Virus genome (UHGV): UHGV-0396296 | Strand: one strand, 5' to 3' | DNA from: a virus | Length of the DNA stretch: 25,960 nt | In this document: one piece after another, positions 1-25,960 of the stretch | Layout of the letters: each line of letters starts with the position of its first letter | Position numbering within the stretch: the stretch's first letter is position 1 | The notes under the pieces: generated by a model | The model's database searches: none | Seen by the model: only the letters and a program-made list of their open reading frames with translations | Told to the model about the DNA's origin: nothing | Made by a program: the position numbers and the translations under genes

Positions 1-680
1 TTTATGTTTTCGCCATCCACTTTTGCAGATTTTACGTCCATGATGTGCCATTTTCCACGCTCATCTCGTTTCCATTCCGCCAAAACTATGTAACACCCCA
101 ACGCGCCCTTTGCCCTTCCTTCTATACCTGTGGCAACAGCAACTGATTCTTTACCTTCAACCGTTGCTGCGCTCTGGTCGCCGGTGTTTGTTGCTGCGCT
201 CCAGTCGCCGGTGTTTGTCGCTGCGCTCCAGTCGCCGGTGTTTGTCGCTGCGCTCCAGTCGCCGGTGTTTGTCGCTGCGCTCTGGTTGCCGGTGTTTGTC
301 GCTGCGCTCTGGTTGCCGGTGTTTGTCGCTGCGCTCTGGTCGCCGGTGTTATTACTTTTCTCTTTTTTCCAATCCACCCGATTCAGCGTAAATTTTACAA
401 ACGCATCGACTATTCCCTTTATCCCGATTTCGGCGTTGATTTTTATCCGCTTTCCGCAGCGTTTACTATCGCTACTTTCTTCGTCAGCAACATCACTTAG
501 TTCAACCTCACAATATCGGCTATCTGCCGGCGGATAATAATTAAACACATCTATGGGGTTCTCACATGCATGGAAACCGCACTCACATAGTTCTGCACGA
601 TTTTCTTCGTATTCTTTGCCAACCTCATATTGGAAATCACGACACCTCAGGTCTTCATTAAATCCTTTATATGCTTTCAT
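1..680 (-). CDS. Partial CDS (3' end beyond window start): phage protein with conserved N-terminal domain (MKAYKGF...CECGFHACENPIDVFNYY) and 7 tandem nonapeptide repeats TNTGD(W/Q)SAA
   Basis: ATG at 680-678 on the minus strand preceded by GGAGGAAAT, overlapping the upstream stop (ATGA). Hand translation of the minus frame is open from 680 to position 1. Not in the ORF track because it runs off the window. The plus-strand ORFs 110-391 and 130-537 are mirror artefacts of the repeat. Confidence 0.6.
   Translation of the reverse strand, partial: MKAYKGFNEDLRCRDFQYEVGKEYEENRAELCECGFHACENPIDVFNYYPPADSRYCEVELSDVADEESSDSKRCGKRIKINAEIGIKGIVDAFVKFTLNRVDWKKEKSNNTGDQSAATNTGNQSAATNTGNQSAATNTGDWSAATNTGDWSAATNTGDWSAATNTGDQSAATVEGKESVAVATGIEGRAKGALGCYIVLAEWKRDERGKWHIMDVKSAKVDGENI
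165..350. repeat. 27-bp tandem repeat, about 7 copies (gctgcgctc[c/t][a/g]gt[c/t]gccggtgtttgt[c/t]), in frame within the 1-680 CDS
   Basis: Direct reading of the sequence. Unit length is a multiple of 3. Variants change the encoded residue between D/N and W/Q. Confidence 0.9.
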
Positions 681-1057
681 ATTTCCTCCCCGTATTCGCA
701 CCTAAATTCAATATAATCATCTTGTTCATCCATAATTTTTTCGAATGCTTTCGCCTGTTTATACAGCTTTATGAAATCCTCCAGTCTCACAGTCGCTTTC
801 CATTCCTTACCGTTTTTCCGATGGAATACCGCCGGGATTTCGCCCCTTGCGTCTCTCTTGGACTGCTCCATAGCCTTTTCGATGTTTAACGCCTCCACAC
901 GCTTAACCTCGATATGTACTCCCGGCAGCCCCACTACGTCGGCATCGCCATTCGCCCCCGAATATTGCTGCCCGCGTCGTGCATCGTATCCGTATCCCCG
1001 CAGTATCTTGGCGATTTCTCGTTCTCCCTCTGCGCCCTTGCGCCTGCTGTTTGTCAC
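677..1057 (-). CDS. PD-(D/E)xK nuclease, Holliday-junction-resolvase-like (Hjc/RecU-type)
   Basis: ORF of 126 aa. N-terminus MTNSRRKGAEGEREIAKIL and motif D...VHIEVKRVE (D ... E-x-K) are typical of archaeal-type resolvase-like phage proteins. Stop overlaps the downstream start. Confidence 0.55.
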   Translation of the reverse strand: MTNSRRKGAEGEREIAKILRGYGYDARRGQQYSGANGDADVVGLPGVHIEVKRVEALNIEKAMEQSKRDARGEIPAVFHRKNGKEWKATVRLEDFIKLYKQAKAFEKIMDEQDDYIEFRCEYGEEI

Positions 1058-1293
1058 GTCCTAACCTCCATTCTTTTTAAATCCTTCACATCCTGGATCA
1101 CTCCGATCAATTCCGCTACCATCAGTTCCATTCTTCGTTCTGATAATCTCAACACTATATCAGGTGTTACTATTGCATATTCACCGTCGTCATAGATGTA
1201 CAGCAGCCCTTTTGCGTTACTGGCAACAACGTACATCCCTAACGTTTCCGCTTTGCTTGCGATCTGTACTATGCTCTGTTTCATGTTGCCCAT
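1054..1293 (-). CDS. Hypothetical phage protein (79 aa)
   Basis: ORF in the operon, ATGA-type overlap with the next gene. No motif recognised. Confidence 0.45.
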   Translation of the reverse strand: MGNMKQSIVQIASKAETLGMYVVASNAKGLLYIYDDGEYAIVTPDIVLRLSERRMELMVAELIGVIQDVKDLKRMEVRT

Positions 1294-1320
1294 CCTTTCA
1301 GCTATCGCCGTTTTGGCTGT

Positions 1321-1851
1321 TTAAACCGTTTCATCACTACCTCCTAACGCTTTTGTGGCCGATCCCCGTAGCCTGGCTATCTGCTCTTGCAACTTTGCCG
1401 GCAGTGCCGCAGTCTCGTTTTTTCGCTGTGCCTCCTGTTCATACACCATCCGGAAATTCGCCCTGTCCTGCATCGGGTTTTCAGATTCGCATAGCTGTTT
1501 CCACCCCAGCCGTTTCACCACCTTGCGGGTCGTTTCATCCATGCTGGCCAGTGCCGCCTCCTGCTGGTAGTATCCGTATTTACCAACCGCCTTGCGGAAC
1601 TGTTCCCAGCCGTCCGCCCAGCCTCGCGGAGCTTCTACAGTCTGTACTGCCGCCTGTCGTATCTCTGCCGGTGTTGGCGGGAATTTGTTCGTTGACATGT
1701 GCCGTTGTATGGCTATGTTCGCCAGCTCGTATGGCATATCCTCCAGCAGCCTGTACCAAATTTTTACGCTGTCTGCGTCAGGTAGAAAATTCGGCGATGT
1801 ATATACTGCTTTCATGCCTTTTACCAGCACCTTGAACTCATTAAATGTCAT
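1321..1851 (-). CDS. Helicase loader/inhibitor-like protein (SPP1 G39P-like)
   Basis: 176-aa ORF with the KFPPTPAEI motif and a tyrosine-rich N-terminal region, recalled as the G39P-like loader family. Sits directly after the replisome organiser gene. Confidence 0.5.
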   Translation of the reverse strand: MTFNEFKVLVKGMKAVYTSPNFLPDADSVKIWYRLLEDMPYELANIAIQRHMSTNKFPPTPAEIRQAAVQTVEAPRGWADGWEQFRKAVGKYGYYQQEAALASMDETTRKVVKRLGWKQLCESENPMQDRANFRMVYEQEAQRKNETAALPAKLQEQIARLRGSATKALGGSDETV

Positions 1852-2539
1852 CTATCCAGTCTAACCGTCCAGCCTTCTCCTGCGGCGGCTTCTCCTCCTT
1901 TCTCGCCCATGTAAGGATCGTTGCGTAATGGCTCTTATACCGCTTACCCTTGCTTGCCATGTATTGCGATAATCTTTCAATGCGCTCCTGCCAGTCATAT
2001 GGGAATTGCCTTTGCAGTTTTTCCAGTTCTTCCTCCGTCAGGTGTACGTTCTTAAACTCGCCCATGGCGGGCATAATATATCTCTTTTCTTTTTTGTCTT
2101 TCTTGTCTTTCTTTATATTGGCTCCGTCTGTGGCTCTACTTGTGGCTCCGCCTGTGGCTCTACTTGTGGCTCCGCCTGTGGCTTCACCAGTCTCAGCTTC
2201 ATCTTGGTATCTGCTGTAATTTTCAATGGTTATCACGGTTCCGATGCTGGCTCCGTAGGTGGTACTGTCAAATGTCGCCATTTCCAAATCCTCAAGCAGT
2301 TTACAAAACCTCGCCACTTTACCTCTGCCCCAGCCGAATGTTTCAGCCAGTTTGCGCTGCCCTATTATCAGTTGGCCGGGTTTTAAATGAATCGCCTGCC
2401 CCTTTATTACTTCGGTCTTTTCAAATCGACACGCCTTTACCATCAGCCACTCAAAGGCGTGCCAGCGGTCGAACGGCTTTTCGTCAAACAATTCGTTTTC
2501 GACCACTTTTCGGAACAGCTTTATGTACGTCTCTGCCAC
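1841..2539 (-). CDS. Phage replication initiator / replisome organiser (winged-helix N-terminus, DnaD-like C-terminus)
   Basis: 232-aa ORF. Central linker ATGGATSRATGGATSRAT and a Lys-rich KKDKKDKKEK segment are encoded by internal DNA repeats. C-terminal region resembles DnaD-like replisome organiser domains. Confidence 0.65.
   Translation of the reverse strand: MAETYIKLFRKVVENELFDEKPFDRWHAFEWLMVKACRFEKTEVIKGQAIHLKPGQLIIGQRKLAETFGWGRGKVARFCKLLEDLEMATFDSTTYGASIGTVITIENYSRYQDEAETGEATGGATSRATGGATSRATDGANIKKDKKDKKEKRYIMPAMGEFKNVHLTEEELEKLQRQFPYDWQERIERLSQYMASKGKRYKSHYATILTWARKEEKPPQEKAGRLDWIDDI
2080..2188. repeat. AT-rich tract plus 6 direct 12-bp repeats (TGGCTCYNYCTG): candidate iteron-type origin inside the replication initiator gene
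   Basis: Repeats at 2119-2188, immediately preceded by an A/T-rich run at 2080-2118. Phage origins often lie within the initiator gene. Confidence 0.4.
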
Positions 2540-2872
2540 TTAATCACCCCGCCCCCACTCTCTGGATATCTGGTTGTCTAATATCCGTATTTGCAGTTTT
2601 ATGGAATTGATATTTTCCTGGGCGGTTTTATACATCGTTTCAGCAATGTCACGCTTTAATCGTTTATCAGCGCAGTCGCCGTATACAACTTTGTCTATCA
2701 GCGTTACGGGCATACCGGAATCCCGGCGGACAAGTGCTTGTTTCTTCAGGTCTAATTTGTAATCGTGTTCTGCTTTGGCGTATTCCCTGCCGTACTTGGC
2801 CATCAGCCGGATAGCCTCGTTTAATCGCTCTGTCAAATCATTCATTTCGTTTATCATCGACAGTCCGCTCAT
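2540..2872 (-). CDS. Hypothetical phage protein (110 aa)
   Basis: ORF translationally coupled to its neighbours. No motif recognised. Confidence 0.45.
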   Translation of the reverse strand: MSGLSMINEMNDLTERLNEAIRLMAKYGREYAKAEHDYKLDLKKQALVRRDSGMPVTLIDKVVYGDCADKRLKRDIAETMYKTAQENINSIKLQIRILDNQISREWGRGD

Positions 2873-3153
2873 AGGTAGTTCCTCCCAAAAATTCTCATAA
2901 AGTCTTCTCTTGTTCCGTGAACTTTTTCAAACGCCTCTTGCCCTTTTTTATGAAGATATTCCATATTTTCTTTGTTGAAATGAACGCCGTTCGGAGGCTC
3001 ATTATGCCAATAATGATTTAAATAAACCCATAGTCCGTATTTTTCCGACAATTTTCTATTGGCTCCTTGGTATAGATGATGTTTTTCCAACCAGTCTGTT
3101 CTGCCGCTTAAATAGCATACCTTTTCAGACTGCATAATACTCTTTGCCATCAC
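2869..3153 (-). CDS. HNH-like nuclease-motif protein (94 aa)
   Basis: Motifs LEKHHL ... GLWVYLNHYWHNEP resemble the HNH beta-beta-alpha core (HH ... N ... H). The canonical Cys pairs are incomplete. Confidence 0.4.
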   Translation of the reverse strand: MMAKSIMQSEKVCYLSGRTDWLEKHHLYQGANRKLSEKYGLWVYLNHYWHNEPPNGVHFNKENMEYLHKKGQEAFEKVHGTREDFMRIFGRNYL

Positions 3154-3703
3154 CTAACACCTCATTTCTATACGTTATTGCACAATTAAGACTTTCAAAA
3201 GTTTTACATATTTCTAAGCTTTTGATGCATACACGGTACATTCCATTCTTTTGGCGGTGTATGTACTTTTCTCCAGTATTCGTTTTTTTACATTTTGTTT
3301 TTGGCTTGCGCATATGTTTTGCCGAATATTTAATATTCTTTGCCTGTGTTGTAATTTCTAAGTTAGAAGCTTTATTATTTAACGTGTCGTAATCAATATG
3401 GTTAATGACTTTATCTTGACCAACACACCCTAAAAACGCTTCTGCCACCAACCTGTGTACGTAGTGATTTTTTTTCACATATAATCCGTTATATTCACGC
3501 CTAAGCCCCACTATTTTATATCCATTTCCATTATCGGTCGGTGTTAATAACTGCCCCTTAATTCGCCTTTCCATGGATTTTCCCCACTGAGTGTTGTTTT
3601 GAGTTATAATTCTGTCAAGAGACCTAACGTTTCCCAAGTTGCTAACCTGATAAAGTCCTTCATATCCCAGTATATCTCGCCATTCTTCCTCAAGCCTTTT
3701 CAT
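3125..3703 (-). CDS. HNH homing endonuclease with NUMOD4-type N-terminal motif
   Basis: 192-aa ORF. WRDILGYEGLYQVSNLGNVRSL is a NUMOD4-like motif, and HRLVAEAFL...INHIDYDTLNN is HNH_3-like. The gene is visibly more AT-rich than its flanks and overlaps both neighbouring genes. Confidence 0.75.
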   Translation of the reverse strand: MKRLEEEWRDILGYEGLYQVSNLGNVRSLDRIITQNNTQWGKSMERRIKGQLLTPTDNGNGYKIVGLRREYNGLYVKKNHYVHRLVAEAFLGCVGQDKVINHIDYDTLNNKASNLEITTQAKNIKYSAKHMRKPKTKCKKTNTGEKYIHRQKNGMYRVCIKSLEICKTFESLNCAITYRNEVLGDGKEYYAV

Positions 3704-4319
3704 CTGCCTCTCCTTTCAAGTCTGCGTAAACCTCCTTGAATCGTTCCACTGTGGTGTCTTTGCCCAGTTTGTAGTCTTTGGACAGTTCAGATGCCTTTAT
3801 GCCCTTCTCGTTTGCCAGTTCCAGCACCTTGCCCCTCCAAATTTCACGCTCTTTTATATCACTTACAACCTCATCCCGGCTCTTTGCGGCGGCTTTCCGT
3901 CTATCCTCGACACTTCCATCAGCTTCGTCCGGCAAATCCTCCCCTGCGTACACATACAGCCCCAGTCCGTGCCTTGCAACAGCTTTTGTCAGGCTCCTTT
4001 GGATAGCTTTGTTCACGTCAAAGCTGGTTACCATGTCCGCTGGGATGGACTTGTTGCGATAGTCCATTACCGGCAAAAACTCTATATGTTCAATTTCGAA
4101 ATCGTCAGTTACAACAGTTACCCCCGTTTTTACCCAACACGTCTTATTGTCAGAAAAGTAGTTCCACTCCAGATCGTTTTGGTAGACGGTATAATAGCTT
4201 CTCGGGTATCGTTTTTTTAGTTCCTTCCAGGCGTTGGCCCACGACAAATACGATAAATCCTTCTTTTTCTCTATCATGCTCCCGCAGTCAACGCTGTTTA
4301 GTTCCTCAAAATAGTTCAT
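3690..4319 (-). CDS. Putative single-strand annealing protein (Rad52/Sak-like, DUF1071-type), uncertain
   Basis: 209-aa ORF with LSYLSWANAW and HGLGLYVYAGEDLP motifs and an acidic/charged C-terminal tail. Family assignment is from memory only. Confidence 0.4.
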   Translation of the reverse strand: MNYFEELNSVDCGSMIEKKKDLSYLSWANAWKELKKRYPRSYYTVYQNDLEWNYFSDNKTCWVKTGVTVVTDDFEIEHIEFLPVMDYRNKSIPADMVTSFDVNKAIQRSLTKAVARHGLGLYVYAGEDLPDEADGSVEDRRKAAAKSRDEVVSDIKEREIWRGKVLELANEKGIKASELSKDYKLGKDTTVERFKEVYADLKGEADEKA

Positions 4320-4513
4320 TCGTCATCCTCCATATGCACCTCTACTGCTACTTCATATGGTCCGTCTTCTTCATCGTTTTTTGTATCGTGGGTAGCCAGT
4401 AACGTCTTTGCAAACGTCATGGCGTCGGCGCTATCATGGAACATCCATCTGTGTTCCTTGCTGTAGCCTTGTCTTCCAACTATTTCGTATCTGAATTTAT
4501 TCATCTTCTTCAA
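4316..4513 (-). CDS. Hypothetical small protein (65 aa, TTG start)
   Basis: ORF track entry. Start is TTG. Overlaps a possible 44-codon ORF (about 4510-4643) in another frame. Confidence 0.35.
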   Translation of the reverse strand: MKKMNKFRYEIVGRQGYSKEHRWMFHDSADAMTFAKTLLATHDTKNDEEDGPYEVAVEVHMEDDE

Positions 4514-4626
4514 CCTCCGCTAAATCGTCTATTATCGGTTCTCCGCTATCATCCCAGCCATACGGGTAGAAATAGTCTGTTCCTTCGCCGTACCAGTCCC
4601 GGCTGTAATGGTTTTCCAACGCTGTA

Positions 4627-4899
4627 TCAGATATTTTGTTCATCGTGTATCACCGCCCTGTACACAGCTACTTTCCGTTTTGTCACATTGTCGTATGCTT
4701 TGCCGATCACCTTCACCGTTCCAGCTTCTTTCATCTCGCTCAGCCGTGGTTTCACGGCATTCAGGTCCGTATACCCCATGCCATAGGCTATCTGCCGGGC
4801 CGTCATGGCGTCATGTCCCATAAATCGCAGGATATCCTGTGCCCTGGTTACCGGTCGCTGTATGTAGCTTTCTAACCTTGTTTCTTTTGTTATTTCCAC
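4627..4899 (-). CDS. Winged-helix DNA-binding protein (MarR/PadR-like regulator)
   Basis: 90-aa ORF, GTG start preceded by AGGAGG. The segment MTARQIAYGMGYTDLNAVKPRLSEMKEAG is wHTH-like. Confidence 0.5.
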   Translation of the reverse strand: MEITKETRLESYIQRPVTRAQDILRFMGHDAMTARQIAYGMGYTDLNAVKPRLSEMKEAGTVKVIGKAYDNVTKRKVAVYRAVIHDEQNI

Positions 4900-5055
4900 T
4901 TGCTAAACCTCCTGAGTTGGTCTATACTGTAATTGGTTTTTTATGTGTGCCACTTGTCCATGTGACGGTGGCGCATTTGTTTTAGTTGCCATACTTTTCC
5001 ACCTCCCGCGCATACCCTATAATAGCCGCGAATATTATTACCAGTGCTATGCTCG

Positions 5056-5439
5056 TCATCGTTTGTCCTCCTTTACCAGTTTTGCGTGGTTCCAGCATGT
5101 CGTGTCGCCGTTGGTACTCCAGCTTGTCTTTCCGTAATCCCACGTAAACACTTCCCCGTCTTCAAATTTCGCAAAATGTCTCGGCCACCACTCCCCACAT
5201 TCGAAATCTCTAACATATATCGGCGTATCCACAGGCACCTTGCTCCAGTCGACTTTTGGCTCTGCGTCAGCTTTGGCTCGTAACCATTTGAGTCGTGCGA
5301 CAGTACAATCAGAGCCGGTGCTATCGTCAAGAGTGCAATCATTACAGCCACGAAGGCCGCACGGGCGTAAGCTATCTCCGAAAAGCCCCCAAGGCGACGC
5401 GGCCAAAATCTCATCCAAATATTTCTCTCTATTCGTCAT
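5056..5439 (-). CDS. Hypothetical Cys-rich phage protein (127 aa)
   Basis: ORF with a GGAGAG RBS. Cys cluster CGLRGCNDC. No family recognised. Confidence 0.45.
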   Translation of the reverse strand: MTNREKYLDEILAASPWGLFGDSLRPCGLRGCNDCTLDDSTGSDCTVARLKWLRAKADAEPKVDWSKVPVDTPIYVRDFECGEWWPRHFAKFEDGEVFTWDYGKTSWSTNGDTTCWNHAKLVKEDKR

Positions 5440-5615
5440 GCCGACTCTCCTTTCTGCATCTGCCTCTCGATGTACAACTTTATCTCCTCATCGGTAAAAA
5501 ACACCTGCGATCCCACATTGAATCCCTTGATCTCTCCCCTTTTCCGCAGCCTCCACAACGTAGTCTTGCTAATTCGCAGAAGCTCCGCAGTCTCTGTCTG
5601 TGTTAATACCTGCAT
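5436..5615 (-). CDS. Excisionase-like / MerR-type HTH_17 DNA-binding protein (59 aa)
   Basis: Start chosen at ATG 5615 (MQVLTQTETAELLRISKTTLWRLRKRGEI) because it follows an AGGAGG RBS. The ORF track start at 5648 lacks an RBS. Confidence 0.55.
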   Translation of the reverse strand: MQVLTQTETAELLRISKTTLWRLRKRGEIKGFNVGSQVFFTDEEIKLYIERQMQKGESA

Positions 5616-5629
5616 AGTGTCCTCCTTTC

Positions 5630-5658
5630 TTGTCCCGCCCGACCACATATGATAAAAT
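5630..5658 (+). promoter_or_regulatory. Candidate sigma70-type promoter for the DUF4145 gene (TTGTCC-N17-TAAAAT)
   Basis: Hexamers read directly, 17-nt spacer, 25 nt upstream of ATG 5684. Diverges from the Xis-like gene. Confidence 0.35.
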
Positions 5659-5683
5659 ACGGTGGAAAGGACGGTGATAATAA

Positions 5684-6346
5684 ATGACCGGATTCAAATG
5701 TCCATATTGTAATTCTGTTTTTCCTTTGACCAGAGATACTCTCCGAGAATGCAAGGCCTATTTCGATCCGCCTAAACCTTACGAAGCTGCTGACAACAGC
5801 GGCATAAATATTTCATTCTACAAATGCCCAAATTGCAACGAATATATAGTGCGTGCTCAAGGCTTTGGTAAACAGGTTCTTGATATAAATTCACAACTGC
5901 GCCCGCTATCTTCCGCAATACAATTCCCTGATTATGTTCCGGAGTCCATACGACAGGACTATAGCGAAGCCTGCGCTATCGTTAATCTCAGTCCTAAAGC
6001 ATCCGCCACTTTATCTCGCAGGTGTCTACAAACTATGATTCGCGACTTCTGGGGCATTACCGAAGCAACGCTTTACAAGGAAATCGAAAGTCTCGACACT
6101 ATTATTCCTTCTACACAGAAAAAAGTACTTCATAGCCTTAGACAAATCGGCAATATCGGTGCCCACCCTGAAGCTGATATCAACACAATCATTGATATCG
6201 AACCCGGCGACGCTGAAAAGCTCATTAAGGTTATCGAGTTCTTTGTTGATAAGTGGTACATCGATCGCCATGAGCAACAGCTTCTGTTTGATGAGATCAA
6301 TAATCTCAACGATGATATGCAGGATAAAAAGAAATCTGATGAGTAG
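5684..6346 (+). CDS. Zinc-ribbon plus DUF4145-domain protein (candidate defence or accessory gene)
   Basis: 220-aa ORF on the opposite strand to the surrounding early operon. N-terminal CPYC...CPNC pairs. C-terminal LHSLRQIGNIGAHPE and SRRCLQTMIRDF match recalled DUF4145 features (lR..GN.gaH). Confidence 0.6.
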   Translation: MTGFKCPYCNSVFPLTRDTLRECKAYFDPPKPYEAADNSGINISFYKCPNCNEYIVRAQGFGKQVLDINSQLRPLSSAIQFPDYVPESIRQDYSEACAIVNLSPKASATLSRRCLQTMIRDFWGITEATLYKEIESLDTIIPSTQKKVLHSLRQIGNIGAHPEADINTIIDIEPGDAEKLIKVIEFFVDKWYIDRHEQQLLFDEINNLNDDMQDKKKSDE

Positions 6347-6368
6347 TGCGCTACTCATTTTCTTTTAT
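6338..6368. terminator. Bidirectional intrinsic terminator (ATGAGTAG-TGCG-CTACTCAT hairpin with flanking T/A runs)
   Basis: Perfect 8-bp stem overlapping the DUF4145 stop, followed by TTTCTTTT on plus and T-rich on minus. Lies between convergent genes. Confidence 0.5.
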
Positions 6369-6569
6369 GAGCATATCCTTCTCAGCAAGCATTTCTCCGT
6401 CTAAGCTCCAATACTGCTTGACACGGCGCACAGGATCTTCCTGGCTACTACCTGAACCTCGCAACGCTATCGTCTCTATCACCTGTATCACTTTTGCGGA
6501 ATCTGTGCCTCTTGGCCTTGCGTGTGCATAATGCTCTTCTTCATTTCCTCTCTCTTTCAAACATTCCAT
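6351..6569 (-). CDS. Hypothetical small protein downstream of cro-like gene (72 aa)
   Basis: Start placed at ATG 6569 (MECLKERG...), 11 nt after AAGGAGG. The track start at 6581 is a GTG too close to the RBS. Confidence 0.4.
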   Translation of the reverse strand: MECLKERGNEEEHYAHARPRGTDSAKVIQVIETIALRGSGSSQEDPVRRVKQYWSLDGEMLAEKDMLIKENE

Positions 6570-6617
6570 TCCTTTTCTCACCTCCTTGTCATGCGACGGC
6601 TTCTGCCACGTTTTGTG

Positions 6618-6821
6618 TCATTGACGAGCAAAAAAAATTTCTTCTACTGACGTACCGTAATATTCTGCAAGTCTTATTTTAATTTCATCACGCGGCACTC
6701 TTTCGCCATTTTCATACATTGACAATGCCGATGGGCTTATACCTGTTGCTCTTGCTACTTCCTCCTGGCTTTTGGCGCCTCGAAGTTTTACAAGTCTTTC
6801 GGATATTACGCTCTTGTCCAT
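6618..6821 (-). CDS. Cro-like XRE-family HTH regulator
   Basis: 67-aa ORF. SQEEVARATGISPSALSMYENGERVP is a canonical XRE HTH. Transcribed divergently from the CI-like gene, towards the replication genes. Confidence 0.7.
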   Translation of the reverse strand: MDKSVISERLVKLRGAKSQEEVARATGISPSALSMYENGERVPRDEIKIRLAEYYGTSVEEIFFARQ

Positions 6822-6847
6822 TGTTCTGCACCTCCTTTCACATCATG

Positions 6848-6925
6848 ATTATATCATTCGCCACAAATCGTGTCAACACATTTTGTGGACTTTTTCTTTA
6901 CTTTTTCCACGAATCGTGTTATTAT
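6848..6925. promoter_or_regulatory. Divergent switch region: consensus leftward promoter (TTGACA-N17-TATAAT on minus), weaker rightward promoter, and three operator-like sites
   Basis: Minus strand -35 at 6871-6876 and -10 at 6848-6853 with a 17-nt spacer. Direct repeats CCACAAATCGTGT (6861-6873) and CCACGAATCGTGT (6907-6919), plus inverted partner ACACATTTTGTGG (6876-6888). Confidence 0.5.
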
Positions 6926-6954
6926 TTGCGTACACCACATATGGAGGGATAGCA

Positions 6955-7266
6955 ATGTCAAAGTTTTCAACGGTTTTTAAAAATTTAAGAATCAATAACG
7001 GATACACGCAACAGGAGCTTGCTAATAGACTTGGCGTTTCACGCAGTGCCGTTGGTATGTATGAAAATGGTGAGCGTGAGCCTGATTTTGAAACGTTAGA
7101 GGCAATAGCTGATTTCTTTAATGTGGACATGGACTATTTAATGGGTAGGAGTAATAAAATCACAACTATCGCCGCCCACCATGAAGGCGAAGAATGGACA
7201 CAGGAAGAACTTGATGAGATAGAAGAGTTTAAGAAATTTGTGAAATCAAAAAGAGATAATAAGTAG
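6955..7266 (+). CDS. CI-like XRE-family HTH repressor
   Basis: ATG 6955 preceded by GGAGGG. YTQQELANRLGVSRSAVGMYENGEREP is an XRE HTH. Followed by an ImmA-like gene. The track ORF start at 6772 is upstream of the promoter region. Confidence 0.7.
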   Translation: MSKFSTVFKNLRINNGYTQQELANRLGVSRSAVGMYENGEREPDFETLEAIADFFNVDMDYLMGRSNKITTIAAHHEGEEWTQEELDEIEEFKKFVKSKRDNK

Positions 7267-7320
7267 TGTCCATACTTTTGGACACTGGGGTCGATATAAT
7301 ACTTTTGGGGAGGTGTTACC

Positions 7321-7704
7321 GTGACGAAGTACGAAGAACTTATGGCAAGATACGACAATCTCCACATCGAGGAACGACCCATGAAAAATGATGGTCTGTA
7401 CGCTGATGATTGTATCTGGATCAATAGGAACATGCCGGAATGCCGCCGGTATTGCACGCTTGCAGAAGAGATCGGACACTATGAGACCAGCGTTGGAGAT
7501 ATATTGGATCAGACCAATACGAATAACCGCCGGCAGGAGCGAGCTGCCCGCAAGTGGGCATACGAGGAAATACTGCCAGTCGAAAATATATTATTCGCCG
7601 CTCAGGATGGACACACTGATATATGGGACATGGCAGAATACTTAGAAGTAGACGAAGCATTTCTAAAGGATGCTTTAAGGCATTATGGGATTTTAGACAT
7701 ATAA
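7321..7704 (+). CDS. ImmA/IrrE-family (M78-like) metallopeptidase homologue with non-canonical EEIGH motif
   Basis: 127-aa ORF, GTG start after GGGGAGG. Pattern IWINRNM...RRYCTLAEEIGHYE...WAYEEILPVE matches ImmA family architecture, but the first His of HExxH is Glu. Confidence 0.6.
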   Translation: MTKYEELMARYDNLHIEERPMKNDGLYADDCIWINRNMPECRRYCTLAEEIGHYETSVGDILDQTNTNNRRQERAARKWAYEEILPVENILFAAQDGHTDIWDMAEYLEVDEAFLKDALRHYGILDI

Positions 7705-7782
7705 TTTATAACGCAACGATGGCGTTCCAGAGCGATATAGTCTAATAAGGGGATAGGGCAAACACATGAAAGGAGAAGTACT

Positions 7783-8262
7783 ATGAGTGAATTTAATGAG
7801 AAACCTAAAAAGAAATTTTATAAGCGTTGGTGGTTTTGGCTAATAGTGGCCGTGGTAGTCATCGGCGTAGGTGGTGCCGCCGGGAGCGGCGGTGATGATC
7901 CTGCCGATACAAAAACAGCGCAAACCGAGCAAACAGAAGAAGCGACAGAGGCAACAGAAGCAACGGAAGCCCTCACGACCGGACAAAGAAATGCTCTCGG
8001 CTCCGCAGAGTCTTACCTTTCCGCTATGCCGTTCTCATATTCAGGGCTAATAGAACAGCTTGAATATGAAGGATACTCAACAGAGGACGCTACTTATGCC
8101 GCTGACAATTGTGGTGCAGATTGGAATGAACAAGCTGCGTTATCCGCAGAGGATTATTTGGATATTATGTCTTTTTCGCGCGACGGGTTAATAGAGCAGT
8201 TGGTATATGAAGGCTTTACGCAGGAACAAGCTGAATATGGTGCATCCGCTGTTGGTTATTAA
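7783..8262 (+). CDS. ltp: Ltp-family surface lipoprotein/membrane protein (superinfection-exclusion type)
   Basis: N-terminal TM segment WWFWLIVAVVVIGVGG, TEATEATEATEA linker, and two tandem Ltp repeats (AESYLSAMPFSYSGLIEQLEYEGYS...DNCGADWNEQA and AEDYLDIMSFSRDGLIEQLVYEGFT). RBS AAAGGAG. Confidence 0.75.
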   Translation: MSEFNEKPKKKFYKRWWFWLIVAVVVIGVGGAAGSGGDDPADTKTAQTEQTEEATEATEATEALTTGQRNALGSAESYLSAMPFSYSGLIEQLEYEGYSTEDATYAADNCGADWNEQAALSAEDYLDIMSFSRDGLIEQLVYEGFTQEQAEYGASAVGY

Positions 8263-8474
8263 GAATAACAAATAATGTAAAGCCATTTAAACGAAAAAAG
8301 GGGTATTGAGATTGTGGGTTGATAGCTTTCTGCAAACGACGTATATGATATTTTTTAACCGCAAATTAGTACTAAATTTCAAGAAAACAGTAATTTTTTT
8401 CTTGAATATATAAGTTTTTGTATATTATGCTAAACATTTTCAGCATTTCAATAACAAAAAAGTAACAATAAACA

Positions 8475-8503
8475 TTGACATTTTAAAGCGCTCAGCGTAT
8501 TAT
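8475..8503 (+). promoter_or_regulatory. Candidate promoter upstream of the Abi gene (TTGACA-N17-TATTAT)
   Basis: Hexamers read directly in an AT-rich intergenic region. Confidence 0.4.
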
Positions 8504-8516
8504 AATATTAACAGAT

Positions 8517-8580
8517 CCCGCTGGGCTTCTAGGATATCTTTGATATCCAAGCAAAAATACAGCGGGCCTTTTGCTTTTTT
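8517..8580 (+). terminator. Terminator-like hairpin in the leader of the Abi gene (outer stem CCCGCTG/CAGCGGG, inner GGATATC-TTT-GATATCC, then TTTTGCTTTTTT)
   Basis: Read directly. Lies between the candidate promoter and ATG 8596. Confidence 0.4.
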
Positions 8581-8595
8581 GGGAGAAACAAAGTA

Positions 8596-9501
8596 ATGGA
8601 TCAAAAACCATACAAAACAATTGATGAACAAGTTGAAATTTTAAAAGACCGCGGGTTAATCATAAGTGATGAGGATTATGCAAAACGGTGTCTTACTCAA
8701 CTCAATTATTATCGTTTAAGTGGCTATACTTTGACATTACGAAAAAATAATAGCTTTTACAAAAACATAACTTTTGAAAACGTAATGGATATATATAACT
8801 TTGATCGTCAACTTAAACTTTATGTGTTAAATTATCTTGAAGACATCGAAATATCGTTGCGTACTCACATAGGTTATATTTTAGGAAGCATGGATTCAGA
8901 CAAACCAGCGTATCTTAATGCTGGTTGCTATATAAGCGATGCTCATTACAACAGAGTCCTTGAAGAACTGAAGGATGCCCTTGCTGACAGTAAAAATGAA
9001 GCCTTTGTAAAGCACCACCAGACAAAATACCGCGGAAGCCTTCCTTCATGGGTAATGGTCGAAACATTATCGTTCGGAGCGCTTTCAAGACTCTTTTCAT
9101 CGCTTAAGCAAGACATAAAATGTGACATCTGTGATGCTTATTATAACCAAATCCGCCCACAAGTTGTTGAAAATCTTCTAGAAGGTTTAGTTGTTCTTCG
9201 TAATATATGCGCTCATCATTCCCGCATATATAATCGAGGCATCCCAAACACACCTAAGATGTCTAAAGTAGATAATGATTTTTTTATAGATAATGGATAT
9301 GAGCGAAATGAAATAGGAAAAAAATTATTCTTCAGACTCGTAATCATAGACCGATTGATAGAGGATGCTAATTTTTTAAGCAAAATGATATCTGATATAG
9401 ATGCATTGTCTTATAAATATCCTTTTGTTCAACTCAGGCATTATGGTTTTAAAGCAGACTGGAAAAACATGGTTTCAGAAATTAATAAACAATATAAATA
9501 A
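8596..9501 (+). CDS. Abortive infection protein, Abi_2 family (AbiD/AbiF-like)
   Basis: 301-aa ORF. KTIDEQVEILKDRGL, LNYYRLSGYTLTLR, HHQ...LPSWVMVETLSFGALSRLF and LRNICAHHSRIYNRG match recalled hallmarks of Abi_2 proteins. The gene and its upstream region are markedly AT-rich. Confidence 0.8.
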   Translation: MDQKPYKTIDEQVEILKDRGLIISDEDYAKRCLTQLNYYRLSGYTLTLRKNNSFYKNITFENVMDIYNFDRQLKLYVLNYLEDIEISLRTHIGYILGSMDSDKPAYLNAGCYISDAHYNRVLEELKDALADSKNEAFVKHHQTKYRGSLPSWVMVETLSFGALSRLFSSLKQDIKCDICDAYYNQIRPQVVENLLEGLVVLRNICAHHSRIYNRGIPNTPKMSKVDNDFFIDNGYERNEIGKKLFFRLVIIDRLIEDANFLSKMISDIDALSYKYPFVQLRHYGFKADWKNMVSEINKQYK

Positions 9502-9621
9502 AACAAAAGCCCCCATCTCTGGGAGCTGATGTATAAGGGCTGTATGATACAACCCAGCGTCGCAACTGAATTGTATCATCTCAGCCCGAAAAAGTCAATT
9601 TTCGGGTATCTTTATGCCCTG

Positions 9622-9655
9622 AACCTAACAAATCTTTGAAAGGTTTTGTTAGGTT
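9622..9655. promoter_or_regulatory. Perfect 11-bp inverted repeat (AACCTAACAAA-N12-TTTGTTAGGTT) upstream of the integrase gene
   Basis: Read directly, 38 nt upstream of int ATG 9693. Adjacent AAGGTT direct repeats. Confidence 0.4.
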
Positions 9656-9692
9656 TTAAAAGGTTCAAGCAAGGTTTAAAGGAGATGATACA

Positions 9693-10877
9693 ATGCCAGG
9701 AACGAAACAGAAACGAGGAACAGACAGCTGGACCCTGCACGTCAGAGCCGGCACTGATTTTAGGGGAAAGCCCATAAGATATACCAAAACAGTACACTGC
9801 AAAAGCGAAGCAGCTGCAGACAGGGAACTCGCCCTGTTTTATGCAGATTGCGTAAACGGCCGGGTCAACAGATCTACACCTATAACAGTAGCAGAGCTTG
9901 CCGACCAGTGGTATGAAGAGTACGTACTGCGGCACTTAAAGGTCAGCGCCCGGCGTGGCATAGATCCCGCCATAAAGATGTGGATAAAGCCACTACTTGG
10001 AAATAAGAAGGTTTCTAAAGTACAGCGCCTCGATGTGCAAAAATGGGTAAATTACGTTTCCGATCCGCAGGAGCGTACGAACAAGAGGGGCGAAAAAGTT
10101 ATAAAGCAGCTCTCCCCTAAGACTGTACGAAATTACTACTCTGCGCTTCGCGGTATGTTTGATTTTGCGGTCGATATGGGGATCATCGAGGACACTCCCT
10201 GTAAAAATATCCGTATGCCGAAAAAGGATCATAAAGAGGCCACCTACTTTTCTATAGAGGAAGTAAATGTCCTTCTAGAAGCCCTGAGCGCCTTACAGAG
10301 CGACGAACTGCGCTACAAGGTAGCGATTTACCTCGGGCTGTTTGGCGGCCTCAGGAAAGGTGAAATAATGGGATTAAACAGAGAGGATATTAACTTTGAG
10401 CGAGGCGAAATAGCAATCCGGCGTACAAGGATGATAAAACCGAAGGAAGGCGTCTACGAAGACACGCCCAAGACGGATAAATCCATAAGGACGGTCGCCC
10501 TACCTCCGGAGGTTATGGCAGAGATCCTGTGCCTGATCGCGCAACAAAAGGAGCAGAAACTGCAGCTTCAGAACCAGTACCATGACTCCCCTGCCCTGCT
10601 CCGTAACGACCACGGGGACCCACTGTACCCGCAGGTGCTGCAGAGGTGGTTTACCCGATTCCTGGAGAAAAATGGCTTACCTCACGCTGGCCTGCATTCT
10701 CTAAGACACACACACGCCTCAATGCTCGTATATCTTGGTACGGATAAAATGCAGGTCAGCTCCAGACTGGGTCACTCTCAGCTATCGACTACGCTAAATA
10801 TTTACACGCACTTATTTGAAAACGCCGACAAAAAAATAGCGGAAGATCTGTCATCGAACTTCCTAAAAGCTCGCTAG
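9693..10877 (+). CDS. int: Tyrosine site-specific integrase (phage integrase family)
   Basis: 394-aa ORF. C-terminal catalytic signature LFGGLRKGE...HSLRHTHASMLV...LGHSQLSTTLNIYTHL (R, H-x-x-R, Y). N-terminal SAM-like region. Confidence 0.9.
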   Translation: MPGTKQKRGTDSWTLHVRAGTDFRGKPIRYTKTVHCKSEAAADRELALFYADCVNGRVNRSTPITVAELADQWYEEYVLRHLKVSARRGIDPAIKMWIKPLLGNKKVSKVQRLDVQKWVNYVSDPQERTNKRGEKVIKQLSPKTVRNYYSALRGMFDFAVDMGIIEDTPCKNIRMPKKDHKEATYFSIEEVNVLLEALSALQSDELRYKVAIYLGLFGGLRKGEIMGLNREDINFERGEIAIRRTRMIKPKEGVYEDTPKTDKSIRTVALPPEVMAEILCLIAQQKEQKLQLQNQYHDSPALLRNDHGDPLYPQVLQRWFTRFLEKNGLPHAGLHSLRHTHASMLVYLGTDKMQVSSRLGHSQLSTTLNIYTHLFENADKKIAEDLSSNFLKAR

Positions 10878-11100
10878 TTGTTGTCATCATTGTTGTCATT
10901 TTGGCGAAATATGCCGAAATGTTGCGAAACGCGTTGAACGCTCAAAGCATTGAAATTTAAACGATTTGAATGATTTTGAAAATCGCCGAAATACCCTCAG
11001 AACCGATTCGAGTCCCGTGTCCTCCGCCAGCGAAGCCCTGTAATTCCAACGGTTGCAGGGCTTTTCATTTCCGTTTGTTGTCATTTTGTTGTCAATTTGA
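10877..11100. other. Candidate attP region: flanking direct repeats TTGTTGTCATTTTG, CGAAAT/TTGAA short repeats, and a tRNA-3'-end-like core
   Basis: Direct repeats at 10877-10904 and 11074-11099. Sequence TTCGAGTCCCGTGTCCTCCGCCA (11007-11029) resembles a T-loop, acceptor 3' strand and CCA. Integrase and lysis genes converge here. Confidence 0.35.
11034..11065 (+). terminator. Hairpin plus T-run (AGCCCTG...CAGGGCT TTTT) downstream of int
   Basis: 7-bp GC-rich stem followed by TTTT, read directly. Confidence 0.4.
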
Positions 11101-11140
11101 TTTTTACTGTTATTGCAATCGAAAAAACAATTCTGTATAA

Positions 11141-11172
11141 TAAAAAAAGAGCGGTGGCAAGTCCGCCCTCTT
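11141..11172 (-). terminator. Intrinsic terminator after the small minus-strand ORF
   Basis: Minus strand reads AGAGGGCGG-loop-CCGCTCT followed by TTTTTTT. Confidence 0.45.
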
Positions 11173-11189
11173 ATGTGTGTGCCTGTCGA

Positions 11190-11333
11190 TTATTCGGCAG
11201 GTTTTTCCTTTTTTGCCATCTCCCTAACGTCTTCGATAGCCTTCTTTACTTCGTCCATATCCTTACAGGCTGCGAATTTATCGGCTACCAAATTAAGTAT
11301 CACTTCCATCTGCTTATCCGTCATATTCTCCAC
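11190..11333 (-). CDS. Small hypothetical protein (about 47 aa; ...MTDKQMEVILNLVADKFAACKDMDEVKKAIEDVREMAKKEKPAE)
   Basis: Hand-translated. Below the ORF track length cutoff. AAGGAGG RBS 5 nt before in-frame GTG 11333 (ATG at 11324). Followed by a terminator. Confidence 0.35.
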   Translation of the reverse strand: MENMTDKQMEVILNLVADKFAACKDMDEVKKAIEDVREMAKKEKPAE

Positions 11334-11393
11334 AGCGCCCTCCTTTCTCCGCTTGCCCGGTTATTACCGTCCGGTTTCCCTTTCGGTAATTAT

Positions 11394-11422
11394 AATATAC
11401 ACTATTTTTTATATTTTGTCAA
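11394..11422 (-). promoter_or_regulatory. Near-consensus promoter (TTGACA-N17-TATATT) for the small ORF
   Basis: Read on the minus strand. Spacer is similar to those of the two promoters at 11707-11805. Confidence 0.4.
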
Positions 11423-11464
11423 TGTGTTTTTATATATTATTTTATATTTTTTATACTTTTTCGT

Positions 11465-11683
11465 TTATATTATAGGCTCGCCCGTTTCTTTGTCGATGAA
11501 TTGTATTCTCAGCTCTGCGTCGAATGCCTCCGCAATTTTTTCCAATTCAGACACCTTAAACGTGTTCCGTTTGTATTTATTGTTTAAATTCTGCGGCGTT
11601 TGTCCTGTACGCCGAGCAAGTTCCGCTTCCGACATATTTCCTCTTTTAACCCTACACAGATTTATATATTCTCTGACATTCAT
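11465..11683 (-). CDS. XRE-family HTH regulator (72 aa)
   Basis: MSEAELARRTGQTPQNLNNKYKRNTF is an HTH. GGAGGT RBS 6 nt before the ATG. Confidence 0.6.
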   Translation of the reverse strand: MNVREYINLCRVKRGNMSEAELARRTGQTPQNLNNKYKRNTFKVSELEKIAEAFDAELRIQFIDKETGEPII

Positions 11684-11706
11684 ATGCTGACCTCCTTCCT
11701 CTTTTG

Positions 11707-11735
11707 ATTATACACTATATTTTATAATATGTCAA
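11707..11735 (-). promoter_or_regulatory. Consensus promoter TTGACA-N17-TATAAT driving the HTH gene
   Basis: Minus strand -35 at 11730-11735 and -10 at 11707-11712. Confidence 0.5.
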
Positions 11736-11776
11736 AAAAAGAATTTAAATAATATAAAATATTTTATAAAAAACCG

Positions 11777-11805
11777 TTGACAGAATATAAAATTACGTGT
11801 ATAAT
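11777..11805 (+). promoter_or_regulatory. Consensus promoter TTGACA-N17-TATAAT driving the small acidic ORF
   Basis: Plus strand -35 at 11777-11782 and -10 at 11800-11805. Divergent from the promoter at 11707-11735. Confidence 0.5.
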
Positions 11806-11928
11806 ATAATCACAAGGTGAGATAAGGAGGCAATACCATCTCAGTAATGCACTGGGAACAGGTGCAAAAAGAGTTGACACTATAAATAATATATGGGATA
11901 TTGTAAAAAACAAGAGGAGGATAAAAAA

Positions 11929-12162
11929 ATGAAAAAGATGTTTTTAGAAAGTAACGGCTATAACATGATAGGTTTTATATTCGAAGATAATAAAATGGTG
12001 GCATTCGATTGCGAAACATTAGAAGACGCAAAGAATATGGACTGCTCGGGCGTGGAAGGCTGCAAGAGCGCAGAAGAAGCCGCTGTGGACTGCGATACCG
12101 AAGTTTATCCGTTTATTGAAGATGAGTGGGAAAACGTTACATTTATAGAGGAAATGGAATAG
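11929..12162 (+). CDS. Small acidic Cys-containing protein (77 aa), hypothetical
   Basis: ATG 11929 lies 8 nt after GAGGAGG. The track start at 11893 has no RBS. Protein is rich in D/E. Confidence 0.5.
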   Translation: MKKMFLESNGYNMIGFIFEDNKMVAFDCETLEDAKNMDCSGVEGCKSAEEAAVDCDTEVYPFIEDEWENVTFIEEME

Positions 12163-12203
12163 CATAAAAAATCCCCGGCCTTCGCCGGGGACGCTCTATT
12201 TTA
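12163..12203. terminator. Bidirectional terminator (CCCCGGC-CTTC-GCCGGGG hairpin with A-run upstream and T-rich downstream)
   Basis: Read directly, between convergent genes. Confidence 0.55.
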
Positions 12204-12543
12204 TATATCCATCTTTGCCCACATAGTAGGGATTCCATTTTGTGCGAACCTTTACAATGGGTAATTCTTTGCATTTTTCATATATCTCTGTCCCTGTTCC
12301 GTTTCCACCAAGTCCGTGATAGCCCTGGTAGATTTCTGTAAGGGTTTCCATTTCTTCAAACGTTATTTGATCGGTTTCGATATAGAATTGGCCGTATCTG
12401 AACAGACGATCATGCCCGTTCGCCCGAACGGCTATTGTCAAGGCCCTAAATCGTCGTATCACCCATGCCAGGGTGCCAGCCGCAAAACTGGCAACCCCCG
12501 CACAAAATATCTCTATCCAATTTTCCAGTATACTTTCCCACAT
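12196..12543 (-). CDS. Membrane protein appended to the lysis cassette (N-terminal TM helix), function unknown
   Basis: ORF directly follows the endolysin stop. Hydrophobic segment WIEIFCAGVASFAAGTLAWVI. Start is either GTG 12552 or ATG 12543. Confidence 0.45.
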   Translation of the reverse strand: MWESILENWIEIFCAGVASFAAGTLAWVIRRFRALTIAVRANGHDRLFRYGQFYIETDQITFEEMETLTEIYQGYHGLGGNGTGTEIYEKCKELPIVKVRTKWNPYYVGKDGYIK

Positions 12544-12552
12544 AGGCGACAC

Positions 12553-13296
12553 CTACACATTTATATGTACAGCATTACCCATACCCGTAGTATTGGCATA
12601 TGAATAGGCAGCGCCCAGATCGTATGCCTTGGCTACTACCTGTTTCCTTCCGTCCGCTGTATCACAGATGCCAGGAATGTAGATGTCGGCAGCCCTGCCC
12701 TTCATGTGGGTGGAATTAGATGCCCCACCTACCTGTTTGTTTCTCGTGGCACATCTCTGTCCAGATGTAATAGTTATTGGTTTCCCATAATATGCACGCA
12801 GATTTTCCAGCAGATTGAGCAGCTTAGATGACGTATCTCCCGCCGGATATCCGTTGCAATATTTACCGCCACACCCGCACTTGAACTCTGATTTTGCAAA
12901 ATGCGCCGAAGAACCGCCGGAAGCTGTGCCGGCAGAACCGGAAGAACCGGAACCGCTGCGCAGCGCAGCCCACGTTGCCTGTCCAGCGCATCCGTCGGCT
13001 GTCAGGCCCAGCTTTTTCTGTACGGTCTTTATAGCTGCTGCCGTCTTCTGCCCCAGAACGCCATCGACGGTCAGCCCCGCGCCGTATTTATTTAACAGCG
13101 TCTGCAACTCCTTCGTTACCGATACAGCCTTCGCATCTGTCTTAGCTCCCCAAATGCCATCTACCGACAGGCCATAGCCATTTTGGAATTTCTTTGTAGC
13201 CGCCTTTGTCTGGGCGCCCTCTATGCCATCCAGTGCGCCTGTATAATAACCATAGTTATATTTTAGAAAATACTGTCTGTATAAAACCGATATCAT
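12553..13296 (-). CDS. Endolysin: two peptidoglycan-binding repeats plus C-terminal peptidase M15 (D-Ala-D-Ala carboxypeptidase-like) domain
   Basis: Start ATG 13296 overlaps the holin stop and follows a GGAGA RBS. PG_binding-like repeats, GSGSSGSAG linker, and SGQRCATRNKQVGGASNSTHMKGRAADIYI...NAVHINV. The track ORF extends upstream in-frame but overlaps the holin. Confidence 0.8.
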   Translation of the reverse strand: MISVLYRQYFLKYNYGYYTGALDGIEGAQTKAATKKFQNGYGLSVDGIWGAKTDAKAVSVTKELQTLLNKYGAGLTVDGVLGQKTAAAIKTVQKKLGLTADGCAGQATWAALRSGSGSSGSAGTASGGSSAHFAKSEFKCGCGGKYCNGYPAGDTSSKLLNLLENLRAYYGKPITITSGQRCATRNKQVGGASNSTHMKGRAADIYIPGICDTADGRKQVVAKAYDLGAAYSYANTTGMGNAVHINV

Positions 13297-13514
13297 TACT
13301 CTACGTCTCCTTCCTGCAATTCCGGCAGGCTGACAATACTGTTCAACAGACTCAGCACGCCGGACAGTATCGACGCCGATACTACCATTTTCCAATCCAC
13401 CGCCGCAAATACCGCAGCCGTTCCTATAGTTGCGATGGCCGTCTGCGCTACCGTGCGGATAGCACGCATACCGGCCTTCTTTATCCACGTCTTAAATTTC
13501 TCCATGTCGTTCAC
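13296..13514 (-). CDS. Holin (small two-TM protein)
   Basis: 72 aa with two hydrophobic segments (AIRTVAQTAIATIGTAAVFAAV and MVVSASILSGVLSLLNSIV) and a charged C-terminus. Immediately upstream of the endolysin. Confidence 0.7.
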   Translation of the reverse strand: MNDMEKFKTWIKKAGMRAIRTVAQTAIATIGTAAVFAAVDWKMVVSASILSGVLSLLNSIVSLPELQEGDVE

Positions 13515-13519
13515 TCCTT

Positions 13520-13810
13520 TCAGTTCAGTACTTTGTCATGTCTTGGGTATTCGTAATACACTTCATTTCCGTTTCCCGGCAGGATTATGGTCCCCGCCTT
13601 CAGGTTCATATCGCCCGCCGTTATATCCTCGTGCGTTTGGATAACCTGGTTTATAGAATCCAATTTTATCTGCGCCGATCCATCTGTATACACATAAATT
13701 TCGTAGGCCGCGGGCTCTGGATTTTTCGGCATAGCAGACAAAACAAAATACGTCGTGCAGGCTATTATCCCAGCCAGTACGACGCATATTGCTATTATGT
13801 ATTTTTTCAT
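13520..13810 (-). CDS. Small secreted/membrane-anchored protein (signal-peptide-like N-terminus MKKYIIAICVVLAGIIAC)
   Basis: Start moved to the internal ATG (MKKY) at 13810, which overlaps the upstream stop. Confidence 0.4.
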   Translation of the reverse strand: MKKYIIAICVVLAGIIACTTYFVLSAMPKNPEPAAYEIYVYTDGSAQIKLDSINQVIQTHEDITAGDMNLKAGTIILPGNGNEVYYEYPRHDKVLN

Positions 13811-14241
13811 GCGGTGTATTCCTCCCAGCCTGCCGGGTATGCATCCGGCGACCACACATTACCGTCTATTGTGGATATGTACAGCGTACCGTTATAGTTT
13901 ACGATGTCACCTGTGTTGTAGGCATCATGCGCGCCCGTGGGCTGTGTCCATATCGGATATCCGCTATCGTCTAGCCCTATAGGAGTGTATAACGCCGGTG
14001 TGCCATCTGGCGTCCAATCTGCTTGGCTCGTATGCGCCTGCACAACGCGGTACAGCTGCGGTTCGCCTACGCTGTTCTCGCCGTAGGTTATCAGGTCGTC
14101 TACGGCATACGCTACGCCTACTGCATAGGCAGGATATACCGTCGCTATCTCCATGGCCTGTTCGTCCGTCAGTCCTGCCGCGAACATCTGTATTGCCTTT
14201 CGTAGCTGCTCCGCCGCCTGCATTCTATTCATTCGTTTCAC
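13807..14241 (-). CDS. Protein with C-terminal carbohydrate-binding-like module (CBM5/12-like W...GD.V.YNG.LY...W pattern)
   Basis: 144-aa ORF. The segment YNTGDIVNYNGTLYISTIDGNVWSPDAYPAGW resembles chitin/carbohydrate-binding domain spacing. Confidence 0.4.
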   Translation of the reverse strand: MKRMNRMQAAEQLRKAIQMFAAGLTDEQAMEIATVYPAYAVGVAYAVDDLITYGENSVGEPQLYRVVQAHTSQADWTPDGTPALYTPIGLDDSGYPIWTQPTGAHDAYNTGDIVNYNGTLYISTIDGNVWSPDAYPAGWEEYTA

Positions 14242-14593
14242 CCCCGTCCGTTGCTGTTATGCCCAGCAGGGCATTTAATACGGCATCTGTTCCGCTATTT
14301 TCGACATTTGTTACTCGTTCTTCGATTGTTTTGCCTTCTTTGGCTGTGTACGGTTTTTCTTCCAGATCCGCTATTCGCTGTCGTGCAAAATCACGGTAGG
14401 TCAGTTCTTCGACACAATCCTCTGTGTGTATGGCTCCCTCTGTTAGTTTGTTTATTACATCATTTGTCTGTATTAGAAACGTCTTGTAGAAATTTATTTC
14501 TGTTGGCACATCGTCCGCAAAGCTCGCCTTAAAATCTTCCAGTGTCTGCATTTCATATTTTTCTAATAGCTCTGTAGGTATCATCACTTCCAC
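14225..14593 (-). CDS. Hypothetical tail-region protein (122 aa)
   Basis: ORF in the structural operon. No motif recognised. Confidence 0.45.
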   Translation of the reverse strand: MEVMIPTELLEKYEMQTLEDFKASFADDVPTEINFYKTFLIQTNDVINKLTEGAIHTEDCVEELTYRDFARQRIADLEEKPYTAKEGKTIEERVTNVENSGTDAVLNALLGITATDGGETNE

Positions 14594-15060
14594 CGTCCTC
14601 TCACTTCATGCCAGAATGTGCCGGCACCGCCGTCTTGGTTAGATATATATAGTGCTTCCAGTCCGTTCATAGATAGTTCCTTTACGCTGCCCCATGATAT
14701 TCCTGTACCCCAGTCGCAATCTACAGACGCAAAATCAACGGATGTGAAAACCCCGGATGGCAATGTTTGGGTATAATTTCGATAATAAAATCCATTCACC
14801 GTCCCAGTCACTCCAAAATTAGATGATGTTGTCTGTTTGAACGCTTCGGCTCTACCGCTGTCCCATTTTCGCCATATCCATCCGTTTGTTGTCCCCTGGT
14901 CTACTATCCAGTCATCTACGCCCCAATTATTTAGTGCATCAGCCCCTGTCGTTGCGCCGGTGCCCCCTTTGTTTGTTGGAATAATCGGCAATCTGCTTAC
15001 CGGTATTTGCGCGGTAGACATTTCCAGTAACGCTTGTAACGCATTGTCTATTACGCTCAT
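14584..15060 (-). CDS. Tail fiber / receptor-binding-like protein carrying a GGTGATT repeat motif
   Basis: RBS AGGAAAGGAGAG before ATG 15060. Motif IPTNKGGTGATTGADALNNWG is shared with the upstream paralogue. Confidence 0.5.
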   Translation of the reverse strand: MSVIDNALQALLEMSTAQIPVSRLPIIPTNKGGTGATTGADALNNWGVDDWIVDQGTTNGWIWRKWDSGRAEAFKQTTSSNFGVTGTVNGFYYRNYTQTLPSGVFTSVDFASVDCDWGTGISWGSVKELSMNGLEALYISNQDGGAGTFWHEVRGRWK

Positions 15061-15487
15061 CTTCTCTCCTTTCCTGCTCTATCGGATATCCCGCATCGGC
15101 AAACATGTTTATCGTTTCCTGCGATATATCCACTCCTAAATTTACACGGGCTTGGGCGGCTGTCGTCGCACCGGTCCCGCCCTTTGCTACCGTAATCGTC
15201 GGCAGCCTGTTTATAGACATCGTGCCGCTGGTTATATCCGACGCAGAATGTGTGTGTTCCTCGTCGGCCGCTCCGATATTTTCCGGCGTGATGCCCAAAT
15301 TAGTACGGGCGTTTGCCGCACTGGTAGCTCCGGTGCCGCCTCGCGTTATCGGTAGCGTTCCAGATGTTATATTGGCGGCGCTGTGGTTGTGGCTTGCAGA
15401 GGCGGCTCCGATGTTGGCCGGTGTCGCCCAGTCCATTATTTTTTCCACCAGGCGCTGCACACCCGATAAATCTAAAAATTTGGCCAT
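14939..15487 (-). CDS. Tail fiber-like protein with two H-x-HSA...ITSGT...GGTGAT...AR.NLG repeats and C-terminal ISQETINMFADAGYPI motif
   Basis: Start placed at ATG 15487 (MAKFLDLSGVQRLVEKI, an N-terminal motif similar to the upstream gene). The 3' end overlaps the next gene by about 120 nt. Confidence 0.5.
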   Translation of the reverse strand: MAKFLDLSGVQRLVEKIMDWATPANIGAASASHNHSAANITSGTLPITRGGTGATSAANARTNLGITPENIGAADEEHTHSASDITSGTMSINRLPTITVAKGGTGATTAAQARVNLGVDISQETINMFADAGYPIEQERREDERNRQCVTSVTGNVYRANTGKQIADYSNKQRGHRRNDRG

Positions 15488-15496
15488 GGCTACCAC

Positions 15497-16114
15497 CTAC
15501 GAGAACATCGCGTCTATTTCTGTAGTGGTAATCGCCACCAAATCCGTCTTGCTCCAGTATCCGGACAGATCTACCGCTGTTGTACCTATCTGCTCCCAGG
15601 CGCTATTTATCCAGATGTACTCGTTGTACACGTTCTGACCGCTTCCGCCCGAGGACACCAGGTAGACTTTGCCTGTCTCTCCTGCGGATGGAAGAGATGC
15701 CACTACTTCAAACTCAAGCCCAGTTATGTCGCCAATACTTGACGCTATAGCTGCTTGCACAAATGCCGTTGTGGCTATTTGTGTATTGTTGGTATCTGTT
15801 CCTGCGGTCGGCGCCGTGGGTGTACCGGTAAACGCAGGACTTGCCAATGGTGCTTTACTTGCCAATCCCGGCACCGTTACATTGCCACTTGCATCCACGG
15901 AAATATCGCTTCCGGACTTTACGCCGCCCAGGGCTCCTGAAGTAGCTGCTGGCAGTGTATAATTTTGCAAGCTTTCGAGCTTAGATTTTTCCTCGTTTGT
16001 AAAATCATTTGCGGACAAACCTTTTCCTTCCTCTGTATCCACTTTTCCGGCCAGCTCCGCCTGGATTTTGCCGACTAGATACGTCGCCCCCGCTTTGTCT
16101 AAATACTCAGCCAT
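15497..16114 (-). CDS. Tail fiber protein
   Basis: 205-aa ORF. N-terminal LSANDFTNEEKSKLESL and C-terminal KVYLVSSGGSGQNVYNEYIWINSAWEQIG are typical tail-fiber motifs. Confidence 0.6.
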   Translation of the reverse strand: MAEYLDKAGATYLVGKIQAELAGKVDTEEGKGLSANDFTNEEKSKLESLQNYTLPAATSGALGGVKSGSDISVDASGNVTVPGLASKAPLASPAFTGTPTAPTAGTDTNNTQIATTAFVQAAIASSIGDITGLEFEVVASLPSAGETGKVYLVSSGGSGQNVYNEYIWINSAWEQIGTTAVDLSGYWSKTDLVAITTTEIDAMFS

Positions 16115-16131
16115 GTCTTCTCTCCTTTCTT

Positions 16132-16410
16132 TTAACTAAAAAGCGACGCCAGATATTCCAGACTTATGTTGTCTGCTTCTGCCACCGCTCCAACTTCTCC
16201 GGCGTTATATGCCGGTTTATTCGCTTCTTTAGCCCAGCCCGGTACGGTTGGGTCTAGCTCGTTTATGTTACCTATTATTGTTCGCTCGTCCAACGTGGGG
16301 AGGTTTTGTAATTTCTCATAATCGTCCGTGGTCTCATAGTATATCTCTTTTCCGTCCGTCAGGTCCATATCTTCAGTTACTGTCAGGTTCTGGATTTTCA
16401 GTTCCACCAT
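16132..16410 (-). CDS. Hypothetical tail/baseplate protein (92 aa)
   Basis: ORF in the tail operon. Overlaps the upstream gene by 38 nt in another frame. Confidence 0.4.
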   Translation of the reverse strand: MVELKIQNLTVTEDMDLTDGKEIYYETTDDYEKLQNLPTLDERTIIGNINELDPTVPGWAKEANKPAYNAGEVGAVAEADNISLEYLASLFS

Positions 16411-16711
16411 CCGGAATCACTCCCTCCTTCAGTATCGCCTCTACCGGCACCGTGACGATGTTGCTGGCGTAGGCGGTATTGTTCGTAGACAATACACGCA
16501 GCTGCATGGCAACATCCATCTTGGCTGTCAGGGATAGCGTTTCCTCCTGCGTCAATGTTGCCGATATGACTTCGCCTTCTATGGAAACATCTGCCTCCGT
16601 TTTTTCTATAACCACGCCCTGCTGCTCTAATGTCAGGTACAGGTTTTGTATTTCTATTTTAGACAGCCCGGTAACGGTTATCTGTAGGGTGGGTGTTGTA
16701 CCTCGTCTCAC
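16373..16711 (-). CDS. BppU N-terminal-domain-like baseplate protein
   Basis: GTG start after a GGGAGG RBS. MRRGTTPTLQITVTG...IQNLYLTLEQQG...ISATLTQEETLSL resembles the BppU_N domain. Confidence 0.5.
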   Translation of the reverse strand: MRRGTTPTLQITVTGLSKIEIQNLYLTLEQQGVVIEKTEADVSIEGEVISATLTQEETLSLTAKMDVAMQLRVLSTNNTAYASNIVTVPVEAILKEGVIPDGGTENPEPDSN

Positions 16712-16724
16712 GCGATCACCTCCC

Positions 16725-17267
16725 CTAGTCTGTTATCGGGTAGCCGGCATCCTCGAACATGTTTATGGTTTCTTGGGATATCGGCACAGTGTCAAACACA
16801 GGTGTTACGCTCGTCAGCGTTATGTTGTTTATCAATACCTGAAACATAGGTAAATCAACAGTGTTATCGCCATCGTCAATATTTCCCGATGTGTAGGTCG
16901 GCACCGAAGGGGACCCCGTTGTTGGCGTTCCCTGTATAACCACCCAGGCAATACTCTCTACAGCGGTCTCTGCAGCCTTGGTGTACCTCGCCACAACTAG
17001 GTCTATCCGGTTTTCGCCCTGATTCCCATTGTTTATCGTTATTTCATCATATGACCCCGGCTGCACCCAAAACGCCCGGCCCTGGAGGACTCCAATTCCA
17101 CTTCGTATCCTAACCTCGTTATTGCTCTGTATCTGTGCCTGGAATCCTTCGGTAACCGGGTCTATCAACGCCCCGCTTTCGCTGCCAGTTAAAAGGCCAC
17201 GGCTCAGCGCCGCAAACTGCGCTGCGGTCACATGGGGCGACCCTTTATATCCTGTTATTAATTCCAT
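16725..17267 (-). CDS. Tail/baseplate protein ending in ISQETINMFEDAGYPI motif
   Basis: 180-aa ORF. The C-terminal 16 residues are near-identical to a motif in the gene at 14939-15487. Confidence 0.5.
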   Translation of the reverse strand: MELITGYKGSPHVTAAQFAALSRGLLTGSESGALIDPVTEGFQAQIQSNNEVRIRSGIGVLQGRAFWVQPGSYDEITINNGNQGENRIDLVVARYTKAAETAVESIAWVVIQGTPTTGSPSVPTYTSGNIDDGDNTVDLPMFQVLINNITLTSVTPVFDTVPISQETINMFEDAGYPITD

Positions 17268-17279
17268 ACATCTTCCTTT

Positions 17280-18281
17280 CTACGCTTCAGCGCCATCGTC
17301 ACCTTCAAGCTCATAGTCTTTACTTATTACGCCGTCCTCTTCGGTGTATATTTTGTTTTCTACAGGCTTTGCCATGTACATTCCCGTCACATAGTCTCTG
17401 CCGCCCACAATATCACCGATGTCTACGTCTATATCCAGGGCTTCGACATTCATGTTAAACTCCTGCATATCCATCAACTCCTGCAATTTTTCAATTCCCT
17501 TTTCCTCCAACTCGTCAGCTTCGGCATTGGAAAAATCATACGTTTCGGCTCGTTCATCGACCCCCACATAATACTGCGTAGCTCCGATTGTCCCATTTTG
17601 CTGCACGTATAGGTGTATGACCGTTCTGTCAATGCCCTCGCCTTTTCCCAGGCAAATCAGATGGTTTATACCGTTCCGCTTTTCGTGGAACGTAAAATTT
17701 AGCTGGCAATCCTGAGAAAGCTCAATGGTGTTCGACTGGTCTACTATGGGCTGAGCCGAAAGCTCAATATATGTTGGCAATCCACCATCTTGCTGTATGG
17801 CTCGTATCTGCAACTTATAATCAACACTTTTTAGCATTTTGACTATCCCTGCCCGCAGGGTCGCATACCTGTCAAACTGGTAATTGCTAACGGATACGCC
17901 AGAACTCTCATTAGAAACCACAAAAAGCGAGCCTAAACCCGCTTCCGCTACCAAGTCCGCTATTACGCTGTTCAACTCTCCGGATACCGTCTTATAGGCC
18001 TGTCCTGCTGGCGGCTCGATGATTTTCTTCTCCAGCACGTTACGCCATGTGAATCCTTCTATTTTTATATCCCCTTCGGCGGTCTCGGACGTTTTTTCAC
18101 CAATAATACCGCCATATTCGGTATTGGGAATATAGACCCAGTTGCCATATGCCAGTTCATTGCTATAATCATCCGCGACTATCGTCATTTCAAAAGTACG
18201 GTCATTGTTCAGGTCTATGTCGATTTTCTTGTAATTTAATCGCCTAAGCTCTATCCCTGTAGGGTCGGAAAGTATTACCAT
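17280..18281 (-). CDS. Tail protein (Tal/baseplate-hub-like, short)
   Basis: 333-aa ORF immediately downstream of the Dit-like gene. Position-based call. Confidence 0.5.
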   Translation of the reverse strand: MVILSDPTGIELRRLNYKKIDIDLNNDRTFEMTIVADDYSNELAYGNWVYIPNTEYGGIIGEKTSETAEGDIKIEGFTWRNVLEKKIIEPPAGQAYKTVSGELNSVIADLVAEAGLGSLFVVSNESSGVSVSNYQFDRYATLRAGIVKMLKSVDYKLQIRAIQQDGGLPTYIELSAQPIVDQSNTIELSQDCQLNFTFHEKRNGINHLICLGKGEGIDRTVIHLYVQQNGTIGATQYYVGVDERAETYDFSNAEADELEEKGIEKLQELMDMQEFNMNVEALDIDVDIGDIVGGRDYVTGMYMAKPVENKIYTEEDGVISKDYELEGDDGAEA

Positions 18282-19141
18282 CTGGGCTCCGTCCTTTCTG
18301 CATATATCGTTATGTCAAATCCAAACGTGCCGGACCAGTTTACAGTAATGCGTCCGCCCGGTATCGGCGTGAAAACAGATTGCAACTTCCCTCGGTCATT
18401 AAACAGGTCTTTTGTTGTCCCGTTAGTTCTGTACTTTGTCACAGTATTTGCGGCGCTGTCGATAACAATATACTCGCCGCTTTCCAACGTATCTGTTACC
18501 TCATAGGGCCAGCCATTTATCAGGATTCTAGGATTCTCACAGGGGCCATAAATCGTCATTTTGAAATCATTAGACGCGTAGTTGTCTATGTTCCAACTTT
18601 CAACGCCGCTCTCGGGCGCCGAGAAATCAAACGAGAAGTCAAAAGGAAAATCGAGGTAGTCCCCGCTCGTCCCGCTTCCTGGCGTGCCAGCCGGATAGAA
18701 CTGGCGTGTGTACTCTTTTATCCACATGGGATTATCACACAGCACCTGAAATTCATTAAACATAAACGGAATCCCGCCCATGGTCCAGTCAGACTTACTG
18801 GAGCCTATAATCTTACATCTCAGATAATAACCCGTATCTGTCCATAGCCTTCCATCTTCGCCCGCTATAACATCCTTTTCCATCACGTCAGCAAGGTGAT
18901 TTACATCTTCATGCCACTGTGACTGTCGTTCGTCTGGCGGCAACGTATAGTCAGGCCCTACACCTATTTGTACTGTGGGCGTAGATACGTCCCGTCTATA
19001 GTCACGGGTTTTATTTTTTACGCCCACTTGGCTTGTCTGATAAGAATATACCCAGTCCAATAGATCGCCCGCTTGAAAGCGATACGGAAAATCAGAGAAG
19101 TCGATTTTTTCGTTTTCATGATTCACGTAGTAAAAATTCAT
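18275..19141 (-). CDS. Distal tail protein (Dit-like)
   Basis: 288-aa ORF immediately downstream of the tape measure gene. Position and size fit siphovirus Dit. Confidence 0.55.
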   Translation of the reverse strand: MNFYYVNHENEKIDFSDFPYRFQAGDLLDWVYSYQTSQVGVKNKTRDYRRDVSTPTVQIGVGPDYTLPPDERQSQWHEDVNHLADVMEKDVIAGEDGRLWTDTGYYLRCKIIGSSKSDWTMGGIPFMFNEFQVLCDNPMWIKEYTRQFYPAGTPGSGTSGDYLDFPFDFSFDFSAPESGVESWNIDNYASNDFKMTIYGPCENPRILINGWPYEVTDTLESGEYIVIDSAANTVTKYRTNGTTKDLFNDRGKLQSVFTPIPGGRITVNWSGTFGFDITIYAERTEPRW

Positions 19142-19143
19142 GC

Positions 19144-21732
19144 TCAGCTCCTCTCAAATCCTAATTTGCCGATATATCTTGCCATATTCCTGTCGTTAGG
19201 CACCATTCTTATCTGGCTTACACCTCGTTCAAGGCCGCCTGCTATTTGCGCTCCCTGTGCTGTAACTGCTTCGACGATGTACGCCCCCAAGGCATACACA
19301 TCTAACGGTTCAGCCGCCGAATTTGCTCTTGCAGACTCCTTGGCATATTTCACGCTTATATCGTGCGGTATTACCTGGGACCCGTTAGGCAGGTTAACCA
19401 GCTCTCCTCGGCCGCCCTCATTCATTACCGCAAAACCTCCTTGCCAGTTATCTGTACCGTGCGCCAGGTAAGGTATTGTTCCAATGCTTACTCCGGGAAT
19501 CTTGTTTATAAGCCCGATAGCCGCGTTAATTCCGCCAATTACATTGTTTATGAACCCTTTTACCGTATTAACTAAGCGTTGCACAGCCCCAGCAATACCA
19601 GAAAATACACCTGATACAAACGATGTAAGCCCATTCCATGCGGATTTTATGGCATTAAATACATTTACAATAAAACTACGTACTCTCCCCATTACAGATG
19701 ATACGGTGCTATAGATCTTATTGAAAACGCTTACTACCGTATTGATTATCGAAGCTATCGTACTGATAATCTGGCCGACAACGTTTGCGATAAACGATAT
19801 TATCGGTGTTACTATCTGTATTATCGTATTGATTACATTCGCCACAATACTGACTATCGTTGTTATCGCTGGCATTATATACGTTGTTATTATATTTCCG
19901 ATAGTTGTCAATATTGGAGCCAGGGCGCTCACCAATTGCGATATAACGGGTGCGAGCGTCGTTGCTATTTGAGTGATAACCGGTGCAAGCTGCGATACAA
20001 GCGTCGTTATGAGCGGCGCAAGCGTCTGGACAACCTGCCCGATGGCTTGAGCAACCACTATCAGTATCTGGGCAAACGAACCTGCGAGAAGTGTTATTAT
20101 AGGCGTTACTGCTGGCACTAGCTGGGCAAATGCGCTCGCCAATTGCTGTATCGCTGGCATTATAGCTTGTACAACCTCCGTAATAAGTGTGGATAGCGAT
20201 TGGAGAACAGGCTCAAATGATGCTTTTATCTGTTCCCACGATGATATCATGCTGTTTTTAAATTCATCGTTTGTATTCCACAGATACACGATAGCCGCTG
20301 CCAATGCTGCGAATACCGCGATGGCCGGCAAGAAGGGCGCTATCGCTGCTTTCATCGCTCCACCCATCGCTAAAAGCGACGTGCCGGCGCTTTTAGCTGT
20401 AGCTGCGAGTGATGTACCAAACCCCGATATAGTCGTCCCCAGCCCTGAGAATGTTGTGCCGAGGCCAGAGAAGCTCTTAGCGAGATTCCCTTTCAGGCCA
20501 CTTGCTGCCGTGGACACTCTTTTGAAGTTATTCTGCGCGCTCGTTGCGAAATTGGCTATCTTTTGCTGTTCAACGGTCAACGGACCAGCCATACCATTAA
20601 ACGCAGCTCGTACAGTCTGGATATCACCAACAAAGCTCGTTACGGCCGCCCCTGCACTTTTTATGGTGTTGAATGTTTTTACCATCTTTCCGACGCCCGT
20701 GGTTATACTTCCGATTATTTTCAACGCAGGCCCCAAGCTTACTAAAAAAACAGCCCCGAAGGCTGTCACTTTTAAGATTGCCGATTGTAGCCAGTCAGGT
20801 AGCGCCTGAAAACTCGCTATGAATGACTTCACATTGTCTACCATGTTCGCAAATGCTTCGCCGAATTTAACCCCGAGCTCGCTTGCCTTCGCTTCTATTG
20901 TCCCCAGGTTCTCGTTAAACTCCGCCATAAGCGGCTTAAGCTGTGAAAAGAATCCGCCGCCTTTGCCGCCGGCATCAAGGAAGTTTGCTCCGATCCGAGC
21001 AAGAGAAGCTCCGATATTGTCAACAGCTGCGGTAAATGACGTTTCACCCATTATCTGGGCAGCCCCACCTATATTCTTGTTTATGGCATTAAACAACATC
21101 TCTGAGGATATTTTGCCCTCTGACGCAAGAGCCTTTACCTCTGAGGCCGCCACGCCAGCTTCTTCAGCCAGCCACTGATATACCGGCAATCCTCTGTCTG
21201 CGAATTGTTCGAGGTCTTCTGTGTATACAGTTTGCCCCGTTTGAACACGGTTAAGGATTGACCCCATCTCTGACATAGACACTCCCGCTATAGCTGCGGC
21301 GTCGGCGGTCATTTCGAGATATTTTGTCAACTCCTGCCCTGGCTTTATTCCCGCTGCCACAGCATTTGCCGCCACAGTCGCCGCCTCGTCAAGCCCGAAG
21401 GCTGTCCCCTGTACGGAGGTTAGGGCTGAATCCATTATCTTTTCCACACTTTCAGCGTCGTGCCCGAGTGCCTGGAGCTTAGACCTGGCTGTATCTATAC
21501 CTACAAGCCTGTCGAAACCTTTCACGAGTGTTATGCCGGCAAGTGCGCTGGTGGCAGCTACAGCAGGTTTTGTGATCTTGCTTGTCAAACTGTTCCCTAC
21601 ATTCGATATCTTACTGCCAATGTTGGCCATTCGCTTTTCAAATGCTGTTACAGAATTTTGTGCTATCTGGAATGCCTTTTCAAAACTGCTGGCGTTTCCC
21701 GTTATCTTCGCAGACAATACATAATCAGCCAT
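19144..21732 (-). CDS. Tail tape measure protein
   Basis: 862-aa ORF, Ala/Gly/Ile-rich with repetitive helical and hydrophobic segments. Follows the chaperone G/GT pair. Confidence 0.9.
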   Translation of the reverse strand: MADYVLSAKITGNASSFEKAFQIAQNSVTAFEKRMANIGSKISNVGNSLTSKITKPAVAATSALAGITLVKGFDRLVGIDTARSKLQALGHDAESVEKIMDSALTSVQGTAFGLDEAATVAANAVAAGIKPGQELTKYLEMTADAAAIAGVSMSEMGSILNRVQTGQTVYTEDLEQFADRGLPVYQWLAEEAGVAASEVKALASEGKISSEMLFNAINKNIGGAAQIMGETSFTAAVDNIGASLARIGANFLDAGGKGGGFFSQLKPLMAEFNENLGTIEAKASELGVKFGEAFANMVDNVKSFIASFQALPDWLQSAILKVTAFGAVFLVSLGPALKIIGSITTGVGKMVKTFNTIKSAGAAVTSFVGDIQTVRAAFNGMAGPLTVEQQKIANFATSAQNNFKRVSTAASGLKGNLAKSFSGLGTTFSGLGTTISGFGTSLAATAKSAGTSLLAMGGAMKAAIAPFLPAIAVFAALAAAIVYLWNTNDEFKNSMISSWEQIKASFEPVLQSLSTLITEVVQAIMPAIQQLASAFAQLVPAVTPIITLLAGSFAQILIVVAQAIGQVVQTLAPLITTLVSQLAPVITQIATTLAPVISQLVSALAPILTTIGNIITTYIMPAITTIVSIVANVINTIIQIVTPIISFIANVVGQIISTIASIINTVVSVFNKIYSTVSSVMGRVRSFIVNVFNAIKSAWNGLTSFVSGVFSGIAGAVQRLVNTVKGFINNVIGGINAAIGLINKIPGVSIGTIPYLAHGTDNWQGGFAVMNEGGRGELVNLPNGSQVIPHDISVKYAKESARANSAAEPLDVYALGAYIVEAVTAQGAQIAGGLERGVSQIRMVPNDRNMARYIGKLGFERS

Positions 21733-22168
21733 GTGCCCTCCTTCCTGGTGGTTTTAGTCCATTCTTTTTATATATCAGGTCTACCCACCCTCGACCTTCT
21801 TTCGCCTCAACTTCCTTAGCTATCGCCAGATTCTCAGAAACTACTTCCATGTCAGCTTTTTGCATTTTCGCCTTACGCCACAGTTTAAGAGCTTTTTTAC
21901 GTTTCGGCCTATTGACGTTGTATGTCGCCGTAAACACCGCGTTATATACGTTGTATGTATCTGCGACAATCTTACTCTCCCAAGCTTTGTAGATAAACGC
22001 CTTTTCCCGTGGTGTCAGCTCGTCATAGTCGCGTTTCGAATATCCCAAATTAGCCGCGAAAAAAGCGAAGTCCAAATCGTTCTGATAAGGCTCCGCTATA
22101 CGACTATATTCAGGGTCCGGCCCTGCCGAAAAATACTCAAATTCAATTAGTCTTCTCGGAAGAAAAAA
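21725..22168 (-). CDS. Tail assembly chaperone T-extension, expressed as a G-T fusion (22455 to 21725) by -1 frameshift
   Basis: The -1 frame is open from the slippery site to the stop at 21725, verified by hand translation. The track ORF 21725-22075 begins with TTG and lacks an RBS. Confidence 0.6.
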   Translation of the reverse strand, partial: FFLPRRLIEFEYFSAGPDPEYSRIAEPYQNDLDFAFFAANLGYSKRDYDELTPREKAFIYKAWESKIVADTYNVYNAVFTATYNVNRPKRKKALKLWRKAKMQKADMEVVSENLAIAKEVEAKEGRGWVDLIYKKNGLKPPGRRAHG

Positions 22169-22455
22169 GGGCAGTCACGCTCCAGGGCTTCGAGTACCTC
22201 ACCGCCGACCTTTAAATACCCTTCATTTTGAATCAGTGCTTCGGCCATCGTGAGGCCTGTCTTCGTTGGTACGAATGCATCAGCCCCTTCTTCCTTCAGG
22301 CCATAGGCGAAGTATGTTTTCAGCGCAGTAAGGCTTAACATAGCATTGTTCTTGCTTATTTCTGCCATTACTGGCGTTCCTGTCGCGTTTTCAATCATTT
22401 CGACGCGCTTCAGGTTATACTTCAGCTCATAGTTTTTGCCATCTATCTCTATCAC
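22147..22455 (-). CDS. Tail assembly chaperone (gpG-like)
   Basis: 102-aa ORF directly upstream of the tape measure region. Ends ...CPFFFRED. Confidence 0.65.
   Translation of the reverse strand: MIEIDGKNYELKYNLKRVEMIENATGTPVMAEISKNNAMLSLTALKTYFAYGLKEEGADAFVPTKTGLTMAEALIQNEGYLKVGGEVLEALERDCPFFFRED
22162..22168 (-). promoter_or_regulatory. Slippery heptamer T_TTT_TTC for -1 programmed ribosomal frameshift
   Basis: Minus-strand sequence CCTTTTTTCT. 0-frame codons CCT TTT TTC, -1 frame CCC TTT TTT CTT. Confidence 0.6.
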
Positions 22456-22465
22456 GCTTTACCTC

Positions 22466-23242
22466 CTATGCCATCGCCGTAACTGTCGCGGTTCCTGCCT
22501 TTACGGCATTGCCGCTGCTGTCACATTCGATTATCATTATCTCGTTTCCGGTAGTAGCTGCTATTTCGTCAGTCCCGTTCCATGTTGTTCCTGGCGCCGT
22601 GGTTCCATATGTCGGCCAGTCAAGCGGCGCTTCGCCTGTCACGTATTTATAACTATTGCCACCTGTAAGAGATGGATTAACATATATAGCCGTTTCACCG
22701 GACGACGTACCCGCCACAGACACAACAGTTAACGTGCCAAGGGCTGCCGTACCTTCCGGCATAGTATCCGGCGTTACCGGATTCACAAGCAGGTCCACGA
22801 GTGCTCCCATACCGGAAAGCGTTATAGAATAGGTCATACTGTCATCGTATGGCGCCTCTATCGGGTAATCCGTTATAACAGCAAGGCCTCCAAACATTCC
22901 TACCTTGGTCTTTCCGTTCACGACCTTAATGCACACAGGATCGCCGTTTTCAAACGCTGTGGAAAGAATACCGTGGCTCTGGTCATTAGGTACGTAAAGG
23001 CCGTCATTGTCGATGGACCATTCCTTCATGCCTGCCAGATACGACTTCCAGCCGCCCTCTGTATCTTTAGACGTTATTTCGATGGTATCCGCCGACCTGT
23101 TTATGGTCAGCCCCTGCTGTCCACTAATAGCCAAAAGCTCGTCTCCTGTCGTATTAAACACGCACAGGAGTATATCTTTACCAGCAACGGCCTTGGCTAC
23201 CGAGCTGGTAAAATCGCAATAGTTATTGTTGTCAAAAGCCAT
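22466..23242 (-). CDS. Major tail protein with C-terminal Ig-like domain
   Basis: 258-aa ORF upstream of the chaperones. C-terminal Thr/Gly/Ser-rich beta-strand-like region. Confidence 0.75.
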   Translation of the reverse strand: MAFDNNNYCDFTSSVAKAVAGKDILLCVFNTTGDELLAISGQQGLTINRSADTIEITSKDTEGGWKSYLAGMKEWSIDNDGLYVPNDQSHGILSTAFENGDPVCIKVVNGKTKVGMFGGLAVITDYPIEAPYDDSMTYSITLSGMGALVDLLVNPVTPDTMPEGTAALGTLTVVSVAGTSSGETAIYVNPSLTGGNSYKYVTGEAPLDWPTYGTTAPGTTWNGTDEIAATTGNEIMIIECDSSGNAVKAGTATVTAMA

Positions 23243-23256
23243 ATTTTAGCTCCTTT

Positions 23257-23682
23257 CTAAATTTTACACATGAATCCATAGCATACCATGAAGTCATAGG
23301 ACAGCGTGGCATGCTTTTCTCTTGTTTCGTCCGTCTTTATATTCTGTATGCCGTTATTAGTCTGCATTATAAGCTCGAACGGCTCGGGAAGCTCGATATT
23401 TTCGGTCAAAGCTTCCTCAAGGCTGTCTATAAGTTCATACACGCCTACGGAAGATATAACATCTCCTTCAGGCGGCGCAGCGATGCAGTGAATATTGACC
23501 GTGAACACGTCTCTGAACATCGTCTTGCTATTAGCAGGCGTAGACCTTACCAGTTCCGCAAAATAAAAAGGGCTTGGCGTGTTTAAGGCTACATAGTCAT
23601 AGCACCTAATCCCCGTCTTTTCTTCTATTTTACTTTGTATCGCCGCCATAAGTGCGGTGGGCGATAATCTCTCGTATGCCAT
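23257..23682 (-). CDS. Tail terminator / tail completion-like protein
   Basis: 141-aa ORF between the gp10-like gene and the major tail protein. Position-based call. Confidence 0.45.
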   Translation of the reverse strand: MAYERLSPTALMAAIQSKIEEKTGIRCYDYVALNTPSPFYFAELVRSTPANSKTMFRDVFTVNIHCIAAPPEGDVISSVGVYELIDSLEEALTENIELPEPFELIMQTNNGIQNIKTDETREKHATLSYDFMVCYGFMCKI

Positions 23683-23686
23683 ATGC

Positions 23687-24040
23687 CTATCCTTTCTTTA
23701 TTGCCTTGAGCAGGTCCTGATAATAGATGAACGCCTGAGTGTCCACGTTCTTCTTTAGGTAATACTGTCCCGGGACAAATCCTCCGTTTCTCGTACGGTG
23801 TCCGTATTCAACATGGGCAGCATAGTCAGCTATGTAGCCCATTTCATCACCAGTAACTCCAGAAGACTTCCTCAGCTCTCCTGAATCCACCGGCGTGCCC
23901 CCATTTCTGGCCGCATTCAGCATCTGCGTTACGTTTTTCTTCACAACAACTTCAAAACGGATATTATTTATTCGCTGAAGCTCCTTCTCCAGCTTTGCTA
24001 TATCCGCTTTGTTCAGTTCTATGCTTACTACACCGGACAT
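23687..24040 (-). CDS. HK97 gp10-family tail-attachment protein
   Basis: 117 aa. GTPVDSGELRKSSGV...YAAHVEYGH matches recalled gp10-family signatures. Confidence 0.6.
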   Translation of the reverse strand: MSGVVSIELNKADIAKLEKELQRINNIRFEVVVKKNVTQMLNAARNGGTPVDSGELRKSSGVTGDEMGYIADYAAHVEYGHRTRNGGFVPGQYYLKKNVDTQAFIYYQDLLKAIKKG

Positions 24041-24043
24041 CGC

Positions 24044-24355
24044 TTACTCCTTATACACTTCAACCTGTATTACTGTATATCTCGGCGTCAGGTCTATCTC
24101 CTGCGTTATCCGCTGCCTATGACCTGATATGACCGCATGGGTGCAGTCCGGGAAGCTGGCAAAAGGTATCGGAATGGCAAACCGCTGTTCGTTTTTCGTA
24201 ACGTCTCGCCCTTCCAATGCTACCTGCTCATCCGTCCAGGGCGTGAATCTTGCGTAAGTGTCCTTTACGGTCTGCCATTCGCCGCCCACCATGTTGCCAA
24301 GTGCATCTTCTGTCTGTCCAGTTAAGACTTGCAGCTGGCAAGGTTTCCACATCAT
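24044..24355 (-). CDS. Head-tail adaptor / head closure protein
   Basis: 103 aa. Position and size. Confidence 0.5.
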   Translation of the reverse strand: MMWKPCQLQVLTGQTEDALGNMVGGEWQTVKDTYARFTPWTDEQVALEGRDVTKNEQRFAIPIPFASFPDCTHAVISGHRQRITQEIDLTPRYTVIQVEVYKE

Positions 24356-24684
24356 ATGAATGTCACCACCTTGTTAGTGTTTCCAGATTCAGCCTGTGTT
24401 GCCTTCCAGTCACTTATTTCGTCGGCATATTCGGCCAATATATCATCTACAAACGATGTTGATATATTGGCAACTCCTTCAGACGATATCCCCTCGTAGT
24501 ATATGCGACGTATCATCTTCACCGTCGCATCAACGCAAACCGACCCGAAGAGAGGCGGGAGTTCTTCGGCTCCCAGCCTCAAACAGAGCCGGTCGGAGAT
24601 TGTTGAAAGATATTCGAGCAATTCACAGTCAGAAAGCTCCGTATTCGGGAGCCTTGTCTTTAGTCTCACAAGAAGCTCCTTCAT
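24352..24684 (-). CDS. Head-tail connector (gp6-like)
   Basis: 110 aa. First gene after the capsid gene. Confidence 0.5.
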   Translation of the reverse strand: MKELLVRLKTRLPNTELSDCELLEYLSTISDRLCLRLGAEELPPLFGSVCVDATVKMIRRIYYEGISSEGVANISTSFVDDILAEYADEISDWKATQAESGNTNKVVTFI

Positions 24685-24697
24685 GTATGAGCCTCCT

Positions 24698-25867
24698 TTA
24701 CTGGCCGTCGTTGACTACTACAGCCGCAGAGCCAGAGCCTACAGCCTTAAACCACTGGTCGGCCTCGACTACCGTGATATACTGTCCTGCCGTGGCTTCA
24801 ATGTCAGCGCTCTGTGTGAATACCGACCAATTTCTCACGTTTTCGCCATATTCAACAGGTATCGCCGCCGCTCCAAGCTTATACTTCAGCACATTGCCCG
24901 CAGTTCCAACTGTGCCGGAAAGCGTCGCCTTTGTAGTGCCCTCAACAGAGCCTTCTGCCGGTGTTACCGTTATAGTCTTCAGTTCCGGAGCGTCCGTAAT
25001 GGTGATTACCGCTACCGCGTTCAGATATTCCGCGAATATCGTCAGACCCATAATTGCGTAGGACTCGGACTGCGCTCTCTGGTACACGCCCTCCGTATGG
25101 AATCCGATATACGGAACGTCAGGGTCAGTCGTGTATGCCAGTCCTGCCTGTGCAAATCCGGAATCGGCAGGATCAACGTAGTAAACATTGAGATTGTTTA
25201 CCGGCGTTGCAATCACTCTGCCCTGTGGAACCTCGGAGGAGAAGAAGAGAATGTCCGCTCCGAGGAAGTCCTCCACGTAATCCATACCGAAAGCCGTCTG
25301 GACTGTTATCTGGGCGCCTCCAAGGTATCCATATACATCGAGCGTATTTGCAAATACCGCGACCCCTATGGCTCTTCTGTGCATCTTCTTAAATGCGTCC
25401 TTGACTCTGCCTATTGCCATCGCTATTGCCATCTGGAAAGTAGCCTCTTCCGATGTAAGCTGTCCCGTCAGCAGGAAATTATAAAACTGCGCCAGTACAT
25501 CGTCCTGAAGCTGTACCTTAAATTCTTCGTCAGTCATTCCGACCGCCGTTTCAAGTCCGTACTTTTCGATAGCTTCGATAGTTACAGCCTTTCTGTACTT
25601 CAAAAGTTCGATAGGCTGAAAATCTACAGGCTCAACCTCAAACTGCGAAAGCGGAATCAGATCGCCTTCTGCCACCGAGCCGCTCTGAAGTTCGCCCGTT
25701 GCTCGCTTTGCTGTCAGCATAGTACCGTTTGCTTTCCTTATCGGTCTGGATATGCCCATAACCTCGGTCAGAGCTGTTATTTCCCTGCCGAAAGATGTTA
25801 CAAAATCAACCTCTCTCGGGTTGATGCTAAACTGCTGTGTAGTTATAGTGTTTGGAATTGCTGCCAT
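24698..25867 (-). CDS. Major capsid protein with C-terminal Ig-like domain
   Basis: 389-aa ORF, AGGAGG RBS 9 nt upstream, placed before the connector genes. C-terminal TITVTPAEGSVEGTTKATLSG is Ig-like. Confidence 0.65.
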   Translation of the reverse strand: MAAIPNTITTQQFSINPREVDFVTSFGREITALTEVMGISRPIRKANGTMLTAKRATGELQSGSVAEGDLIPLSQFEVEPVDFQPIELLKYRKAVTIEAIEKYGLETAVGMTDEEFKVQLQDDVLAQFYNFLLTGQLTSEEATFQMAIAMAIGRVKDAFKKMHRRAIGVAVFANTLDVYGYLGGAQITVQTAFGMDYVEDFLGADILFFSSEVPQGRVIATPVNNLNVYYVDPADSGFAQAGLAYTTDPDVPYIGFHTEGVYQRAQSESYAIMGLTIFAEYLNAVAVITITDAPELKTITVTPAEGSVEGTTKATLSGTVGTAGNVLKYKLGAAAIPVEYGENVRNWSVFTQSADIEATAGQYITVVEADQWFKAVGSGSAAVVVNDGQ

Positions 25868-25960
25868 TTAAAATTTACCTCCTTGCAAACAATTCAGGGT
25901 GTTCCGCCATTAGCTTCTGGCGTTCACTCCTGTCTTTTACTGCTAAAATCTGCTCTTTCG

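What the first reader, a model, noticed from the sequence alone, without database searches (positions are those of the whole stretch)
1..680. Partial gene with seven in-frame 27-bp tandem repeats encoding TNTGD(W/Q)SAA
The leftmost gene (missed by the ORF track because it leaves the window) has a conserved N-terminal domain that I recall from uncharacterised Firmicutes phage proteins, followed by near-perfect 27-bp tandem repeats. The repeat variants are confined to two codons (D/N and W/Q). Perfect tandem repeats this long are prone to copy-number change by slippage or recombination, so the protein length is probably variable between phage isolates. The function of the family is unknown.
Basis: seen in the sequence. 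Interest (0 to 1): 0.45.

Follow-up and report, generated by a model that had tools for sequence, protein, structure and literature searches.

The report
Phage early protein with variable-length repeats
The left end of the window holds a nearly complete early gene of a temperate phage, from a very large uncharacterised family (DUF7666), whose middle is a run of 27-base repeats that gains and loses copies between closely related phages and varies at only two amino acids per repeat.

Summary
A minus-strand gene starts at ATG 680-678 and leaves the window after 226 codons; relatives show only about 17-18 codons are missing. It carries seven in-frame 27-bp units (165-353) encoding (N/T)NTG(D/N)(Q/W)SAA.

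The protein is a clear member of Pfam DUF7666 (118 bits against a cut-off of 27), a family with more than 4,400 clusters at 50% identity. The family is not confined to Firmicutes phages: Salmonella phage ES18 gp53 has the same nonapeptide.

Copy number runs from 4 to 28, including among cultured phages with 91-94% identical flanks (ES18 11, SEN22 22, S107 4). Within an array, synonymous sites are homogenised, but two codons stay polymorphic. That pattern indicates concerted evolution with diversity maintained at those codons.

The gene always lies in an early operon. My best reading is a host-directed accessory effector with a fast-evolving stalk. The function itself is inferred, not shown.

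Verdict: an ordinary member of a catalogued family of unknown function, and an attractive one to study.

The parts
1..680 (-). DUF7666-family gene, codons 1-226 of an expected 243-244; it runs off the left edge of the window
   Evidence: Single open frame. Pfam PF24703 scores 118 bits against a cut-off of 27. PHROG 4433 E = 4e-77. Relatives at 93-94% identity are 243 aa long.
685..689 (-). Shine-Dalgarno-like GGAGG, 4 nt upstream of the ATG
   Evidence: Read directly from the sequence.
677..680 (-). ATGA overlap between the stop codon of the upstream RusA-like gene (677-1057) and this gene's start codon, which suggests translational coupling within one operon
   Evidence: Sequence, ORF list, RusA-like assignment phrog_244.
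366..680 (-). N-terminal globular domain (aa 1-105). The Pfam DUF7666 match covers aa 1-92. The last helix (aa 86-101) links it to the repeats. In the wider family K5, G6, C13, G35 and P42 are invariant, and C32, H37, C39, Y49 and P51 are 98-99% conserved.
165..353 (-). Seven in-frame 27-bp tandem units encoding (N/T)NTG(D/N)(Q/W)SAA; predicted beta-roll rungs
   Evidence: In the model each unit is one five-residue strand (AATNT) plus a four-residue turn (G-x-x-S) that holds the variable pair.
84..164 (-). Three degenerate repeat units (TVEGKESVA, VATGIEGRA, KGALGCYIV) that continue the same 9-residue register
   Evidence: The strand periodicity continues through this stretch in the model, with pLDDT 75-82.
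1..83 (-). Start of the conserved C-terminal capping domain (…LAEWKRDERGKWHIMDVKSAKVDGENI), truncated by the window edge
   Evidence: Alignment with full-length relatives. pLDDT 74-90 in the model of P0017.

Best explanation
This is a nearly complete gene for a cytoplasmic, early-expressed accessory protein of a temperate siphophage, and a member of the very large DUF7666 family. Three modules are shown or well supported. (1) A 105-residue N-terminal head has a near-invariant Cys/Cys/His/Cys set and a predicted fold that resembles ADP-ribosyltransferases. (2) A stalk is built from nonapeptide units, each predicted to contribute one beta-strand (AATNT) and one turn (G-x-x-S). Two units make one coil of a beta-roll, with the only variable residues sitting in the exposed turns. 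(3) A small C-terminal cap closes the protein. At the DNA level the 27-bp units evolve in concert. Unequal recombination or slippage adds, removes and shuffles whole units, which keeps synonymous sites uniform within an array and changes stalk length quickly (4 to 28 units). Selection keeps a mixture of D/N/Y at position 5 and Q/R/W/Y/C at position 6. The following step is inferred, not shown. The protein acts on a host component soon after infection or induction, as a host-takeover or anti-defence function. The head would be the active or ligand-binding part, possibly NAD+/ADP-ribose chemistry, and the variable turn ladder would be a fast-evolving contact surface.
For: Family membership. Copy-number change between close relatives.

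Concerted evolution with maintained diversity, in 55 arrays. Within-array heterozygosity is 0.585, 0.479, 0.297 and 0.19 at nt 13, 16, 17 and 18, against 0.01-0.09 at synonymous third positions. The same synonymous positions differ freely between arrays (0.38-0.70, including Ser AGY versus TCN). Cultured phages show the same pattern. Dipeptide combinations are non-random: YW occurs at 0.05 times expectation, YQ at 1.6 times, NW at 1.55 times.

Early-operon position. In this window the gene follows Sak, HNH, DnaD-like, loader and RusA genes on the same strand. It is the first gene after N in ES18 and S107/S135, and in SEN22 only an opposite-strand exclusion gene lies between. It lies in the operon beside CI in YA3 and fLi-Aba02, and after the antirepressor in an Anaerovorax prophage.
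Against: No experiment or paper addresses this family; there were no hits for DUF7666 or PF24703.

The near-invariant C13/C32/H37/C39 set looks more like a zinc site than a catalytic triad.

The repeat part of the full-length model has only pLDDT 59-67. There was no PADLOC hit, though that library holds defence proteins rather than anti-defence proteins. Copy numbers from short-read assemblies are unreliable, since many contigs end inside the array. Excess diversity at two codons could reflect a structural need, such as charge balance or solubility, rather than a binding surface.
Confidence: 0.5

Rival explanations
1. The repeat block is only a passive spacer or stability element. Its length is selectively neutral, and the D/N/Y and Q/R/W mixture is kept only for folding or solubility reasons (avoiding stacked like charges or stacked bulky aromatics along the ladder). 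It is not a recognition surface.
For: The repeat number tolerated ranges from 4 to 28. The order of variable dipeptides within arrays is indistinguishable from random: identity at lag 1-6 is 0.17-0.21, against 0.189 when shuffled. Avoidance of YW is what a steric constraint would produce. The variable residues lie in turns.
Against: The restricted alphabet is the same in Firmicutes and Proteobacteria phages and across different repeat motifs, all sharing G-[D/N/Y]-x. This points to function beyond mere tolerance. Within-array diversity at these sites is 6 to 50 times that at synonymous sites, so it is actively maintained.
Confidence: 0.25
2. The 27-bp units act mainly at the DNA level, as iterons of a replication origin or another protein-binding array embedded in a gene next to the replication module.
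For: The array lies immediately downstream of the replication and recombination genes. Origins embedded in genes are known; ES18's lambda-like ori lies inside gene 59.
Against: The amino-acid motif is conserved while the DNA is not. There are 41 different consensus units, with third-position heterozygosity of 0.38-0.70 and even a switch of serine codon family. The array is always in frame. In ES18 the annotated origin lies elsewhere.
Confidence: 0.03
3. The variable codons are produced by a diversity-generating retroelement or some other targeted mutator. This would fit the 'c-type lectin precursor' label that some phage records give the homologue.
For: Variation is concentrated in two codons, one of which is NAC. 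SEN22 and S107 records carry a C-type lectin label.
Against: None of the 40 window ORFs scanned is a reverse transcriptase, and none appears among the Pfam-labelled genes of L001-L004. The pattern is not adenine-specific: the A at nt 14 is almost invariant, and nt 16 varies C/T. There is no Lectin_C Pfam hit. No separate template repeat exists; all copies lie inside the coding array.
Confidence: 0.02
4. The protein is a secreted or virion-associated adhesin or fibre of the RTX or trimeric-autotransporter type.
Against: The gene lies in the early operon, far from the structural genes at 12,196-25,867. There is no signal peptide or hydrophobic segment in the N-terminus (direct reading). The GGxGxD motif is absent and no HemolysinCabind or Hep_Hag Pfam hit was found. 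The protein is small, about 244 aa.
Confidence: 0.05
5. The copy number seen in this window (7), and some of the differences from metagenomic relatives, are assembly artefacts rather than biology.
For: The array (189 bp of near-identical units) is longer than a typical short read. At least 25 of 80 IMG/VR loci end inside the gene. Most of the best N-domain hits are 'partial' proteins at contig ends. Many database entries are frame-shifted translations through the array.
Against: Complete genomes of cultured phages also differ: ES18 11, SEN22 22, S107/S135 4, YA3 28. This rival affects only the exact number here, not what the feature is.
Confidence: 0.2

Closest known systems
Pfam DUF7666 (PF24703) / PHROG 4433; the named example is gp53 of Salmonella phage ES18
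   Same: The same N-terminal domain, the same TNTG(D/N/Y)(Q/W)SAA nonapeptide, the same C-terminal cap and the same early-operon location.
   Different: Only the copy number (7 against 11), the host clade and about 50% sequence divergence. No function is recorded for any member.
RTX (repeats-in-toxin) calcium-binding beta-roll
   Different: The GGxGxDxUx consensus is absent and there is no HemolysinCabind hit. This is an intracellular early phage protein, not a type-I-secreted one. Calcium binding is unknown.
ADP-ribosyltransferase superfamily (diphtheria-toxin/PARP/Arr/Tpt1-like, including the anti-CRISPR AcrIF11)
   Different: No sequence-level relationship was detectable and Foldseek was negative. 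The H-to-E spacing of 21 residues is much shorter than in known ARTs. There is an extra invariant Cys3His set. Activity is untested.
Pentapeptide-repeat proteins (the label given to the distant Rheinheimera phage homologues)
   Same: A repeat-built beta-solenoid in a small cytoplasmic protein.
   Different: The period is 9 (or 8 in some relatives), not 5. There is no A(D/N)LXX motif and no Pentapeptide Pfam hit.
Variable proteins of diversity-generating retroelements, and other contingency or VNTR genes
   Same: Diversity is focused on a few exposed codons of a ligand-binding-type scaffold, and the protein changes quickly between close relatives.
   Different: Diversity here comes from shuffling and turnover of tandem cassettes. 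There is no reverse transcriptase or template repeat, and no adenine bias.

Membership tests
Pfam DUF7666 (PF24703) | The N-terminal domain matches the family profile above the gathering score | tested here: met
   118 bits against a cut-off of 27, E = 2.6e-34, aa 1-92 covering profile positions 1-94 of 95.
Pfam DUF7666 (PF24703) | The usual family architecture: head, then 8- or 9-residue G-x-x-(S/G) repeats, then a C-terminal G-C-(W/Y)-I-V-L-A-E-W cap | tested here: met
   The cap is cut by the window edge, but its first 27 residues align with relatives.
RTX beta-roll repeats | Nonapeptide period with a beta-roll fold | tested here: inconclusive
RTX beta-roll repeats | GGxGxDxUx consensus / HemolysinCabind profile | tested here: not met
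   The unit is TNTG(D/N)xSAA. No Pfam hit even at E <= 10.
RTX beta-roll repeats | Calcium binding and type I secretion | not testable with these tools
   The context (early phage operon, no secretion genes) argues against secretion.
ADP-ribosyltransferase superfamily | Split beta-sheet ART fold | tested here: inconclusive
ADP-ribosyltransferase superfamily | A catalytic H-Y-E or R-S-E constellation on the canonical strands | tested here: inconclusive
   H37 99%, Y49 99%, E58 81% and E60 92% acidic. Their placement on the ART strands could not be checked without coordinates, and the spacing is unusually short.
ADP-ribosyltransferase superfamily | A sequence or profile relationship to a known ART family | tested here: not met
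   No ART Pfam family among 146 members at E <= 10. hhalign against Arr-3 gave probability 0.1.
ADP-ribosyltransferase superfamily | NAD+-dependent transfer activity | not testable with these tools
   Needs biochemistry.
Pentapeptide-repeat proteins | Five-residue A(D/N)LXX period | tested here: not met
   The period is 27 bp, i.e. 9 aa. No Pentapeptide Pfam hit.
DGR variable protein | A nearby reverse transcriptase and template repeat | tested here: not met
   None among the 40 window ORFs scanned, nor in the Pfam-labelled neighbours of four relatives. The part of the phage outside the window was not seen.
DGR variable protein | Substitutions only at template adenines | tested here: not met
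   The A at nt 14 is nearly invariant, while nt 16 varies C/T and nt 18 varies G/C.
Replication-origin iterons | A DNA motif conserved independently of coding | tested here: not met
   The peptide is conserved but the codons are not.
CRISPR array (as annotated over the homologous array in Vibrio phage 1.185.O) | Unique spacers of about 30 bp between repeats | tested here: not met
   The units are contiguous and differ at only 2-4 nucleotides.

The most novel reading that the evidence does not exclude
DUF7666 proteins may be a widespread, unrecognised class of phage early effectors. In this reading a minimal ADP-ribosyltransferase-like head is aimed at host targets, for example defence proteins, by a beta-roll stalk. 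The two exposed residues per rung are continually re-assorted by tandem-cassette recombination. That would be a recombination-based counterpart of diversity-generating retroelements, acting on an intracellular anti-host protein.
Probability: 0.13. Interest if true: 0.75.

Novelty: new member of a known kind. Interest (0 to 1): 0.42.

Why it matters
DUF7666 is among the more abundant unannotated early genes of temperate phages. It has more than 4,400 clusters at 50% identity, and members occur in phages of gut Clostridia, Salmonella, Pseudomonas, Vibrio and Acinetobacter. No paper in the searched library mentions it.

This analysis gives the family a concrete, testable description:
- a zinc-type or ART-like head;
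- a beta-roll whose length and turn residues evolve much faster than the rest of the gene;
- a fixed place in early operons, the slot that in lambdoid phages holds anti-restriction and exclusion-escape genes (from my own knowledge of lambda and P22 gene order).

If the head is enzymatic, ADP-ribosylation would be far more common in siphophages than the roughly 3% reported (PMC9503650).

There is also a practical point. The array breaks short-read assemblies, produces frame-shifted database proteins, and has been annotated as a CRISPR array, a C-type lectin and a pentapeptide protein.

Tried and rejected
- Megablast of the first 3 kb against cultured phages: no match.
- PDB sequence searches with the protein and with an N-domain profile: only chance hits (Lsm4, malate dehydrogenase).
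- PADLOC: no hit.
- Literature searches for DUF7666, PF24703, 'nonapeptide repeat' with 'prophage', and ES18 gp53: nothing relevant. The Aravind-lab survey of viral NAD/ADP-ribose systems does not mention this family under the terms I tried.
- Sequence-level tests of the ART idea were all negative: Pfam scan of 146 members at E <= 10, hhalign of the N-domain profile against Arr-3, and Foldseek against PDB.
- A two-unit (18-residue) periodicity in the variable dipeptides, expected if the two edges of a roll were selected separately, was not found as a general feature. Some members do have 18-residue super-repeats.
- The first full-length AlphaFold model was poor for the head (pLDDT 33-63). It became confident only with a deeper N-domain alignment.
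- Weak NCBIfam similarity of the repeats to E. coli YdhT and to collagen-like SclB lies far below cut-off, and I take it as compositional.
- DGR, iteron, CRISPR, pentapeptide and C-type lectin readings were considered and rejected; see the membership tests.
- Rfam and tRNA scans of the window were empty.

Full report
**What is in the sequence.** On the minus strand an ORF begins at ATG 680-678 and stays open to the left edge of the window (226 codons). The other two frames are closed. A GGAGG lies 4 nt upstream (685-689). The ATG overlaps the TGA of the upstream RusA-like gene at 677-1057 (ATGA), so the two genes belong to one operon. Tandem Repeats Finder reports 166-350, period 27, 6.9 copies, 95% matches, score 307. 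The next best array in the window scores 123. Laid out by codon, seven units occupy 165-353: NNTGDQSAA, TNTGNQSAA x2, TNTGDWSAA x3, TNTGDQSAA. Apart from codon 1 of the first unit they differ only at codon 5 (GAC/AAC), codon 6 (CAG/TGG) and a silent GCG/GCA. Three degenerate units follow in the same register.

**Completeness.** Proteins 93-94% identical to the 226 residues are 243 aa long and end ...KANTFYMLENGKFKEVE (P0017 and P0023). A 42-kb contig (L001) is 99.4% identical over the 3' part of the gene and ends 18 codons beyond the window edge. The gene is thus intact and nearly complete, not a pseudogene.

**Family.** Residues 1-92 match Pfam DUF7666 (PF24703) at 118 bits against a cut-off of 27. 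The whole protein matches PHROG 4433, function unknown. A word-indexed search hit its ceiling of 8,000 homologues. An exhaustive phmmer search with the 105-residue head against 1.84 billion cluster representatives gave 4,405 clusters at E <= 1e-3 and 2,088 at E <= 1e-10.

The family is not confined to Firmicutes. tblastn against cultured phages finds it in Salmonella (ES18 gp53, SEN22, S107, S135), Pseudomonas, Vibrio, Acinetobacter, Ralstonia, Bacteroides, Blautia and Clostridioides phages, and more distantly in 115 Rheinheimera phage genomes. ES18 gp53 carries the identical TNTG(D/N/Y)(Q/W)SAA unit. Other branches use 8- or 9-residue units of different sequence (SATGDYSAV, IGSSGDAAK, ASAGDSGS, ALTGGDRS ...). 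All of them keep a glycine followed by D/N/Y and then a variable residue.

Depositors have called homologues 'c-type lectin precursor', 'pentapeptide', 'putative ATPase domain-containing protein' and 'putative ADP-ribosyltransferase'. One record annotates the array as CRISPR spacers. No paper in the searchable library mentions DUF7666 or PF24703.

**Copy number.**
- The 120 closest proteins have 4-20 perfect units, and their lengths step by 9 residues (one search's looser count of 5-21 also picks up one or two of the degenerate units after the array).
- L001 has 12 units, with flanks 97.6% (5') and 99.4% (3') identical to the window. L002 has 4 units; its 3' part is 96% identical but its 5' flank only 75%. 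The window has 7.
- These come from short-read assemblies, which handle this array badly. At least 25 of 80 IMG/VR loci stop inside the gene, and most of the best head-domain hits are partial proteins at contig ends. I therefore also checked complete genomes of cultured phages.
- With heads 91-94% identical, ES18 has 11 units, SEN22 22 and S107/S135 4. Pseudomonas phage YA3 has 28.

Length variation between isolates is therefore real. The exact figure of 7 for this window should be treated as provisional.

**How the array evolves.** I extracted 55 TNTG-type arrays (the window, L001-L004 and IMG/VR loci) and measured heterozygosity at each of the 27 positions.

| Position | Within arrays | Between array consensus units |
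|---|---|---|
| nt 13 | 0.585 | 0.56 |
| nt 16 | 0.479 | 0.49 |
| nt 17 | 0.297 | 0.46 |
| nt 18 | 0.19 | 0.31 |
| synonymous third positions | 0.01-0.09 | 0.38-0.70 |

- Serine even switches between AGY and TCN between arrays.
- Arrays from cultured phages behave the same way.
- This is the signature of concerted evolution: whole units are copied, lost and exchanged faster than point mutations accumulate, while the peptide stays under purifying selection.
- Neutral variants should be homogenised equally wherever they fall. The 6- to 50-fold excess at codons 5 and 6 therefore means that the mixture there is maintained, either by selection or less probably by a local mutational bias.
- The alphabet is narrow: D 40%, N 33%, Y 23% at position 5; Q 34%, R 34%, W 17%, Y 8% at position 6.
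- Combinations are non-random: YW occurs at 0.05 times expectation, YQ at 1.6 times and NW at 1.55 times. The order of units along an array is effectively random.
- The pattern is not that of a diversity-generating retroelement. The second A of codon 5 is nearly invariant, nt 16 toggles C/T, and no reverse transcriptase is present among the ORFs scanned.
- An iteron or origin role is also unlikely, because the peptide is conserved and the DNA is not.

**Predicted structure.** A full-length model of P0017 (94% identical, 7 units) has mean pLDDT 63. It shows one five-residue strand (AATNT) every nine residues, with the G-x-x-S turn holding the variable pair. The periodicity runs on through the degenerate units into a better-predicted C-terminal cap (pLDDT 74-90).

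- Curli.

The nine-residue period with two units per coil works like an RTX beta-roll. However, the RTX consensus and Pfam model are absent, so this protein is not a member of that family.

- diphtheria and pertussis toxins.

Against this, Foldseek finds nothing at E < 1. No ART Pfam family matches any of 146 members.

Across 148 diverse heads:
- K5, G6, C13, G35 and P42 are invariant.
- C32, H37, C39, Y49 and P51 are 98-99% conserved.
- D44, Y48, D71 and K73 are 93-96% conserved.
- E58 is 81% conserved; E60 is acidic in 92%.

H37, Y49 and E58 could form an H-Y-E-like set. But they are only 21 residues apart, E58 is V or I in some homologues, and C13/C32/H37/C39 looks like a zinc site. I could not obtain coordinates to settle this.

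Two independent but weak pointers towards ADP-ribose chemistry exist. The depositors of Acinetobacter phages fLi-Aba02 and fEg-Aba01 chose 'putative ADP-ribosyltransferase'. One representative (P0216) fuses the head to an A1S_2505-type N-terminal domain with sub-threshold similarity to macro domains.

**Context.** The window is a temperate siphophage.
- Minus strand, 7,660 down to 1: an excisionase/HTH-like gene, Sak/Erf-type annealing protein (3690-4319), HNH endonuclease (3125-3703), DnaD-like organiser (1841-2539), G39P-like loader (1321-1851), RusA (677-1057), then this gene.
- Plus strand: superinfection-exclusion-like (7783-8262), abortive-infection-like (8596-9501) and integrase (9693-10877) genes.
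- Minus strand, 25,867 to 12,196: head, tail, tape-measure and lysis genes.

In close relatives the gene is followed by small ORFs, SSB, a sigma-like regulator and terminase. Elsewhere it is also early. It is the first gene after antiterminator N in ES18 and S107/S135, and in SEN22 only an opposite-strand exclusion gene lies between. It lies in the operon beside CI in YA3 and fLi-Aba02, and right after the antirepressor in an Anaerovorax prophage. In lambdoid phages the slot after N usually holds dispensable anti-restriction or exclusion-escape genes; this comes from my own knowledge of lambda and P22 gene order, not from a tool. The protein has no signal peptide or hydrophobic segment (direct reading).

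**Interpretation.**
- Shown: the gene, the repeat, family membership, length variation, concerted evolution with two maintained variable codons, and the early-operon location.
- Well supported by prediction: the head-stalk-cap architecture with the variable residues in turns.
- Inferred: an intracellular host-directed accessory function in which the head is the active or ligand-binding part and the turn ladder is a rapidly changing contact surface. The units would be re-assorted by unequal recombination, perhaps helped by the phage's own annealing protein.
- Main rival: the stalk is a neutral spacer whose residue mixture serves only folding.

**Verdict.** It is an ordinary member of a catalogued but unstudied family, not a new kind of element. 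Its interest lies in the family's abundance, the clean evolutionary signature of the array, and the tentative ART-like head. All of these are directly testable in ES18, YA3 or Blautia phage Montmirail.

Noticed in passing
window 2119-2183 (also 2083-2114): A second in-frame tandem repeat (24 bp x 2.7, 97% matches) inside the DnaD-like replisome-organiser gene (1841-2539, minus strand). It encodes ATGGATSR copies in a low-complexity linker that is followed by a KKDKKDKKEK stretch. It could be a linker of variable length, or iterons of an origin embedded in the initiator gene.
   Followed up: partly
window 7783-10877 and 12196-13488: The lysogeny and defence module on the plus strand holds a superinfection-exclusion-like gene (7783-8262), an abortive-infection-like gene (8596-9501, phrog_2158) and the integrase (9693-10877). 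About 1.3 kb of unassigned ORFs (11097-12162) separates the integrase from the endolysin end of the late operon. Late genes sit beside the integrase rather than at the opposite prophage end, so the sequence looks like the excised or circular form of the phage with attP somewhere in 10,880-12,190.
   Followed up: no
L019, L021, L024-L028, L030, L032, L033 and others; P0271-P0384: Many metagenomic contigs end exactly inside the DUF7666 repeat array, and many database 'proteins' of the family are partial. The array is evidently a systematic break point for short-read assemblers. Several carrier contigs of about 77-79 kb look like two concatenated copies of a genome of about 39 kb.
   Followed up: partly
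P0121, P0124, P0127, P0158, P0180, P0183, P0198: A sizeable share of cluster representatives read through the array in a wrong frame (for example ...HQHRLPVS... or ...PERRHEHG...). These are either assembly indels or real frameshifts. Salmonella phage Emek is annotated 'similar to ES18 gp53 with frameshift'.
   Followed up: no
MG592551.1, Vibrio phage 1.185.O, 27925-28674: The homologous repeat array is annotated in the public record as four CRISPR spacers. This looks like a false CRISPR call on a coding tandem repeat.
   Followed up: no
P0216, aa 1-132: One family representative carries an extra N-terminal A1S_2505-family domain (NCBIfam NF049995, E = 1.4e-42) in front of the DUF7666 head. 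That domain has weak, sub-threshold similarity to macro / ADP-ribose-binding proteins (Pfam Macro E = 0.004; PDB 2fg1 and 2afc E about 0.04).
   Followed up: partly
arrays from 118 family proteins: Within the variable dipeptide, Tyr-Trp is almost never used (0.05 times expectation), while Tyr-Gln and Asn-Trp are enriched about 1.6-fold. At the codon level, position 6 uses CAG, CGG, TGG, TAC, TGC and CAC but never the stop codon TAG that the same base changes would produce.
   Followed up: partly
window 3125-3703: An HNH endonuclease gene (NUMOD4/HNH_3 type in the L001 homologue) sits between the Sak/Erf annealing-protein gene and the replication genes, overlapping both neighbours. It is present in L001 but absent at the same place in L002, as expected for a mobile homing-type insertion.
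   Followed up: no
MK511039, MK511047, MK511048, MK511050, PP067092, PP740689: In several Pseudomonas phage records the DUF7666 gene lies at the very end of the linear record, in one case under an 'attR' feature. The same records have 2-11 separate tblastn places. The record ends probably fall in the array.
   Followed up: no

Follow-up and report, generated by a model that had tools for sequence, protein, structure and literature searches.

How does an uncultivated temperate phage start to copy its DNA, and can the site be recognized from an incomplete genome? The stretch of DNA analyzed here (UHGV virus genome UHGV-0396296, 25,960 nucleotides; the whole of it is referred to below as the window) raises this question in a concrete form, with short direct repeats and an A/T-rich run lying side by side within a single gene. 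An origin placed within an initiator gene would be of a well-known kind, as seen with oriL of SPP1, the lambda ori, the rep gene of pSK41, and the lactococcal phages TP901-1 and Tuc2009 (PMC7466680, PMC6022878, PMC5703833, PMC8965321). The original prediction, made from the letters of the sequence, had described six direct 12-bp repeats that span 2080-2188 together with the A/T-rich run, had assigned the gene around them as a replisome organiser, and had named the site as the most likely ori. We followed this up through the repeats themselves, the protein that they partly encode, the neighboring genes, and the homologous initiator genes. The features discussed are collected in Table 1.

Table 1. 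Features of the initiator locus, with coordinates in the window
Feature	Position	Strand	Details
Replication initiator (replisome organiser) gene	1841-2539	-	232 aa; PHROGs, G38P homology
Initiator, predicted winged-helix N-domain	2192-2539	-	aa 1-116
Initiator, disordered linker	2057-2191	-	aa 117-161
Initiator, three-helix C-domain and tail	1841-2056	-	
G39P-like helicase loader gene	1321-1851	-	176 aa; PF11417, phrog_2289, BLASTP
Iteron array	2119-2190	.	Six units of 12 bp, or 2.7 copies of a 24-bp unit; last unit degenerate
A/T-rich tract, presumed DNA unwinding element	2073-2118	.	~77% A+T; adjoins array; 9-bp sub-repeat TCTTGTCTT x3.4; encodes IKKDKKDKKEKRY
Outlying iteron-like copy TGGCTCCGTAGGTGG	2248-2262	.	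15 nt; 13/15 identical to first array unit (repeat search)

A replisome organiser gene followed by a helicase loader gene

The window is an incomplete genome (~26 kb) of a temperate siphovirus, with an integrase, Abi and Ltp cargo genes, an endolysin, and a tape measure protein. At the genome level, it is closest to prophages of gut Clostridia (Brotomerdimonas, Gallibacter, and Emergencia). A nucleotide search of GenBank phages returned no relative of the replication module, tblastn at the protein level returned matches to the N-domain or to the C-domain only, each separately, and a search of IMG/VR returned distant relatives only.

The initiator gene opens with a GTG start codon immediately past the stop codon of the upstream gene. 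Its product matches PHROGs 2514, 186, and 13246: families annotated as DnaD-like helicase loader cover aa 3-153 (PHROG 2514, E 1e-23), and phrog_13246, annotated as replisome organizer, covers aa 149-214. As the Pfam and NCBIfam scans returned no match (Pfam none even at an E value of 5), the protein takes its name from PHROGs only. When a profile of the family is compared with G38P of SPP1, the alignment extends over the whole N-domain (aa 1-116 versus 1-118; hhalign probability 99.4%, E 6.4e-22), and on the strength of the PHROG matches and this homology the assignment of the gene as a replisome organiser is upheld.

An AlphaFold2 model, for which the input was a 38-sequence alignment, divides the protein into an N-domain at aa 1-116 with pLDDT above 90, a segment at aa 117-161 that is predicted to be disordered with pLDDT of ~30, and a three-helix C-domain at aa 169-216 with pLDDT of ~80. 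The N-domain is tentatively assigned a winged-helix fold on the basis of structure-based fold matches of the predicted model, among which are the RepA_N N-terminal domain structures 4pql, 4pt7, and 4pta; when PDB sequences were searched with the family profile, the only matches were to GntR/FadR winged-helix proteins, and these were marginal. The array and the A/T-rich tract encode EATGGATSRATGGATSRATDGAN and IKKDKKDKKEKR, which is exactly the segment predicted to be disordered between the two folded domains. It follows that the array and tract also serve as a linker, in agreement with the flexible linker role that had been proposed for the repeat.

The loader gene lies directly downstream and overlaps the 3' end of the initiator gene by 11 nt. 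Its product matches PF11417 at 23.1 bits (cut-off 22) and phrog_2289, annotated as helicase loader, and BLASTP aligns it with SPP1 G39P at 36% identity over 67 aa (E 4e-7). Genes for a 79-aa unknown protein, a PDDEXK/RusA-like resolvase, and a DUF7666 protein follow. No gene for a DnaB-type (G40P) helicase was found after the loader or among the selected ORFs of the window that were scanned, and a helicase gene beside the loader is also absent in the relatives L088 to L099. As no phage helicase gene was found, the helicase used is probably that of the host.

The iteron array and the adjoining A/T-rich tract

By direct reading, the 12-bp units of the array start at 2119, 2131, 2143, 2155, 2167, and 2179, and the sixth of them, TGGCTTCACCAG, is degenerate. 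Tandem Repeats Finder describes 2119-2183 with a period of 12 (5.4 copies, 75% matches) and gives the array a better score with a period of 24 (2.7 copies, 97% matches, score 123; unit TGGCTCCGCCTGTGGCTCTACTTG), and a repeat search finds five in-register copies at 12-nt spacing from 2119. The 12-mer consensus given previously, TGGCTCYNYCTG, matches units 1, 3, and 5 only; units 2 and 4 are the other half of the 24-bp unit, so that two 12-mers alternate. The coding-strand sequence of the array is GCC ACA GGC GGA / GCC ACA AGT AGA, repeated, with GCC ACA GAC GGA GCC AAT at the end. The pattern per unit is RCC-ACN-RRY-RRR, and the core kept in the units amounts to only ~5 bp, CC-AC on the coding strand or GTGG on the + strand. 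The repeat search detected no inverted repeats within the array, the units of which are direct repeats without dyad symmetry. The original prediction therefore had the place of the repeats right but not their unit, which is 24 bp repeated 2.7 times with a degenerate sixth 12-mer, and the extra copy at 2248-2262 has to be added to it. This outlying copy is separated from the array by 58 nt and sits in the DNA for a variable N-domain segment, TTYGAS (aa 93-98), between two predicted beta-strands.

The array far exceeds what is expected by chance. It alone forms chains of at least four phased 9-mers in the 26-kb window, the maximum in 60 Markov-1 simulated sequences was 2-3 phased copies, and GAGCCACA occurs four times in the window versus 0.55 expected, with all four occurrences inside the array. 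One other candidate array, a 27-bp repeat at 166-350, was rejected; it belongs to the gene for the DUF7666 protein, in which it encodes a 9-aa repeat, and it has no adjoining A/T tract and no motif in common with the array in the initiator gene.

The 40-bp A/T-rich run that had been noted beside the repeats is confirmed and adjoins the array. Its A+T content is 77.5% at 2073-2112 and 76.9% at 2080-2118, versus a window mean of 53.8%, which puts the tract within the top 2% of 40-nt windows, and 87% of its bases on the coding strand are purines. Directly after the array, the coding strand reads ATA AAG AAA GAC AAG AAA GAC AAA AAA GAA AAG AGA, and Tandem Repeats Finder reports a T-rich 9-bp repeat at 2083-2113. 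When ranked by stability, the tract is approximately the 13th least stable region of the window, with less stable tracts at 11.4-11.8 kb. The association of array and tract recurs in homologous initiator genes, where the A/T-richest 36-nt window of the gene starts at a median of 11 nt past the array; in 41 of 60 genes, this start lies between -15 and +60 nt. The A-run (GAC AAA AAA GAA) was also considered as a -1 frameshift site, a reading that was rejected, as the codons of the gene are not in register with the A_AAA_AAG heptamer.

Likeness to SPP1 oriL

In SPP1, the AB-box iterons of oriL are bound by G38P and lie beside an AT-rich unwinding element inside gene 38 (PMC5737612, PMC6316719, PMC3561973), and a 356-bp oriL fragment is necessary and sufficient for theta replication in vitro (PMC5737612, PMC6316719). 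SPP1 gene 38 served as a positive control for the repeat script, which returned an array of GAAA(A/C)GACAC with an 11-nt period at gene nt ~355-405, followed at nt 420 by an A/T tract that is rich in A. It also returned one extra copy, located 69 nt upstream of the array in codons that immediately precede the conserved I-x-N-Y-x-x-[YW]-Q motif. The initiator gene of the window has the same layout: its array occupies gene nt 356-415, its A/T tract is at nt 419, and a further copy lies upstream, so that in both genes the extra copy is found at ~60-70 nt. The likeness extends to a homologous N-domain, a homologous loader, the same gene order, and the succession of repeats and then A/T tract within the initiator gene.

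The two loci also differ. The iteron core of the window is CC-AC and its period is 12 nt and in frame, in contrast to the longer SPP1 word and its 11-nt period. G38P is assigned to PF09524 (Phg_2220_C), whereas the C-domain of the window protein has no match to that family. As a relative with the same type of N-domain as the window protein (P0041) does match PF09524 (E 6e-28), the C-domain is an exchangeable module. Unlike SPP1, the window has no G40P-type helicase gene behind the loader, and no second site resembling oriR was seen in its 26 kb, which are part of an incomplete genome. Finally, SPP1 is a lytic Bacillus phage, whereas the phage of the window is temperate and belongs to gut Clostridia.

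We consider it likely, from the comparison of sequences, that 2073-2262 is the theta-type origin of this temperate siphovirus, located inside its own initiator gene and built like SPP1 oriL. The earlier choice of this site as the most likely ori would accordingly hold, given the gene 38 layout, the G39P-like loader, and the family-wide repeats at the DNA level that are described below; protein binding, unwinding, helicase loading, and origin activity are what we infer for the locus from this design.

A different possibility is that the initiator binds the array without this being the principal origin, in which case the array would be an autoregulatory or titration site or one of two origins. 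SPP1 offers a precedent in its two G38P-binding regions, oriL and oriR (PMC6316719, PMC3561973), although it is at oriL, the intragenic site, that its theta replication begins (PMC5737612). The window being incomplete, a main origin could possibly lie outside it, but its 26 kb contain no second array or motif cluster. Less stable A/T-rich regions do occur within it at 11431-11770, yet these are not part of the replication module, being placed between the integrase gene and the lysis genes, and they carry no iteron motif. The tract that adjoins the array is conserved family-wide. On balance, we regard a secondary role of this kind as unlikely.

A DNA-level repeat across homologous initiator genes

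The comparison suggested with the original prediction, that of repeat number among related phages, was made both within the lineage of the window and across the family. A protein search returned 1344 homologues, and DNA was compared for 13 contigs of close and mosaic relatives, 80 genomic loci, and 7 IMG/VR loci. At least three phased copies are present in 75 of 91 distinct initiator genes and at least four in 45, compared with 6 and 0, respectively, of 274 control ORFs of similar length from the same loci. Spacings in the initiator genes fall into groups of 11 nt (60 cases), 12 nt (52 cases), and 22-24 nt (32 cases). Some spacing that is not a multiple of 3 is present in 21 of 32 arrays with at least four copies, and the same DNA word is consequently read in different frames. 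This is exemplified by the array of L099, in which GATAACCAACA recurs at an 11-nt period and encodes DNQQ and then ITNN. As copies with an 11-nt period fall in different reading frames, they cannot be protein repeats, and judged from these sequences the repeats are a feature of the DNA across ~90 homologues. The period of the array in the window itself is 12 nt and in frame, and the frame-shifting argument applies to it by homology only. Extra motif copies in the homologues cluster 60-100 nt upstream of the arrays, also where the motif is another one.

Within the lineage of the window, nine sequences with 50-95% protein identity were compared, in which the number of units ranges from 4 (P0008/L092) to 8 (L008). 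Every 12-nt unit opens with a codon for Ala, Thr, or Ser of which the third base is C (55 of 55 units). Elsewhere in these genes, codons of the same families end in C at a background frequency of 27% (Fisher 3e-26, a P value that overstates independence, as the units are related by descent and duplication). Variation is seen at the first base of this first codon, at the third base of the codon after it, and in the two codons beyond. A synonymous C that is kept while its neighbors vary points to a constrained DNA word, CC-AC, and the contrast between this C and the neighboring positions is clear despite the kinship of the units. Among relatives with 93-95% identity, no other 30-nt bin of the gene is as poorly conserved as the array (70-73% identity, versus 96-100% for the gene otherwise), and on these alignments only the core and the phasing are preserved among close relatives. 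Two relatives (L088 and L089) have more diverged units where the window has a perfect 24-nt duplication, which in the window looks like a recent slippage or conversion event.

These results bear on a simpler explanation, in which the repeat is a mere low-complexity flexible linker, generated and remodeled by replication slippage where the gene is free of constraint, the K-rich segment is a basic linker, and neither has a role as DNA in cis. Such a linker could well be in frame, carry a recent 24-nt duplication, come from the part of the gene that varies most between close relatives, with anything from 4 to 8 units, and be predicted as disordered, all of which is seen here. It would not account for a synonymous C in all 55 units although the residue varies among A, T, and S, nor for the 11-nt periods of the homologues, nor for the strong enrichment of arrays over control ORFs. 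Moreover, the homologous segment of SPP1 contains a proven origin (PMC5737612), and for pSK41 and lambda it is the DNA of the corresponding segment that is required in cis, whereas the protein can do without at least part of this linker (PMC5703833, PMC6022878). We therefore find it quite improbable that the segment is a linker and nothing else.

Modular exchange within the initiator gene

The mosaic relatives show which parts of the locus travel together. Two of them (L098 and L099) have 80-100% DNA identity to the window downstream from ~2100, through the C-domain and the loader, and have unrelated N-domains and different repeats upstream of that point, so that the junction falls within the A/T tract. 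In two others (L097 and L008), the N-domain and the CC-AC core are retained with a different C-domain. A further relative (L093) differs only from ~1860 onward, where it has another C-terminal tail and a DnaC/IstB-type loader. Tail and loader vary together in the wider set as well: LDWIDDI-type tails pair with a G39P-like loader in 9 of 9 cases, and KLCTEYPE tails pair with a DnaC/IstB-like loader in all 18 cases having a downstream match.

The repeats themselves follow the N-terminal half. Repeated 7-mers are common to 54% of the pairs that are alike in both N- and C-domains and to 9% of the pairs alike in the N-domain only, in contrast to 0.6% of the pairs alike in the C-domain only and 0.7% of those alike in neither. 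This measure is too strict to register the short CC-AC core that L008, L097, and the window group have in common, yet it shows the arrays following the N-domain, not the C-domain. The pattern of sharing and the covariation of tail and loader together place the array in the N-domain module and the tail in the loader module, which, as read from the sequences, is the behavior expected of a replisome organiser.

That repeat and A/T tract are mainly a recombination hot spot, a module junction for swapping the N- and C-terminal halves, is very unlikely, since the mosaic junctions of L098 and L099 at ~2100 are compatible with an origin and more likely a consequence of one, and since such a hot spot leaves the N-domain-specific phased iterons, the synonymous constraint, and the homology to SPP1 unexplained.

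A possible course of initiation

If 2073-2262 is an origin of the SPP1 oriL type, initiation could be envisaged as follows. The N-domain (aa 1-116) would bind the phased 12-bp iterons at 2119-2190 through their CC-AC core, and the outlying copy at 2248-2262 would probably be bound too. The oligomeric nucleoprotein complex so formed may then destabilize the adjoining A/T tract at 2073-2118, in which purines and pyrimidines are distributed asymmetrically between the strands. The C-terminal helical domain and its tail, which ends in ...GRLDWIDDI, could recruit the G39P-like loader encoded at 1321-1851, and this loader would bring the replicative helicase to the opened DNA. Translated in frame, the same nucleotides yield a disordered linker, T/S/G/A-rich and K-rich, between the domains of the protein that would act on them.

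Implications for origins in metagenomic phages

For a temperate phage of gut Clostridia that has not been cultivated, the analysis places the probable origin together with the initiator and its loader. It also shows that the design of SPP1 oriL is widespread and modular, composed of a winged-helix N-domain, its cognate phased iterons and an A/T tract that double as interdomain linker, and a C-terminal tail matched to the loader. This may be of use for annotating origins in metagenomic phages, for predicting groups of replication incompatibility or specificity, and for designing shuttle replicons, and it may help to recognize that this "low-complexity linker" is under selection at the DNA level and not at the protein level. 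The current understanding of phage replication is left unchanged by the finding.

Some regularities of the family may be of value beyond this locus, namely, the 11-12-nt phasing across frames, the upstream copies in DNA for a variable segment, and the covariation of tail and loader. No description of them was found in the literature surveyed, of which the primary SPP1 origin papers were not part, and novelty is not claimed. It could be speculated, with some reserve, that G38P-like initiator genes constitute a large natural library of winged-helix domains, each with its own iterons phased at 11-12 nt in all three linker frames, and with a conserved upstream element consisting of one or two iteron copies 60-100 nt upstream, in the DNA coding for the variable segment of the same domain; the reserve applies to the library and its upstream element jointly. 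Were this so, the needs of the DNA site would dictate part of the amino acid sequence of the initiator, the variable segment included, and a protein-DNA recognition code, as well as groups of origin incompatibility, could be extracted from thousands of genes in metagenomes.

Relation to known origins within initiator genes

The Rep protein of pSK41, a RepA_N initiator from Firmicutes, has a winged-helix N-domain that binds Rep boxes central in rep, and the central segment encoded by the origin is a dispensable linker (PMC5703833). The C-domain of RepA_N proteins is host or partner specific, and a joint swap of N-domain and origin is documented for pPR9 (PMC5703833). The window protein would resemble pSK41 Rep in its predicted winged-helix N-domain, and the repeats are central in both genes, but unlike the RepA_N initiators it has no match to PF06970.

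The lactococcal P335 replisome organisers, TP901-1 ORF13 and Tuc2009 Rep2009, bind direct repeats in their own genes, and these repeats are the origin (PMC8965321). In the rep gene of TP901-1, a tandem TTTCCAGATGTGG pair precedes an A/T-rich tract. No homology could be detected between the window protein and ORF13 (hhalign probability 0.7%), and the organization of the repeats differs. When applied to TP901-1, the 9-mer script did not return the known repeats as its top cluster, from which it follows that the script is not universal.

In lambda, a purine-rich A/T tract comes after the iterons, which are bound by the N-domain of O; the C-domain of O binds the loader P, and the flexible linker between the two domains is encoded by the origin (PMC7466680, PMC6022878). 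The length of the protein changes with the number of iterons (PMC7466680, PMC6022878). The candidate origin of the window is like ori-lambda in its position in the middle of the gene, where the interdomain linker is encoded, and in having its A/T tract lie toward the C-terminus (PMC7466680). The proteins themselves are unlike, as the window protein has no sequence homology to O and no Pfam O-family match. The iterons differ as well, those of lambda being 18-19 bp long with dyad symmetry, spaced at 20-24 bp, and bound by dimers, in contrast to the 12-bp direct repeats of the window. The same repeat script recovered the lambda iterons and A/T tract, with iteron spacings of 23-44 nt.

Covariation of the initiator tail with the loader family

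Across the initiator-carrying loci L008-L100, the last ~8 residues of the initiator, the replisome-organiser protein, covary with the family of the helicase loader encoded downstream (window 1321-1851). Initiators with the tail ...GRLDWIDDI are followed by a G39P-like loader in 9 of 9 cases, and those ending in ...KLCTEYPE by a DnaC/IstB-like loader in all 18 with a downstream match. As this pairing is independent of the type of initiator N-domain, the tail can be put forward, from sequence covariation, as a candidate loader-docking peptide.

Iteron variation in the initiator gene

When the initiator gene is compared with those of two close relatives (L088 and L089), its most variable 30 nt prove to be those of the iteron array's promoter-proximal part (window 2160-2189), where identity is 70-73% among relatives otherwise 93-100% identical. 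The window array carries a perfect 24-nt duplication in place of units that have diverged in these relatives, and this replacement suggests that slippage or gene conversion may be ongoing within the predicted origin.

Across lineages, arrays with an exact 11-nt period (L005, L006, L012, L017, L040, L051, L068, L069, L071, L075, L081, and L099) traverse the linker (nt ~330-430 of the initiator genes) in all three of its reading frames, and the period is 12 nt or 22-23 nt in other lineages. A phasing of 11-12 nt corresponds to approximately one helical turn.

Upstream of the main array, at a distance of 60-100 nt, there are one or two additional iteron copies, both in the window and at homologous positions in L007, L009, L012, L096, L098-L100, and SPP1 gene 38 (L102:7871-7879). 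The DNA concerned encodes a variable, indel-prone segment between the last two predicted beta-strands of the DNA-binding domain. Since the motif differs by lineage, each having its own, the initiator residues encoded there appear to track the sequence of the iterons.

Features of the window discussed in this section
Feature	Window position	Strand	Remarks
DUF7666-family gene	3-680	-	runs off window start; PF24703, E 3e-34
27-bp tandem repeat	166-350		x6.9, 95% identity; within DUF7666-family gene
Initiator C-terminal tail	1841-1890
Extra iteron-copy region	2236-2263		in initiator DNA-binding-domain coding sequence
HNH/NUMOD4 homing-endonuclease gene	3125-3703	-	inside replication/recombination module
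Single-strand annealing protein gene	3690-4319	-
DUF4145 protein	5684-6346	+	lysogeny-side cargo
Ltp-type surface lipoprotein	7783-8262	+	superinfection-exclusion family
Abi_2 abortive-infection-like protein	8596-9501	+	lysogeny-side cargo
TTTTTTATA x3.7 repeat	11428-11461		within least stable region

Other features of the window

The HNH/NUMOD4 gene has a G+C content of 31-35%, against 45-55% in the surrounding DNA, and looks like a mobile insertion because the window and L089 have it and L088 and L093 lack it. The neighboring single-strand annealing protein is swapped between otherwise close relatives, being of the Sak type in the window and L093 and of the ERF type in L088, L089, L097, and L099.

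Lysogeny-side cargo, including the Ltp-type lipoprotein, spans window 5684-9501. DNA stability in the window is lowest at 11428-11770 (40-nt dG ~ -37 kcal/mol), a stretch in which no iteron motif was found. Given its placement between the integrase (9693-10877) and lysis genes, this stretch might contain attP or serve a regulatory function.

Near the window start, the 27-bp repeat encodes a 9-aa repeat, NTGD(Q/W)SAAT; DUF7666 genes occupy the same position in relatives too.

Follow-up and report, generated by a model that had tools for sequence, protein, structure and literature searches.

The window, the whole stretch of 25,960 nucleotides of viral genome UHGV-0396296 analysed here, is from a temperate phage and includes part of its early recombination and replication operon; the HNH gene and the parts mapped around it all lie on the minus strand. 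Within this operon is a free-standing, I-HmuI-like HNH homing endonuclease gene encoding 192 residues (3125 to 3703). The gene starts with ATG and is preceded, 3 nt upstream of the ORF, by the Shine-Dalgarno sequence AAAGGAGAGG (3707 to 3716), which serves the HNH gene here and, as seen in junction alignments, drives the 95-type allele of a small gene in relatives lacking the HNH gene. Upstream, a 14-nt overlap (3690 to 3703), already noted in the first-pass annotation, joins it to the gene for a 209-residue Sak single-strand annealing protein (3690 to 4319; Pfam SSAP_Sak, E = 1e-38). Protein and DNA comparisons show that the last ~60 codons of the Sak gene (about 3690 to 3890) recur in relatives, in annealing proteins of both the ERF and the 207/209-aa kind; this tail is the predicted left homology arm for exchange at the locus.

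Downstream lie a small gene (2869 to 3150), a conserved 110-aa gene (phrog_1389; 2540 to 2872) whose protein is identical in relatives with and without the HNH gene and which is the predicted right homology arm, and, two genes downstream, the genes for a DnaD-like helicase loader and a G39P-like loader. The HNH gene overlaps the small ORF by 29 nt, the value first reported, if the latter starts at a GTG at 3153, and by 26 nt if it starts at the ATG at 3150. The ATG is the more likely start, since a GAGGTG site precedes it and public gene calls use it (93 aa). We looked for a promoter or terminator adjoining the HNH gene and found none, suggesting that the gene is read within the early operon.

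The HNH gene is visibly AT-rich, with a GC content of 0.361 (GC3 0.34) compared to 0.43-0.53 (GC3 0.47-0.65) for eleven neighbouring genes, and it falls in the lowest 7% of 579-nt windows across the 25.96 kb. Equal or lower values are reached elsewhere in the window, in the Abi_2 region near 8100-9300 and in the 11200-12300 region. The low-GC unit extends beyond the gene to which it had been assigned: the downstream ORF at 2869-3150 is also low (GC 0.37, GC3 0.38), while the GC content of the 95-type allele in relatives is 0.44-0.48.

The encoded protein has the profiles, catalytic residues and overall fold of a NUMOD4/HNH_3 endonuclease of the I-HmuI type, confirming the family assignment proposed from the sequence. 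Its beta-rich DNA-binding region (residues 6-68; 3500 to 3688) matches NUMOD4 (PF07463, E = 1e-17; 64.5 bits against a curated cut-off of 23.4) and is modelled by AF2 as beta strands with pLDDT of at least 85. The catalytic core (residues 80-123, N101-H102...N114...N123; 3335 to 3466) matches HNH_3 (PF13392, E = 1.4e-9; 37.9 bits against a cut-off of 24.8) and aligns with VVDHKDGNKDNNLSTNLRWVTQKIN of I-HmuI in a search of PDB sequences. The best three PHROG families are all annotated as HNH endonuclease (E = 1e-36 to 1e-29). I-HmuI of Bacillus phage SPO1 (PDB 1U3E) is the sole significant PDB match in either sequence (E = 6e-8) or fold searches; Foldseek aligns it to the AF2 model (pLDDT 89.9) over 173 columns at 31% identity (E = 3.6e-7, probability 1.00), with a TM score of 0.47-0.52 over the full target length. 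Both proteins place an N-terminal beta-rich DNA-binding region before an HNN-type beta-beta-alpha-metal core, and the catalytic His and Asn residues align with the I-HmuI motif DH...NL...KIN, in which the catalytic His is H75. In an alignment of 50 homologues, H102, N110, N114 and N123 are invariant, but the position of I-HmuI D74, before the catalytic His, is occupied by Asn (N101) here and in at least 90% of the family.

The C-terminal module (residues 144-185; 3149 to 3274) looks unlike that of I-HmuI, which ends in a helix-turn-helix. In the AF2 model it consists of three strands (148-150, 156-160 and 165-169) and a helix (172-185), and T143, G144, K146, Y147 and I148 are nearly invariant among the 50 homologues. 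It is probably a second DNA-binding domain. Its topology is probably AP2-like; the only AP2 match, a faint one, was to another HNH gene, in the relative L053. I-HmuI also differs in being encoded by a group I intron. Neither an intron nor an intein carries the endonuclease here: Rfam found no intron or other RNA family in the window, and the gene is a separate ORF with its own stop and only 4-5 borrowed N-terminal codons.

The small HNH-fold gene

The small 93-aa gene is a low-GC 93-type allele whose product adopts an HNH (beta-beta-alpha-metal) fold, closest to the HNH domain of IscB, P1 Ref and McrA, with a beta-hairpin and helix core and an HH...N...H pattern; typical members additionally have CxxC...CxxC zinc ligands. 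The fold is revealed only by structure comparison and by scanning the family members one by one. For the small ORF, its 95-type counterpart and the 110-aa protein, Pfam and NCBIfam gave nothing meaningful, and a profile of the small-gene family found nothing among PDB sequences. The protein in the window has no match to the P1 Ref family (RecA_dep_nuc, PF16786) even at E <= 10, and only 4 of 45 members of the small-gene family match PF16786, all weakly (best E = 1.4e-4). Its fold and its context resemble those of Ref, but it is not classed as a PF16786 member. Its closest known relatives are P1 Ref, a RecA-dependent HNH nuclease (PDB 3PLW), and the staphylococcal HNHc_6 genes, which occur in modules of the order annealing protein-ssb-hnhc_6-rep.

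The first-pass annotation considered this ORF a second HNH-like gene, selfish or accessory, stacked on the first. The HNH-like fold holds. However, all relatives examined have a homologue of 93-103 aa at this position, whether or not they carry the HNH gene, and homologues are found in other ERF/Sak modules as well. Because every HNH-less relative has one, the small gene is a resident, Ref-like gene of the recombination module and should be annotated as such, not as a second homing gene.

Insertion junctions and the low-GC cassette

The first four codons of the HNH gene, ATGAAAAGGCTT (MKRL; 3692 to 3703), mark the left insertion junction and are shared with the 95-type small gene that it displaces: the small-gene alleles of HNH-less relatives start with ATGAAGCGGCTA (MKRL). 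In another pair of loci, L045 (with the HNH gene) and L051 (without), both carry ATGAAGCGG and encode MKRLK. This start is rare, occurring in 4 of 120 small-gene family members, all in the clade at the HNH site, while the commonest starts (MEIW, MEEW and MEVW) together make up 29 of the 120. The shared MKRL/MKRLK codons indicate an in-frame insertion inside the 5' end of the small gene. The idea that the gene had invaded between conserved genes is therefore replaced by insertion within the small gene. Since the left junction falls after codon 4-5 of the 95-type small gene, the HNH ORF borrows from that gene its first codons, with the start codon, and its ribosome-binding site. On the right, the junction is located within the final 35-60 nt of the small gene.

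When the window and L020 are aligned with the HNH-less loci L021 and L028, the approximate limits of the low-GC cassette fall at 2900 and 3691. This unit of ~0.8 kb comprises the HNH gene together with the small gene downstream in its divergent 93-type form; HNH-less relatives have in its place about 250 nt of normal-GC 95-type allele, and the two alleles are about 50% identical in nucleotide sequence. The same cassette limits recur in another presence/absence pair, L049 and L051. The cassette lies within a longer stretch (~2900-3800) that is nucleotide-identical in relatives with a different annealing-protein gene: compared to L010, L012, L015 and L017, identity is 98-100% across about 2850-3800, while the flanks are 80-95% identical or unrelated. 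The cassette itself is nucleotide-identical among phages whose flanks differ by 5-20%, even where the annealing-protein core is of a different type (Sak or ERF). Further patches of 100% identity occur in some relatives, for example at 1400-2150 in the comparison with L017.

These junctions provide a testable choice of target site. The candidate target region in the HNH-less allele lies around ATGAAGCGGCTA...ATTCACTGA, and homing would predict cleavage within about 50 bp of ATGAAGCGGCT in 95-type DNA.

Distribution, decay and selection

Because the relatives come from metagenome assemblies that were looked up by exact protein, the contig counts given here are neither independent nor unbiased. 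The comparison suggested by the first-pass annotation, of relatives with and without the gene between conserved flanks, yielded at least eleven HNH-less loci (L021, L022, L028, L029, L047, L048 and L050-L054), whose flanks are mostly 80-100% identical where the annealing-protein type is the same. Across two independent backgrounds, the junctions of the HNH-less loci are the same. The distribution of the HNH gene is sporadic, with conserved flanks and a definable empty site. This sporadic presence and the atypical GC content are the opposite of the uniform presence and matching composition that had been named as evidence against an invading gene.

Where the HNH gene is present, its site is constant: orthologues with 82%, 71% and 61% identity are all found between an annealing-protein gene and a 93-type gene, and the same site is used over 61-100% identity in four annealing-protein backgrounds. 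Other HNH_3 genes related to it occupy further variable sites of the same module in relatives. Annealing-protein cores are also exchanged among HNH-less relatives. Among the loci examined, a small and biased sample, no intact HNH gene is linked to a 95-type allele.

A scan of a genome collection with the 110-aa protein found two loci; the nearest genome match, a Hominibacterium faecale prophage (69% identity to the 110-aa protein), has a 93-type gene without the HNH gene and does not identify the host, and L041, a ruminal Cryptobacteroides MAG, matches the 110-aa protein at 45%. A DNA search of GenBank phages with 3.7 kb around the HNH gene gave only short matches and no useful relative; these matches (about 70-86% identity) are in the Sak genes of lactococcal phages, apart from one of 272 nt to a human faecal phage record that carries no annotation. 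In IMG/VR, the Sak and HNH proteins matched only distant loci (33-59% identity), unfit for presence/absence comparison.

Several copies of the HNH gene are decayed. It is truncated on 8 of ~37 contigs. Individual cases are a copy split into 126 and 62 aa (L045/L046), a copy with a 311-nt deletion in otherwise identical DNA (L039) and two frameshifted copies, also in otherwise identical DNA (L036, +1 A; L038, -1 A). As the two 1-nt frameshifts fall in homopolymer runs (A7 and A8), they could be artefacts of sequencing or assembly. Foreign composition and decayed copies, the signs of an invasion-degeneration cycle, are thus both present at this gene, and the filled, empty and decaying states of the site are all available in public metagenomes.

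The HNH cluster contains only 4 sequences of intact length (192 aa) and the 93-type cluster 6 variants, compared to 26 variants on at least 75 contigs for the 95-type cluster; this near-clonality relative to the diverse 95-type allele suggests that the cassette has spread recently. The dN/dS of the HNH gene is 0.21-0.36 in comparison with L042 and L044 and 0.09-0.13 with L045. Values below 0.4 indicate that the protein is still under selection, consistent with either an active selfish element or a useful phage function. Purifying selection is much stronger on the small gene (0.03-0.05 for the 93-type, from two unsaturated within-type comparisons, dS being saturated in most small-gene comparisons and few values usable), and dN/dS of the 110-aa gene is about 0.02 or lower.

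Proposed mechanism, alternatives and known systems

The HNH gene is an ordinary I-HmuI-type selfish nuclease gene in a gut prophage. We infer that it probably homes, cleaving the HNH-less allele and being copied in, with its cassette, during repair. When two phages meet in a cell, either by co-infection or because a lysogen is infected, the enzyme would bind DNA through its NUMOD4 and C-terminal modules and nick or cut the HNH-less allele in the 5'-terminal part of the 95-type small gene or close to it. The break would be repaired from the HNH-carrying genome, with the conserved annealing-protein tail as the left arm; the right arm would consist of the 110-aa gene and the 3' end of the small gene. 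Repair would insert the endonuclease gene and co-convert the linked 93-type allele, which at about half nucleotide identity may be too diverged for crossover. The only indirect sign of the biased inheritance that this predicts is the identity of the cassette in diverged backgrounds. The 93-type allele would presumably lack the target site, making the carrier immune, and the HNH gene itself would be dispensable for phage growth. I-HmuI nicks one strand and also cuts intron-plus DNA, so immunity through the 93-type allele is an assumption.

A stronger form of this mechanism is conceivable, though we regard it as rather doubtful: the endonuclease and the diverged 93-type allele could form an obligate pair of cutter and resistant target, directed against the 5' end of the 95-type Ref-like gene of competing phages, with the endonuclease persisting only when linked to the uncuttable allele. 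That no intact HNH gene is linked to a 95-type allele in our small, biased sample fits this idea. If true, the pair would be both an allele-replacement drive and a marker-exclusion weapon against a recombination gene; as a side effect, it would favour the exchange of the neighbouring annealing-protein core (Sak, ERF or the 209-aa type). More speculatively still, the small HNH protein might supply second-strand cleavage for a nicking enzyme.

The same distribution might arise if the HNH gene and 93-type allele were passive cargo, a block acquired from a lower-GC relative through homologous recombination in the conserved annealing-protein tail and in the 110-aa gene, with an endonuclease that plays no part and may be inactive or irrelevant. 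Given the mosaicism and the same conserved arms, ordinary recombination could produce the identical-cassette pattern: patches of complete identity occur elsewhere in the same comparisons, annealing-protein cores are swapped in HNH-less relatives too, and a suitable donor is plausible, as the 93-type gene of the lower-GC phage L044 (locus GC 0.41) matches its flanks (0.44). We nevertheless consider this explanation unlikely, because the catalytic residues are intact and invariant, dN/dS of 0.09-0.36 indicates selection on the protein, the same gene keeps the same site across diverged orthologues and all four annealing-protein backgrounds, the ORF is fused precisely to the first codons of the target gene, and the cassette is nearly clonal against a diverse alternative allele. 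Selection on the protein is shared by another alternative, that the enzyme has been domesticated as a DNA-end-processing or nicking partner in the phage recombination module, working with the annealing protein and perhaps also with the small Ref-like HNH protein, to the benefit of the phage. Its position right after the annealing-protein gene is kept in diverged phages, and "hnh endo" genes are listed for Firmicutes phages among the genes that follow erf (PMC8093625). Such a role is nonetheless improbable: the gene is missing from close relatives whose annealing protein (ERF or the 209-aa type) and replication genes are the same, frameshifted, split and deleted copies sit in otherwise intact modules, the GC content of the gene is foreign to its surroundings, other variable sites of the module harbour related HNH_3 genes in relatives, and NUMOD4 plus HNH_3 is the architecture of a site-specific homing enzyme, not of an end-resection nuclease.

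HNH proteins with a packaging role, aiding terminase in concatemer cutting, are common in siphophages. The packaging-type enzymes, such as the GVE2-like "HrdP" group (PMC12724721), are encoded beside terminase and portal genes and form a different HNH group, whereas the present gene lies in the early operon, has I-HmuI as its match and is missing from close relatives. We therefore reject a packaging function, the chance of which appears negligible, on position, on family and on the presence/absence distribution.

The probable homing activity has close parallels. The I-HmuI-like HNH genes in the replication modules of Skunavirus are variably present, often truncated and site-specific, and have marker-exclusion activity; they are free-standing, some lie beside Sak-like genes, and in phylogeny they group by insertion site (PMC12724721). 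The locus described here has the same pattern of variable presence, truncation and site fidelity, but its host group differs, Skunavirus comprising virulent lactococcal phages and our loci belonging to temperate gut phages of a Clostridia type, and DNA similarity is confined to a short Sak stretch. It also differs in that the insertion can be traced to the opening codons of the neighbouring gene, to which the HNH ORF is fused in frame. The SegB, SegG and MobE endonucleases of T4-like phages are known for intronless homing, in which flanking markers are co-converted (PMC2790892, PMC2330249, PMC2988022). These free-standing genes likewise lie beside conserved genes, the nuclease-plus allele has a diverged adjacent gene, and a donor block moves with the nuclease gene. 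The Seg enzymes are GIY-YIG nucleases and MobE is an HNH enzyme of different architecture; cleavage sites and biased inheritance were demonstrated experimentally in T4, whereas here we infer them.

The locus does not change the current understanding of homing endonucleases. It is a clean natural example of a homing gene in a tightly packed phage operon, one that appropriates its target's translation start and initial codons and brings along a replacement copy of that target. Nuclease genes have also been found at exchange boundaries elsewhere (PMC10448857), and the HNH gene is a further case of one at a module-exchange boundary, in temperate gut phages.

The HNH gene within the early operon

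The HNH gene (3125..3703, minus strand) is a 192-aa ORF with the ribosome-binding site AAAGGAGAGG 3 nt upstream of its ATG. The genes of interest in the window all lie on the minus strand and are transcribed in the order Sak single-strand annealing protein (3690..4319; PF06378, 1e-38), HNH gene, 93-aa ORF (2869..3150; phrog_7566, function unknown), 110-aa ORF (phrog_1389), DnaD-like loader, G39P-like loader, and PDDEXK/RusA-like resolvase. The overlaps with both neighbors claimed in the first-pass annotation are present: 14 nt with the stop of the upstream gene, and 29 nt with the small ORF if it starts at GTG 3153, or 26 nt if it starts at ATG 3150, which is preceded by a GAGGTG site and is chosen in public gene calls. 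No promoter- or terminator-like sites flank the HNH gene, and the nearest strong promoter lies at 6876-6848 (minus strand), ahead of a cro-like gene; the HNH gene is therefore read within the early operon. A search of the window for RNA families found none, and thus no group I intron.

This promoter matches the sigma-70 consensus perfectly (TTGACA, 17 nt, TATAAT, extended TG), and downstream of it is the cro-like HTH gene (6618-6821, minus strand). Divergent from it, on the plus strand, is a pair encoding an HTH repressor and an M78 peptidase (ImmA/IrrE-type); 6618-7704 is the lysis-lysogeny switch region. A 220-aa DUF4145 gene (5684-6346, plus strand) lies on the opposite strand within the early operon and is found in most relatives, although some lack it or carry a truncated form (L018, L021, L048; L numbers denote loci on related contigs). 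Within the DnaD-like gene, a 12/24-nt tandem repeat (2119-2183) encodes a repeated ATGGATSRATGGATSRATDGA linker.

The lower GC noted for the HNH gene is borne out (GC 0.361, GC3 0.34, against GC 0.43-0.53 and GC3 0.47-0.65 in 11 neighboring genes), with the gene ranking in the bottom 7% of segments of its length in a GC scan of the 25.96-kb window, but the low-GC tract spans two genes, as it includes the 93-aa ORF (GC 0.372, GC3 0.38). Other low-GC tracts lie on either side of the integrase gene (9693-10877): one adjoining it at 8596-9501 (plus strand; GC down to 0.29), with an Abi_2 (abortive infection) gene, and one at 11200-12300; both are likely accessory cargo.

An I-HmuI-like endonuclease and a resident small HNH-fold gene

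Profile search identifies the HNH protein as the NUMOD4/HNH endonuclease first proposed (Pfam NUMOD4 1e-17, HNH_3 1.4e-9), and HNH endonuclease is the annotation of its best three PHROG families (E = 1e-36 to 1e-29). The family comprises 2848 database proteins at E <= 1e-10. Among solved structures, sequence comparison finds I-HmuI alone (1U3E, E = 6e-8), and I-HmuI is again the sole significant match in a fold comparison (E = 3.6e-7, probability 1.00, 31% identity over 173 aligned columns) with an AlphaFold model built on an alignment of 50 homologues (pLDDT 89.9). The catalytic residues are intact: the family alignment shows no variation at H102, N110, N114, or N123 and almost none at N101, with H102 aligned to the catalytic H75 of I-HmuI and N123 to its metal-binding Asn. 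In the model, residues 144-185 form three strands and a helix, a topology that may correspond to an AP2-type DNA-binding module.

The 93-aa ORF belongs to a family of about 590 database proteins among which no Pfam domains were found. Many of 45 aligned members carry CxxC...(L/I)E.HH..G.NR..SE.YG....LCH..CHNEPP.G.H, which reads as the classic zinc-HNH pattern; the window protein retains H24, H25, N31, H46, H49, and H57 and one of the four cysteines, the other three being lost. Figures listed for comparisons of the small ORF are 6.7 for the IscB HNH, 5.0 for P1 Ref, 4.9 for EcoKMcrA, 4.2 for ScoMcrA, and 3.8 for Cap5. Among the 45 members, Pfam RecA_dep_nuc (Ref) matches four weakly, HNHc_6 three, and HNH_2 one. 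Given these fold and family-member matches, "HNH-like", the first-pass description, is correct as a statement of fold. The accompanying view of this ORF as a second, stacked selfish or accessory gene does not stand: the small gene is resident, with a homologue in the same slot in every relative examined. Small genes of the type linked to the HNH gene here (93-type) also occur where there is no HNH_3 gene: downstream of ERF and DUF1351 in L055, and in L040 (GC 0.52), a Hominibacterium faecale prophage. Small HNH genes between annealing-protein and replication genes are described for Firmicutes phage recombination modules (PMC8093625).

A polymorphic cassette at a fixed site

The HNH gene is polymorphic, compositionally foreign, and faithful to its site. 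An identical protein is encoded on many other metagenome contigs, mostly with an ERF-family annealing protein (195 aa) upstream instead of Sak, and with the same 14-nt overlap. Orthologues with 71% (L042), 61% (L044), and 82% (L045) identity are all flanked by an annealing-protein gene and a 93-type small gene. The presence/absence comparison suggested at the outset, performed by looking up the conserved 110-aa protein, recovered four loci without the HNH gene (L021, L022, L028, L029), with the order ERF (196 aa), 95-aa gene, identical 110-aa protein, and 232-aa or 224-aa loader; a 110-aa variant recovered seven more (L047, L048, L050, L051, L052, L053, L054), with small genes of 95, 96, or 103 aa. 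The small protein of these relatives (95-type, MKRLNSIFTDDMDHCFFTG...ERHHVFGGFNRK at its N-terminus) is homologous to the window 93-aa protein but just 40-45% identical, and is encoded by a gene of normal GC (0.44-0.48).

Where loci with and without the HNH gene are compared, DNA homology on the left spans the annealing-protein tail through ATGAA(A/G)(A/C)GGCT, then ends; on the right it returns only in the final 35-60 nt of the small gene. The same limits are found in a second, independent pair in a 209-aa annealing-protein background (L049 with the gene, L051 without), with 99-100% identity just upstream of the junction and mostly 90-100% downstream. The variable unit is therefore ~0.8 kb (~2900-3690), consisting of the HNH gene and the 93-type allele, and stands in place of ~250 nt of the 95-type allele.

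The HNH gene is joined to the 5' end of its target gene and travels with a diverged allele of it. MKRL, the N-terminus of the 95-type small gene, begins only 4 of 120 listed members of the endonuclease family, all of them in the clade at this site; 29 of the 120 start with MEIW, MEEW, or MEVW, the three most frequent beginnings. Proteins of the clade are extended at the N-terminus, by MKRL(E/K)EEW in the window, L042, and L045 copies and by (V)SKSITEEW in the L044 copy. L045 and L051 have MKRLK in common, with DNA identical through ATGAAGCGG. The L044 extension matches the N-termini of 93-type small genes (MSKSIMQ, MAESILQ), but the codons differ, making this case older or weaker. On our reading, the endonuclease ORF entered the small gene and is joined in frame to its initial 4-5 codons, and it would also use the ribosome-binding site of that gene. 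For the downstream small gene, a separate start codon with a GAGGTG site lies within the 3' end of the HNH ORF.

The ~60-aa C-terminal tail of the annealing protein (...IKERE(I/T)WRGKVLELA..KGI...ELSKDY.L.K.TT.ERFKEVY.DL.GE) is common to three unrelated cores: Sak (PF06378), ERF (PF04404), and a 207/209-aa type for which a Pfam search gave no match. It lies at 3690-3890 in the window (3' part of Sak), 3990-4183 in L020, 4540-4733 in L021, 650-833 in L042, and 3800-4001 in L045, indicating that the N-terminal core is swapped and the tail kept. A C-terminal domain common across annealing-protein families has been mentioned (PMC8093625). Relatives carry other HNH-type genes elsewhere in the early/replication module (L042 1990-2520, PF01844; L052 6556-7101, NUMOD4 and HNH_3; L053 6833-7426, HNH_3 with a faint AP2 match; L047 811-1545, HNH_3 with Sigma70_r4), so the module contains several variably occupied endonuclease sites.

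Indications of mobility and decay

The HNH gene occurs in intact and decayed states: 26 contigs carry the exact intact gene, 3 other 192-aa variants, and 8 truncated forms. The 93-type small gene is found on about 43 contigs (6 variants in the 90% cluster) and the 95-type on at least 75 (26 variants); the cassette allele is nearly clonal, the alternative allele diverse. Three decayed copies are otherwise nucleotide-identical to the intact gene: L036 has an additional A in an A7 run (~3284-3290), L038 lacks one A in an A8 run (~3468-3475), and L039 has a 311-nt internal deletion. Sequencing error could account for the two homopolymer frameshifts, as could genuine slippage; the L039 deletion and the 82%-identical orthologue of L045/L046, split into 126 + 62 aa, are harder to dismiss as errors. 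The endonuclease is under constraint (dN/dS 0.21-0.36 against L042 and L044, 0.09-0.13 against L045), weaker than that on its neighbors (0.03-0.05 for the small gene in two unsaturated comparisons within the 93-type; about 0.02 or lower for the 110-aa gene).

An invading free-standing homing endonuclease, as originally suggested, remains our main interpretation, with the geometry revised from insertion between genes to an in-frame fusion. The enzyme would nick or cut the 95-type allele near its 5' end, and a genome carrying the HNH gene would serve as repair template, with the annealing-protein tail on one side and the small-gene 3' end plus 110-aa gene on the other as homology arms; the 93-type allele would be co-converted, presumably making the carrier immune. 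Such a mechanism is the intronless-homing scheme of the T4 Seg and Mob enzymes, and the pattern agrees with the reported behavior of I-HmuI-like genes in Skunavirus replication modules (PMC12724721). The gene thus belongs to an already well-known kind of element.

Compared with four relatives carrying the HNH gene, the window is 98-100% identical over ~2850-3800 (sliding identity), while the left flanks encode unrelated proteins (Sak and ERF). On the right, identity is 80-95% in L010 and L012; L017 matches exactly along much of this flank, and L015 shows no homology beyond ~2550. Cassette identity in diverged backgrounds is not decisive alone, because other 100% patches exist, and passive mosaic exchange, by which the cassette would spread without homing, is an unlikely but serious competitor. 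That the protein is a domesticated recombination nuclease, serving the module in which it lies, seems improbable, and a packaging HNH can practically be set aside. Homing remains the preferred reading.

The window and its public counterpart, ENA contig ERZ807510 NODE_34 (L008 9119-10348), differ by an inversion of the first 1.2 kb (window 1-1257) and by one 27-nt repeat unit. Relatives such as L010 are collinear with the window. NODE_34 contains 55 nt (window 1203-1257) in both orientations, and a 428-aa 'DUF7666' ORF in it crosses the junction into antisense sequence, which suggests misassembly at the end of that contig. The 27-nt tandem repeat (166-350, at the window edge; 6.9 copies, 95% match) is probably inside a minus-strand DUF7666-like gene that is cut off by the start of the window.

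Follow-up and report, generated by a model that had tools for sequence, protein, structure and literature searches.

A predicted RAZR-family RNase gene of Firmicute phages and its convergent partner form a conserved two-gene cassette

Main finding

In phage genomes, a gene for a 220-amino-acid (aa) zinc-ribbon/DUF4145 protein and a small gene convergent with it form a conserved cassette. Judged from its sequence, the first of these, from Firmicute phages, belongs to the abortive-infection RNases of the RAZR (PD-T7-4) family as a distant member, and we refer to it here as the RNase gene. The small gene lies in the early lytic operon. We propose that the pair consists of a RAZR-family abortive-infection RNase and a lytic-operon gene whose product would act as its antidote or modulator; to this explanation as a whole we assign a probability of about 0.7. 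The RNase gene alone belongs to an already known family, and the partner gene and the mobile cassette are the new point.

RESULTS

Genome setting of the RNase gene

The sequence analyzed (referred to here as the window) is the whole 25,960-nucleotide stretch of the virus genome UHGV-0396296. The features of interest are as follows.

5436..5648, minus strand: ORF of an excisionase-like HTH_17 gene (Pfam, E = 1.3e-12), with an RBS-supported start (ATG) at 5615.
5600..6590, both strands: mobile cassette consisting of promoter, RNase gene, hairpin, and small gene (approximately 100% identity to contig L012).
5630..5658, plus strand: candidate promoter of the RNase gene (TTGTCC, 17-nt spacer, extended -10 TGaTAAAAT).
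5684..6346, plus strand: predicted RAZR/PD-T7-4-family gene, 220 aa, ATG start (ORF call, Pfam, and PADLOC).
6140-6142 and 6164-6166, plus strand: codons of the catalytic-type residues R153 and H161, respectively (invariance and RAZR alignment).
6338..6359, both strands: inverted repeat over the last codons and stop codons of both genes (folding, A-/T-tract).
6351..6569, minus strand: small partner gene, 72 aa, RBS AAGGAGGTG, ATG at 6569, second in the lytic operon after cro.
6618..6821, minus strand: Cro-like HTH_3 gene, first in the early lytic operon (E = 4.9e-14).
6848..6876, minus strand: early lytic promoter, PR-like (TTGACA-17-TATAAT plus TG extension, 12/12 match).

An earlier reading made from the letters without database searches (the sequence-only reading) had described a plus-strand gene of 220 aa running against the surrounding minus-strand early operon, between Xis-like and Cro-side genes. 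The ORF call and the Pfam matches of the two minus-strand neighbors confirmed this description, and the gene at 5684 to 6346 was the sole plus-strand gene within the minus-strand early gene run. Beyond the excisionase-like gene, leftward, lie genes for an HNH/NUMOD4 endonuclease, a Sak single-strand annealing protein, and replication. Farther right, a plus-strand lysogeny module encodes a cI-like repressor, an ImmA/IrrE protease, an Ltp lipoprotein, an Abi_2 protein, and a tyrosine integrase; given the integrase and the repressor in this module, the element is a temperate phage. The Ltp lipoprotein and Abi_2 genes of the same module represent other lysogeny-expressed defense cargo nearby. A signal scan found no terminator between the cro-like gene and the small gene, and the two would be cotranscribed from the lytic promoter. 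Over its length, the RNase gene was 100% identical to a gene of IMG/VR contig UViG_3300045988_139212.

Domains and conserved residues of the 220-aa protein

The protein comprises a zinc-ribbon sensor domain (approximately residues 1 to 73), a linker (approximately residues 74 to 93), a DUF4145/HEPN domain (residues 94 to 185), and a long C-terminal helix. The N-terminal zinc ribbon proposed in the sequence-only reading was well founded, as all four cysteines (C6 and C9 of CPYC, C48 and C51 of CPNC) were invariant in 30 homologs of 50 to 83% identity. The DUF4145 match proposed in the same reading was recovered by a Pfam search as a full-profile match to PF13643 (residues 94 to 185 on profile positions 1 to 88 of 88), at E = 1.8e-15 and with 57 bits, above the cut-off of 23.1 bits. 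Within the motif LRQIGNIGAH, R153, G156 to A160, and H161 were invariant in the 30 homologs, as were the linker residues P74, P82, Y84, P86, D92, Y93, and E95 within the clade.

Variation was concentrated in the N-terminal half: the mean pairwise distance among 148 unique clade sequences was 0.69 for the zinc-finger half versus 0.37 for the HEPN half, and indels in the 30-homolog alignment occurred only in the region between the two zinc knuckles. Homologs formed 5,779 clusters at E ≤ 1e-3, and their named sources include Clostridia, Lachnospiraceae, Streptococcus, Enterococcus, Levilactobacillus, Vagococcus, and Paenibacillus.

In the AlphaFold model (mean pLDDT, 79.6), the N-terminal domain was beta-rich (pLDDT 76 to 93) and the C-terminal domain helical, and fold comparison of the model identified the C-terminal half as a HEPN fold. 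The PHROG family of the protein, phrog_1305, carries the label "DNA binding protein," and so do SM1 gp7 and its PH15 counterpart in GenBank. We rejected this label, given the HEPN fold and given that a domain search detected no DNA-binding domain in the 220-aa protein.

Relationship to RAZR (PD-T7-4)

PD-T7-4 is a single-gene abortive-infection system that was discovered in E. coli by functional selection (Vassallo et al. 2022, PMC9519451) and was renamed RAZR, ring-activated zinc-finger RNase, in 2026 (Zhang et al., Nature 2026, PMC13017515). According to the latter study, the zinc-finger domain of RAZR binds 24-mer rings of Gp77 (an Erf-like recombinase) or 12-mer portal rings. These activating rings are approximately 170 Å across, and RAZR builds a 24-mer around the ring. 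Once ring bound, its DUF4145/HEPN domain (R146 and H154) cuts single-stranded RNA nonspecifically (PMC13017515). Specificity is set by the zinc-finger domain, which varies more than any other part of RAZR, and E. coli RAZR alone is nontoxic and needs no partner (PMC13017515).

A search of defense profiles, which the sequence-only reading had suggested, returned a PADLOC match to PD-T7-4 (E = 1.7e-18; residues 3 to 208 on profile positions 13 to 198 of 211). The sole relative of the protein in the PDB was chain OA of entry 9y9c, a 219-aa chain present in 24 copies (E = 7e-10 by single-sequence search and 2e-12 by profile search). Because this chain has the sequence of E. coli RAZR, we take it to be the RAZR chain of the RAZR-Gp77 24-mer of the paper. 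Its motif RIVGNQAVH was aligned with RQIGNIGAH of the window protein. A profile comparison by hhalign with 24 enterobacterial RAZR proteins (probability, 98.4%; E = 4e-15) extended from the second CxxC through the end of the HEPN domain, with the second CxxC opposite C49/C52 of enterobacterial RAZR. In the sequence alignments, linker residues 72 to 93 corresponded to RAZR residues 64 to 85 (P..P.MP....DY.EA), and R153/H161 to R146/H154 of RAZR (9y9c and P0122). Regarding the residues of the RAZR dimer-dimer interface, the alignment with 9y9c placed D189 opposite D179, a lysine opposite D180, and an aspartate opposite R184, a pattern without diagnostic value. The first zinc knuckle and the inter-knuckle region could not be aligned with RAZR by sequence. 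Foldseek against the PDB retrieved generic HEPN domains only and not 9y9c, and the RAZR link therefore draws on sequence and profile evidence.

All of the RAZR features that can be assessed in sequence were present in the window protein, except for the single-gene layout, since phage copies of the clade are paired with a convergent small gene. The sequence-only reading had left the protein without an assigned mechanism, which is now outdated because the trigger, structure, and RNase activity of RAZR were published in 2026 (PMC13017515). It had also allowed for an anti-defense function; we rejected that alternative, as the gene matches a validated defense family with intact catalytic residues.

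Placement among relatives

Homologs in Streptococcus phages SM1 (gp7), PH15, IPP16, and Javan173 are in antisense orientation and follow cro at a distance of one to three genes. Prophages from gut metagenomes had the same placement despite carrying tyrosine or serine integrases and ERF, RecT, or Sak recombinases or PcfJ-type early genes. One chromosomal copy in a Lachnospiraceae genome resides in a defense island with an AAA_21 ATPase, an STM3845 and retron-type reverse-transcriptase pair, and RelB/YafQ. The variable replication modules and the chromosomal island copy indicate that the RNase gene is accessory cargo and not a core replication gene; a constant core role in replication was what the sequence-only reading had named as counting against its proposal. 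Its proposal of a lysogenic-conversion defense gene gained support from the RAZR architecture, the gene's own expression signals, the prophage placement, and the copy in a chromosomal defense island.

An alternative is that the protein serves the phage's own program, as a DNA-binding regulator, a host shut-off RNase, or the toxin of an addiction module. The database labels of phrog_1305, SM1 gp7, and PH15 speak for such a role, and so does the position of the gene next to the genetic switch. Against it, no DNA-binding domain was detected, and the HEPN fold of the protein retains both catalytic residues, Arg and His; the orientation of its gene against the lytic operon, together with a promoter of its own, does not suit lytic expression; chromosomal defense islands contain copies without any phage; and there is no MNT-type antitoxin, while repression of the small gene, as expected in lysogens, does not match a classical toxin-antitoxin pair. 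We consider this alternative highly improbable.

Expression signals and the shared hairpin

The promoter proposed in the sequence-only reading (TTGTCC-N17-TAAAAT) is a 9/12 match, and sites of this quality in the region numbered 5 versus an expectation of 3.5 ± 2.0 in shuffled sequence; i.e., the site taken singly was at chance level. Nearly all of the relatives had a perfect or extended -10 element (TGnTATAAT) 24 to 35 nt before the start codon (approximately 52 nt in 12 loci). The extended -10 was kept whatever the upstream neighbor and travels with the gene, and the window site was aligned with those of loci L013 and L015. We accepted the promoter at 5630 to 5658 only on the grounds of this conservation among relatives, as the single-site scan was not above chance. 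A minus-strand promoter-like site (5704-5677) is situated opposite the RNase promoter.

The bidirectional terminator of the sequence-only reading corresponds to the hairpin at 6338 to 6359. This hairpin has a 9-bp stem with an A-tract/T-tract extension and minimum free energies (MFE) of -15.4 (plus strand) and -19.4 (minus strand) kcal/mol (z = -1.8 and -2.5, respectively). A T-run follows immediately after the stem on the plus strand and after a 4-nt spacer on the minus strand. The A-/T-tract layout is as in a bidirectional intrinsic terminator, which is what we predict it to be. Clostridial-type loci keep the hairpin as AAAGAAAAnnGAGTAG-nnnn-CTACTCnnTTTTCTTTT, a 12- to 16-bp palindrome with A-/T-tracts and an MFE of -14 to -25; streptococcal-type loci have a 25-nt 3' overlap and no hairpin. 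The conserved K/E-rich C-terminal tails of both proteins are explained by the hairpin, which spans the gene ends. Efficient termination at this shared hairpin would still require an account of how the downstream early genes are expressed.

A convergent two-gene cassette

We applied our own codon-model gene caller, which reproduced the gene map of the window, to 98 loci. Of the viral loci, 74 of 77 had the RNase gene antisense to the genes on either side, and 78 of 79 had it convergent with its downstream neighbor. The 3' gap was ≤22 bp in 76 of 78 loci, with frequent values of 4, 0, or a 25-nt overlap, and the 3' ends overlapped by 11 to 47 nt in many loci. BLAST clustering assigned this downstream neighbor to a single family in 93 of 98 loci. 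An HMM recheck of the five apparent exceptions recovered three overlooked by the gene caller, which raised the number to 96 and left L010 and L011, the chromosomal island copy, as the only loci without the small gene. Among 80 IMG/VR loci, the small partner was convergent in 79; in the remaining one, the contig ended <200 bp from the gene. The neighbors at positions -1, -2, and -3 fell into many unrelated clusters (the largest containing ≤11 of approximately 95 loci), and the position past the small gene was diverse, besides a broad HTH (Cro/cI-like) cluster (25/94). Across species-representative genomes, the partner was present at 53 of 80 loci and absent from 27, of which at least 12 are chromosomal arrays in co-directional orientation; neither the chromosomal copies nor E. 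coli RAZR has a small partner. The sequence-only reading had described a stand-alone copy with its own expression signals. The signals held, and the solitary status did not, the convergent 72-aa neighbor being near-obligate in phages. Overall, its observations stood and so did its interpretation as a defense gene, and its statements on mechanism, anti-defense, and stand-alone status did not.

Comparison with contig L012 delimited the cassette. Outside 5600 to 6590, the left flank had 40 to 92% identity, and the segment from 6590 to 7462 had no homology, L012 carrying another cro/cI region. The recombinase was also swapped between the window phage (Sak) and L012 (ERF), next to identical RNase genes. 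The pair was additionally found deep in long same-strand gene runs, distant from cro, which indicates that it moves as a pair.

Starting from the small gene, we collected 119 viral loci, of which 83 had the RNase clade in convergent orientation and approximately 14 a second clade described below, while the small gene was alone in approximately 16. The resulting pairing rate of 85% is biased upward, since the peptide patterns used to choose these loci came from RNase-linked copies. The sample was drawn with a narrow alignment and a single sequence and is biased to close relatives. The dependency was one-sided: phage RNase copies always occurred with the small gene, and the small gene occurred alone in approximately 15% of the loci chosen by it.

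The small partner protein

The small gene belongs to phrog_14088, whose members are about 55 to 85 aa in length, and no name for the protein was found in Pfam, PADLOC, or NCBIfam-style resources. The conserved core reads RPRGTDSAKVIQVIETxxLRGxG..DPxRxVxQYWxxxGxxLAExD. In the AlphaFold model, a 40-residue core (pLDDT 86 to 95) forms a three-stranded beta meander, for which a fold search found no match. HMM E-values for the small protein ranged from 1e-21 to 1e-30 across streptococcal and clostridial phages. Its pairwise distances correlated with those of the zinc-finger and HEPN halves of the RNase with Spearman coefficients of 0.38 and 0.37 and partial correlations of 0.28 and 0.27, respectively, values that are confounded by shared inheritance. 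The distance correlation pointed to neither RNase domain as the contact of the small protein.

These data bear on the idea that control is exerted by RNA, i.e., that convergent lytic transcription silences the RNase gene by interference or antisense RNA and that the small ORF is mainly a transcribed spacer. The antisense layout relative to both flanks and the 3' overlaps (11 to 47 nt; 25 nt in the streptococcal type) would suit such a mechanism, as would the promoter-like site at 5704-5677 (minus strand) facing the RNase promoter. However, the small ORF is conserved at the protein level, with the HMM E-values and confident core model given above and a strong RBS; the conserved bidirectional terminator between the genes in Clostridial-type loci would limit antisense read-through; and silencing of the gene would leave preexisting RNase protein in the cell. 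RNA-level control as the main role of the small gene is thus a distinctly improbable explanation.

A second clade and the hotspot explanation

The small gene is also paired with a second Zn-ribbon/DUF4145-like clade ("type 2"), e.g., Streptococcus phage SM1 gp14 and IPP16_00014; in many gut phages, the members of this clade have the same small convergent partner, and the abundant gut small-protein variants P0305 and P0301 are paired with it. Its members are like the window clade in size, in a CxxC...CxxC N-terminus, and in an antisense early-operon position, and have a HEPN-like C-terminus with GND(E/Q)THY. The two clades barely match each other (hhalign probability, 67%), and the Pfam DUF4145 match of the second is borderline (E = 5.6e-5 to 0.05). 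The libraries and papers searched contained no description of this clade.

The RNase could work alone, as RAZR does, and the small gene could be an ordinary conserved early gene whose 3' end marks a recombination hotspot for antisense cargo, in which case the linkage would be functionally meaningless. E. coli RAZR is a single-gene system, and prophage cargo hotspots are well documented (PMC9519451). The small gene also occurs without any Zn-ribbon/HEPN gene in about 16 to 20 loci, and between L130 and L121 the RNase gene alone was replaced and the small gene retained. The cargo of this "hotspot," however, is not assorted; it is almost always a Zn-ribbon plus DUF4145 protein, drawn from two clades with barely any match. 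Nor would a hotspot readily account for the pairing in 79 of 80 viral loci, for pairs deep in same-strand runs away from cro, for an L012 identity block that spans exactly both genes, or for a small-protein divergence that tracks the RNase as closely as the RNase halves track one another. We regard the hotspot explanation as unlikely, though by no means far-fetched.

DISCUSSION

Proposed mechanism

The explanation that we favor, an abortive-infection RNase with a lytic-operon antidote or modulator, would operate as follows. By extension from the work in E. coli (PMC13017515), the RNase protein would be made in the lysogen. Its zinc-finger domain would recognize large ring proteins of a superinfecting phage, e.g., portals or ring-forming recombinases; the RNase would then polymerize around the ring, which would activate the HEPN sites, and the resulting nonspecific RNA cleavage would abort the infection. 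The small protein, made together with Cro as an immediate-early product, may neutralize or retune the resident RNase, a role suggested by the linkage only. After induction, the prophage's own Sak ring and portal would thus be kept from triggering its own RNase. A generic antidote fits better than a zinc finger tuned to avoid the phage's own trigger, because identical RNase genes lie beside different recombinases and because the chromosomal copies are partnerless. We rejected a classical toxin-antitoxin reading, since E. coli RAZR shows no toxicity by itself and the gene of the putative antidote is part of an operon (the lytic one) that is repressed.

Phages that carry the small gene alone may escape RAZR-type defense through it. 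The small protein could be the first natural inhibitor of a RAZR-type RNase, conferring self-immunity, and the 1-kb block a mobile "defense plus key" cassette; we offer this proposal tentatively, as possible and somewhat short of an even chance. If it is true, a lysogen with the lock would be open to superinfection by phages that have the same key, whether or not they have the RNase gene as well.

RAZR was previously characterized only as a single E. coli gene. The available texts of the RAZR paper (PMC13017515), of a review covering RAZR, and of the discovery paper (PMC9519451) do not mention the partner or the 1-kb cassette, and that of the RAZR paper neither addresses phage self-tolerance to the ring sensor nor contains the word "prophage" (PMC13017515). 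The fixed layout found here (antisense, extended -10, 3' end at the small gene) recurs in temperate phages of Streptococcus, Lachnospiraceae, Enterococcus, Lactobacillaceae, and other Firmicutes. The cassette offers a testable case of self-tolerance in prophage-borne abortive-infection systems and a candidate anti-RAZR protein; should the partner have no role, what is left is a new but ordinary representative of a defense family already known.

Comparison with known systems

The window system differs from other HEPN systems, i.e., HEPN-MNT (SO_3166/5yep and 7ae2), Csm6, and AbiV, in having neither an MNT antitoxin nor a CARF domain and in that its sensor is a zinc ribbon. No NTase domain was found in either neighbor, and the locus is therefore not a HEPN-MNT type II toxin-antitoxin system. 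The canonical HEPN motif is R-x4-6-H, whereas the window protein has R-x7-H, as in RAZR.

The HEPN RNase toxins RnlA and LsoA, together with the phage T4 early protein Dmd (PDB 5hy3), provide an analogy for the small partner. Neither sequence nor fold similarity was found between the small partner and Dmd, and the putative antidote here is located on the same element as the RNase, convergent to the RNase gene.

The closest counterpart is RAZR itself (E. coli UMB1727 and Klebsiella variicola), which likewise has approximately 220 aa, a Cys4 ribbon, a conserved linker, a DUF4145/HEPN domain with R-x7-H, and a C-terminal helix. There too, the zinc-finger half is hypervariable, and both genes are on mobile elements. 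Identity to E. coli RAZR is approximately 24%, and the triggers, oligomer state, and RNase activity established there are predictions for the window protein. The Cys pairs are separated by 38 residues in the window protein versus 29 in RAZR, and the hosts are Enterobacteria for RAZR and those of Firmicute phages for the window clade. Finally, E. coli RAZR is partnerless and co-directional with the integrase gene upstream of it, which it overlaps by 8 bp, whereas the window gene lies antisense in a lytic operon, convergent with its small partner.

Candidate anti-phage genes on the lysogeny side

Three separate genes on the lysogeny side of the phage are anti-phage candidates, namely, the RNase gene and the following two genes:

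7783-8262, plus strand: gene for an Ltp-type lipoprotein that contains two copies of the Lipoprotein_Ltp repeat (Pfam E = 6.4e-31)
8596-9501, plus strand: Abi_2 (AbiD/F-like) abortive-infection gene (Pfam E = 2.6e-51)

The Ltp family has a known association with superinfection exclusion, the example being Streptococcus thermophilus phage TP-J34. The Abi_2 gene adjoins the integrase and lies in a low-GC stretch of the window (about 8100 to 9700; 32 to 39% GC, versus 43 to 50% in its surroundings). An Abi_2 gene occupies the integrase-adjacent slot in many related prophages (loci L004, L006, L007, L012, and L015 to L018, and Streptococcus phage IPP16).

Composition and a promoter-like site at the RNase gene

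Given that its GC and AT skews depart from those of its neighbors, the RNase gene differs from them in composition despite a similar GC content. Across positions 5700 to 6300, GC skew remains negative on its coding (plus) strand (-0.14 to -0.19) and AT skew is approximately 0, while the coding strand is G- and A-rich in every other gene of the region. Within its initial codons, the RNase gene also contains a promoter-like site, directed toward the excisionase-like HTH_17 gene:

5704-5677, minus strand: TGGACA-16-TATTAT (10/12 match)

This site and the RNase promoter are face-to-face, with predicted start sites just a few bases apart. The site could restart early transcription past the hairpin, or it could compete with the RNase promoter.

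Related antisense genes and their distribution

Embedded antisense genes were also found in the early operon of Streptococcus phage SM1 (three genes of approximately 220 aa each), and a 233-aa gene was considered in L004:

SM1 1662-2339, 2739-3398, and 3980-4660, plus strand: antisense genes
L004 3453-4154: 233-aa gene

Each of the SM1 genes overlaps a small minus-strand gene at its 3' end (gp7/gp6, gp11/gp10, and gp14/gp13). SM1 gp7 falls within the clade of the window RNase and gp14 within the second Zn-ribbon/DUF4145 clade; neither gp11 nor the L004 gene matched either clade. Among the three small SM1 genes, phrog_14088 was detectable in gp6 alone.

The second clade, commonly carried by human-gut phage contigs, comprises phage proteins of 221 to 276 aa (L119 to L178 and L300 to L310) that combine CPxC...CxxC with a HEPN-like GND(E/Q)THY motif. 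These proteins score at or under the Pfam DUF4145 threshold and are not recognized by PADLOC. They appear to form an undescribed RAZR-like clade.

Four genome loci (L274, L278, L291, and L293) contain close homologs of the RNase (41 to 48% identity). Their contigs were binned to Bacteroides, Muribaculaceae, Oxalobacter, and Leptospira, which reflects either cross-phylum transfers or misbinning of Firmicute phage contigs. The small partner (6351-6569) accompanies the RNase homolog in L274 and L278 and is absent from L291 and L293. Two of its homologs of 55 to 58 aa (P0250 and P0267) are labeled "carboxypeptidase" in NCBI/UniRef records; this label looks like an annotation error, because no protease domain was detectable in these proteins.

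Recombinase replacement beside an identical RNase cassette

Two early genes of the window were compared with L012, in which the RNase cassette is identical:

3690-4319, minus strand: Sak (Rad52-like) annealing protein
3125-3703, minus strand: NUMOD4/HNH_3 homing-endonuclease-like gene

The homing-endonuclease-like gene, an insertion that separates the recombinase gene from the early genes downstream of it, is also found in L012. In place of Sak, L012 encodes an ERF protein (3322-3909). Sak and ERF each come from a ring-forming recombinase family. Gp77, a known trigger of RAZR, is Erf-like (PMC13017515).

Follow-up and report, generated by a model that had tools for sequence, protein, structure and literature searches.

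The gene at 7321-7704 of the window (the whole 25,960-nucleotide stretch of UHGV virus genome UHGV-0396296 that was analyzed) probably encodes an anti-repressor metalloprotease of the MpaR type, which would induce the phage by cutting its repressor at A74|H75. The product is a member of Peptidase_M78 (ImmA/IrrE family), in which a Glu was confirmed at the position of the first zinc-ligand His, the motif reading EEIGH. Judged by sequence, EExxH is a clade signature, common to a very large group of Bacillota phage anti-repressors, and the window protein is an ordinary new member of the already studied MpaR-type clade, in which EExxH is the rule. Homology, motif register, fold, clade conservation, synteny and the pairing with AAH-type repressor tails were computed here; cleavage and its site were taken from the papers on MpaR and staphylococcal ImmA.

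M78 gene and family assignment

The gene, its ribosome-binding site and the positions of the motif were read from the sequence and the ORF translation:

7309..7313, + strand: Shine-Dalgarno sequence GGAGG, 7 nt ahead of the GTG of the M78 gene (sequence)
7321..7704, + strand: M78 gene, 127 aa, GTG start (sequence, ORF translation)
7465..7479, + strand: EEIGH motif, E49-H53 (register in MAFFT and hhalign, conservation, synonymous codons)
7465-7467, + strand: E49, codon GAA, in place of the first His ligand
7468-7470, + strand: E50, position of the catalytic Glu (sequence, register)
7477-7479, + strand: H53, position of the second His ligand (sequence, register)
7537..7539, + strand: E73, invariant Glu of KQExxAR, presumed third metal ligand of the gluzincin type (62-sequence alignment; helix 67-84)

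An earlier note on this DNA had described the product as an ImmA/IrrE protein that follows a CI-like repressor, and both statements hold: the gene of this XRE repressor lies at 6955-7266, directly ahead of the M78 gene, and the 127-aa protein was matched by Pfam PF06114 Peptidase_M78 (47 bits, gathering cut-off 22; E 2.8e-12; residues 22-116) and by PHROG 87 'metallo-protease' (E 2.5e-31). A search of NCBIfam gave no meaningful match, PADLOC gave none (capP included), and a PDB sequence search with both the single protein and a 62-sequence profile found no relative. The sole PDB sequence match, DC-SIGNR, was rejected as a spurious repeat match.

The AF2 model (pLDDT 97, pTM 0.89) has strands at residues 15-19, 25-28 and 31-35, with E49, E50 and H53 sharing helix 40-56 and E73 placed on the next long helix, 67-84. 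The best Foldseek matches among PDB folds were PprI/IrrE structures (8sln, 3dte, 8slm and 3dti; TM 0.66-0.70, query-normalised), so that the IrrE/PprI relatives in the PDB were recovered by fold search only, the sequence searches being negative. By AF2 and Foldseek, the protein has an IrrE-like metallopeptidase fold (three-stranded sheet plus helices).

Register of the EEIGH motif

Residues 46-55 of the protein read TLAEEIGHYE (nt 7456-7485). The register of EEIGH, from which the Glu at the first-His position had been proposed, was confirmed by MAFFT, hhalign and the AF2 model. Aligned in MAFFT with Rir of phage TP-J34, LAEEIGH stood opposite LLHELGH; when a clade profile built from 62 sequences was compared with a Rir-family profile in hhalign, CTLAEEIGHYETS stood opposite KVLLHELGHLEHD (prob 89.7%, E 1.8e-6), in an alignment limited to residues 13-57, the N-terminal half. 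The earlier note had named two observations that would speak against its reading, and both were looked for. No HExxH was found across the whole 127-aa protein, in which a shifted motif is ruled out by the presence of only four His (15, 53, 97 and 121), and the family assignment stands.

A sequencing error or one-off mutation at E49 was also ruled out: GAA and the His codons (CAY) differ at two bases, which a single-base error would not explain, and the Glu is clade-wide. Two positions were considered as stand-ins for the lost His and rejected, position 54 being variable (His or Tyr) and position 60 too poorly conserved (Asp or Asn, about half each). E49, H53 and E73 probably hold the metal, with E50 as the general base, in a gluzincin-type site; metal binding by E49 is suggested by its position and its conservation. 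The E/H/E set is conserved throughout the clade and is neither a defect nor a degenerate site, and the 'unusual ligand set' offered as one explanation of the motif would be a fair description of the entire EExxH clade.

Conservation of EExxH across the clade

The motif was found in all of the 120 closest homologues (61-98% identity; pattern [TVIM]LAEE[ILV]GH). Its frequency was taken from an exhaustive, pattern-free HMMER search, not from the locus scans described below; the search covered 1.84 billion cluster representatives (50%-identity clusters) and returned 969 clusters with E < 1e-3, and of the 150 best representatives out of these 969 clusters, 148 had EExxH, so that the Glu occurs far more often than chance would give. 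The two exceptions were one VExxH and one EKxxH, and the partner repressors of both are still of the AAH type. In the conservation alignment (62 sequences spanning 31-61% identity), H53 and E73 were invariant and L7, G25, L47, E49, E50, G59 and I61 were at least 90% conserved. Across 80 related loci, E49 was encoded by GAA in 47 and by GAG in 33; the codon drifts between the two, and the residue is therefore held by selection. The same signature was read in named phages of several genera:

Clostridioides phiCD27 gp43: AEELGH
Listeria LP-HM00113468 gp33: AEEVGH
Listeria A118 gp35: IEEAMH
Staphylococcus EW ORF025: LEELAH
Staphylococcus phiMR11 orf3 and 3MRA: FEELAH

The suggestion of the earlier note that an altered paralogue makes the induction of this prophage unusual was not borne out, EExxH being the norm across a very large phage and prophage M78 clade. 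Within the clade, the window protein falls in a subclade of 127-129 aa; MpaR, A118 gp35 and the staphylococcal proteins carry a C-terminal extension of ~25 residues that this subclade lacks.

Repressor and predicted cleavage site

The presumed substrate is the product of the gene directly upstream, and its features are:

6955..7266, + strand: CI-like XRE-family repressor, 103 aa, presumed substrate (HTH_3, E 8.9e-21)
7165..7185, + strand: TIAAHHE motif, T71-E77, with the predicted scissile bond A74|H75 between nt 7176 and 7177
7265..7286, no strand: inverted repeat of 8 bp, AGTGTCCA-N6-TGGACACT, located between the repressor gene and M78 and overlapping the stop codon of the former

The repressor ends in ...RSNKITTIAAHHEGEEWTQEELDEIEEFKKFVKSKRDNK, which holds TTIAAHHEG, and its tail was aligned with the published MpaR cleavage motif as TTIAAHHEGEEWTQEELDEIEEFKKFV. 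The motif and the numbering of A74|H75 are those of the phi10403S repressor, which is cut there (PMC6872733). The window repressor is 32% identical to the monocin CI-like repressor, with AAH aligned, and was matched over its full length by the PADLOC CapH model (E 8e-15); a domain search found no peptidase domain in it. In its AF2 model (pLDDT 79.7), the HTH helices lie within residues 4-62 and a C-terminal helix at 83-101, and residues 73-78 (AAHHEG) form a linker ahead of this helix with pLDDT < 50. Such a low-confidence linker is as expected in the model for an exposed site whose cutting would sever the DNA-binding domain from the oligomerisation helix, helix 83-101 being the part that presumably mediates oligomerisation.

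AAH was present in 106 of the 120 nearest repressor homologues and is at least 90% conserved among repressor homologues. Thirteen of the 120 had the same HTH with a different, longer tail; for two of these, P0508 and P0510, contigs were examined and no M78 gene was found after the repressor.

Genetic switch and genome context

The two genes lie in a genetic switch. The region between the cro-like and repressor genes is 133 bp long (6822-6954) and holds divergent promoters and operator-like repeats:

6848..6876, - strand: leftward sigma-70 promoter, TTGACA-17-TGnTATAAT, perfect (12/12 matches), for the cro-like and leftward early genes
6897..6925, + strand: weaker rightward promoter, TTTACT-17-TATTAT (9/12 matches, TG extension), for the repressor-M78-Ltp operon
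6861-6873, 6907-6919 and an inverted copy at 6876-6888, no strand: three operator-like 13-mers, CCAC[A/G]AATCGTGT, overlapping both promoters
6618..6821, - strand: Cro-like HTH protein, 67 aa (HTH_3, E 4.9e-14), divergent from the repressor
7783..8262, + strand: Ltp-type superinfection-exclusion lipoprotein with two Ltp repeats (PF07553, E 6.4e-31), in the same operon, downstream of M78

Further genes of the window are:

3125-3703, - strand: HNH endonuclease
3690-4319, - strand: Sak annealing protein
5436-5648, - strand: Xis-like HTH_17 protein
8596-9501, + strand: AbiD
9693-10877, + strand: tyrosine integrase
12553-13488, - strand: endolysin
19144-21732, - strand: tape measure
22466-23242, - strand: tail tube

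The window is the genome of a temperate siphovirus. Its nearest genomic relatives were found in Eubacterium, Anaerovoracaceae, Lachnospiraceae and Ihubacter, with more distant ones in Paenibacillus, Sporosarcina and others. The phage probably infects gut Clostridia (Eubacterium/Anaerovoracaceae-like hosts).

Pairing of protease type with repressor tail

Because EE..H was part of the patterns used in the IMG/VR and genome scans, these inform on partner repressors only. Among 80 IMG/VR loci with EExxH relatives, the directly upstream ORF had an AAH tail in 67; of the other 13, 11 had a same-strand A-[A/S]-H acidic tail within 1.5 kb, one was cut off by the contig end and one was without an AAH tail. 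An A-[A/S]-H acidic-tail repressor therefore lies upstream of the EExxH gene in 78/79 assessable loci, a count of loci related by descent and so not of independent events. These repressors differ widely in their N-terminal parts, and the module that they have in common is AAH followed by the acidic helix.

The HExxH control consisted of the Rir lineage (7 diverse streptococcal/enterococcal phages plus 60 IMG/VR loci) and the published ImmR, DdrO and CapH sites. The upstream tail was non-AAH in the 7 HExxH phages and in the 60 IMG/VR loci, out of 80, for which an M78 ORF and an upstream ORF could both be called. Its sequence is [M/L/F]FDGxPLx[DE][DE]D in the 7 phages and in the Crh-like tails from IMG/VR; the Javan565 repressor has the letters AAH in a different register, ahead of its own MLFDG motif. 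The two tail types align in one frame (IAAHHDGEDWTEEE / NAMMFDGKPLTDDD), in which the P1' His of the EExxH partners aligns with Met, Leu or Phe in the HExxH partners.

From this pairing a tentative proposal was drawn, which we hold to be rather unlikely: that the Glu-for-His exchange in the enzyme is functionally coupled to the invariant P1' His of the substrate. If so, the imidazole of substrate His75 may complete or tune the E49/H53/E73 site (substrate-assisted metal coordination); alternatively, E49 may read out the His and leave the protease inert toward all but its cognate linker. Mn(II) or Fe(II) may also be preferred to Zn(II) at the E/H/E site, which is rich in carboxylates; if true, this would tie induction to metal or redox status.

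Published evidence on clade members

Two members of the clade have been studied. MpaR, encoded in the monocin locus of Listeria monocytogenes, was described by Argov et al. 2019 (PMC6872733) as a DUF955/M78 'metalloprotease anti-repressor' with the predicted metal-binding site EELMH. The H54A mutation (EELMA) abolished both phage induction and the in-vivo cleavage of two CI-like repressors, and an MpaR-dependent cut was located by LC-MS/MS at A74|H75 of TIAAHIDxxxxEExxxxILAYIE (PMC6872733). This cleavage evidence was obtained in vivo, in Listeria cells (PMC6872733), where RecA acts upstream of MpaR (PMC9043618). The monocin region was recovered here from Listeria record L170 (M78 ORF VLVEELMHYKYT; upstream repressor VTIAAHIDDDVTEEEMRDILAYIE), and the MpaR ORF of this record reads VEELMH, agreeing with the published EELMH and H54. 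In BLASTP the window protein was 36% identical to it over 123 residues (E 2e-27), and MpaR homology was found in the phage collection by tblastn (E 8e-17). For the staphylococcal member, immA of ASZ22RN cancels immR-mediated immunity (PMC12323379); the ASZ22RN ImmA is identical to the 3MRA protein, with the motif FEELAH.

Proposed mechanism and alternative explanations

In the lysogen, the 103-aa repressor and the protease would be made from the same operon, and the repressor would bind the three operator 13-mers within 6861-6919 and shut the strong leftward promoter. Upon an induction signal, presumed here and RecA-dependent in Listeria, the 127-aa protease would act on the flexible TIAAHHE linker of the repressor and cut it at A74|H75. 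The HTH domain would be parted by this cut from the C-terminal helix (83-101), on which oligomerisation presumably depends; repression would be lost, and the cro-like and early genes would fire. Direct catalysis by the EExxH site is what we infer for this step; the Val-49 representative, which still has an AAH partner, the C-terminal extension missing from the 127-129-aa subclade, and Rir, which binds its repressor without detectable cleavage, were counted against this explanation.

The earlier note had raised a different outcome, a protein that binds the repressor and does not cleave it. Such a non-catalytic anti-repressor would act as Rir does, by stoichiometric binding of monomeric repressor that blocks oligomerisation and DNA binding, and the Glu would mark a lost metal site. 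Rir resembles the window protein in size, its gene stands in the same order (repressor-M78-ltp), it binds Crh without detectable cleavage in vitro (PMC6868357, PMC12828697), and no in-vitro proteolysis by any EExxH member has been published, the MpaR paper (PMC6872733) being without reconstitution. Rir itself, however, carries the canonical HELGH; it keeps this motif and yet does not cleave, and the loss of the first His is therefore not linked to loss of cleavage. Moreover, in the EExxH clade the conservation of E50, H53 and E73 is no looser than in active enzymes, A-A-H is invariant in the partner tails at the A74|H75 site, and the clade contains both MpaR (EELMH), which gives a defined A74|H75 product and requires H54, and the ASZ22RN/3MRA ImmA (FEELAH), which counteracts ImmR immunity. 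Binding without cleavage is accordingly unlikely for this protein. It is still less probable that the M78 protein is a co-protease or adaptor, presenting the AAH linker to a host protease or stimulating self-cleavage of the repressor. All published cleavage evidence for EExxH members comes from Listeria cells in vivo, and N-terminal domains of S. aureus CI are reported as ClpXP substrates (PMC12628705), but both the fold and the conserved E50/H53/E73 match a gluzincin active site, mutation of the predicted metal ligand H54 abolishes cleavage by MpaR, and the repressor carries no peptidase domain.

Least credible, and very improbable, is the reading of the protein as the toxin of a type II toxin-antitoxin pair (COG2856/XRE) with no bearing on the lysis-lysogeny decision. 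Homologues are annotated 'toxin' or 'toxin-antitoxin system' in the SAP11, 3MRA, DW2 and Wanderer records, and COG2856-XRE pairs were predicted as toxin-antitoxin systems (PMC2701414). Around the pair in the window, however, stands a textbook genetic switch, with divergent promoters, three operator repeats, a cro-like gene and a downstream integrase; MpaR and the ASZ22RN ImmA were shown to be anti-repressors, and the earlier toxin-antitoxin prediction was explicitly rejected by the MpaR authors (PMC6872733).

Implications

That the 127-aa protease cuts the neighbouring 103-aa repressor at A74|H75 is a concrete and testable induction model for this phage. Members of the clade, which comprises at least 969 clusters at 50% identity, can be identified by their sequence in combination with the substrate tag (an A-A-H linker, then an acidic helix), which may aid annotation, many of them being labelled 'toxin' or 'hypothetical'. 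From the tag one may also predict which prophages are induced by the AAH-cleavage route, and where co-resident prophages with the same tag would cross-talk, as in Listeria. The gluzincin-like metal chemistry of the E/H/E set and the pairing of enzyme Glu with substrate His raise biochemical questions. The generalisation across Bacillota phages and the apparent enzyme-Glu/substrate-His coupling are mildly new, and the coupling suggests specific experiments.

Comparison with known systems

ImmA/ImmR of ICEBs1, IrrE/DdrO of Deinococcus and CapP/CapH of CBASS are, like the genes of the window, pairs of an M78 metalloprotease and an XRE repressor. ImmR, DdrO and CapH are cut near or within the C-terminal oligomerisation region (published sites F95|M96, L106|R107 and F82|R83, respectively), as is proposed for the window repressor. 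ImmA, IrrE and CapP are all HExxH, unlike the EExxH of the window protein, and in CapP the zinc is held by H96, H100 and E129; IrrE and CapP also carry extra HTH-like and GAF domains and are ssDNA-stimulated.

Rir of TP-J34, a Streptococcus thermophilus phage, is similar in size (122 aa) and belongs to the same M78 fold family, the operon order repressor-M78-ltp is identical in the two phages, and the tails of Crh and the window repressor are homologous, with a common DG...T[DE][DE][DE]...I frame. The motif differs (HELGH in Rir, EEIGH in the window protein), as does the tail (AMMFDGKPL of the φFDGxPL type in Crh, IAAHHEGEE in the window). When membership of the Rir type was tested, HELGH and a Crh-type tail were both absent from the window pair, and only the operon order was in common.

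The staphylococcal ImmA/ImmR modules (ASZ22RN, 3MRA, phiMR11) are of the EExxH type (FEELAH), their partner repressor has RAAHLEGELTDDE, and they are arranged like the window, with the repressor followed by M78, downstream genes and the integrase. They differ in identity (~31%), length (153-156 aa), a C-terminal extension and Ala-His instead of Gly-His in the motif.

In comparison with MpaR, the window protein is shorter (127 aa), lacking the ~25-residue C-terminal extension of MpaR (153 aa in the ORF read here) and of its phage homologue A118 gp35 (163 aa), and the host is a gut Clostridia lineage instead of Listeria. EExxH (EELMH in MpaR, EEIGH in the window), T-x-G-[DN]-I and KQExxAR are present in both proteins, and each gene comes directly after that of a short CI-like XRE repressor. 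The two repressors share TIAAH, an acidic helix and a basic end, and the residue numbers of A74|H75 agree.

Repressor variants and the C-terminal tail

The route of induction appears to be set by the C-terminal tail of the repressor, which seems to act as an exchangeable module. In the homologues P0510 and P0508 (contigs L223-L226), the HTH domain is nearly the same as that of the window repressor, and the tail is different, longer and without AAH. The M78 gene (ImmA/IrrE-family protease) was absent after the repressors of these contigs; small unknown ORFs were found downstream, followed by a serine recombinase (L223-L225) or by unrelated DUF genes (L226).

A plain text search for AAH would put the repressor of Streptococcus phage Javan565 (L172) in the wrong class. 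This repressor, the partner of an HExxH protease, contains the AAH letters (REAAAHTMLFDGRPL), but they stand upstream of its MLFDG motif, in a different register from the AAH found in EExxH partners.

A further homologue of the window repressor (6955-7266), P0410, has 76 aa and 99% identity, was found on 2 contigs and ends in ...KITTIAAPP*, so that the truncation falls at the predicted cleavage site of the repressor. Exactly this ending would result from the addition of a single C (+1) within the run GCCGCCCACC. P0410 therefore reflects either a sequencing error or a natural variant that mimics the cleaved repressor.

Two repressor-M78 modules (L179 and L180) were located 40 kb apart on contig CAMNSS010000011.1, from an uncultured Eubacterium MAG. 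Each showed 75% identity to the window protein, with identical repressor tails; the pair could represent prophages in tandem, prophages that are related, or an artefact of assembly.

Inverted repeat between the repressor and M78 genes

The following element was found between the two genes:

7265-7286, perfect 8 bp inverted repeat, AGTGTCCA-N6-TGGACACT, overlapping the repressor stop codon

The M78 start lies 35 nt past this repeat, and no T-run was found 3' of it on the + strand. The repeat could act in RNA stability or processing or in the control of translation, or it could be a palindrome to which a protein binds.

Genome arrangement and tail proteins

In the region 9693-13488, the integrase gene is followed on its far side by an unknown 197-aa ORF (11097-11690) and then by the endolysin gene on the opposite strand, and not by host genes. 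The window therefore resembles a viral contig or the excised (attP) form more than a prophage in its integrated state. The attP would be expected in the interval from about 10880 to 12550. Near the window end, the 389-aa protein (24698-25867) has in common with the tail tube protein (22466-23242) a C-terminal S-layer SbsC-like (Ig-like) domain, which may serve both proteins as a module for decoration or adhesion.

Flanking genes and comparison with known systems

The genes around the switch include the following:

5684-6346, zinc-ribbon + DUF4145 protein, PD-T7-4 match (1.7e-18)
7783-8262, Ltp-type superinfection-exclusion lipoprotein with two Ltp repeats, directly downstream of the M78 gene
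8596-9501, AbiD/Abi_2 protein (PADLOC 1.1e-84, Pfam 2.6e-51)

The AbiD/Abi_2 and PD-T7-4-like genes, one on either side of the switch, are both likely defence cargo. No PADLOC model matched the M78 protein beside the repressor. The repressor itself (6955-7263) was matched over its full length (E 8.1e-15) by the PADLOC model for CapH, a CBASS-associated repressor that is cut by CapP. The gene order of the window, repressor-M78-ltp, is that of Streptococcus thermophilus phage TP-J34, despite the different M78 subclades (EExxH in the window, HExxH in TP-J34).

Follow-up and report, generated by a model that had tools for sequence, protein, structure and literature searches.

We posit that the temperate phage analysed here carries two independent defence modules, both expressed from the prophage and lying side by side where the cargo varies, after the immunity genes and before the integrase. 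One is an Ltp-type exclusion protein and the other a self-contained 1.16-kb type III toxin-antitoxin module of the AbiD/F kind, and we put the probability of this reading at roughly three in four. It builds on the family memberships of the two proteins, the catalytic motif and fold of AbiD, its promoter, the covariation and position of an RNA ahead of the gene, and modular exchange among relatives. The whole stretch of DNA that was analysed, 25,960 nt of the virus genome UHGV-0396296, is referred to as the window.

Locus organization and base composition

The plus strand of the window reads cI-like HTH gene, ImmA, Ltp, Abi_2 and tyrosine integrase, as had been reported in a preliminary description of this DNA. 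The first gene of the rightward lysogeny operon encodes the cI-like HTH repressor (6955..7266; Pfam HTH_3, 8.9e-21; Phage_CI_repr, 0.003). It is preceded by a promoter-like site on the same strand (6897-6925), and a divergent minus-strand promoter of perfect consensus (6876..6848) faces a cro-like gene (6618-6821). Further along lie an ImmA/IrrE-type metalloprotease of the Peptidase_M78 family (7321..7704; Pfam PF06114, 2.8e-12), ltp (7783..8262), abiD (8596..9501) and the tyrosine integrase int (9693..10877; PF00589, 2.3e-23; PF14659, 9.8e-12). No tRNA was found in the window. Megablast of positions 5600-11200 against GenBank phages returned no match, and a back-translated pattern scan of IMG/VR returned no confirmed AbiD.

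GC content is 0.469 in ltp and 0.492 in int, 0.336 in abiD and 0.300 in the 333-bp spacer ahead of abiD (8263-8595). Positions 8263-9692 form the 1.43-kb stretch of lowest GC in the window (z = -4.1 relative to the windows outside it, mean GC 0.468, sd 0.032), and abiD has the lowest GC3 among the 23 ORFs (0.278). The earlier observation that the Abi gene and about 330 bp upstream of it are more AT-rich than their flanks thus holds.

The putative exclusion protein Ltp

The two Ltp repeats proposed in the preliminary description were recovered by profile search, in which PF07553 matched the protein in two stretches (Pfam; 106.7 bits, 6.4e-31). Over its full length Ltp belongs to phrog_4980 'superinfection exclusion' (PHROGs; 2.3e-49), and residues 68-154 match PDB 4eqq (2.9e-12). 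A TM anchor near the N-terminus (residues ~16-33) is followed by a spacer rich in Thr, Glu and Ala and then by the two repeats. The hydrophobic segment WWFWLIVAVVVIGVGGAAG follows a basic N-terminus, and the spacer is coded by a 9-nt tandem repeat (7938-7970). No lipobox cysteine was found in the sequence, which has no Cys before about residue 108; given also the N-terminal TM segment, Ltp is membrane-anchored but not a lipoprotein. Sie proteins with a TM-helix anchor are also known (PMC3952083).

In the Ltp of Streptococcus thermophilus phage TP-J34 (4EQQ), a repeat domain is joined through a spacer to an anchor; the gene belongs to the lysogeny module, the prophage expresses it, and the protein stops DNA from being injected (PMC3952083). 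Both proteins have two tandem Ltp repeats, an N-terminal membrane tether and a low-complexity spacer. The window gene, like that of TP-J34, seems to be part of the lysogeny module, where it points the same way as the repressor gene and neighbours int. They differ in the tether, which is a lipid anchor in TP-J34 Ltp but a TM helix in the window protein, since the latter has no lipobox cysteine, and in the spacer, which is Ser-rich in TP-J34 Ltp. By homology with TP-J34 Ltp, the window protein would face outward from the membrane and block DNA injection by superinfecting siphophages.

The position and orientation of ltp fit a lysogeny module expressed with the repressor, and the promoter and terminator scan made no call between immA and ltp, which may be the last gene of a cI-immA-ltp lysogeny transcript. 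Among 80 Ltp loci, int lies co-oriented and shortly downstream of ltp in 23, in some of them directly adjacent. Two AU-rich hairpins on the plus strand upstream of the Abi promoter (8380..8426; fold -9.6 kcal/mol, z -2.1) could possibly act as a weak terminator or an insulator after ltp; they are not kept beyond the identical cassette.

The AbiD protein

The abiD gene (8596..9501, plus strand; RBS GGGAGA at 8581-8586) encodes a 301-aa protein of the AbiD/AbiF family of HEPN RNase toxins. Its assignment to Abi_2, made earlier from the letters of the sequence, is confirmed by profile search: PF07751 matches over profile positions 2-184 of 184 (175 bits against a cut-off of 25.6; 2.6e-51) and the PADLOC AbiD model over positions 2-275 of 277 (1.1e-84). 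The protein also belongs to phrog_2158 'abortive infection resistance protein' (PHROGs; 2e-70). At the sequence level it matches PbAbiF (PDB 8vz6) over the full length (8.5e-34), and in a Foldseek search with its AF2 model (pLDDT 94.2) the sole significant PDB match was again 8vz6_A (TM 0.81, E 4.9e-13). The HEPN catalytic motif R202-N-I-C-A-H207 (R-phi-xxx-H; 9199..9216, plus strand) aligns with the R/H motif of 8vz6, and R202, N203, C205, A206 and H207 are invariant across 35 AbiD homologs. The toxicity of AbiF_Cd from C. difficile requires the equivalent R202/H207 (PMC12373285).

The statement that Abi_2 proteins have no established mechanism is outdated, AbiF being an HEPN RNase toxin neutralised by an upstream RNA in a type III toxin-antitoxin system (PMC12373285; PMC13064643; PDB 8VZ6). 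The entry PDB 8VZ6 is entitled 'PbAbiF dimer bound to ncRNA', and PMC12373285 and PMC12737573 cite Zilberzwige-Tal et al. (2025) for the PbAbiF-ncRNA complex.

Promoter and leader RNA of abiD

The preliminary description had counted abiD as part of the immunity operon, a view that is not supported, as the gene has a near-consensus promoter and a structured leader of its own. The SigA-type (Sigma-70) promoter TTGACA-17-TATTAT (8475..8503, plus strand) matches the consensus at 11 of 12 positions, and its -35 and -10 elements are kept in register across homologous loci. Transcription is expected to start near 8510. An abiF-like ncRNA or 5' leader of ~70 nt (8509..8580, plus strand) is supported by fold, covariation and the covariance models (CM) R1 and R2. 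With an MFE of -20.2 kcal/mol (z -4.7), it comprises the stems P1 (8517-8523 with 8560-8566), P1b (8525-8528 with 8549-8552) and P2 (8532-8538 with 8542-8548), the 3' junction AAAAAUA (8553-8559) and a U-tract (8569-8580). This RNA, encoded in the AT-rich 330-bp region, had been overlooked in the preliminary description.

RNAalifold found compensatory pairs at 6 of the 7 positions of P1, which is 95% paired in 22 as well as in 52 sequences, and none of 500 shuffles reached the observed score. P2 is formed in all 22 sequences without sequence conservation when each is folded separately; column counts on a MAFFT alignment gave only 38-49% paired, since they are defeated by a hairpin whose length and register differ between sequences. 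The unpaired nucleotides are conserved as well, with an invariant GC..GC, CUNU and an AAAU-type junction. The region from the -35 element to the ATG is conserved, and the leader is 71-95% identical where the CDS is only 61-70% identical.

CM R1 scores the leader at 72.4 bits, with one copy in the window, and finds the element in 49 of 88 loci across phyla, where it lies on the coding strand and stops 9-131 nt short of the Abi_2 gene. No second motif copy and no ToxI-like array were found, and the sole tandem repeat in 8263-8595 is an A-rich one of 11 nt (x1.9). For CM R2, which was built from canonical abiF motifs only, 8509-8580 is the top match in the window (17.2 bits, E 0.057). This match is weak and skips the hairpin interior, so that homology of the interior rests on intermediates and position. 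Aligned with the RNAs of loci L101 and L065, both of which score as RF03085 abiF RNA, that of the window falls in register. The Rfam model RF03085 matches phiC2, L101 and L065 and gave no match to the window leader, either at the gathering score or at E <= 10 (501-nt and 81-nt queries). Permissive Rfam searches of the window and the leader returned MIR6274 and MEG8_3, which we regard as chance matches. Minus-strand small ORFs over the leader (8492-8631), antisense to the leader RNA and the abiD start, were judged spurious.

In position and architecture the leader is homologous to the abiF RNA (Rfam RF03085), of which we consider it a divergent form. More tentatively, and with the odds against it, it may belong to a separate subclass of AbiF antitoxin RNA, spread across the Firmicutes and not recognised by the Rfam abiF model, with a single copy, an added variable P2 and an altered 3' junction, in which the closing stem and a conserved CCUUUUG-U tract would double as an intrinsic terminator. 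The terminator scan did not call P1 and the U-tract, because the 'loop' between the arms of the stem is 36 nt long. If the subclass is real, antitoxin production and toxin attenuation would be fused in one ~70-nt element, a minimal design useful for tracing the evolution of AbiF RNAs towards Cas13 crRNAs.

Comparison with known systems

Like the window module, the AbiF systems PbAbiF-ncRNA and AbiF_Cd-RCd22 are phage-borne and encode an Abi_2/HEPN protein of ~300 aa with R-N-x-x-A/C-H at the same position (R202/H207). The window AbiD matches PbAbiF (8VZ6) in full-length sequence and fold, at ~27% identity, and is ~32% identical to AbiF_Cd. The order of elements is also shared, with a SigA-type promoter, a hairpin ~8 nt after the TSS, a U-rich terminator-like tract, an RBS and the toxin gene. 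The RNAs have in common a GC-rich P1 (CCCRCY/...GGG), invariant GC/GC inner pairs, a CUNU loop and an A-rich 3' junction, whereas in the window RNA the place of the short apical loop is taken by P2, a hairpin of 17 nt, and the junction reads AAAAAUA in place of CAAAUC.

[quoted passage not shown] RCd22 contains two motif copies and a separate terminator hairpin, while the window RNA has one copy and its P1 and U-tract appear to serve as the terminator. The window module lies between the immunity genes and int, in contrast to the AbiF systems compared here, whose place is in or after the lysis module.

The AbiD/F group has been classified as type III toxin-antitoxin, conservation being higher upstream of the gene than within it (PMC13064643). 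[quoted passage not shown] These systems consist of two components, protein and RNA, and their non-coding upstream region is more conserved than the gene, as here (PMC13064643). They are mostly plasmid-borne with measured phenotypes, and AbiD, AbiD1 and AbiF are known to curb phage propagation by killing or arresting the infected cell. The window system, known from sequence, is carried by a temperate phage whose host is uncultured and Clostridia-like. A plasmid search for lactococcal AbiD/F loci gave no Lactococcus record among the best 40 matches. The module would share with ToxIN/AbiQ the logic of holding an RNase toxin in check with a small RNA, encoded in cis and made in excess by means of a terminator ahead of the toxin gene. 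However, the ToxN/AbiQ toxin fold is unrelated to the window HEPN, and ToxI is a tandem repeat array processed by the toxin, while the window RNA is a single hairpin.

Exchange of cassettes among relatives

Comparison with the related locus L103 delimits the AbiD/F module to 8339..9497 (plus strand; GC ~0.34), comprising the AU-rich hairpins, the promoter, the ncRNA leader and the abiD ORF. L103 matches window positions 6544-8338 at 96% and 9498-11211 at 91%, with 2.2 kb of different cargo between; it has the same Ltp (99% aa) but a PDC-S02-like gene and HicAB in the AbiD slot. In L001-L003 the block 8296-9739 is 99.5% identical, with the integrase at 89% and ImmA at 79%, and L001 combines the AbiD cassette with an Ltp slot occupied by an unrelated gene of 342 aa. 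L010 and L015 have AbiD without Ltp, and in L010-L019 AbiD occupies the same slot, with immunity genes on one side and a recombinase on the other. No AbiD homolog was found near Ltp in the fetched flanks of the 80 Ltp loci. Close phage relatives thus swap defence or toxin-antitoxin cassettes in the gap between ltp and int, and the neighbouring slot exchanges Ltp for the orphan 342-aa gene. These comparisons support the slot between the immunity genes and int as a hot spot for anti-phage cargo. The contrast between the 99.5% block in L001-L003 and its flanks at 79-89% also supports a separate acquisition of the Abi gene, as the preliminary description had suggested from base composition.

Between abiD and int, a minus-strand unit of promoter, hairpin and terminator (9497..9598) could encode a ~68-nt sRNA. 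It comprises a promoter-like TTGACT-17-TACAAT with TG (9598..9570) and a terminator (9527..9508). The unit is kept in L015 and L103, with a covarying terminator stem, and belongs to the int-proximal backbone rather than to the Abi module. A pairing of the candidate sRNA (9497-9564) with the int start region via UUGUAUCAU/AUGAUACAA is not supported, because its energy is no better than that of shuffled controls (p ~0.06) and many better pairing sites exist elsewhere.

Proposed mode of action and alternative explanations

We propose that the constitutive SigA-type promoter at 8475-8503 starts transcription near 8510 and that the first ~70 nt fold as an abiF-type P1/P1b/P2 hairpin. The closing stem is directly followed by CCUUUUGCUUUUUU, so that the majority of transcripts should end at this point and build up as a small RNA, with abiD mRNA arising from read-through past the leader. 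AbiD would be a dimeric HEPN RNase (R202/H207), kept silent by one RNA per monomer in the active-site groove. An infecting phage may then upset the RNA:protein balance or supply a trigger, upon which free AbiD would cleave cellular and phage ssRNA, leading to growth arrest and an aborted infection. Termination at the U-tract, RNA-protein binding, toxicity and the anti-phage effect are all predicted here by analogy with homologs.

The same molecular mechanism could serve a different selective role, the AbiD module acting mainly in addiction or stabilisation, as a toxin-antitoxin that prevents the host from losing the prophage or the cassette itself, rather than in abortive infection. The C. difficile AbiF study could not demonstrate anti-phage activity and proposed prophage maintenance as an alternative (PMC12373285); moreover, the cassette behaves as a selfish mobile module, being 99.5% identical across different backbones, and its slot in L103 holds a classical HicAB toxin-antitoxin. 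We nevertheless consider this unlikely, as lactococcal AbiD, AbiD1 and AbiF were all isolated by a phage-resistance phenotype (PMC13064643), PADLOC and PHROGs assign the AbiD family to defence, and defence-type cargo is found nearby, namely Ltp and, in L103, the PDC-S02-like gene. Less probable still, by a good measure, is that the leader lowers abiD only in cis, as an attenuator, terminator or translational control, and is not a protein-binding antitoxin RNA. The conserved U-tract directly after the P1 stem, the premature termination through which RCd22 also acts in cis (PMC12373285), and the very weak transcription and translational control of abiD1 (PMC13064643) would be in line with such a role. 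Yet the internal-loop and junction nucleotides of the leader are more conserved than a simple terminator needs, and the homologous RNAs bind protein (8VZ6, C. difficile) and act in trans.

Ltp and AbiD had been presented in the preliminary description as a two-gene cargo, which would make them a single co-selected defence unit acquired together. The genes are adjacent and co-oriented in the window, but they assort independently, each occurring without the other among the close relatives L001, L103, L010 and L015. With an AbiD homolog in the fetched flanks of 0 of the 80 Ltp loci and int co-oriented shortly downstream of ltp in 23, with differing GC contents (0.469 in ltp vs 0.336 in abiD) and with a promoter of its own ahead of abiD, joint acquisition is to be judged as refuted by the comparative sequence data.

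Implications for AbiD/F systems

The phage is temperate, and both kinds of cargo next to its integrase are of already known types. Overall, this is ordinary lysogeny-module cargo, the RNA subtype being a modest addition, and the current understanding of the Abi family is unchanged by our results. At the level of the locus, what had looked like a gene of unknown mechanism behind an odd AT-rich spacer becomes a fully annotated module that consists of a promoter, a putative antitoxin RNA and an HEPN toxin, with the spacer as the functional half of the AbiD/F system. In its Firmicutes form this RNA escapes the Rfam abiF model, and annotation pipelines will therefore label many such loci as a single-gene 'Abi family protein'.

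Gene content and composition of the lysogeny region

ORF listing and profile searches bore out the plus-strand gene order cI, ImmA, Ltp, Abi_2 and integrase given in the preliminary description. The region comprises a cI-like HTH gene (6955-7266, +; HTH_3, 8.9e-21), an ImmA/Peptidase_M78 gene (7321-7704, +; 2.8e-12), ltp (7783-8262, +), the Abi_2 gene abiD (8596-9501, +) and a tyrosine integrase gene, int (9693-10877, +; PF00589 and PF14659). Both defence family assignments were upheld, with two repeats of PF07553 in Ltp (106.7 bits) and PF07751 in Abi_2 (175 bits). PADLOC matched the Abi gene to AbiD over its full length (1.1e-84), and PHROGs assigned ltp to phrog_4980 'superinfection exclusion' (2.3e-49) and abiD to phrog_2158 'abortive infection resistance protein' (2e-70). 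The cro-like and cI-like genes are separated by a back-to-back pair of promoter-like sites (6848-6925), a layout typical of a genetic switch; the minus-strand site (6876..6848) has a perfect 12/12 consensus with extended -10, and the weaker one (6897-6925) faces cI.

A third defence candidate of this region is a 220-aa protein (5684-6346, +) with an N-terminal zinc ribbon, a DUF4145 domain (Pfam, 1.8e-15) and a PADLOC match to PD-T7-4 (1.7e-18). DUF4145 is a HEPN family (PMC3710099). The gene is flanked by early genes on the minus strand, one HTH_17/Xis-like (5436-5648) and one cro-like (6618-6821). Further upstream, a homing-endonuclease-like gene (3125-3703, -; Pfam NUMOD4, 1e-17, and HNH_3, 1.4e-09) is probably another mobile insertion; it has the second-lowest GC content among the ORFs (0.361; GC3 0.342) and adjoins the gene for a Sak single-strand annealing protein (3690-4319).

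Downstream of the integrase (10878-13488), small genes are followed on the opposite strand by an endolysin gene (12553-13488; PG_binding_1 and Peptidase_M15_3) and tail genes. This arrangement is that of an excised or circular phage genome, not of an integrated prophage with host flanks. A tRNA search of the window found none. Among related AbiD-carrying phages, L015 is an integrated form and L016-L017 a circular form.

Exchange of the abiD cassette

The AT-richness of the Abi gene and its upstream region was confirmed, with a GC content of 0.300 in the 333-bp spacer and 0.336 in abiD versus 0.469 in ltp and 0.492 in int. No other 1.43-kb stretch of the window is as low in GC as 8263-9692 (z = -4.1 versus the rest), and the GC3 of abiD (0.278) is the lowest among 23 ORFs. 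The separate acquisition previously suggested for the gene is strongly supported by comparison with relatives. Contigs L001-L003 encode an identical AbiD and match the window at 99.5% over 8296-9739, whereas the flanking integrase body and ImmA reach only 89% and 79%, respectively. The closest phage relative, IMG/VR contig L103, is 96% identical over 6544-8338 (cro, cI, ImmA, Ltp; Ltp 99% at the amino acid level) and 91% over 9498-11211 (int), and these matches flank 2.2 kb of different cargo in the AbiD slot (L103 1848-3975), which places the bounds of the Abi module at 8339-9497. This cargo encodes a 394-aa PDC-S02-like candidate defence protein (weak PADLOC match, 2e-11) and, after it, a HicA/HicB toxin-antitoxin pair.

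The same comparisons speak against the earlier reading of ltp and abiD as one two-gene unit. AbiD occurs without Ltp in L001-L003, where an unrelated 342-aa orphan takes its place between ImmA and the AbiD cassette, and Ltp occurs without AbiD in L103. An AbiD homolog was absent from the fetched flanks of all 80 IMG/VR loci that encode a relative of Ltp. In 23 of these, a co-oriented integrase follows ltp at a distance of roughly 130 bp to 1.3 kb. AbiD homologs with 57-58% amino acid identity occupy the corresponding slot in other phages, in the order cI, unknown gene, BRCT-domain protein, 418-bp spacer, AbiD and serine recombinase (L010-L014) or cI, ImmA, 334-bp spacer, AbiD and tyrosine integrase (L015-L019). 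We therefore conclude that the Abi gene was very probably acquired separately, and that ltp and abiD are independent modules within a cargo hot spot. The orphan of L001 (327-1355), for which Pfam, PHROG and PADLOC searches returned no match, may be an exclusion or defence gene.

Between abiD and int, a minus-strand unit (9497-9598) consists of a promoter-like site (TTGACT-17-TACAAT with TG), a hairpin and a strong intrinsic terminator. It belongs to the int-proximal backbone, because it is also found in L015 and L103; its terminator stem covaries. The unit is a candidate for an sRNA of ~68 nt, and a proposed pairing of this sRNA to the int start region was without statistical support. A 10-nt unit repeated in tandem (TTTGAAAGGT, x3.1; 9635-9665) immediately precedes the integrase RBS and may serve as an array of protein-binding sites or belong to the int promoter region.

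A structured leader RNA upstream of abiD

A near-consensus promoter (TTGACA-17-TATTAT, 8475-8503) is followed by a leader RNA (8509-8580). Between the -35 element and the ATG, the sequence is 71-95% identical to loci whose CDS identity is only 61-70%, and upstream of the -35 element the aligned sequences are unrelated. The leader folds at -20.2 kcal/mol (z -4.7) into P1 (8517-8523 with 8560-8566, CCCGCUG/CAGCGGG), a one-base bulge, P1b (GCUU/AAGC), a CUA loop, the hairpin P2 (8532-8548, GGAUAUC-UUU-GAUAUCC) and an AAAAAUA 3' junction, with CCUUUUGCUUUUUU after P1. The structure is supported by covariation: RNAalifold on 22 non-redundant loci recovered P1 with compensatory changes in 6 of 7 pairs, and 95% of cells were paired in P1 pair counting, a value reached in 0 of 500 shuffles and unchanged with 52 sequences. 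P2 is not conserved in sequence or length, yet the hairpin is present in 22/22 sequences.

A covariance model (R1) detected the element once in the window (72.4 bits); the second-ranked match was just a terminator. With R1, 49 of 88 loci, drawn from many phyla, gave a coding-strand match that ends 9-131 nt before the Abi_2 gene; the R1-based alignment A5 is fitted to the model. Four loci (L024 5913-5967, L032 2216-2270, L058 6450-6510, L065 4072-4134) gave additional matches, which in three of them follow the Abi_2 gene and in the fourth form a further copy upstream. These matches may represent leaders of second, tandem Abi genes, or motif duplications like those of RCd22, the RNA upstream of AbiF in the Clostridioides difficile prophage phi027.

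Relation to abiF RNA and possible mode of action

The Rfam abiF model RF03085 (consensus CCCGCCAAGCCUCUCA[n]GCUCAAAUCGGCGGGU) matches phiC2 (the RCd22 locus), L101 and L065; it matched neither the window, at any threshold tried, nor the Firmicutes relatives. The window RNA can nevertheless be aligned in register with the examples that Rfam detects, sharing their promoter-proximal position, GC-rich P1, invariant inner G-C/C-G pairs, CUNU loop, A-rich 3' junction and U-rich tail, and intermediates such as L049 join a canonical 5' half to a Firmicutes 3' half. A second model (R2), built from 17 canonical motifs only, returned 8509-8580 as its top match across the whole window, with ends identical to the leader RNA, at only 17.2 bits (E about 0.057, covariance-model E-values being rough) and with the hairpin interior skipped; homology of the interior to canonical abiF RNA is indicated indirectly. 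We conclude that the window RNA represents a putative divergent abiF RNA subtype, which is single-copy, with P2 inserted at the apex and a changed junction.

The preliminary description held that Abi_2 proteins have no established mechanism, but the literature now provides one. AbiF of phi027 is toxic, its toxicity requiring R202/H207. RCd22 is transcribed from a SigA promoter, contains abiF motifs beginning at +9 and for the most part ends ahead of the gene; it binds AbiF and neutralises the toxin in cis and in trans (PMC12373285). In PDB 8VZ6, each monomer of the PbAbiF dimer is bound to one ncRNA, and the HEPN site is blocked by bulged nucleotides (PMC12737573). By sequence and predicted structure, the window AbiD fits the AbiF family: it matches 8VZ6 over its full length (8.5e-34), 8vz6_A is the only significant PDB neighbour of its AF2 model (TM 0.81; pLDDT 94.2), and it retains R202-N-I-C-A-H207, invariant in 35 homologs. 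We posit that transcription would terminate at the U-tract after P1, the two acting as an attenuator that would yield a ~70-nt antitoxin RNA in excess, while read-through would produce AbiD; once infection disturbs the RNA:protein balance, the RNase would be freed. A terminator scan of the window did not call P1 and the U-tract, since its loop limit is smaller than the structure that they enclose.

Ltp, by analogy with TP-J34 Ltp, would block DNA injection (PMC3952083; 4eqq). Its sequence contains no lipobox cysteine, so the protein is predicted to be anchored by its TM helix.

The new points are modest: an upstream RNA missed in the preliminary description, an RNA subtype that escapes the Rfam model, and clean cassette swapping among near relatives at this locus. 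Among Firmicutes phages, ltp and abiD are both typical morons of the lysogeny module, and their products would act by mechanisms already established in homologs.

Follow-up and report, generated by a model that had tools for sequence, protein, structure and literature searches.

The window, by which we mean the whole stretch of 25,960 nt of the UHGV virus genome UHGV-0396296 that was analysed, includes a gene for an abortive infection (Abi) protein preceded by a promoter, a nested hairpin and a T-rich run. The original prediction was that transcripts from this promoter would meet a terminator-like element before the open reading frame, in the layout of a transcriptional attenuator or conditional read-through switch that could keep a potentially toxic protein silent until infection. 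A small structured RNA was given as the fallback. The question raised by this locus is which of these the leader element is, and what it would do for the gene that follows it.

The gene (8596–9501, + strand) encodes a 301 aa HEPN protein of the Abi_2 (AbiD/AbiF) type, which matched Pfam Abi_2 (E=2.6e-51, 175 bits against a cut-off of 25.6), PADLOC AbiD (E=1.1e-84) and, over residues 4–291, the PDB entry 8vz6_A (PbAbiF; E=8.5e-34). The HEPN R-phi-xxxH motif is present as RNICAH at residues 202–207, with R202, N203, C205, A206 and H207 invariant in 39 homologs. Overall the protein is approximately 30% identical to PbAbiF and approximately 32% identical to the AbiF homolog of phage phiC2, which is a homolog of AbiFCd. 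The gene order on the + strand is repressor, ImmA, Ltp, Abi, Int, comprising an HTH repressor (6772–7266), an ImmA/IrrE protease (7321–7704), a superinfection-exclusion lipoprotein Ltp (7783–8262), the Abi gene and a tyrosine integrase (9693–10877); the rest of the window is occupied by - strand genes for recombination, lysis and structure. The GC content is 0.35 at 8001–9000 and 0.45–0.50 elsewhere, and from this and the gene order the Abi cassette is read as a moron of low GC content within a temperate phage's lysogeny module. A related locus (L089) has the same order, with an M78 peptidase followed by Abi_2 and then an integrase. In the window, the lysogeny module holds two defence morons in a row, Ltp and AbiD/F, between ImmA and the integrase.

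The near-consensus promoter that had been placed at 8475–8503 (+ strand) is indeed there. It is of the sigma-70/SigA type, with a -35 sequence TTGACA (8475–8480), a 17 nt spacer and a -10 sequence TATTAT (8498–8503), matches the consensus at 11 of 12 positions and was the top promoter-like site between 7000 and 11000 in a promoter scan. From its position, transcription would start at about 8510–8511, approximately 6 nt 5' of the hairpin. The short 5' leader ACAGAU (8511–8516) is conserved, its A1, G4 and T6 being invariant in an alignment of 14 sequences (A3), and its counterpart in the canonical loci is (A)ACAAUA.

The hairpin itself (8517–8566, + strand) was recovered in the MFE fold, in the RNAalifold consensus, by covariation and by the covariance model R2 described below. 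The 7 bp outer stem and 7 bp inner palindrome of the original prediction correspond to the helices designated P1, in which CCCGCUG (8517–8523) pairs with CAGCGGG (8560–8566), and P3, in which GGAUAUC (8532–8538) pairs with GAUAUCC (8542–8548) across a UUU loop (8539–8541). Between them are a 1 nt bulge on the 5' side (G8524), which separates P1 from the P2 helix, GCUU/AAGC (8525–8528 with 8549–8552), with its GC/GC core (8525–8526 with 8551–8552), and on the 3' side an asymmetric, A-rich internal loop of 7 nt, AAAAAUA (8553–8559). The T-rich run ahead of the start codon was also present; directly 3' of P1 is a tail (8567–8580) made up of CC (8567–8568) and a conserved U-run, UUUUGCUUUUUU (8569–8580). 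It is followed by a ribosome binding site (RBS), read from the sequence as GGGAG (8581–8585), 10 nt ahead of the ATG at 8596, and a GGAG-type RBS is found at the equivalent position in the homologs. P1 is thus 29 nt from the ATG. Small ORFs on the - strand (8492–8620 and 8500–8631) overlap the leader, but conservation in the leader tracks the RNA pairing pattern and not a reading frame.

Folding of 8505–8595, which had been proposed as a check, recovered the hairpin at an MFE of -23.4 kcal/mol, but with a z of only -1.87 and with 9 of 200 shuffled sequences folding equally well. The hairpin alone gave -20.2 to -20.6 kcal/mol. The folding energy of the leader is only marginally unusual and would not by itself be enough to establish the element. 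For comparison, sequences 5' of Abi_2 homologs were drawn from 2 genome loci, 80 metagenome loci and 14 loci retrieved by exact-protein look-up. The search of genome contigs was made with a single protein and returned only the 2 loci, and the taxonomic placement is weak, with relatives annotated as Clostridia or Firmicutes MAGs.

The same hairpin was found between the promoter and the RBS in all 14 of the closest homologs (42–68% protein identity), 23–38 nt ahead of the gene and irrespective of the neighbouring genes. The P1 variants are compensatory, and include CCCGCUG/CAGCGGG, CCCACUG/CAGUGGG, CCCGCAG/CUGCGGG, CCCGUCG/CGACGGG, CCCGCCG/CGGCGGG and CCCACC/GGUGGG. In a model-guided alignment of 23 sequences, P1 was 96.9% paired and five of its seven pairs showed changes on both sides. 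None of 500 shuffles matched P1 in percent paired, in the pairs and cells changed on both sides or in covariation score, and two of 500 matched the observed count of further pair types. When the partner columns were slid by 1–3 positions as a control, pairing fell from 86.5% to 33–43%. The GC/GC core of P2 is invariant in 23 of 23 sequences, and P3 stays a hairpin though its sequence and length vary among relatives. The ..AAAU.. of the internal loop and the (C/U)CUUUUG of the tail are constant among close relatives. RNAalifold recovered P1, P2 and P3 and found no other conserved helix up to the start codon.

A non-circular test was provided by the covariance model R2, which was trained on 11 homologous loci, leaving out the window and its two nearest relatives, and was run against the window with filters off. 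It matched 8511–8576 (+ strand) at 65.9 bits (E=2.4e-14), and the absence of any other significant match in the 26 kb window indicates that the element is single copy. Neither a second copy of the motif (as in RCd22) nor a tandem array (as in ToxI) was found, and no tandem repeat covers the leader. The distance from the promoter -10 to P1 is exactly 13 nt in 20 of 26 homologous loci, including some that are positive for the Rfam family considered below, which bears out the original view that the structure lies in a transcribed leader. Given the R2 match, the covariation in P1 and the fixed promoter spacing across loci, the hairpin is a real, conserved element and more than chance.

Viral contigs were also scanned from the RNA side with two half-hairpin patterns. 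Forty loci were returned but the whole hairpin was found in only three of them, each 75–79 nt 5' of an Abi_2 gene, and the other 37 were rejected as chance matches inside GC-rich coding DNA. BLAST of 8270–9620 against phage records yielded no match over the RNA or the gene, only one over the abi–int spacer.

An RNA found ahead of genes of this type is already catalogued. The abiF RNA motif (Rfam RF03085) was reportedly described by Weinberg and colleagues in 2017 as conserved upstream of abiF genes. The positive control, phage phiC2, scored 37.6 bits with RF03085 (gathering threshold 37 bits), with the consensus CCCGCC-A-AGC-loop-GCU-CAAAUC-GGCGGG-U. The same model gave no match at E<=10 to the window in either 8200–8700 or 8500–8600 (101 nt) and was not matched in the close relative L001, and no Rfam family, riboswitches included, was matched in the leader of the window. 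Because Rfam matched neither this leader nor its close relatives, bridging covariance models were built. One of these, R1, was built from the clade of the window, and outside its training set it matched L043, L044, L045, L052, L079, L061, L077, L027, L059, L068 and L057, in each case on the + strand and just 5' of Abi_2. At L079, L061, L077, L059, L068 and L057 the R1 match had an E of 7.7e-6 to 5.6e-3 and RF03085 matched the same coordinates; the two models also coincided, at weaker R1 scores, in L014, L071, L024 and L029. R1 found no match at E<=10 in phiC2 (L083). In the model-guided alignment the RNA of the window and those matched by RF03085 correspond column by column.

The two forms share the orientation of an Abi_2/abiF gene and a position just ahead of it, with a promoter 13 nt upstream, a covarying P1 of at least 6 bp and of the CCCGCY/RGCGGG type, a 1 nt 5' bulge, a P2 with a GC core, an A-rich 3' loop with ..AAAU.. 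and a U-rich tail, in addition to detectable homology. They differ in that the RNA in the window has a 7 bp P3 in place of the terminal loop, making it 50 nt rather than about 37 nt, and lacks the third pair of P2 (A-U), while P1 has gained a seventh pair; the internal loop is AAAAAUA and not CAAAUC, and the bulged base is G and not A. The P3 arm is fast-evolving and is absent from canonical abiF RNAs. RF03085 misses the window because the P3 arm, the lost third P2 pair and the loop sequence differ, and since it does so, membership of the family rests on the bridging models and the common architecture, by which the hairpin is classed with the abiF RNAs as a diverged form. The fallback in the original prediction, a small structured RNA, has thus become the best reading, in the form of a recognisable abiF RNA variant. 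The elements, the covarying fold, the linkage to a promoter and an Abi_2 gene, the homology to abiF RNAs and the homology of the protein to PbAbiF with an intact HEPN motif are directly supported.

Four of the loci matched by R1 (L043, L044, L045 and L052) form a subclade with a GC-rich RNA, ACCCGCCCGGCCUCUGUCCGCAAGGAUAUGCACACUGGGCGGGU followed by CUUUUGUUUU, located approximately 57 nt 5' of the Abi_2 genes and scoring 40–42 bits with R1. The only one of the four scanned with Rfam, L043, gave no match to RF03085 at E<=10. This subclade may be a second group that the Rfam model does not cover.

Two relatives have been characterised. RCd22 and AbiFCd, from the C. difficile prophages phi027 and phiC2 (Saunier et al. 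2025, PMC12373285), are prophage-borne as in the window, and in both cases the RNA and abiF form one unit under a SigA-type promoter, an abiF-type hairpin precedes the gene and the protein has the HEPN R..H at residues 202 and 207. RCd22 is co-transcribed with abiF, most transcripts ending at a terminator ahead of the abiF ORF, and this premature termination, which the authors call riboswitch-like, holds down abiF expression; deletion of RCd22 raised abiF mRNA 17-fold (PMC12373285). [quoted passage not shown] Termination before the ORF is demonstrated in RCd22 and proposed for the window. RCd22 differs in that it contains two abiF motifs, has a terminator hairpin in addition and is separated from the ATG by 168 nt; in the window there is a single motif, at the 29 nt distance given above, and no additional terminator. 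RCd22 is in the lysis module and the window element is in the lysogeny module (ltp-abi-int).

The second system is PbAbiF-AbiFr (Zilberzwige-Tal et al. 2025, as summarised in PMC12737573 and PMC13064643). According to these summaries, PDB 8VZ6 is the Prevotellaceae AbiF (PbAbiF) with its non-coding RNA (PMC12737573), and the cryo-EM structure has one hairpin RNA per HEPN monomer with bulge nucleotides blocking the RNase (PMC12737573, PMC13064643). The system resembles the window in its homologous protein and in having one hairpin RNA upstream of the gene, with a single-stranded bulge on its 3' side. In the loci nearest to PbAbiF (L028, L056 and L073) the U-run directly follows the hairpin, as it does in the window, but the Bacteroidota-type RNA, GCUUACCCCGCU...AGCGCGCUCAGGGUGAGC (compared here through these loci), has a 4 bp P2 and no P3, unlike the window.

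By homology to the RCd22 and PbAbiF RNAs, 8511–8580 is predicted, with good confidence on our part, to encode an antitoxin RNA of a type III-like kind for the AbiF HEPN RNase of the window. For RNA–protein binding, antitoxin action, termination or read-through and the trigger, the scheme that follows draws on these characterised relatives. In a two-component toxin-antitoxin (abortive infection) module of the AbiD/AbiF type, the promoter, hairpin and U-run would supply the RNA component. The constitutive promoter would initiate transcription approximately 6 nt ahead of P1, and the nascent RNA would fold in the order P3, P2, P1. At the U-run after P1 a share of the polymerases would terminate, or the RNA would be trimmed, to give a small RNA of approximately 65–70 nt, and the remaining polymerases would continue into the RBS and the abi ORF. 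The small RNA, together with the same hairpin on the mRNA leader, would bind the AbiF HEPN dimer, one RNA per monomer, so that the A-rich internal loop on the 3' side reaches the active site of the RNase and the toxin is neutralised. A superinfecting phage would upset the RNA:protein balance, and free AbiF would then cleave RNA and arrest the cell.

As a terminator the hairpin is sub-canonical, being a 50 nt compound structure with a GC-rich base and a 2 nt CC spacer before the U-run. It was not called in a terminator scan, and a d'Aubenton-Carafa-type score, the values of which are indicative only, was approximately -51 when the CC was counted and -4 when it was skipped. The U-rich tail is a family-wide feature, with a mean of 7.6 T in the 12 nt after P1 (64 loci with a scanner-found hairpin), and (C/U)CUUUUG(U/C)UU is conserved right after P1 across the whole clade of the window. 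The hairpin and tail of the loci nearest to PbAbiF look like a classical terminator (L056 scores +9.8 with the same formula) and the terminator signal in the clade of the window is weaker than in these. We lean, by a small margin, towards the hairpin's own stem and the U-run forming a leaky terminator; otherwise they may mark the region of the small-RNA 3' end.

Within the tail (8569–8574), 21 of the 23 sequences in the A5 alignment have the G at the fifth position (UUUUG), which persists in loci with proteins that are only approximately 30% identical. This G can pair with a C of the 3' strand of P2, but without covariation.

The attenuator of the original prediction, taken as a transcriptional attenuator or a read-through switch of the riboswitch kind that acts purely in cis and is relieved by a signal such as infection, is the alternative that fares best, though we consider it improbable. 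The GC-rich P1 followed by a conserved U-run directly ahead of the RBS would suit it, and so would the C. difficile findings that most transcripts stop before abiF and that deletion of the RNA increases abiF mRNA (PMC12373285). A switch, however, needs a competing structure, and the leader falls short of this because it is short and has no other conserved helix; the approximately 6 nt before P1 leave no sequence for an antiterminator, and RNAalifold found no second conserved helix from the hairpin to the start codon. The hairpin scores below canonical terminators, and a bare terminator needs neither an invariant P2 nor a conserved, asymmetric A-rich loop. An RNA of the same family works in trans by binding protein (PMC12373285). 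Of the original proposal, the part in which termination in the leader holds down the gene thus has a precedent in RCd22, while the conditional part is left with no room for an antiterminator and none that is conserved.

One alternative pairing was considered as evidence for a switch and rejected. The sequence AAGCAAAA at 8549–8556, which reaches into the internal loop, can pair with UUUUGCUU in the tail (8569–8576), perfectly over 8 bp in the window (-4.9 kcal/mol), and 82% of cells are pairable family-wide. No both-side changes were found, and the covariation score was equalled or exceeded by 193 of 500 shuffles. An A-rich, protein-binding loop facing a U-rich tail explains this pairability just as well.

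A different form of attenuation is conceivable for the antitoxin RNA of this Clostridia-phage clade, in which the U-run adjoins P1 and no second terminator follows, so that the antitoxin fold would itself be the terminator. Binding of the nascent hairpin by AbiF might then stabilise it and raise termination (protein-dependent attenuation), with P3 as a specificity arm between co-resident AbiF systems. We regard this combination as rather unlikely but, if true, the attenuation would couple toxin synthesis to the amount of free toxin.

Stem-loops close to the 5' end are in a typical stabilising position in Firmicutes mRNAs, and as the hairpin would begin only approximately 6 nt from the 5' end and has weak terminator scores, it might act only on the abi mRNA, by protecting it from 5' exonucleases or by modulating access to the RBS, and neither release a small RNA nor serve as an antitoxin. 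We think this very unlikely, as it leaves the conservation of the internal loop, P2 and the U-run unexplained across loci with approximately 30% identical proteins, and contradicts the direct evidence on RNAs of the same family (PMC12373285, PMC12737573). A terminator or insulator of the upstream repressor-ImmA-Ltp operon, or a chance hairpin in an AT-rich spacer, is scarcely credible, for although the scan called no + strand terminator between the ltp stop (8262) and the abi promoter and the folding z is modest, the hairpin lies downstream of its own conserved promoter, travels with Abi_2 genes beside unrelated upstream genes, was found by the independent model R2 and has a fold backed by covariation.

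An RNA antitoxin, the preferred reading, places the locus close to the type III toxin-antitoxin systems (ToxIN, AbiQ and TenpIN), which likewise consist of a promoter, an RNA antitoxin, a terminator-like element and an RNase toxin, act in anti-phage abortive infection and use termination to set the excess of RNA over protein. Unlike the ToxIN type, the window has a single copy and no tandem antitoxin repeat array, and its toxin is a HEPN-fold Abi_2 protein and not ToxN/Kid-like.

What had been an anonymous Abi gene with an odd leader can accordingly be annotated, on this reading, as a complete two-component AbiD/F RNA–protein defence module, lying beside ltp on a temperate phage. The Rfam abiF model misses a long-P3 subclade in phages of Clostridia and gut metagenomes, and annotation pipelines will label these systems as protein-only. 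The family has already been defined computationally (2017) and mechanistically (2025), and the hairpin is an ordinary member of it that leaves the current understanding of how the AbiF family works unchanged. Specific to this case are the long, fast-evolving P3 subclade, the single motif without a separate terminator and the lysogeny-module site beside ltp. The AbiF family has reportedly been proposed as the ancestor of Cas13 and its crRNA, and the lengthened terminal arms document plasticity in the RNA partner of AbiF.

Some further features were seen around the cassette. In about half of the close homologs (L003, L004, L087, L089, L091, L093 and L095) the untranscribed spacer between the -35 and -10 sequences is G-rich, with the blocks GACGGGG, GGTGGG, GGCGGGG, CCCCGGGG, GGACGGG, GTCGGGA and GGCGGGA, which resemble the 3' arm of P1. 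The spacer in the window (8481–8497) has AGCGCTCAGCG instead. The G-rich block might serve as a DNA operator or be left over from a duplicated motif, or it might be due to chance.

The leader of the integrase gene (9560–9705, + strand) is far more strikingly structured than that of abi, with an MFE of -52.9 kcal/mol where shuffled sequences averaged -28.1 (z=-7.0; none of 200 shuffles as good). Two hairpins are enclosed by a perfect 13 bp long-range helix, 9570–9582 with 9682–9694 (ATTGTATCATCTC / GAGATGATACAAT), which also occludes the RBS (GGAG) and start codon (ATG at 9693) of int. The two arms of this helix are conserved in an unrelated fecal phage contig (MT839113), in which the insert between the arms is shorter and different. 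The integrase leader is a candidate for translational control of the integrase.

The stretch at 9498–9600 is 78% identical to MT839113. The motif ATGATACAA occurs three times, in direct orientation at 9544 and 9686 and inverted at 9571. A hairpin at 9508–9527 is terminator-like on the - strand only (AGCTCCCAGAGATGGGGGCT then TTTGTTTTAT), and is faced by a promoter-like site on the - strand, TTGACT-17-TACAAT with an upstream TG (9598–9570). Together these could produce an RNA of approximately 60 nt that is antisense to the abi–int spacer.

Follow-up and report, generated by a model that had tools for sequence, protein, structure and literature searches.

The window analysed here, the whole stretch of 25,960 nucleotides, raises the question of what lies between a tyrosine integrase gene and the oppositely transcribed genes to its right. 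A short stretch of the intervening DNA resembles the end of a tRNA gene, and it could belong to the attachment site of an unintegrated phage, to the end of a prophage, or to the remains of a tRNA gene carried by the phage. The evidence leaves little doubt that positions 10878 to 11099 (222 bp) are the attP of a temperate phage of siphovirus type that was captured unintegrated and has gut Anaerovoracaceae-like Clostridia as hosts.

Genomic context of the site

The integrase gene (9693 to 10877, plus strand) encodes 394 aa with the Pfam domains PF14659 and PF00589 (E = 2.3e-23 for the latter) and matches the phrog_1 integrase at 6e-75. It is directly adjacent to the attachment site, its stop codon occupying 10875 to 10877 and the first arm repeat beginning at 10878. 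Upstream, on the same strand, are genes for an Abi_2 protein, an Ltp lipoprotein, an ImmA-type M78 peptidase, and a cI-like repressor. A Cro-like gene, an HTH_17 gene, the gene for a Sak annealing protein, and other early genes are divergent, on the minus strand. The cI-like, ImmA, Cro-like, and HTH_17 genes make up a standard lysogeny module.

To the right of the integrase, all genes of substance are on the minus strand. An accessory slot (11190 to 12552) between attP and the lysis cassette holds a 47-aa open reading frame (11190 to 11333, minus strand), an HTH protein (11465 to 11683, minus strand), an 89-aa open reading frame (11893 to 12162, plus strand), and a phrog_4105 protein (12196 to 12552, minus strand). 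The lysis cassette (12553 to 13514, minus strand) encodes an endolysin with PG_binding_1 and Peptidase_M15 domains (12553 to 13488, minus strand) and an r1t-type holin (13296 to 13514, minus strand). Beyond the lysis genes are tail genes, an 862-aa tape measure protein, and the major head protein, all on the minus strand. The content of the accessory slot differs in relatives: positions 11215 to 12190 are missing from L062 and L092, in which a homologue of the 12196-to-12552 protein abuts the P' arm.

The initial annotation described the integrase and the minus-strand genes as convergent across about 220 bp. The convergence is borne out, but the noncoding gap is about 310 bp rather than 220 bp, because the 47-aa open reading frame is the first on the minus strand past the integrase. 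Likewise, the lysis genes do face the integrase, as was claimed, but they are not its direct neighbors, being 1.5 to 2.5 kb away behind the small accessory genes.

The core is the 3' end of a host tRNA-Ser(GGA) gene

The attP core, TTCGAGTCCCGTGTCCTCCGCCA, is 23 bp long (11007 to 11029, plus strand) and corresponds to tRNA-Ser(GGA) from the T-loop to the CCA end. It comprises the T-loop (7 nucleotides), the 3' strand of the T-stem (5), the 3' strand of the acceptor stem (7), the discriminator G, and CCA. A search with this 23-mer through one genome per bacterial species returned 85 occurrences at 84 loci. All but two of the occurrences (83 of 85) are in a tRNA context with the T-stem sequence ..CGCGGG upstream; the remaining two are preceded by phage-arm sequence. 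In nearly all 84 loci, ARAGORN placed the match precisely at the 3' end of a tRNA-Ser(GGA) gene, and the bases past CCA are unrelated between genomes. The loci are mostly from Anaerovoracaceae and unnamed Clostridia metagenome-assembled genomes (MAGs), with Emergencia, Zhenpiania, Hominibacterium, Anaerovorax, Brotomerdimonas, Mogibacterium, and Copromorpha/Allocopromorpha among the genera represented.

The window itself contains no tRNA gene detectable by ARAGORN, and an Rfam scan of positions 10700 to 11300 (E ≤ 10) gave only sub-threshold chance matches and no tRNA model for the fragment. The earlier suggestion that a 23-nt stretch here resembles the 3' end of a tRNA is therefore sharpened to an exact identity with the end of tRNA-Ser(GGA), and the presence of that same end, T-loop through CCA, in bacterial genomes upholds the accompanying proposal that the element targets a tRNA gene.

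The host and phage forms of the site differ in symmetry. In attB (CGCGGG-TTCGAGT-CCCGTG), the T-stem flanks the T-loop symmetrically, whereas the left half-site of attP, AACCGA, fits the T-stem poorly, and the core-site symmetry expected of tyrosine recombinases is weak in attP.

Junctions with host DNA

All four forms of the attachment site were found: attP in the window and in L002, attB in many genomes, attL in L062, and attR in L104 and in L088/L089. In L062, a “Candidatus Allocopromorpha excrementipullorum” MAG, host thiamine-biosynthesis (thi) and transporter genes are followed by an intact tRNA-Ser(GGA) gene and then by a sequence with 98% identity to window positions 11007 to 11214. 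Homology to the window starts exactly at 11007, and the phage part includes the terminator, both TTGTTGTCA repeats of that arm, and then the homologue of the 12196-to-12552 protein.

The opposite junction is seen in L104, whose integrase protein is 100% identical and whose DNA has 98.96% identity to window positions 9502 to 11029. Homology ends exactly at 11029, and a different, host terminator and a MerR gene come next. L088 and L089 (contigs of 271 kb and 152 kb) encode integrases with 95% identity and have the early genes, the integrase gene, and the P arm in common with the window. The break comes at the same position, beyond which the host flank carries genes for MerR, GPP34, an amidohydrolase, and MFS transporters. 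The arrangement of a displaced 23-nt fragment with the integrase gene, the P arm, and host genes occurs in L104, L088, L089, L090, and L091. When attP, attL, and attR sequences are aligned, 11007 to 11029 is the sole invariant block, and the crossover must fall inside it. The initial annotation had proposed looking for the same core at prophage ends in relatives, and the core is present there, from 11007 in the attL of L062 and up to 11029 in the attR of L104, L088, and L089. It had also named junctions elsewhere in the genome as evidence against this site; the junctions fall at the predicted core.

The matched attL and attR forms come from different samples and strains, and no one contig carries both ends of a given prophage. 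IMG/VR was scanned for a contig with both prophage ends; an attL-specific pattern gave 0 matches, and a pattern of P arm plus core was found only in L002. Among the genome loci, no empty attB matches the host flanks of L042 or L088, and the exact host strains of L088 and L104 yielded none either. Two candidates emerged: L034, in which the gene does not adjoin the tRNA, and L005, the closest relative, with 78% identity and the tRNA in the opposite local orientation. Separately, L067 was considered as a small integrated element on account of two cores 1.7 kb apart, but it is without an integrase, and the cores look like decayed att scars.

These junctions bear on two other readings of the tRNA-like stretch. 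One takes the window as part of an integrated prophage, with the stretch as one of its ends (attL or attR) and host DNA on one side. Displaced tRNA fragments beside an integrase are indeed typical of prophage ends, and such ends occur in the relatives L088, L090, and L104. In integrated relatives, however, the match to the window is lost exactly at the core, where host genes take over, whereas in the window phage DNA lies on either side of the site: the integrase, Abi, Ltp, ImmA, repressor, and early genes to the left and the accessory, endolysin, holin, tail, tape measure, and major head genes to the right. Moreover, the right flank of the window is fused to the intact host tRNA in L062. The junction comparisons refute the prophage-end reading, and it is very improbable.

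The other reading holds that the stretch is the decayed remnant of a phage-encoded tRNA gene with no part in integration. Phages do carry tRNA genes, and a tRNA-Ser(GGA) with this 3' end is present on a 264-kb IMG/VR contig (L001). Nevertheless, the window has nothing of the tRNA outside the segment between T-loop and CCA, that segment does not vary among lineages with differing flanks, and each of its ends coincides exactly with a phage-host junction. Refuted by the junction data, a decayed tRNA gene is scarcely credible. The tRNA-like stretch is best regarded as the core of an attP.

State of the element

The window represents almost all of a 25,989-bp metagenome contig (ENA ERZ807510 NODE_34; 100% identity) with phage genes at both ends and no host DNA. 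As phage DNA occupies both flanks of the site and the source contig is without host DNA, the site is an unrecombined attP and not a prophage end, in agreement with the original interpretation of the gene order as that of an unintegrated phage. The phage was most likely sampled as free or excised DNA; a virion, an excised circle, and a tandem lysogen all fit.

The join of integrase, attP, and lysis genes could alternatively be an internal junction between tandem prophage copies, or an assembly artifact in which attL and attR were fused across the 23-bp core. A tandem double lysogen has an intact attP between its copies, and the source is a short-read metagenome assembly (NODE_34) with a coverage of about 10. 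Against these origins, independent assemblies from other samples and lineages contain this join as well (L002, a 35.3-kb IMG/VR contig, and L092 to L094, L096, L099, and L100). In addition, the k-mers that usually set final contigs are longer than the 23-bp repeat. Both origins are unlikely, and under either the site would still be attP, with the mechanism unchanged. A free or excised phage genome is the preferred account of the window.

Architecture of attP

The site is organized as two arms with repeats on either side of the core. The P arm begins with a pair of direct repeats, two copies of TTGTTGTCAT with 12-nt spacing (10878 to 10899, plus strand), at the first base past the integrase stop codon. 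A second pair, TTGTTGTCAT and TTGTTGTCAA with 11-nt spacing, is in the P' arm (11075 to 11099, plus strand) in the same orientation and is kept in the attL of L062. The shared motif, giving a 2+2 arrangement of TTGTTGTCA(T/A), occurs at 10878, 10890, 11075, and 11086, all on the plus strand, and these are four of the five copies in the window. The expected number is 0.24, and 0 of 100 shuffled sequences reached five. The similarity extends further in the 14-mer TTGTTGTCATTTTG, found at 10890 to 10903 and again at 11075 to 11088. Direct repeats at both edges of the interval had been noted from the start, and the four TTGTTGTCA copies flanking the site account for them. The paired TTGTTGTCAT repeats on both arms are probably arm-type integrase binding sites read by the N-terminal domain of the integrase.

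Between the first repeat pair and the core, the central P arm (10904 to 11006, plus strand) is rich in shorter repeats: GAAAT or GAAAC at 10906, 10916, 10926, 10952, and 10988 and TTGAA at 10934, 10950, 10966, and 10976. In the whole of 10878 to 11006, GAAAT, CGAAA, and TTGAA each occur four times, and such counts are reached in ~0.1% of same-size stretches of the window. The CGAAAT/TTGAA-type repeats mentioned in the initial annotation are thus a genuine enrichment.

Two nucleotides past CCA is an intrinsic-terminator-like hairpin (11032 to 11072, plus strand), in which a 14-bp stem (11032 to 11045 paired with 11051 to 11064) is followed by UUUUCAUUU. Its fold energy is −19.8 kcal/mol (z = −2.4), and in the phage form it is also downstream of the integrase gene. 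The initial annotation makes no mention of this hairpin. A hairpin and T-run of differing sequence follows CCA in the P' arm of every lineage and in every host B' flank examined. The conserved end of the P' block (11113 to 11214) contains a promoter-like site (plus strand) and then two hairpins (11147 to 11172 and 11181 to 11202), both of them strong. L002 and L062 match the P' block at 98% identity as far as 11214, the limit of homology. The two hairpins are probably back-to-back terminators that shield attP from convergent transcription.

Integrase and candidate excisionase

The catalytic residues R221, H335, R338, H361, and Y371 (R..HxxR..H..Y) are invariant in 39 homologues of the integrase, and the Box II HxxR and the IYTH tyrosine are conserved. 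An AlphaFold model (pLDDT 87.5) predicts an N-terminal unit of three strands plus a helix, a core-binding domain, and a catalytic domain. In the N-terminal unit, the predicted strands span residues 3 to 7, 13 to 21, and 27 to 34 and the helix residues 39 to 54, with pLDDT values of 80 to 91 for residues 3 to 54. A Pfam search with residues 1 to 69 found no arm-binding domain; the predicted β3-α fold is consistent with an arm-binding role. Foldseek gave the Tn1549 integrase as the best structural match (E = 2.5e-16; TM 0.64 to 0.80), whereas by sequence the best structure match was 3nkh, followed by Tn1549 entries. Among deposited phages, the best match to the integrase has ≤33% identity and no named relative was found, and a megablast search with positions 9600 to 12600 gave no match.

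The HTH_17 gene (5436 to 5648, minus strand; Pfam PF12728, E = 1.3e-12) encodes a 70-aa candidate excisionase (recombination directionality factor). Apart from the integrase gene and attP, the only segment shared with phages of the related P0002 lineage is this gene (window positions 5446 to 5679, 84% identity), which points to it as the cognate excisionase. Since HTH_17 alone is shared besides the integrase and attP, and the central P arm is nearly unchanged, the central P arm is the likely binding region for the excisionase, a DNA-bending host protein, or both.

Related integrases use the same tRNA

Four related integrase lineages, with 54 to 89% identity to the integrase of the window, use the same tRNA-Ser(GGA). 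The closest, P0002 (89%), has the arm repeat TTTGTCGTAAA and is found both as attP next to a lysis cassette (L092 to L094) and integrated (L090 and L091, the latter being the same as L042). Its integrated form adjoins host genes for a Glu-synthase-like protein, an ABC transporter, and a Mur ligase, with the break at the core. P0009 (67%; arm repeat TTTTCCGTAA(A)) is represented by an attP form (L099). P0014 (61%; arm repeat TTTTCCGTAAA) occurs as attP (L096) and integrated (L095, L097, and L098), as does P0044 (54%; arm repeat TTTACGCCAAA; attP in L100 and integrated in L101 and L102).

Every lineage has two direct repeats right after the integrase stop codon and two beyond the terminator. The repeat varies by lineage and is identical on both arms of any one phage, as expected if a single protein domain recognizes the arm-type sites. 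The central P arm is nearly invariant in the window, P0002, and P0009, whereas their arm repeats differ and the integrases are 67 to 89% identical. The block of identity with the tRNA gene starts at the first base of the T-loop in the window, P0002, P0009, and P0014 and one base earlier in P0044 and L003. The core of P0044 is a one-base variant and is inverted relative to the integrase gene; the integrase of that lineage therefore ends up beside the intact tRNA.

Proposed mechanism of integration

In the proposed mechanism, a lambda-type tyrosine integrase would recombine the 23-bp core with the identical 3' end of the host tRNA-Ser(GGA) gene. Strand exchange would take place at the T-loop (the “T-loop sublocation”), and the two halves of the T-stem would serve as symmetric core sites in attB. 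We infer this position because identity starts at the T-loop across lineages and because the phage needs to supply only what lies between the crossover and the gene's end. The identity of the core, the exact junction positions, and the four att forms are direct observations; the cleavage positions and the assignment of proteins to repeats are deduced. The rebuilt tRNA gene would consist of the host 5' part and the phage 3' part and would be ended by the phage terminator (11032 to 11072). Integration would place attL at the lysis/accessory-gene end of the prophage and attR beside the integrase gene, with the displaced 23-bp tRNA fragment and then the former host terminator. The N-terminal domain of the integrase may bind the paired TTGTTGTCAT repeats on both arms, and the GAAAT/TTGAA-rich P arm may bind the putative HTH_17 excisionase, a bending protein, or both.

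Regeneration of the target with displacement of a fragment is a general principle of tDNA integration (Islander database; PMC4383910), and tyrosine integrases in tRNA genes have been classed by sublocation, including the T-loop (Williams 2002, as summarized in bioRxiv 10.1101/2020.11.02.365908), a scheme on which the Islander database is built. The present phage resembles the T-loop elements in several respects. It carries the 3' part of the tRNA, so that insertion restores the gene; each prophage end has its own mark, the regenerated tRNA at one and the displaced fragment at the other; identity extends from the T-loop to CCA; and related integrases share the sublocation. It differs in its integrase clade, its host group, and its tRNA-Ser(GGA) target, for which the deposited phages searched include no characterized member.

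The layout of the lambda site, which is served by a heterobivalent integrase with arm-type and core-type sites, is well established, and the present site shares much of it: an attP of about 220 to 240 bp whose P arm is long and P' arm short, direct repeats that cluster on both arms and are distinct from the core, a small HTH excisionase candidate, and an integrase gene directly beside attP. The integrase is predicted to have three domains, as in lambda, and full-length lambda Int aligns with it in Foldseek over 376 to 386 columns. In contrast, the core is within a tRNA gene here but between gal and bio in lambda, the putative arm repeats number 2+2 here and 2+3 in lambda, and no IHF- or Fis-type sites were identified at the present site.

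Integrases of the Tn1549/Tn916 family belong to conjugative transposons and have relaxed target choice. They provide the closest solved structures (6emy and 6en2), with similarity in the core-binding and catalytic domains, but the phage integrase described here is site specific for a tRNA gene.

Implications

Elements that insert into the 3' end of a tRNA gene and restore it are textbook biology. The phage and its integrase lineage are previously undescribed among deposited phages, the mechanism is thoroughly known, and the attP is an ordinary arrangement that changes no concept. The analysis links an uncultivated gut phage to Anaerovoracaceae-like Clostridia that have this tRNA-Ser(GGA) 3' end, one lysogen being a “Candidatus Allocopromorpha” MAG, and fixes exact prophage boundaries for the annotation of related prophages. 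The integrases also form a natural series with one core and differing arm repeats that could serve the study or engineering of arm-site specificity and could give integration tools for poorly tractable anaerobes.

A broader and rather unlikely conjecture is that the integrase gene, attP, and HTH_17 form a portable module that is swapped between otherwise unrelated phage backbones. Its parts would evolve at different rates, with the central P arm almost frozen, the arm repeats and the N-terminal domain of the integrase re-specified together, and the whole core flipped relative to the integrase gene in P0044. Under the same conjecture, the conserved block at 11113 to 11214 might specify a small RNA that lysogens produce next to the rebuilt tRNA.

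Recurrence of the tRNA-Ser(GGA) target

Elements carrying integrase P0044 (54% identical to the integrase of the window), represented by one attP form (L100) and two integrated forms (L101 and L102), likewise target tRNA-Ser(GGA). The core of this lineage reads CCCAT where the window has CCCGT, a single-base difference, and is inverted relative to int, so that in the lysogen the int gene adjoins the intact tRNA and not the displaced fragment.

In Anaerovorax odorimutans (L067, positions 3150-5000; NZ_JANFXK010000002.1), an intact tRNA-Ser(GGA) gene is followed, in order, by a partial core of 19 nt and its terminator, a gene for a 338-aa protein, a P-arm-like pair of TGGTGTAAA repeats, and a second core, which is full length and has the same terminator as the partial copy. 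The 338-aa protein may, by the look of its sequence, be YhcG/PD-(D/E)XK-like. Integrase is absent from positions 3150-5000, and the cores and repeats therefore resemble degraded att sites left behind at an integration hot spot.

The core sequence also occurs on contigs of the IMG/VR viral collection. A complete tRNA-Ser(GGA), whose 3' 23 nt are the same as the window core, lies at 2842-2926 of L001, a 264-kb contig (IMGVR_UViG_3300018080_000099) that represents either a jumbo phage with its own tRNA-Ser(GGA) or host DNA within the viral collection. Another phage contig (L003, positions 560-800; IMGVR_UViG_3300020112_000096) contains a core that is identical to that of the window and extends by 1 base to 24 nt. 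This core has a terminator of its own and is accompanied by repeats of the GACAAC type; those on the left arm run in the opposite orientation to the TTGTTGTCAT repeats of the window. In the 4 kb of L003 examined, no integrase belonging to the same clade as that of the window was found.

Regions flanking attP and int

Beyond the P'-arm repeats, positions 11113-11214 of the window are 98% conserved in the related attP form L002 and in the attL form L062 from a “Ca. Allocopromorpha” genome, and the end of this block at 11214 is a mosaic boundary. On the + strand, the block contains a promoter-like sequence (TTGCAA-17-TATAAT). Two strong hairpins, folding at -27.2 kcal/mol (z = -5.0), come next, and the block could comprise back-to-back terminators or encode a transcript of ~60 nt. 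The adjoining slot next to attP (11215-12190) contains a 47-aa ORF, an HTH protein of 72 aa, and an 89-aa ORF (+). It is empty in L062 and in L092, an attP form of the P0002 integrase lineage, and its location is typical of accessory (“moron”) genes.

In the window, genes for an Ltp-type surface lipoprotein (superinfection exclusion; 7783-8262) and an Abi_2 abortive-infection protein (8596-9501) separate the immunity genes from int. The cargo of this slot differs among relatives, with T5orf172/MUG113 in the attR form L088, DUF3800 and HSDR_N in the integrated P0002-lineage element L090, and NYN and a PemK-like protein in L100.

Tandem repeat in an early gene

An early gene on the minus strand contains a tandem repeat (166-350) of 6.9 copies of a 27-bp unit, GCTGCGCTCTGGTCGCCGGTGTTTGTC, with 95% match. 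The array of this unit is far longer in the related prophage L088/L089 (about 672-1426 of L088), and the in-frame 9-residue repeat therefore differs in copy number among close relatives.
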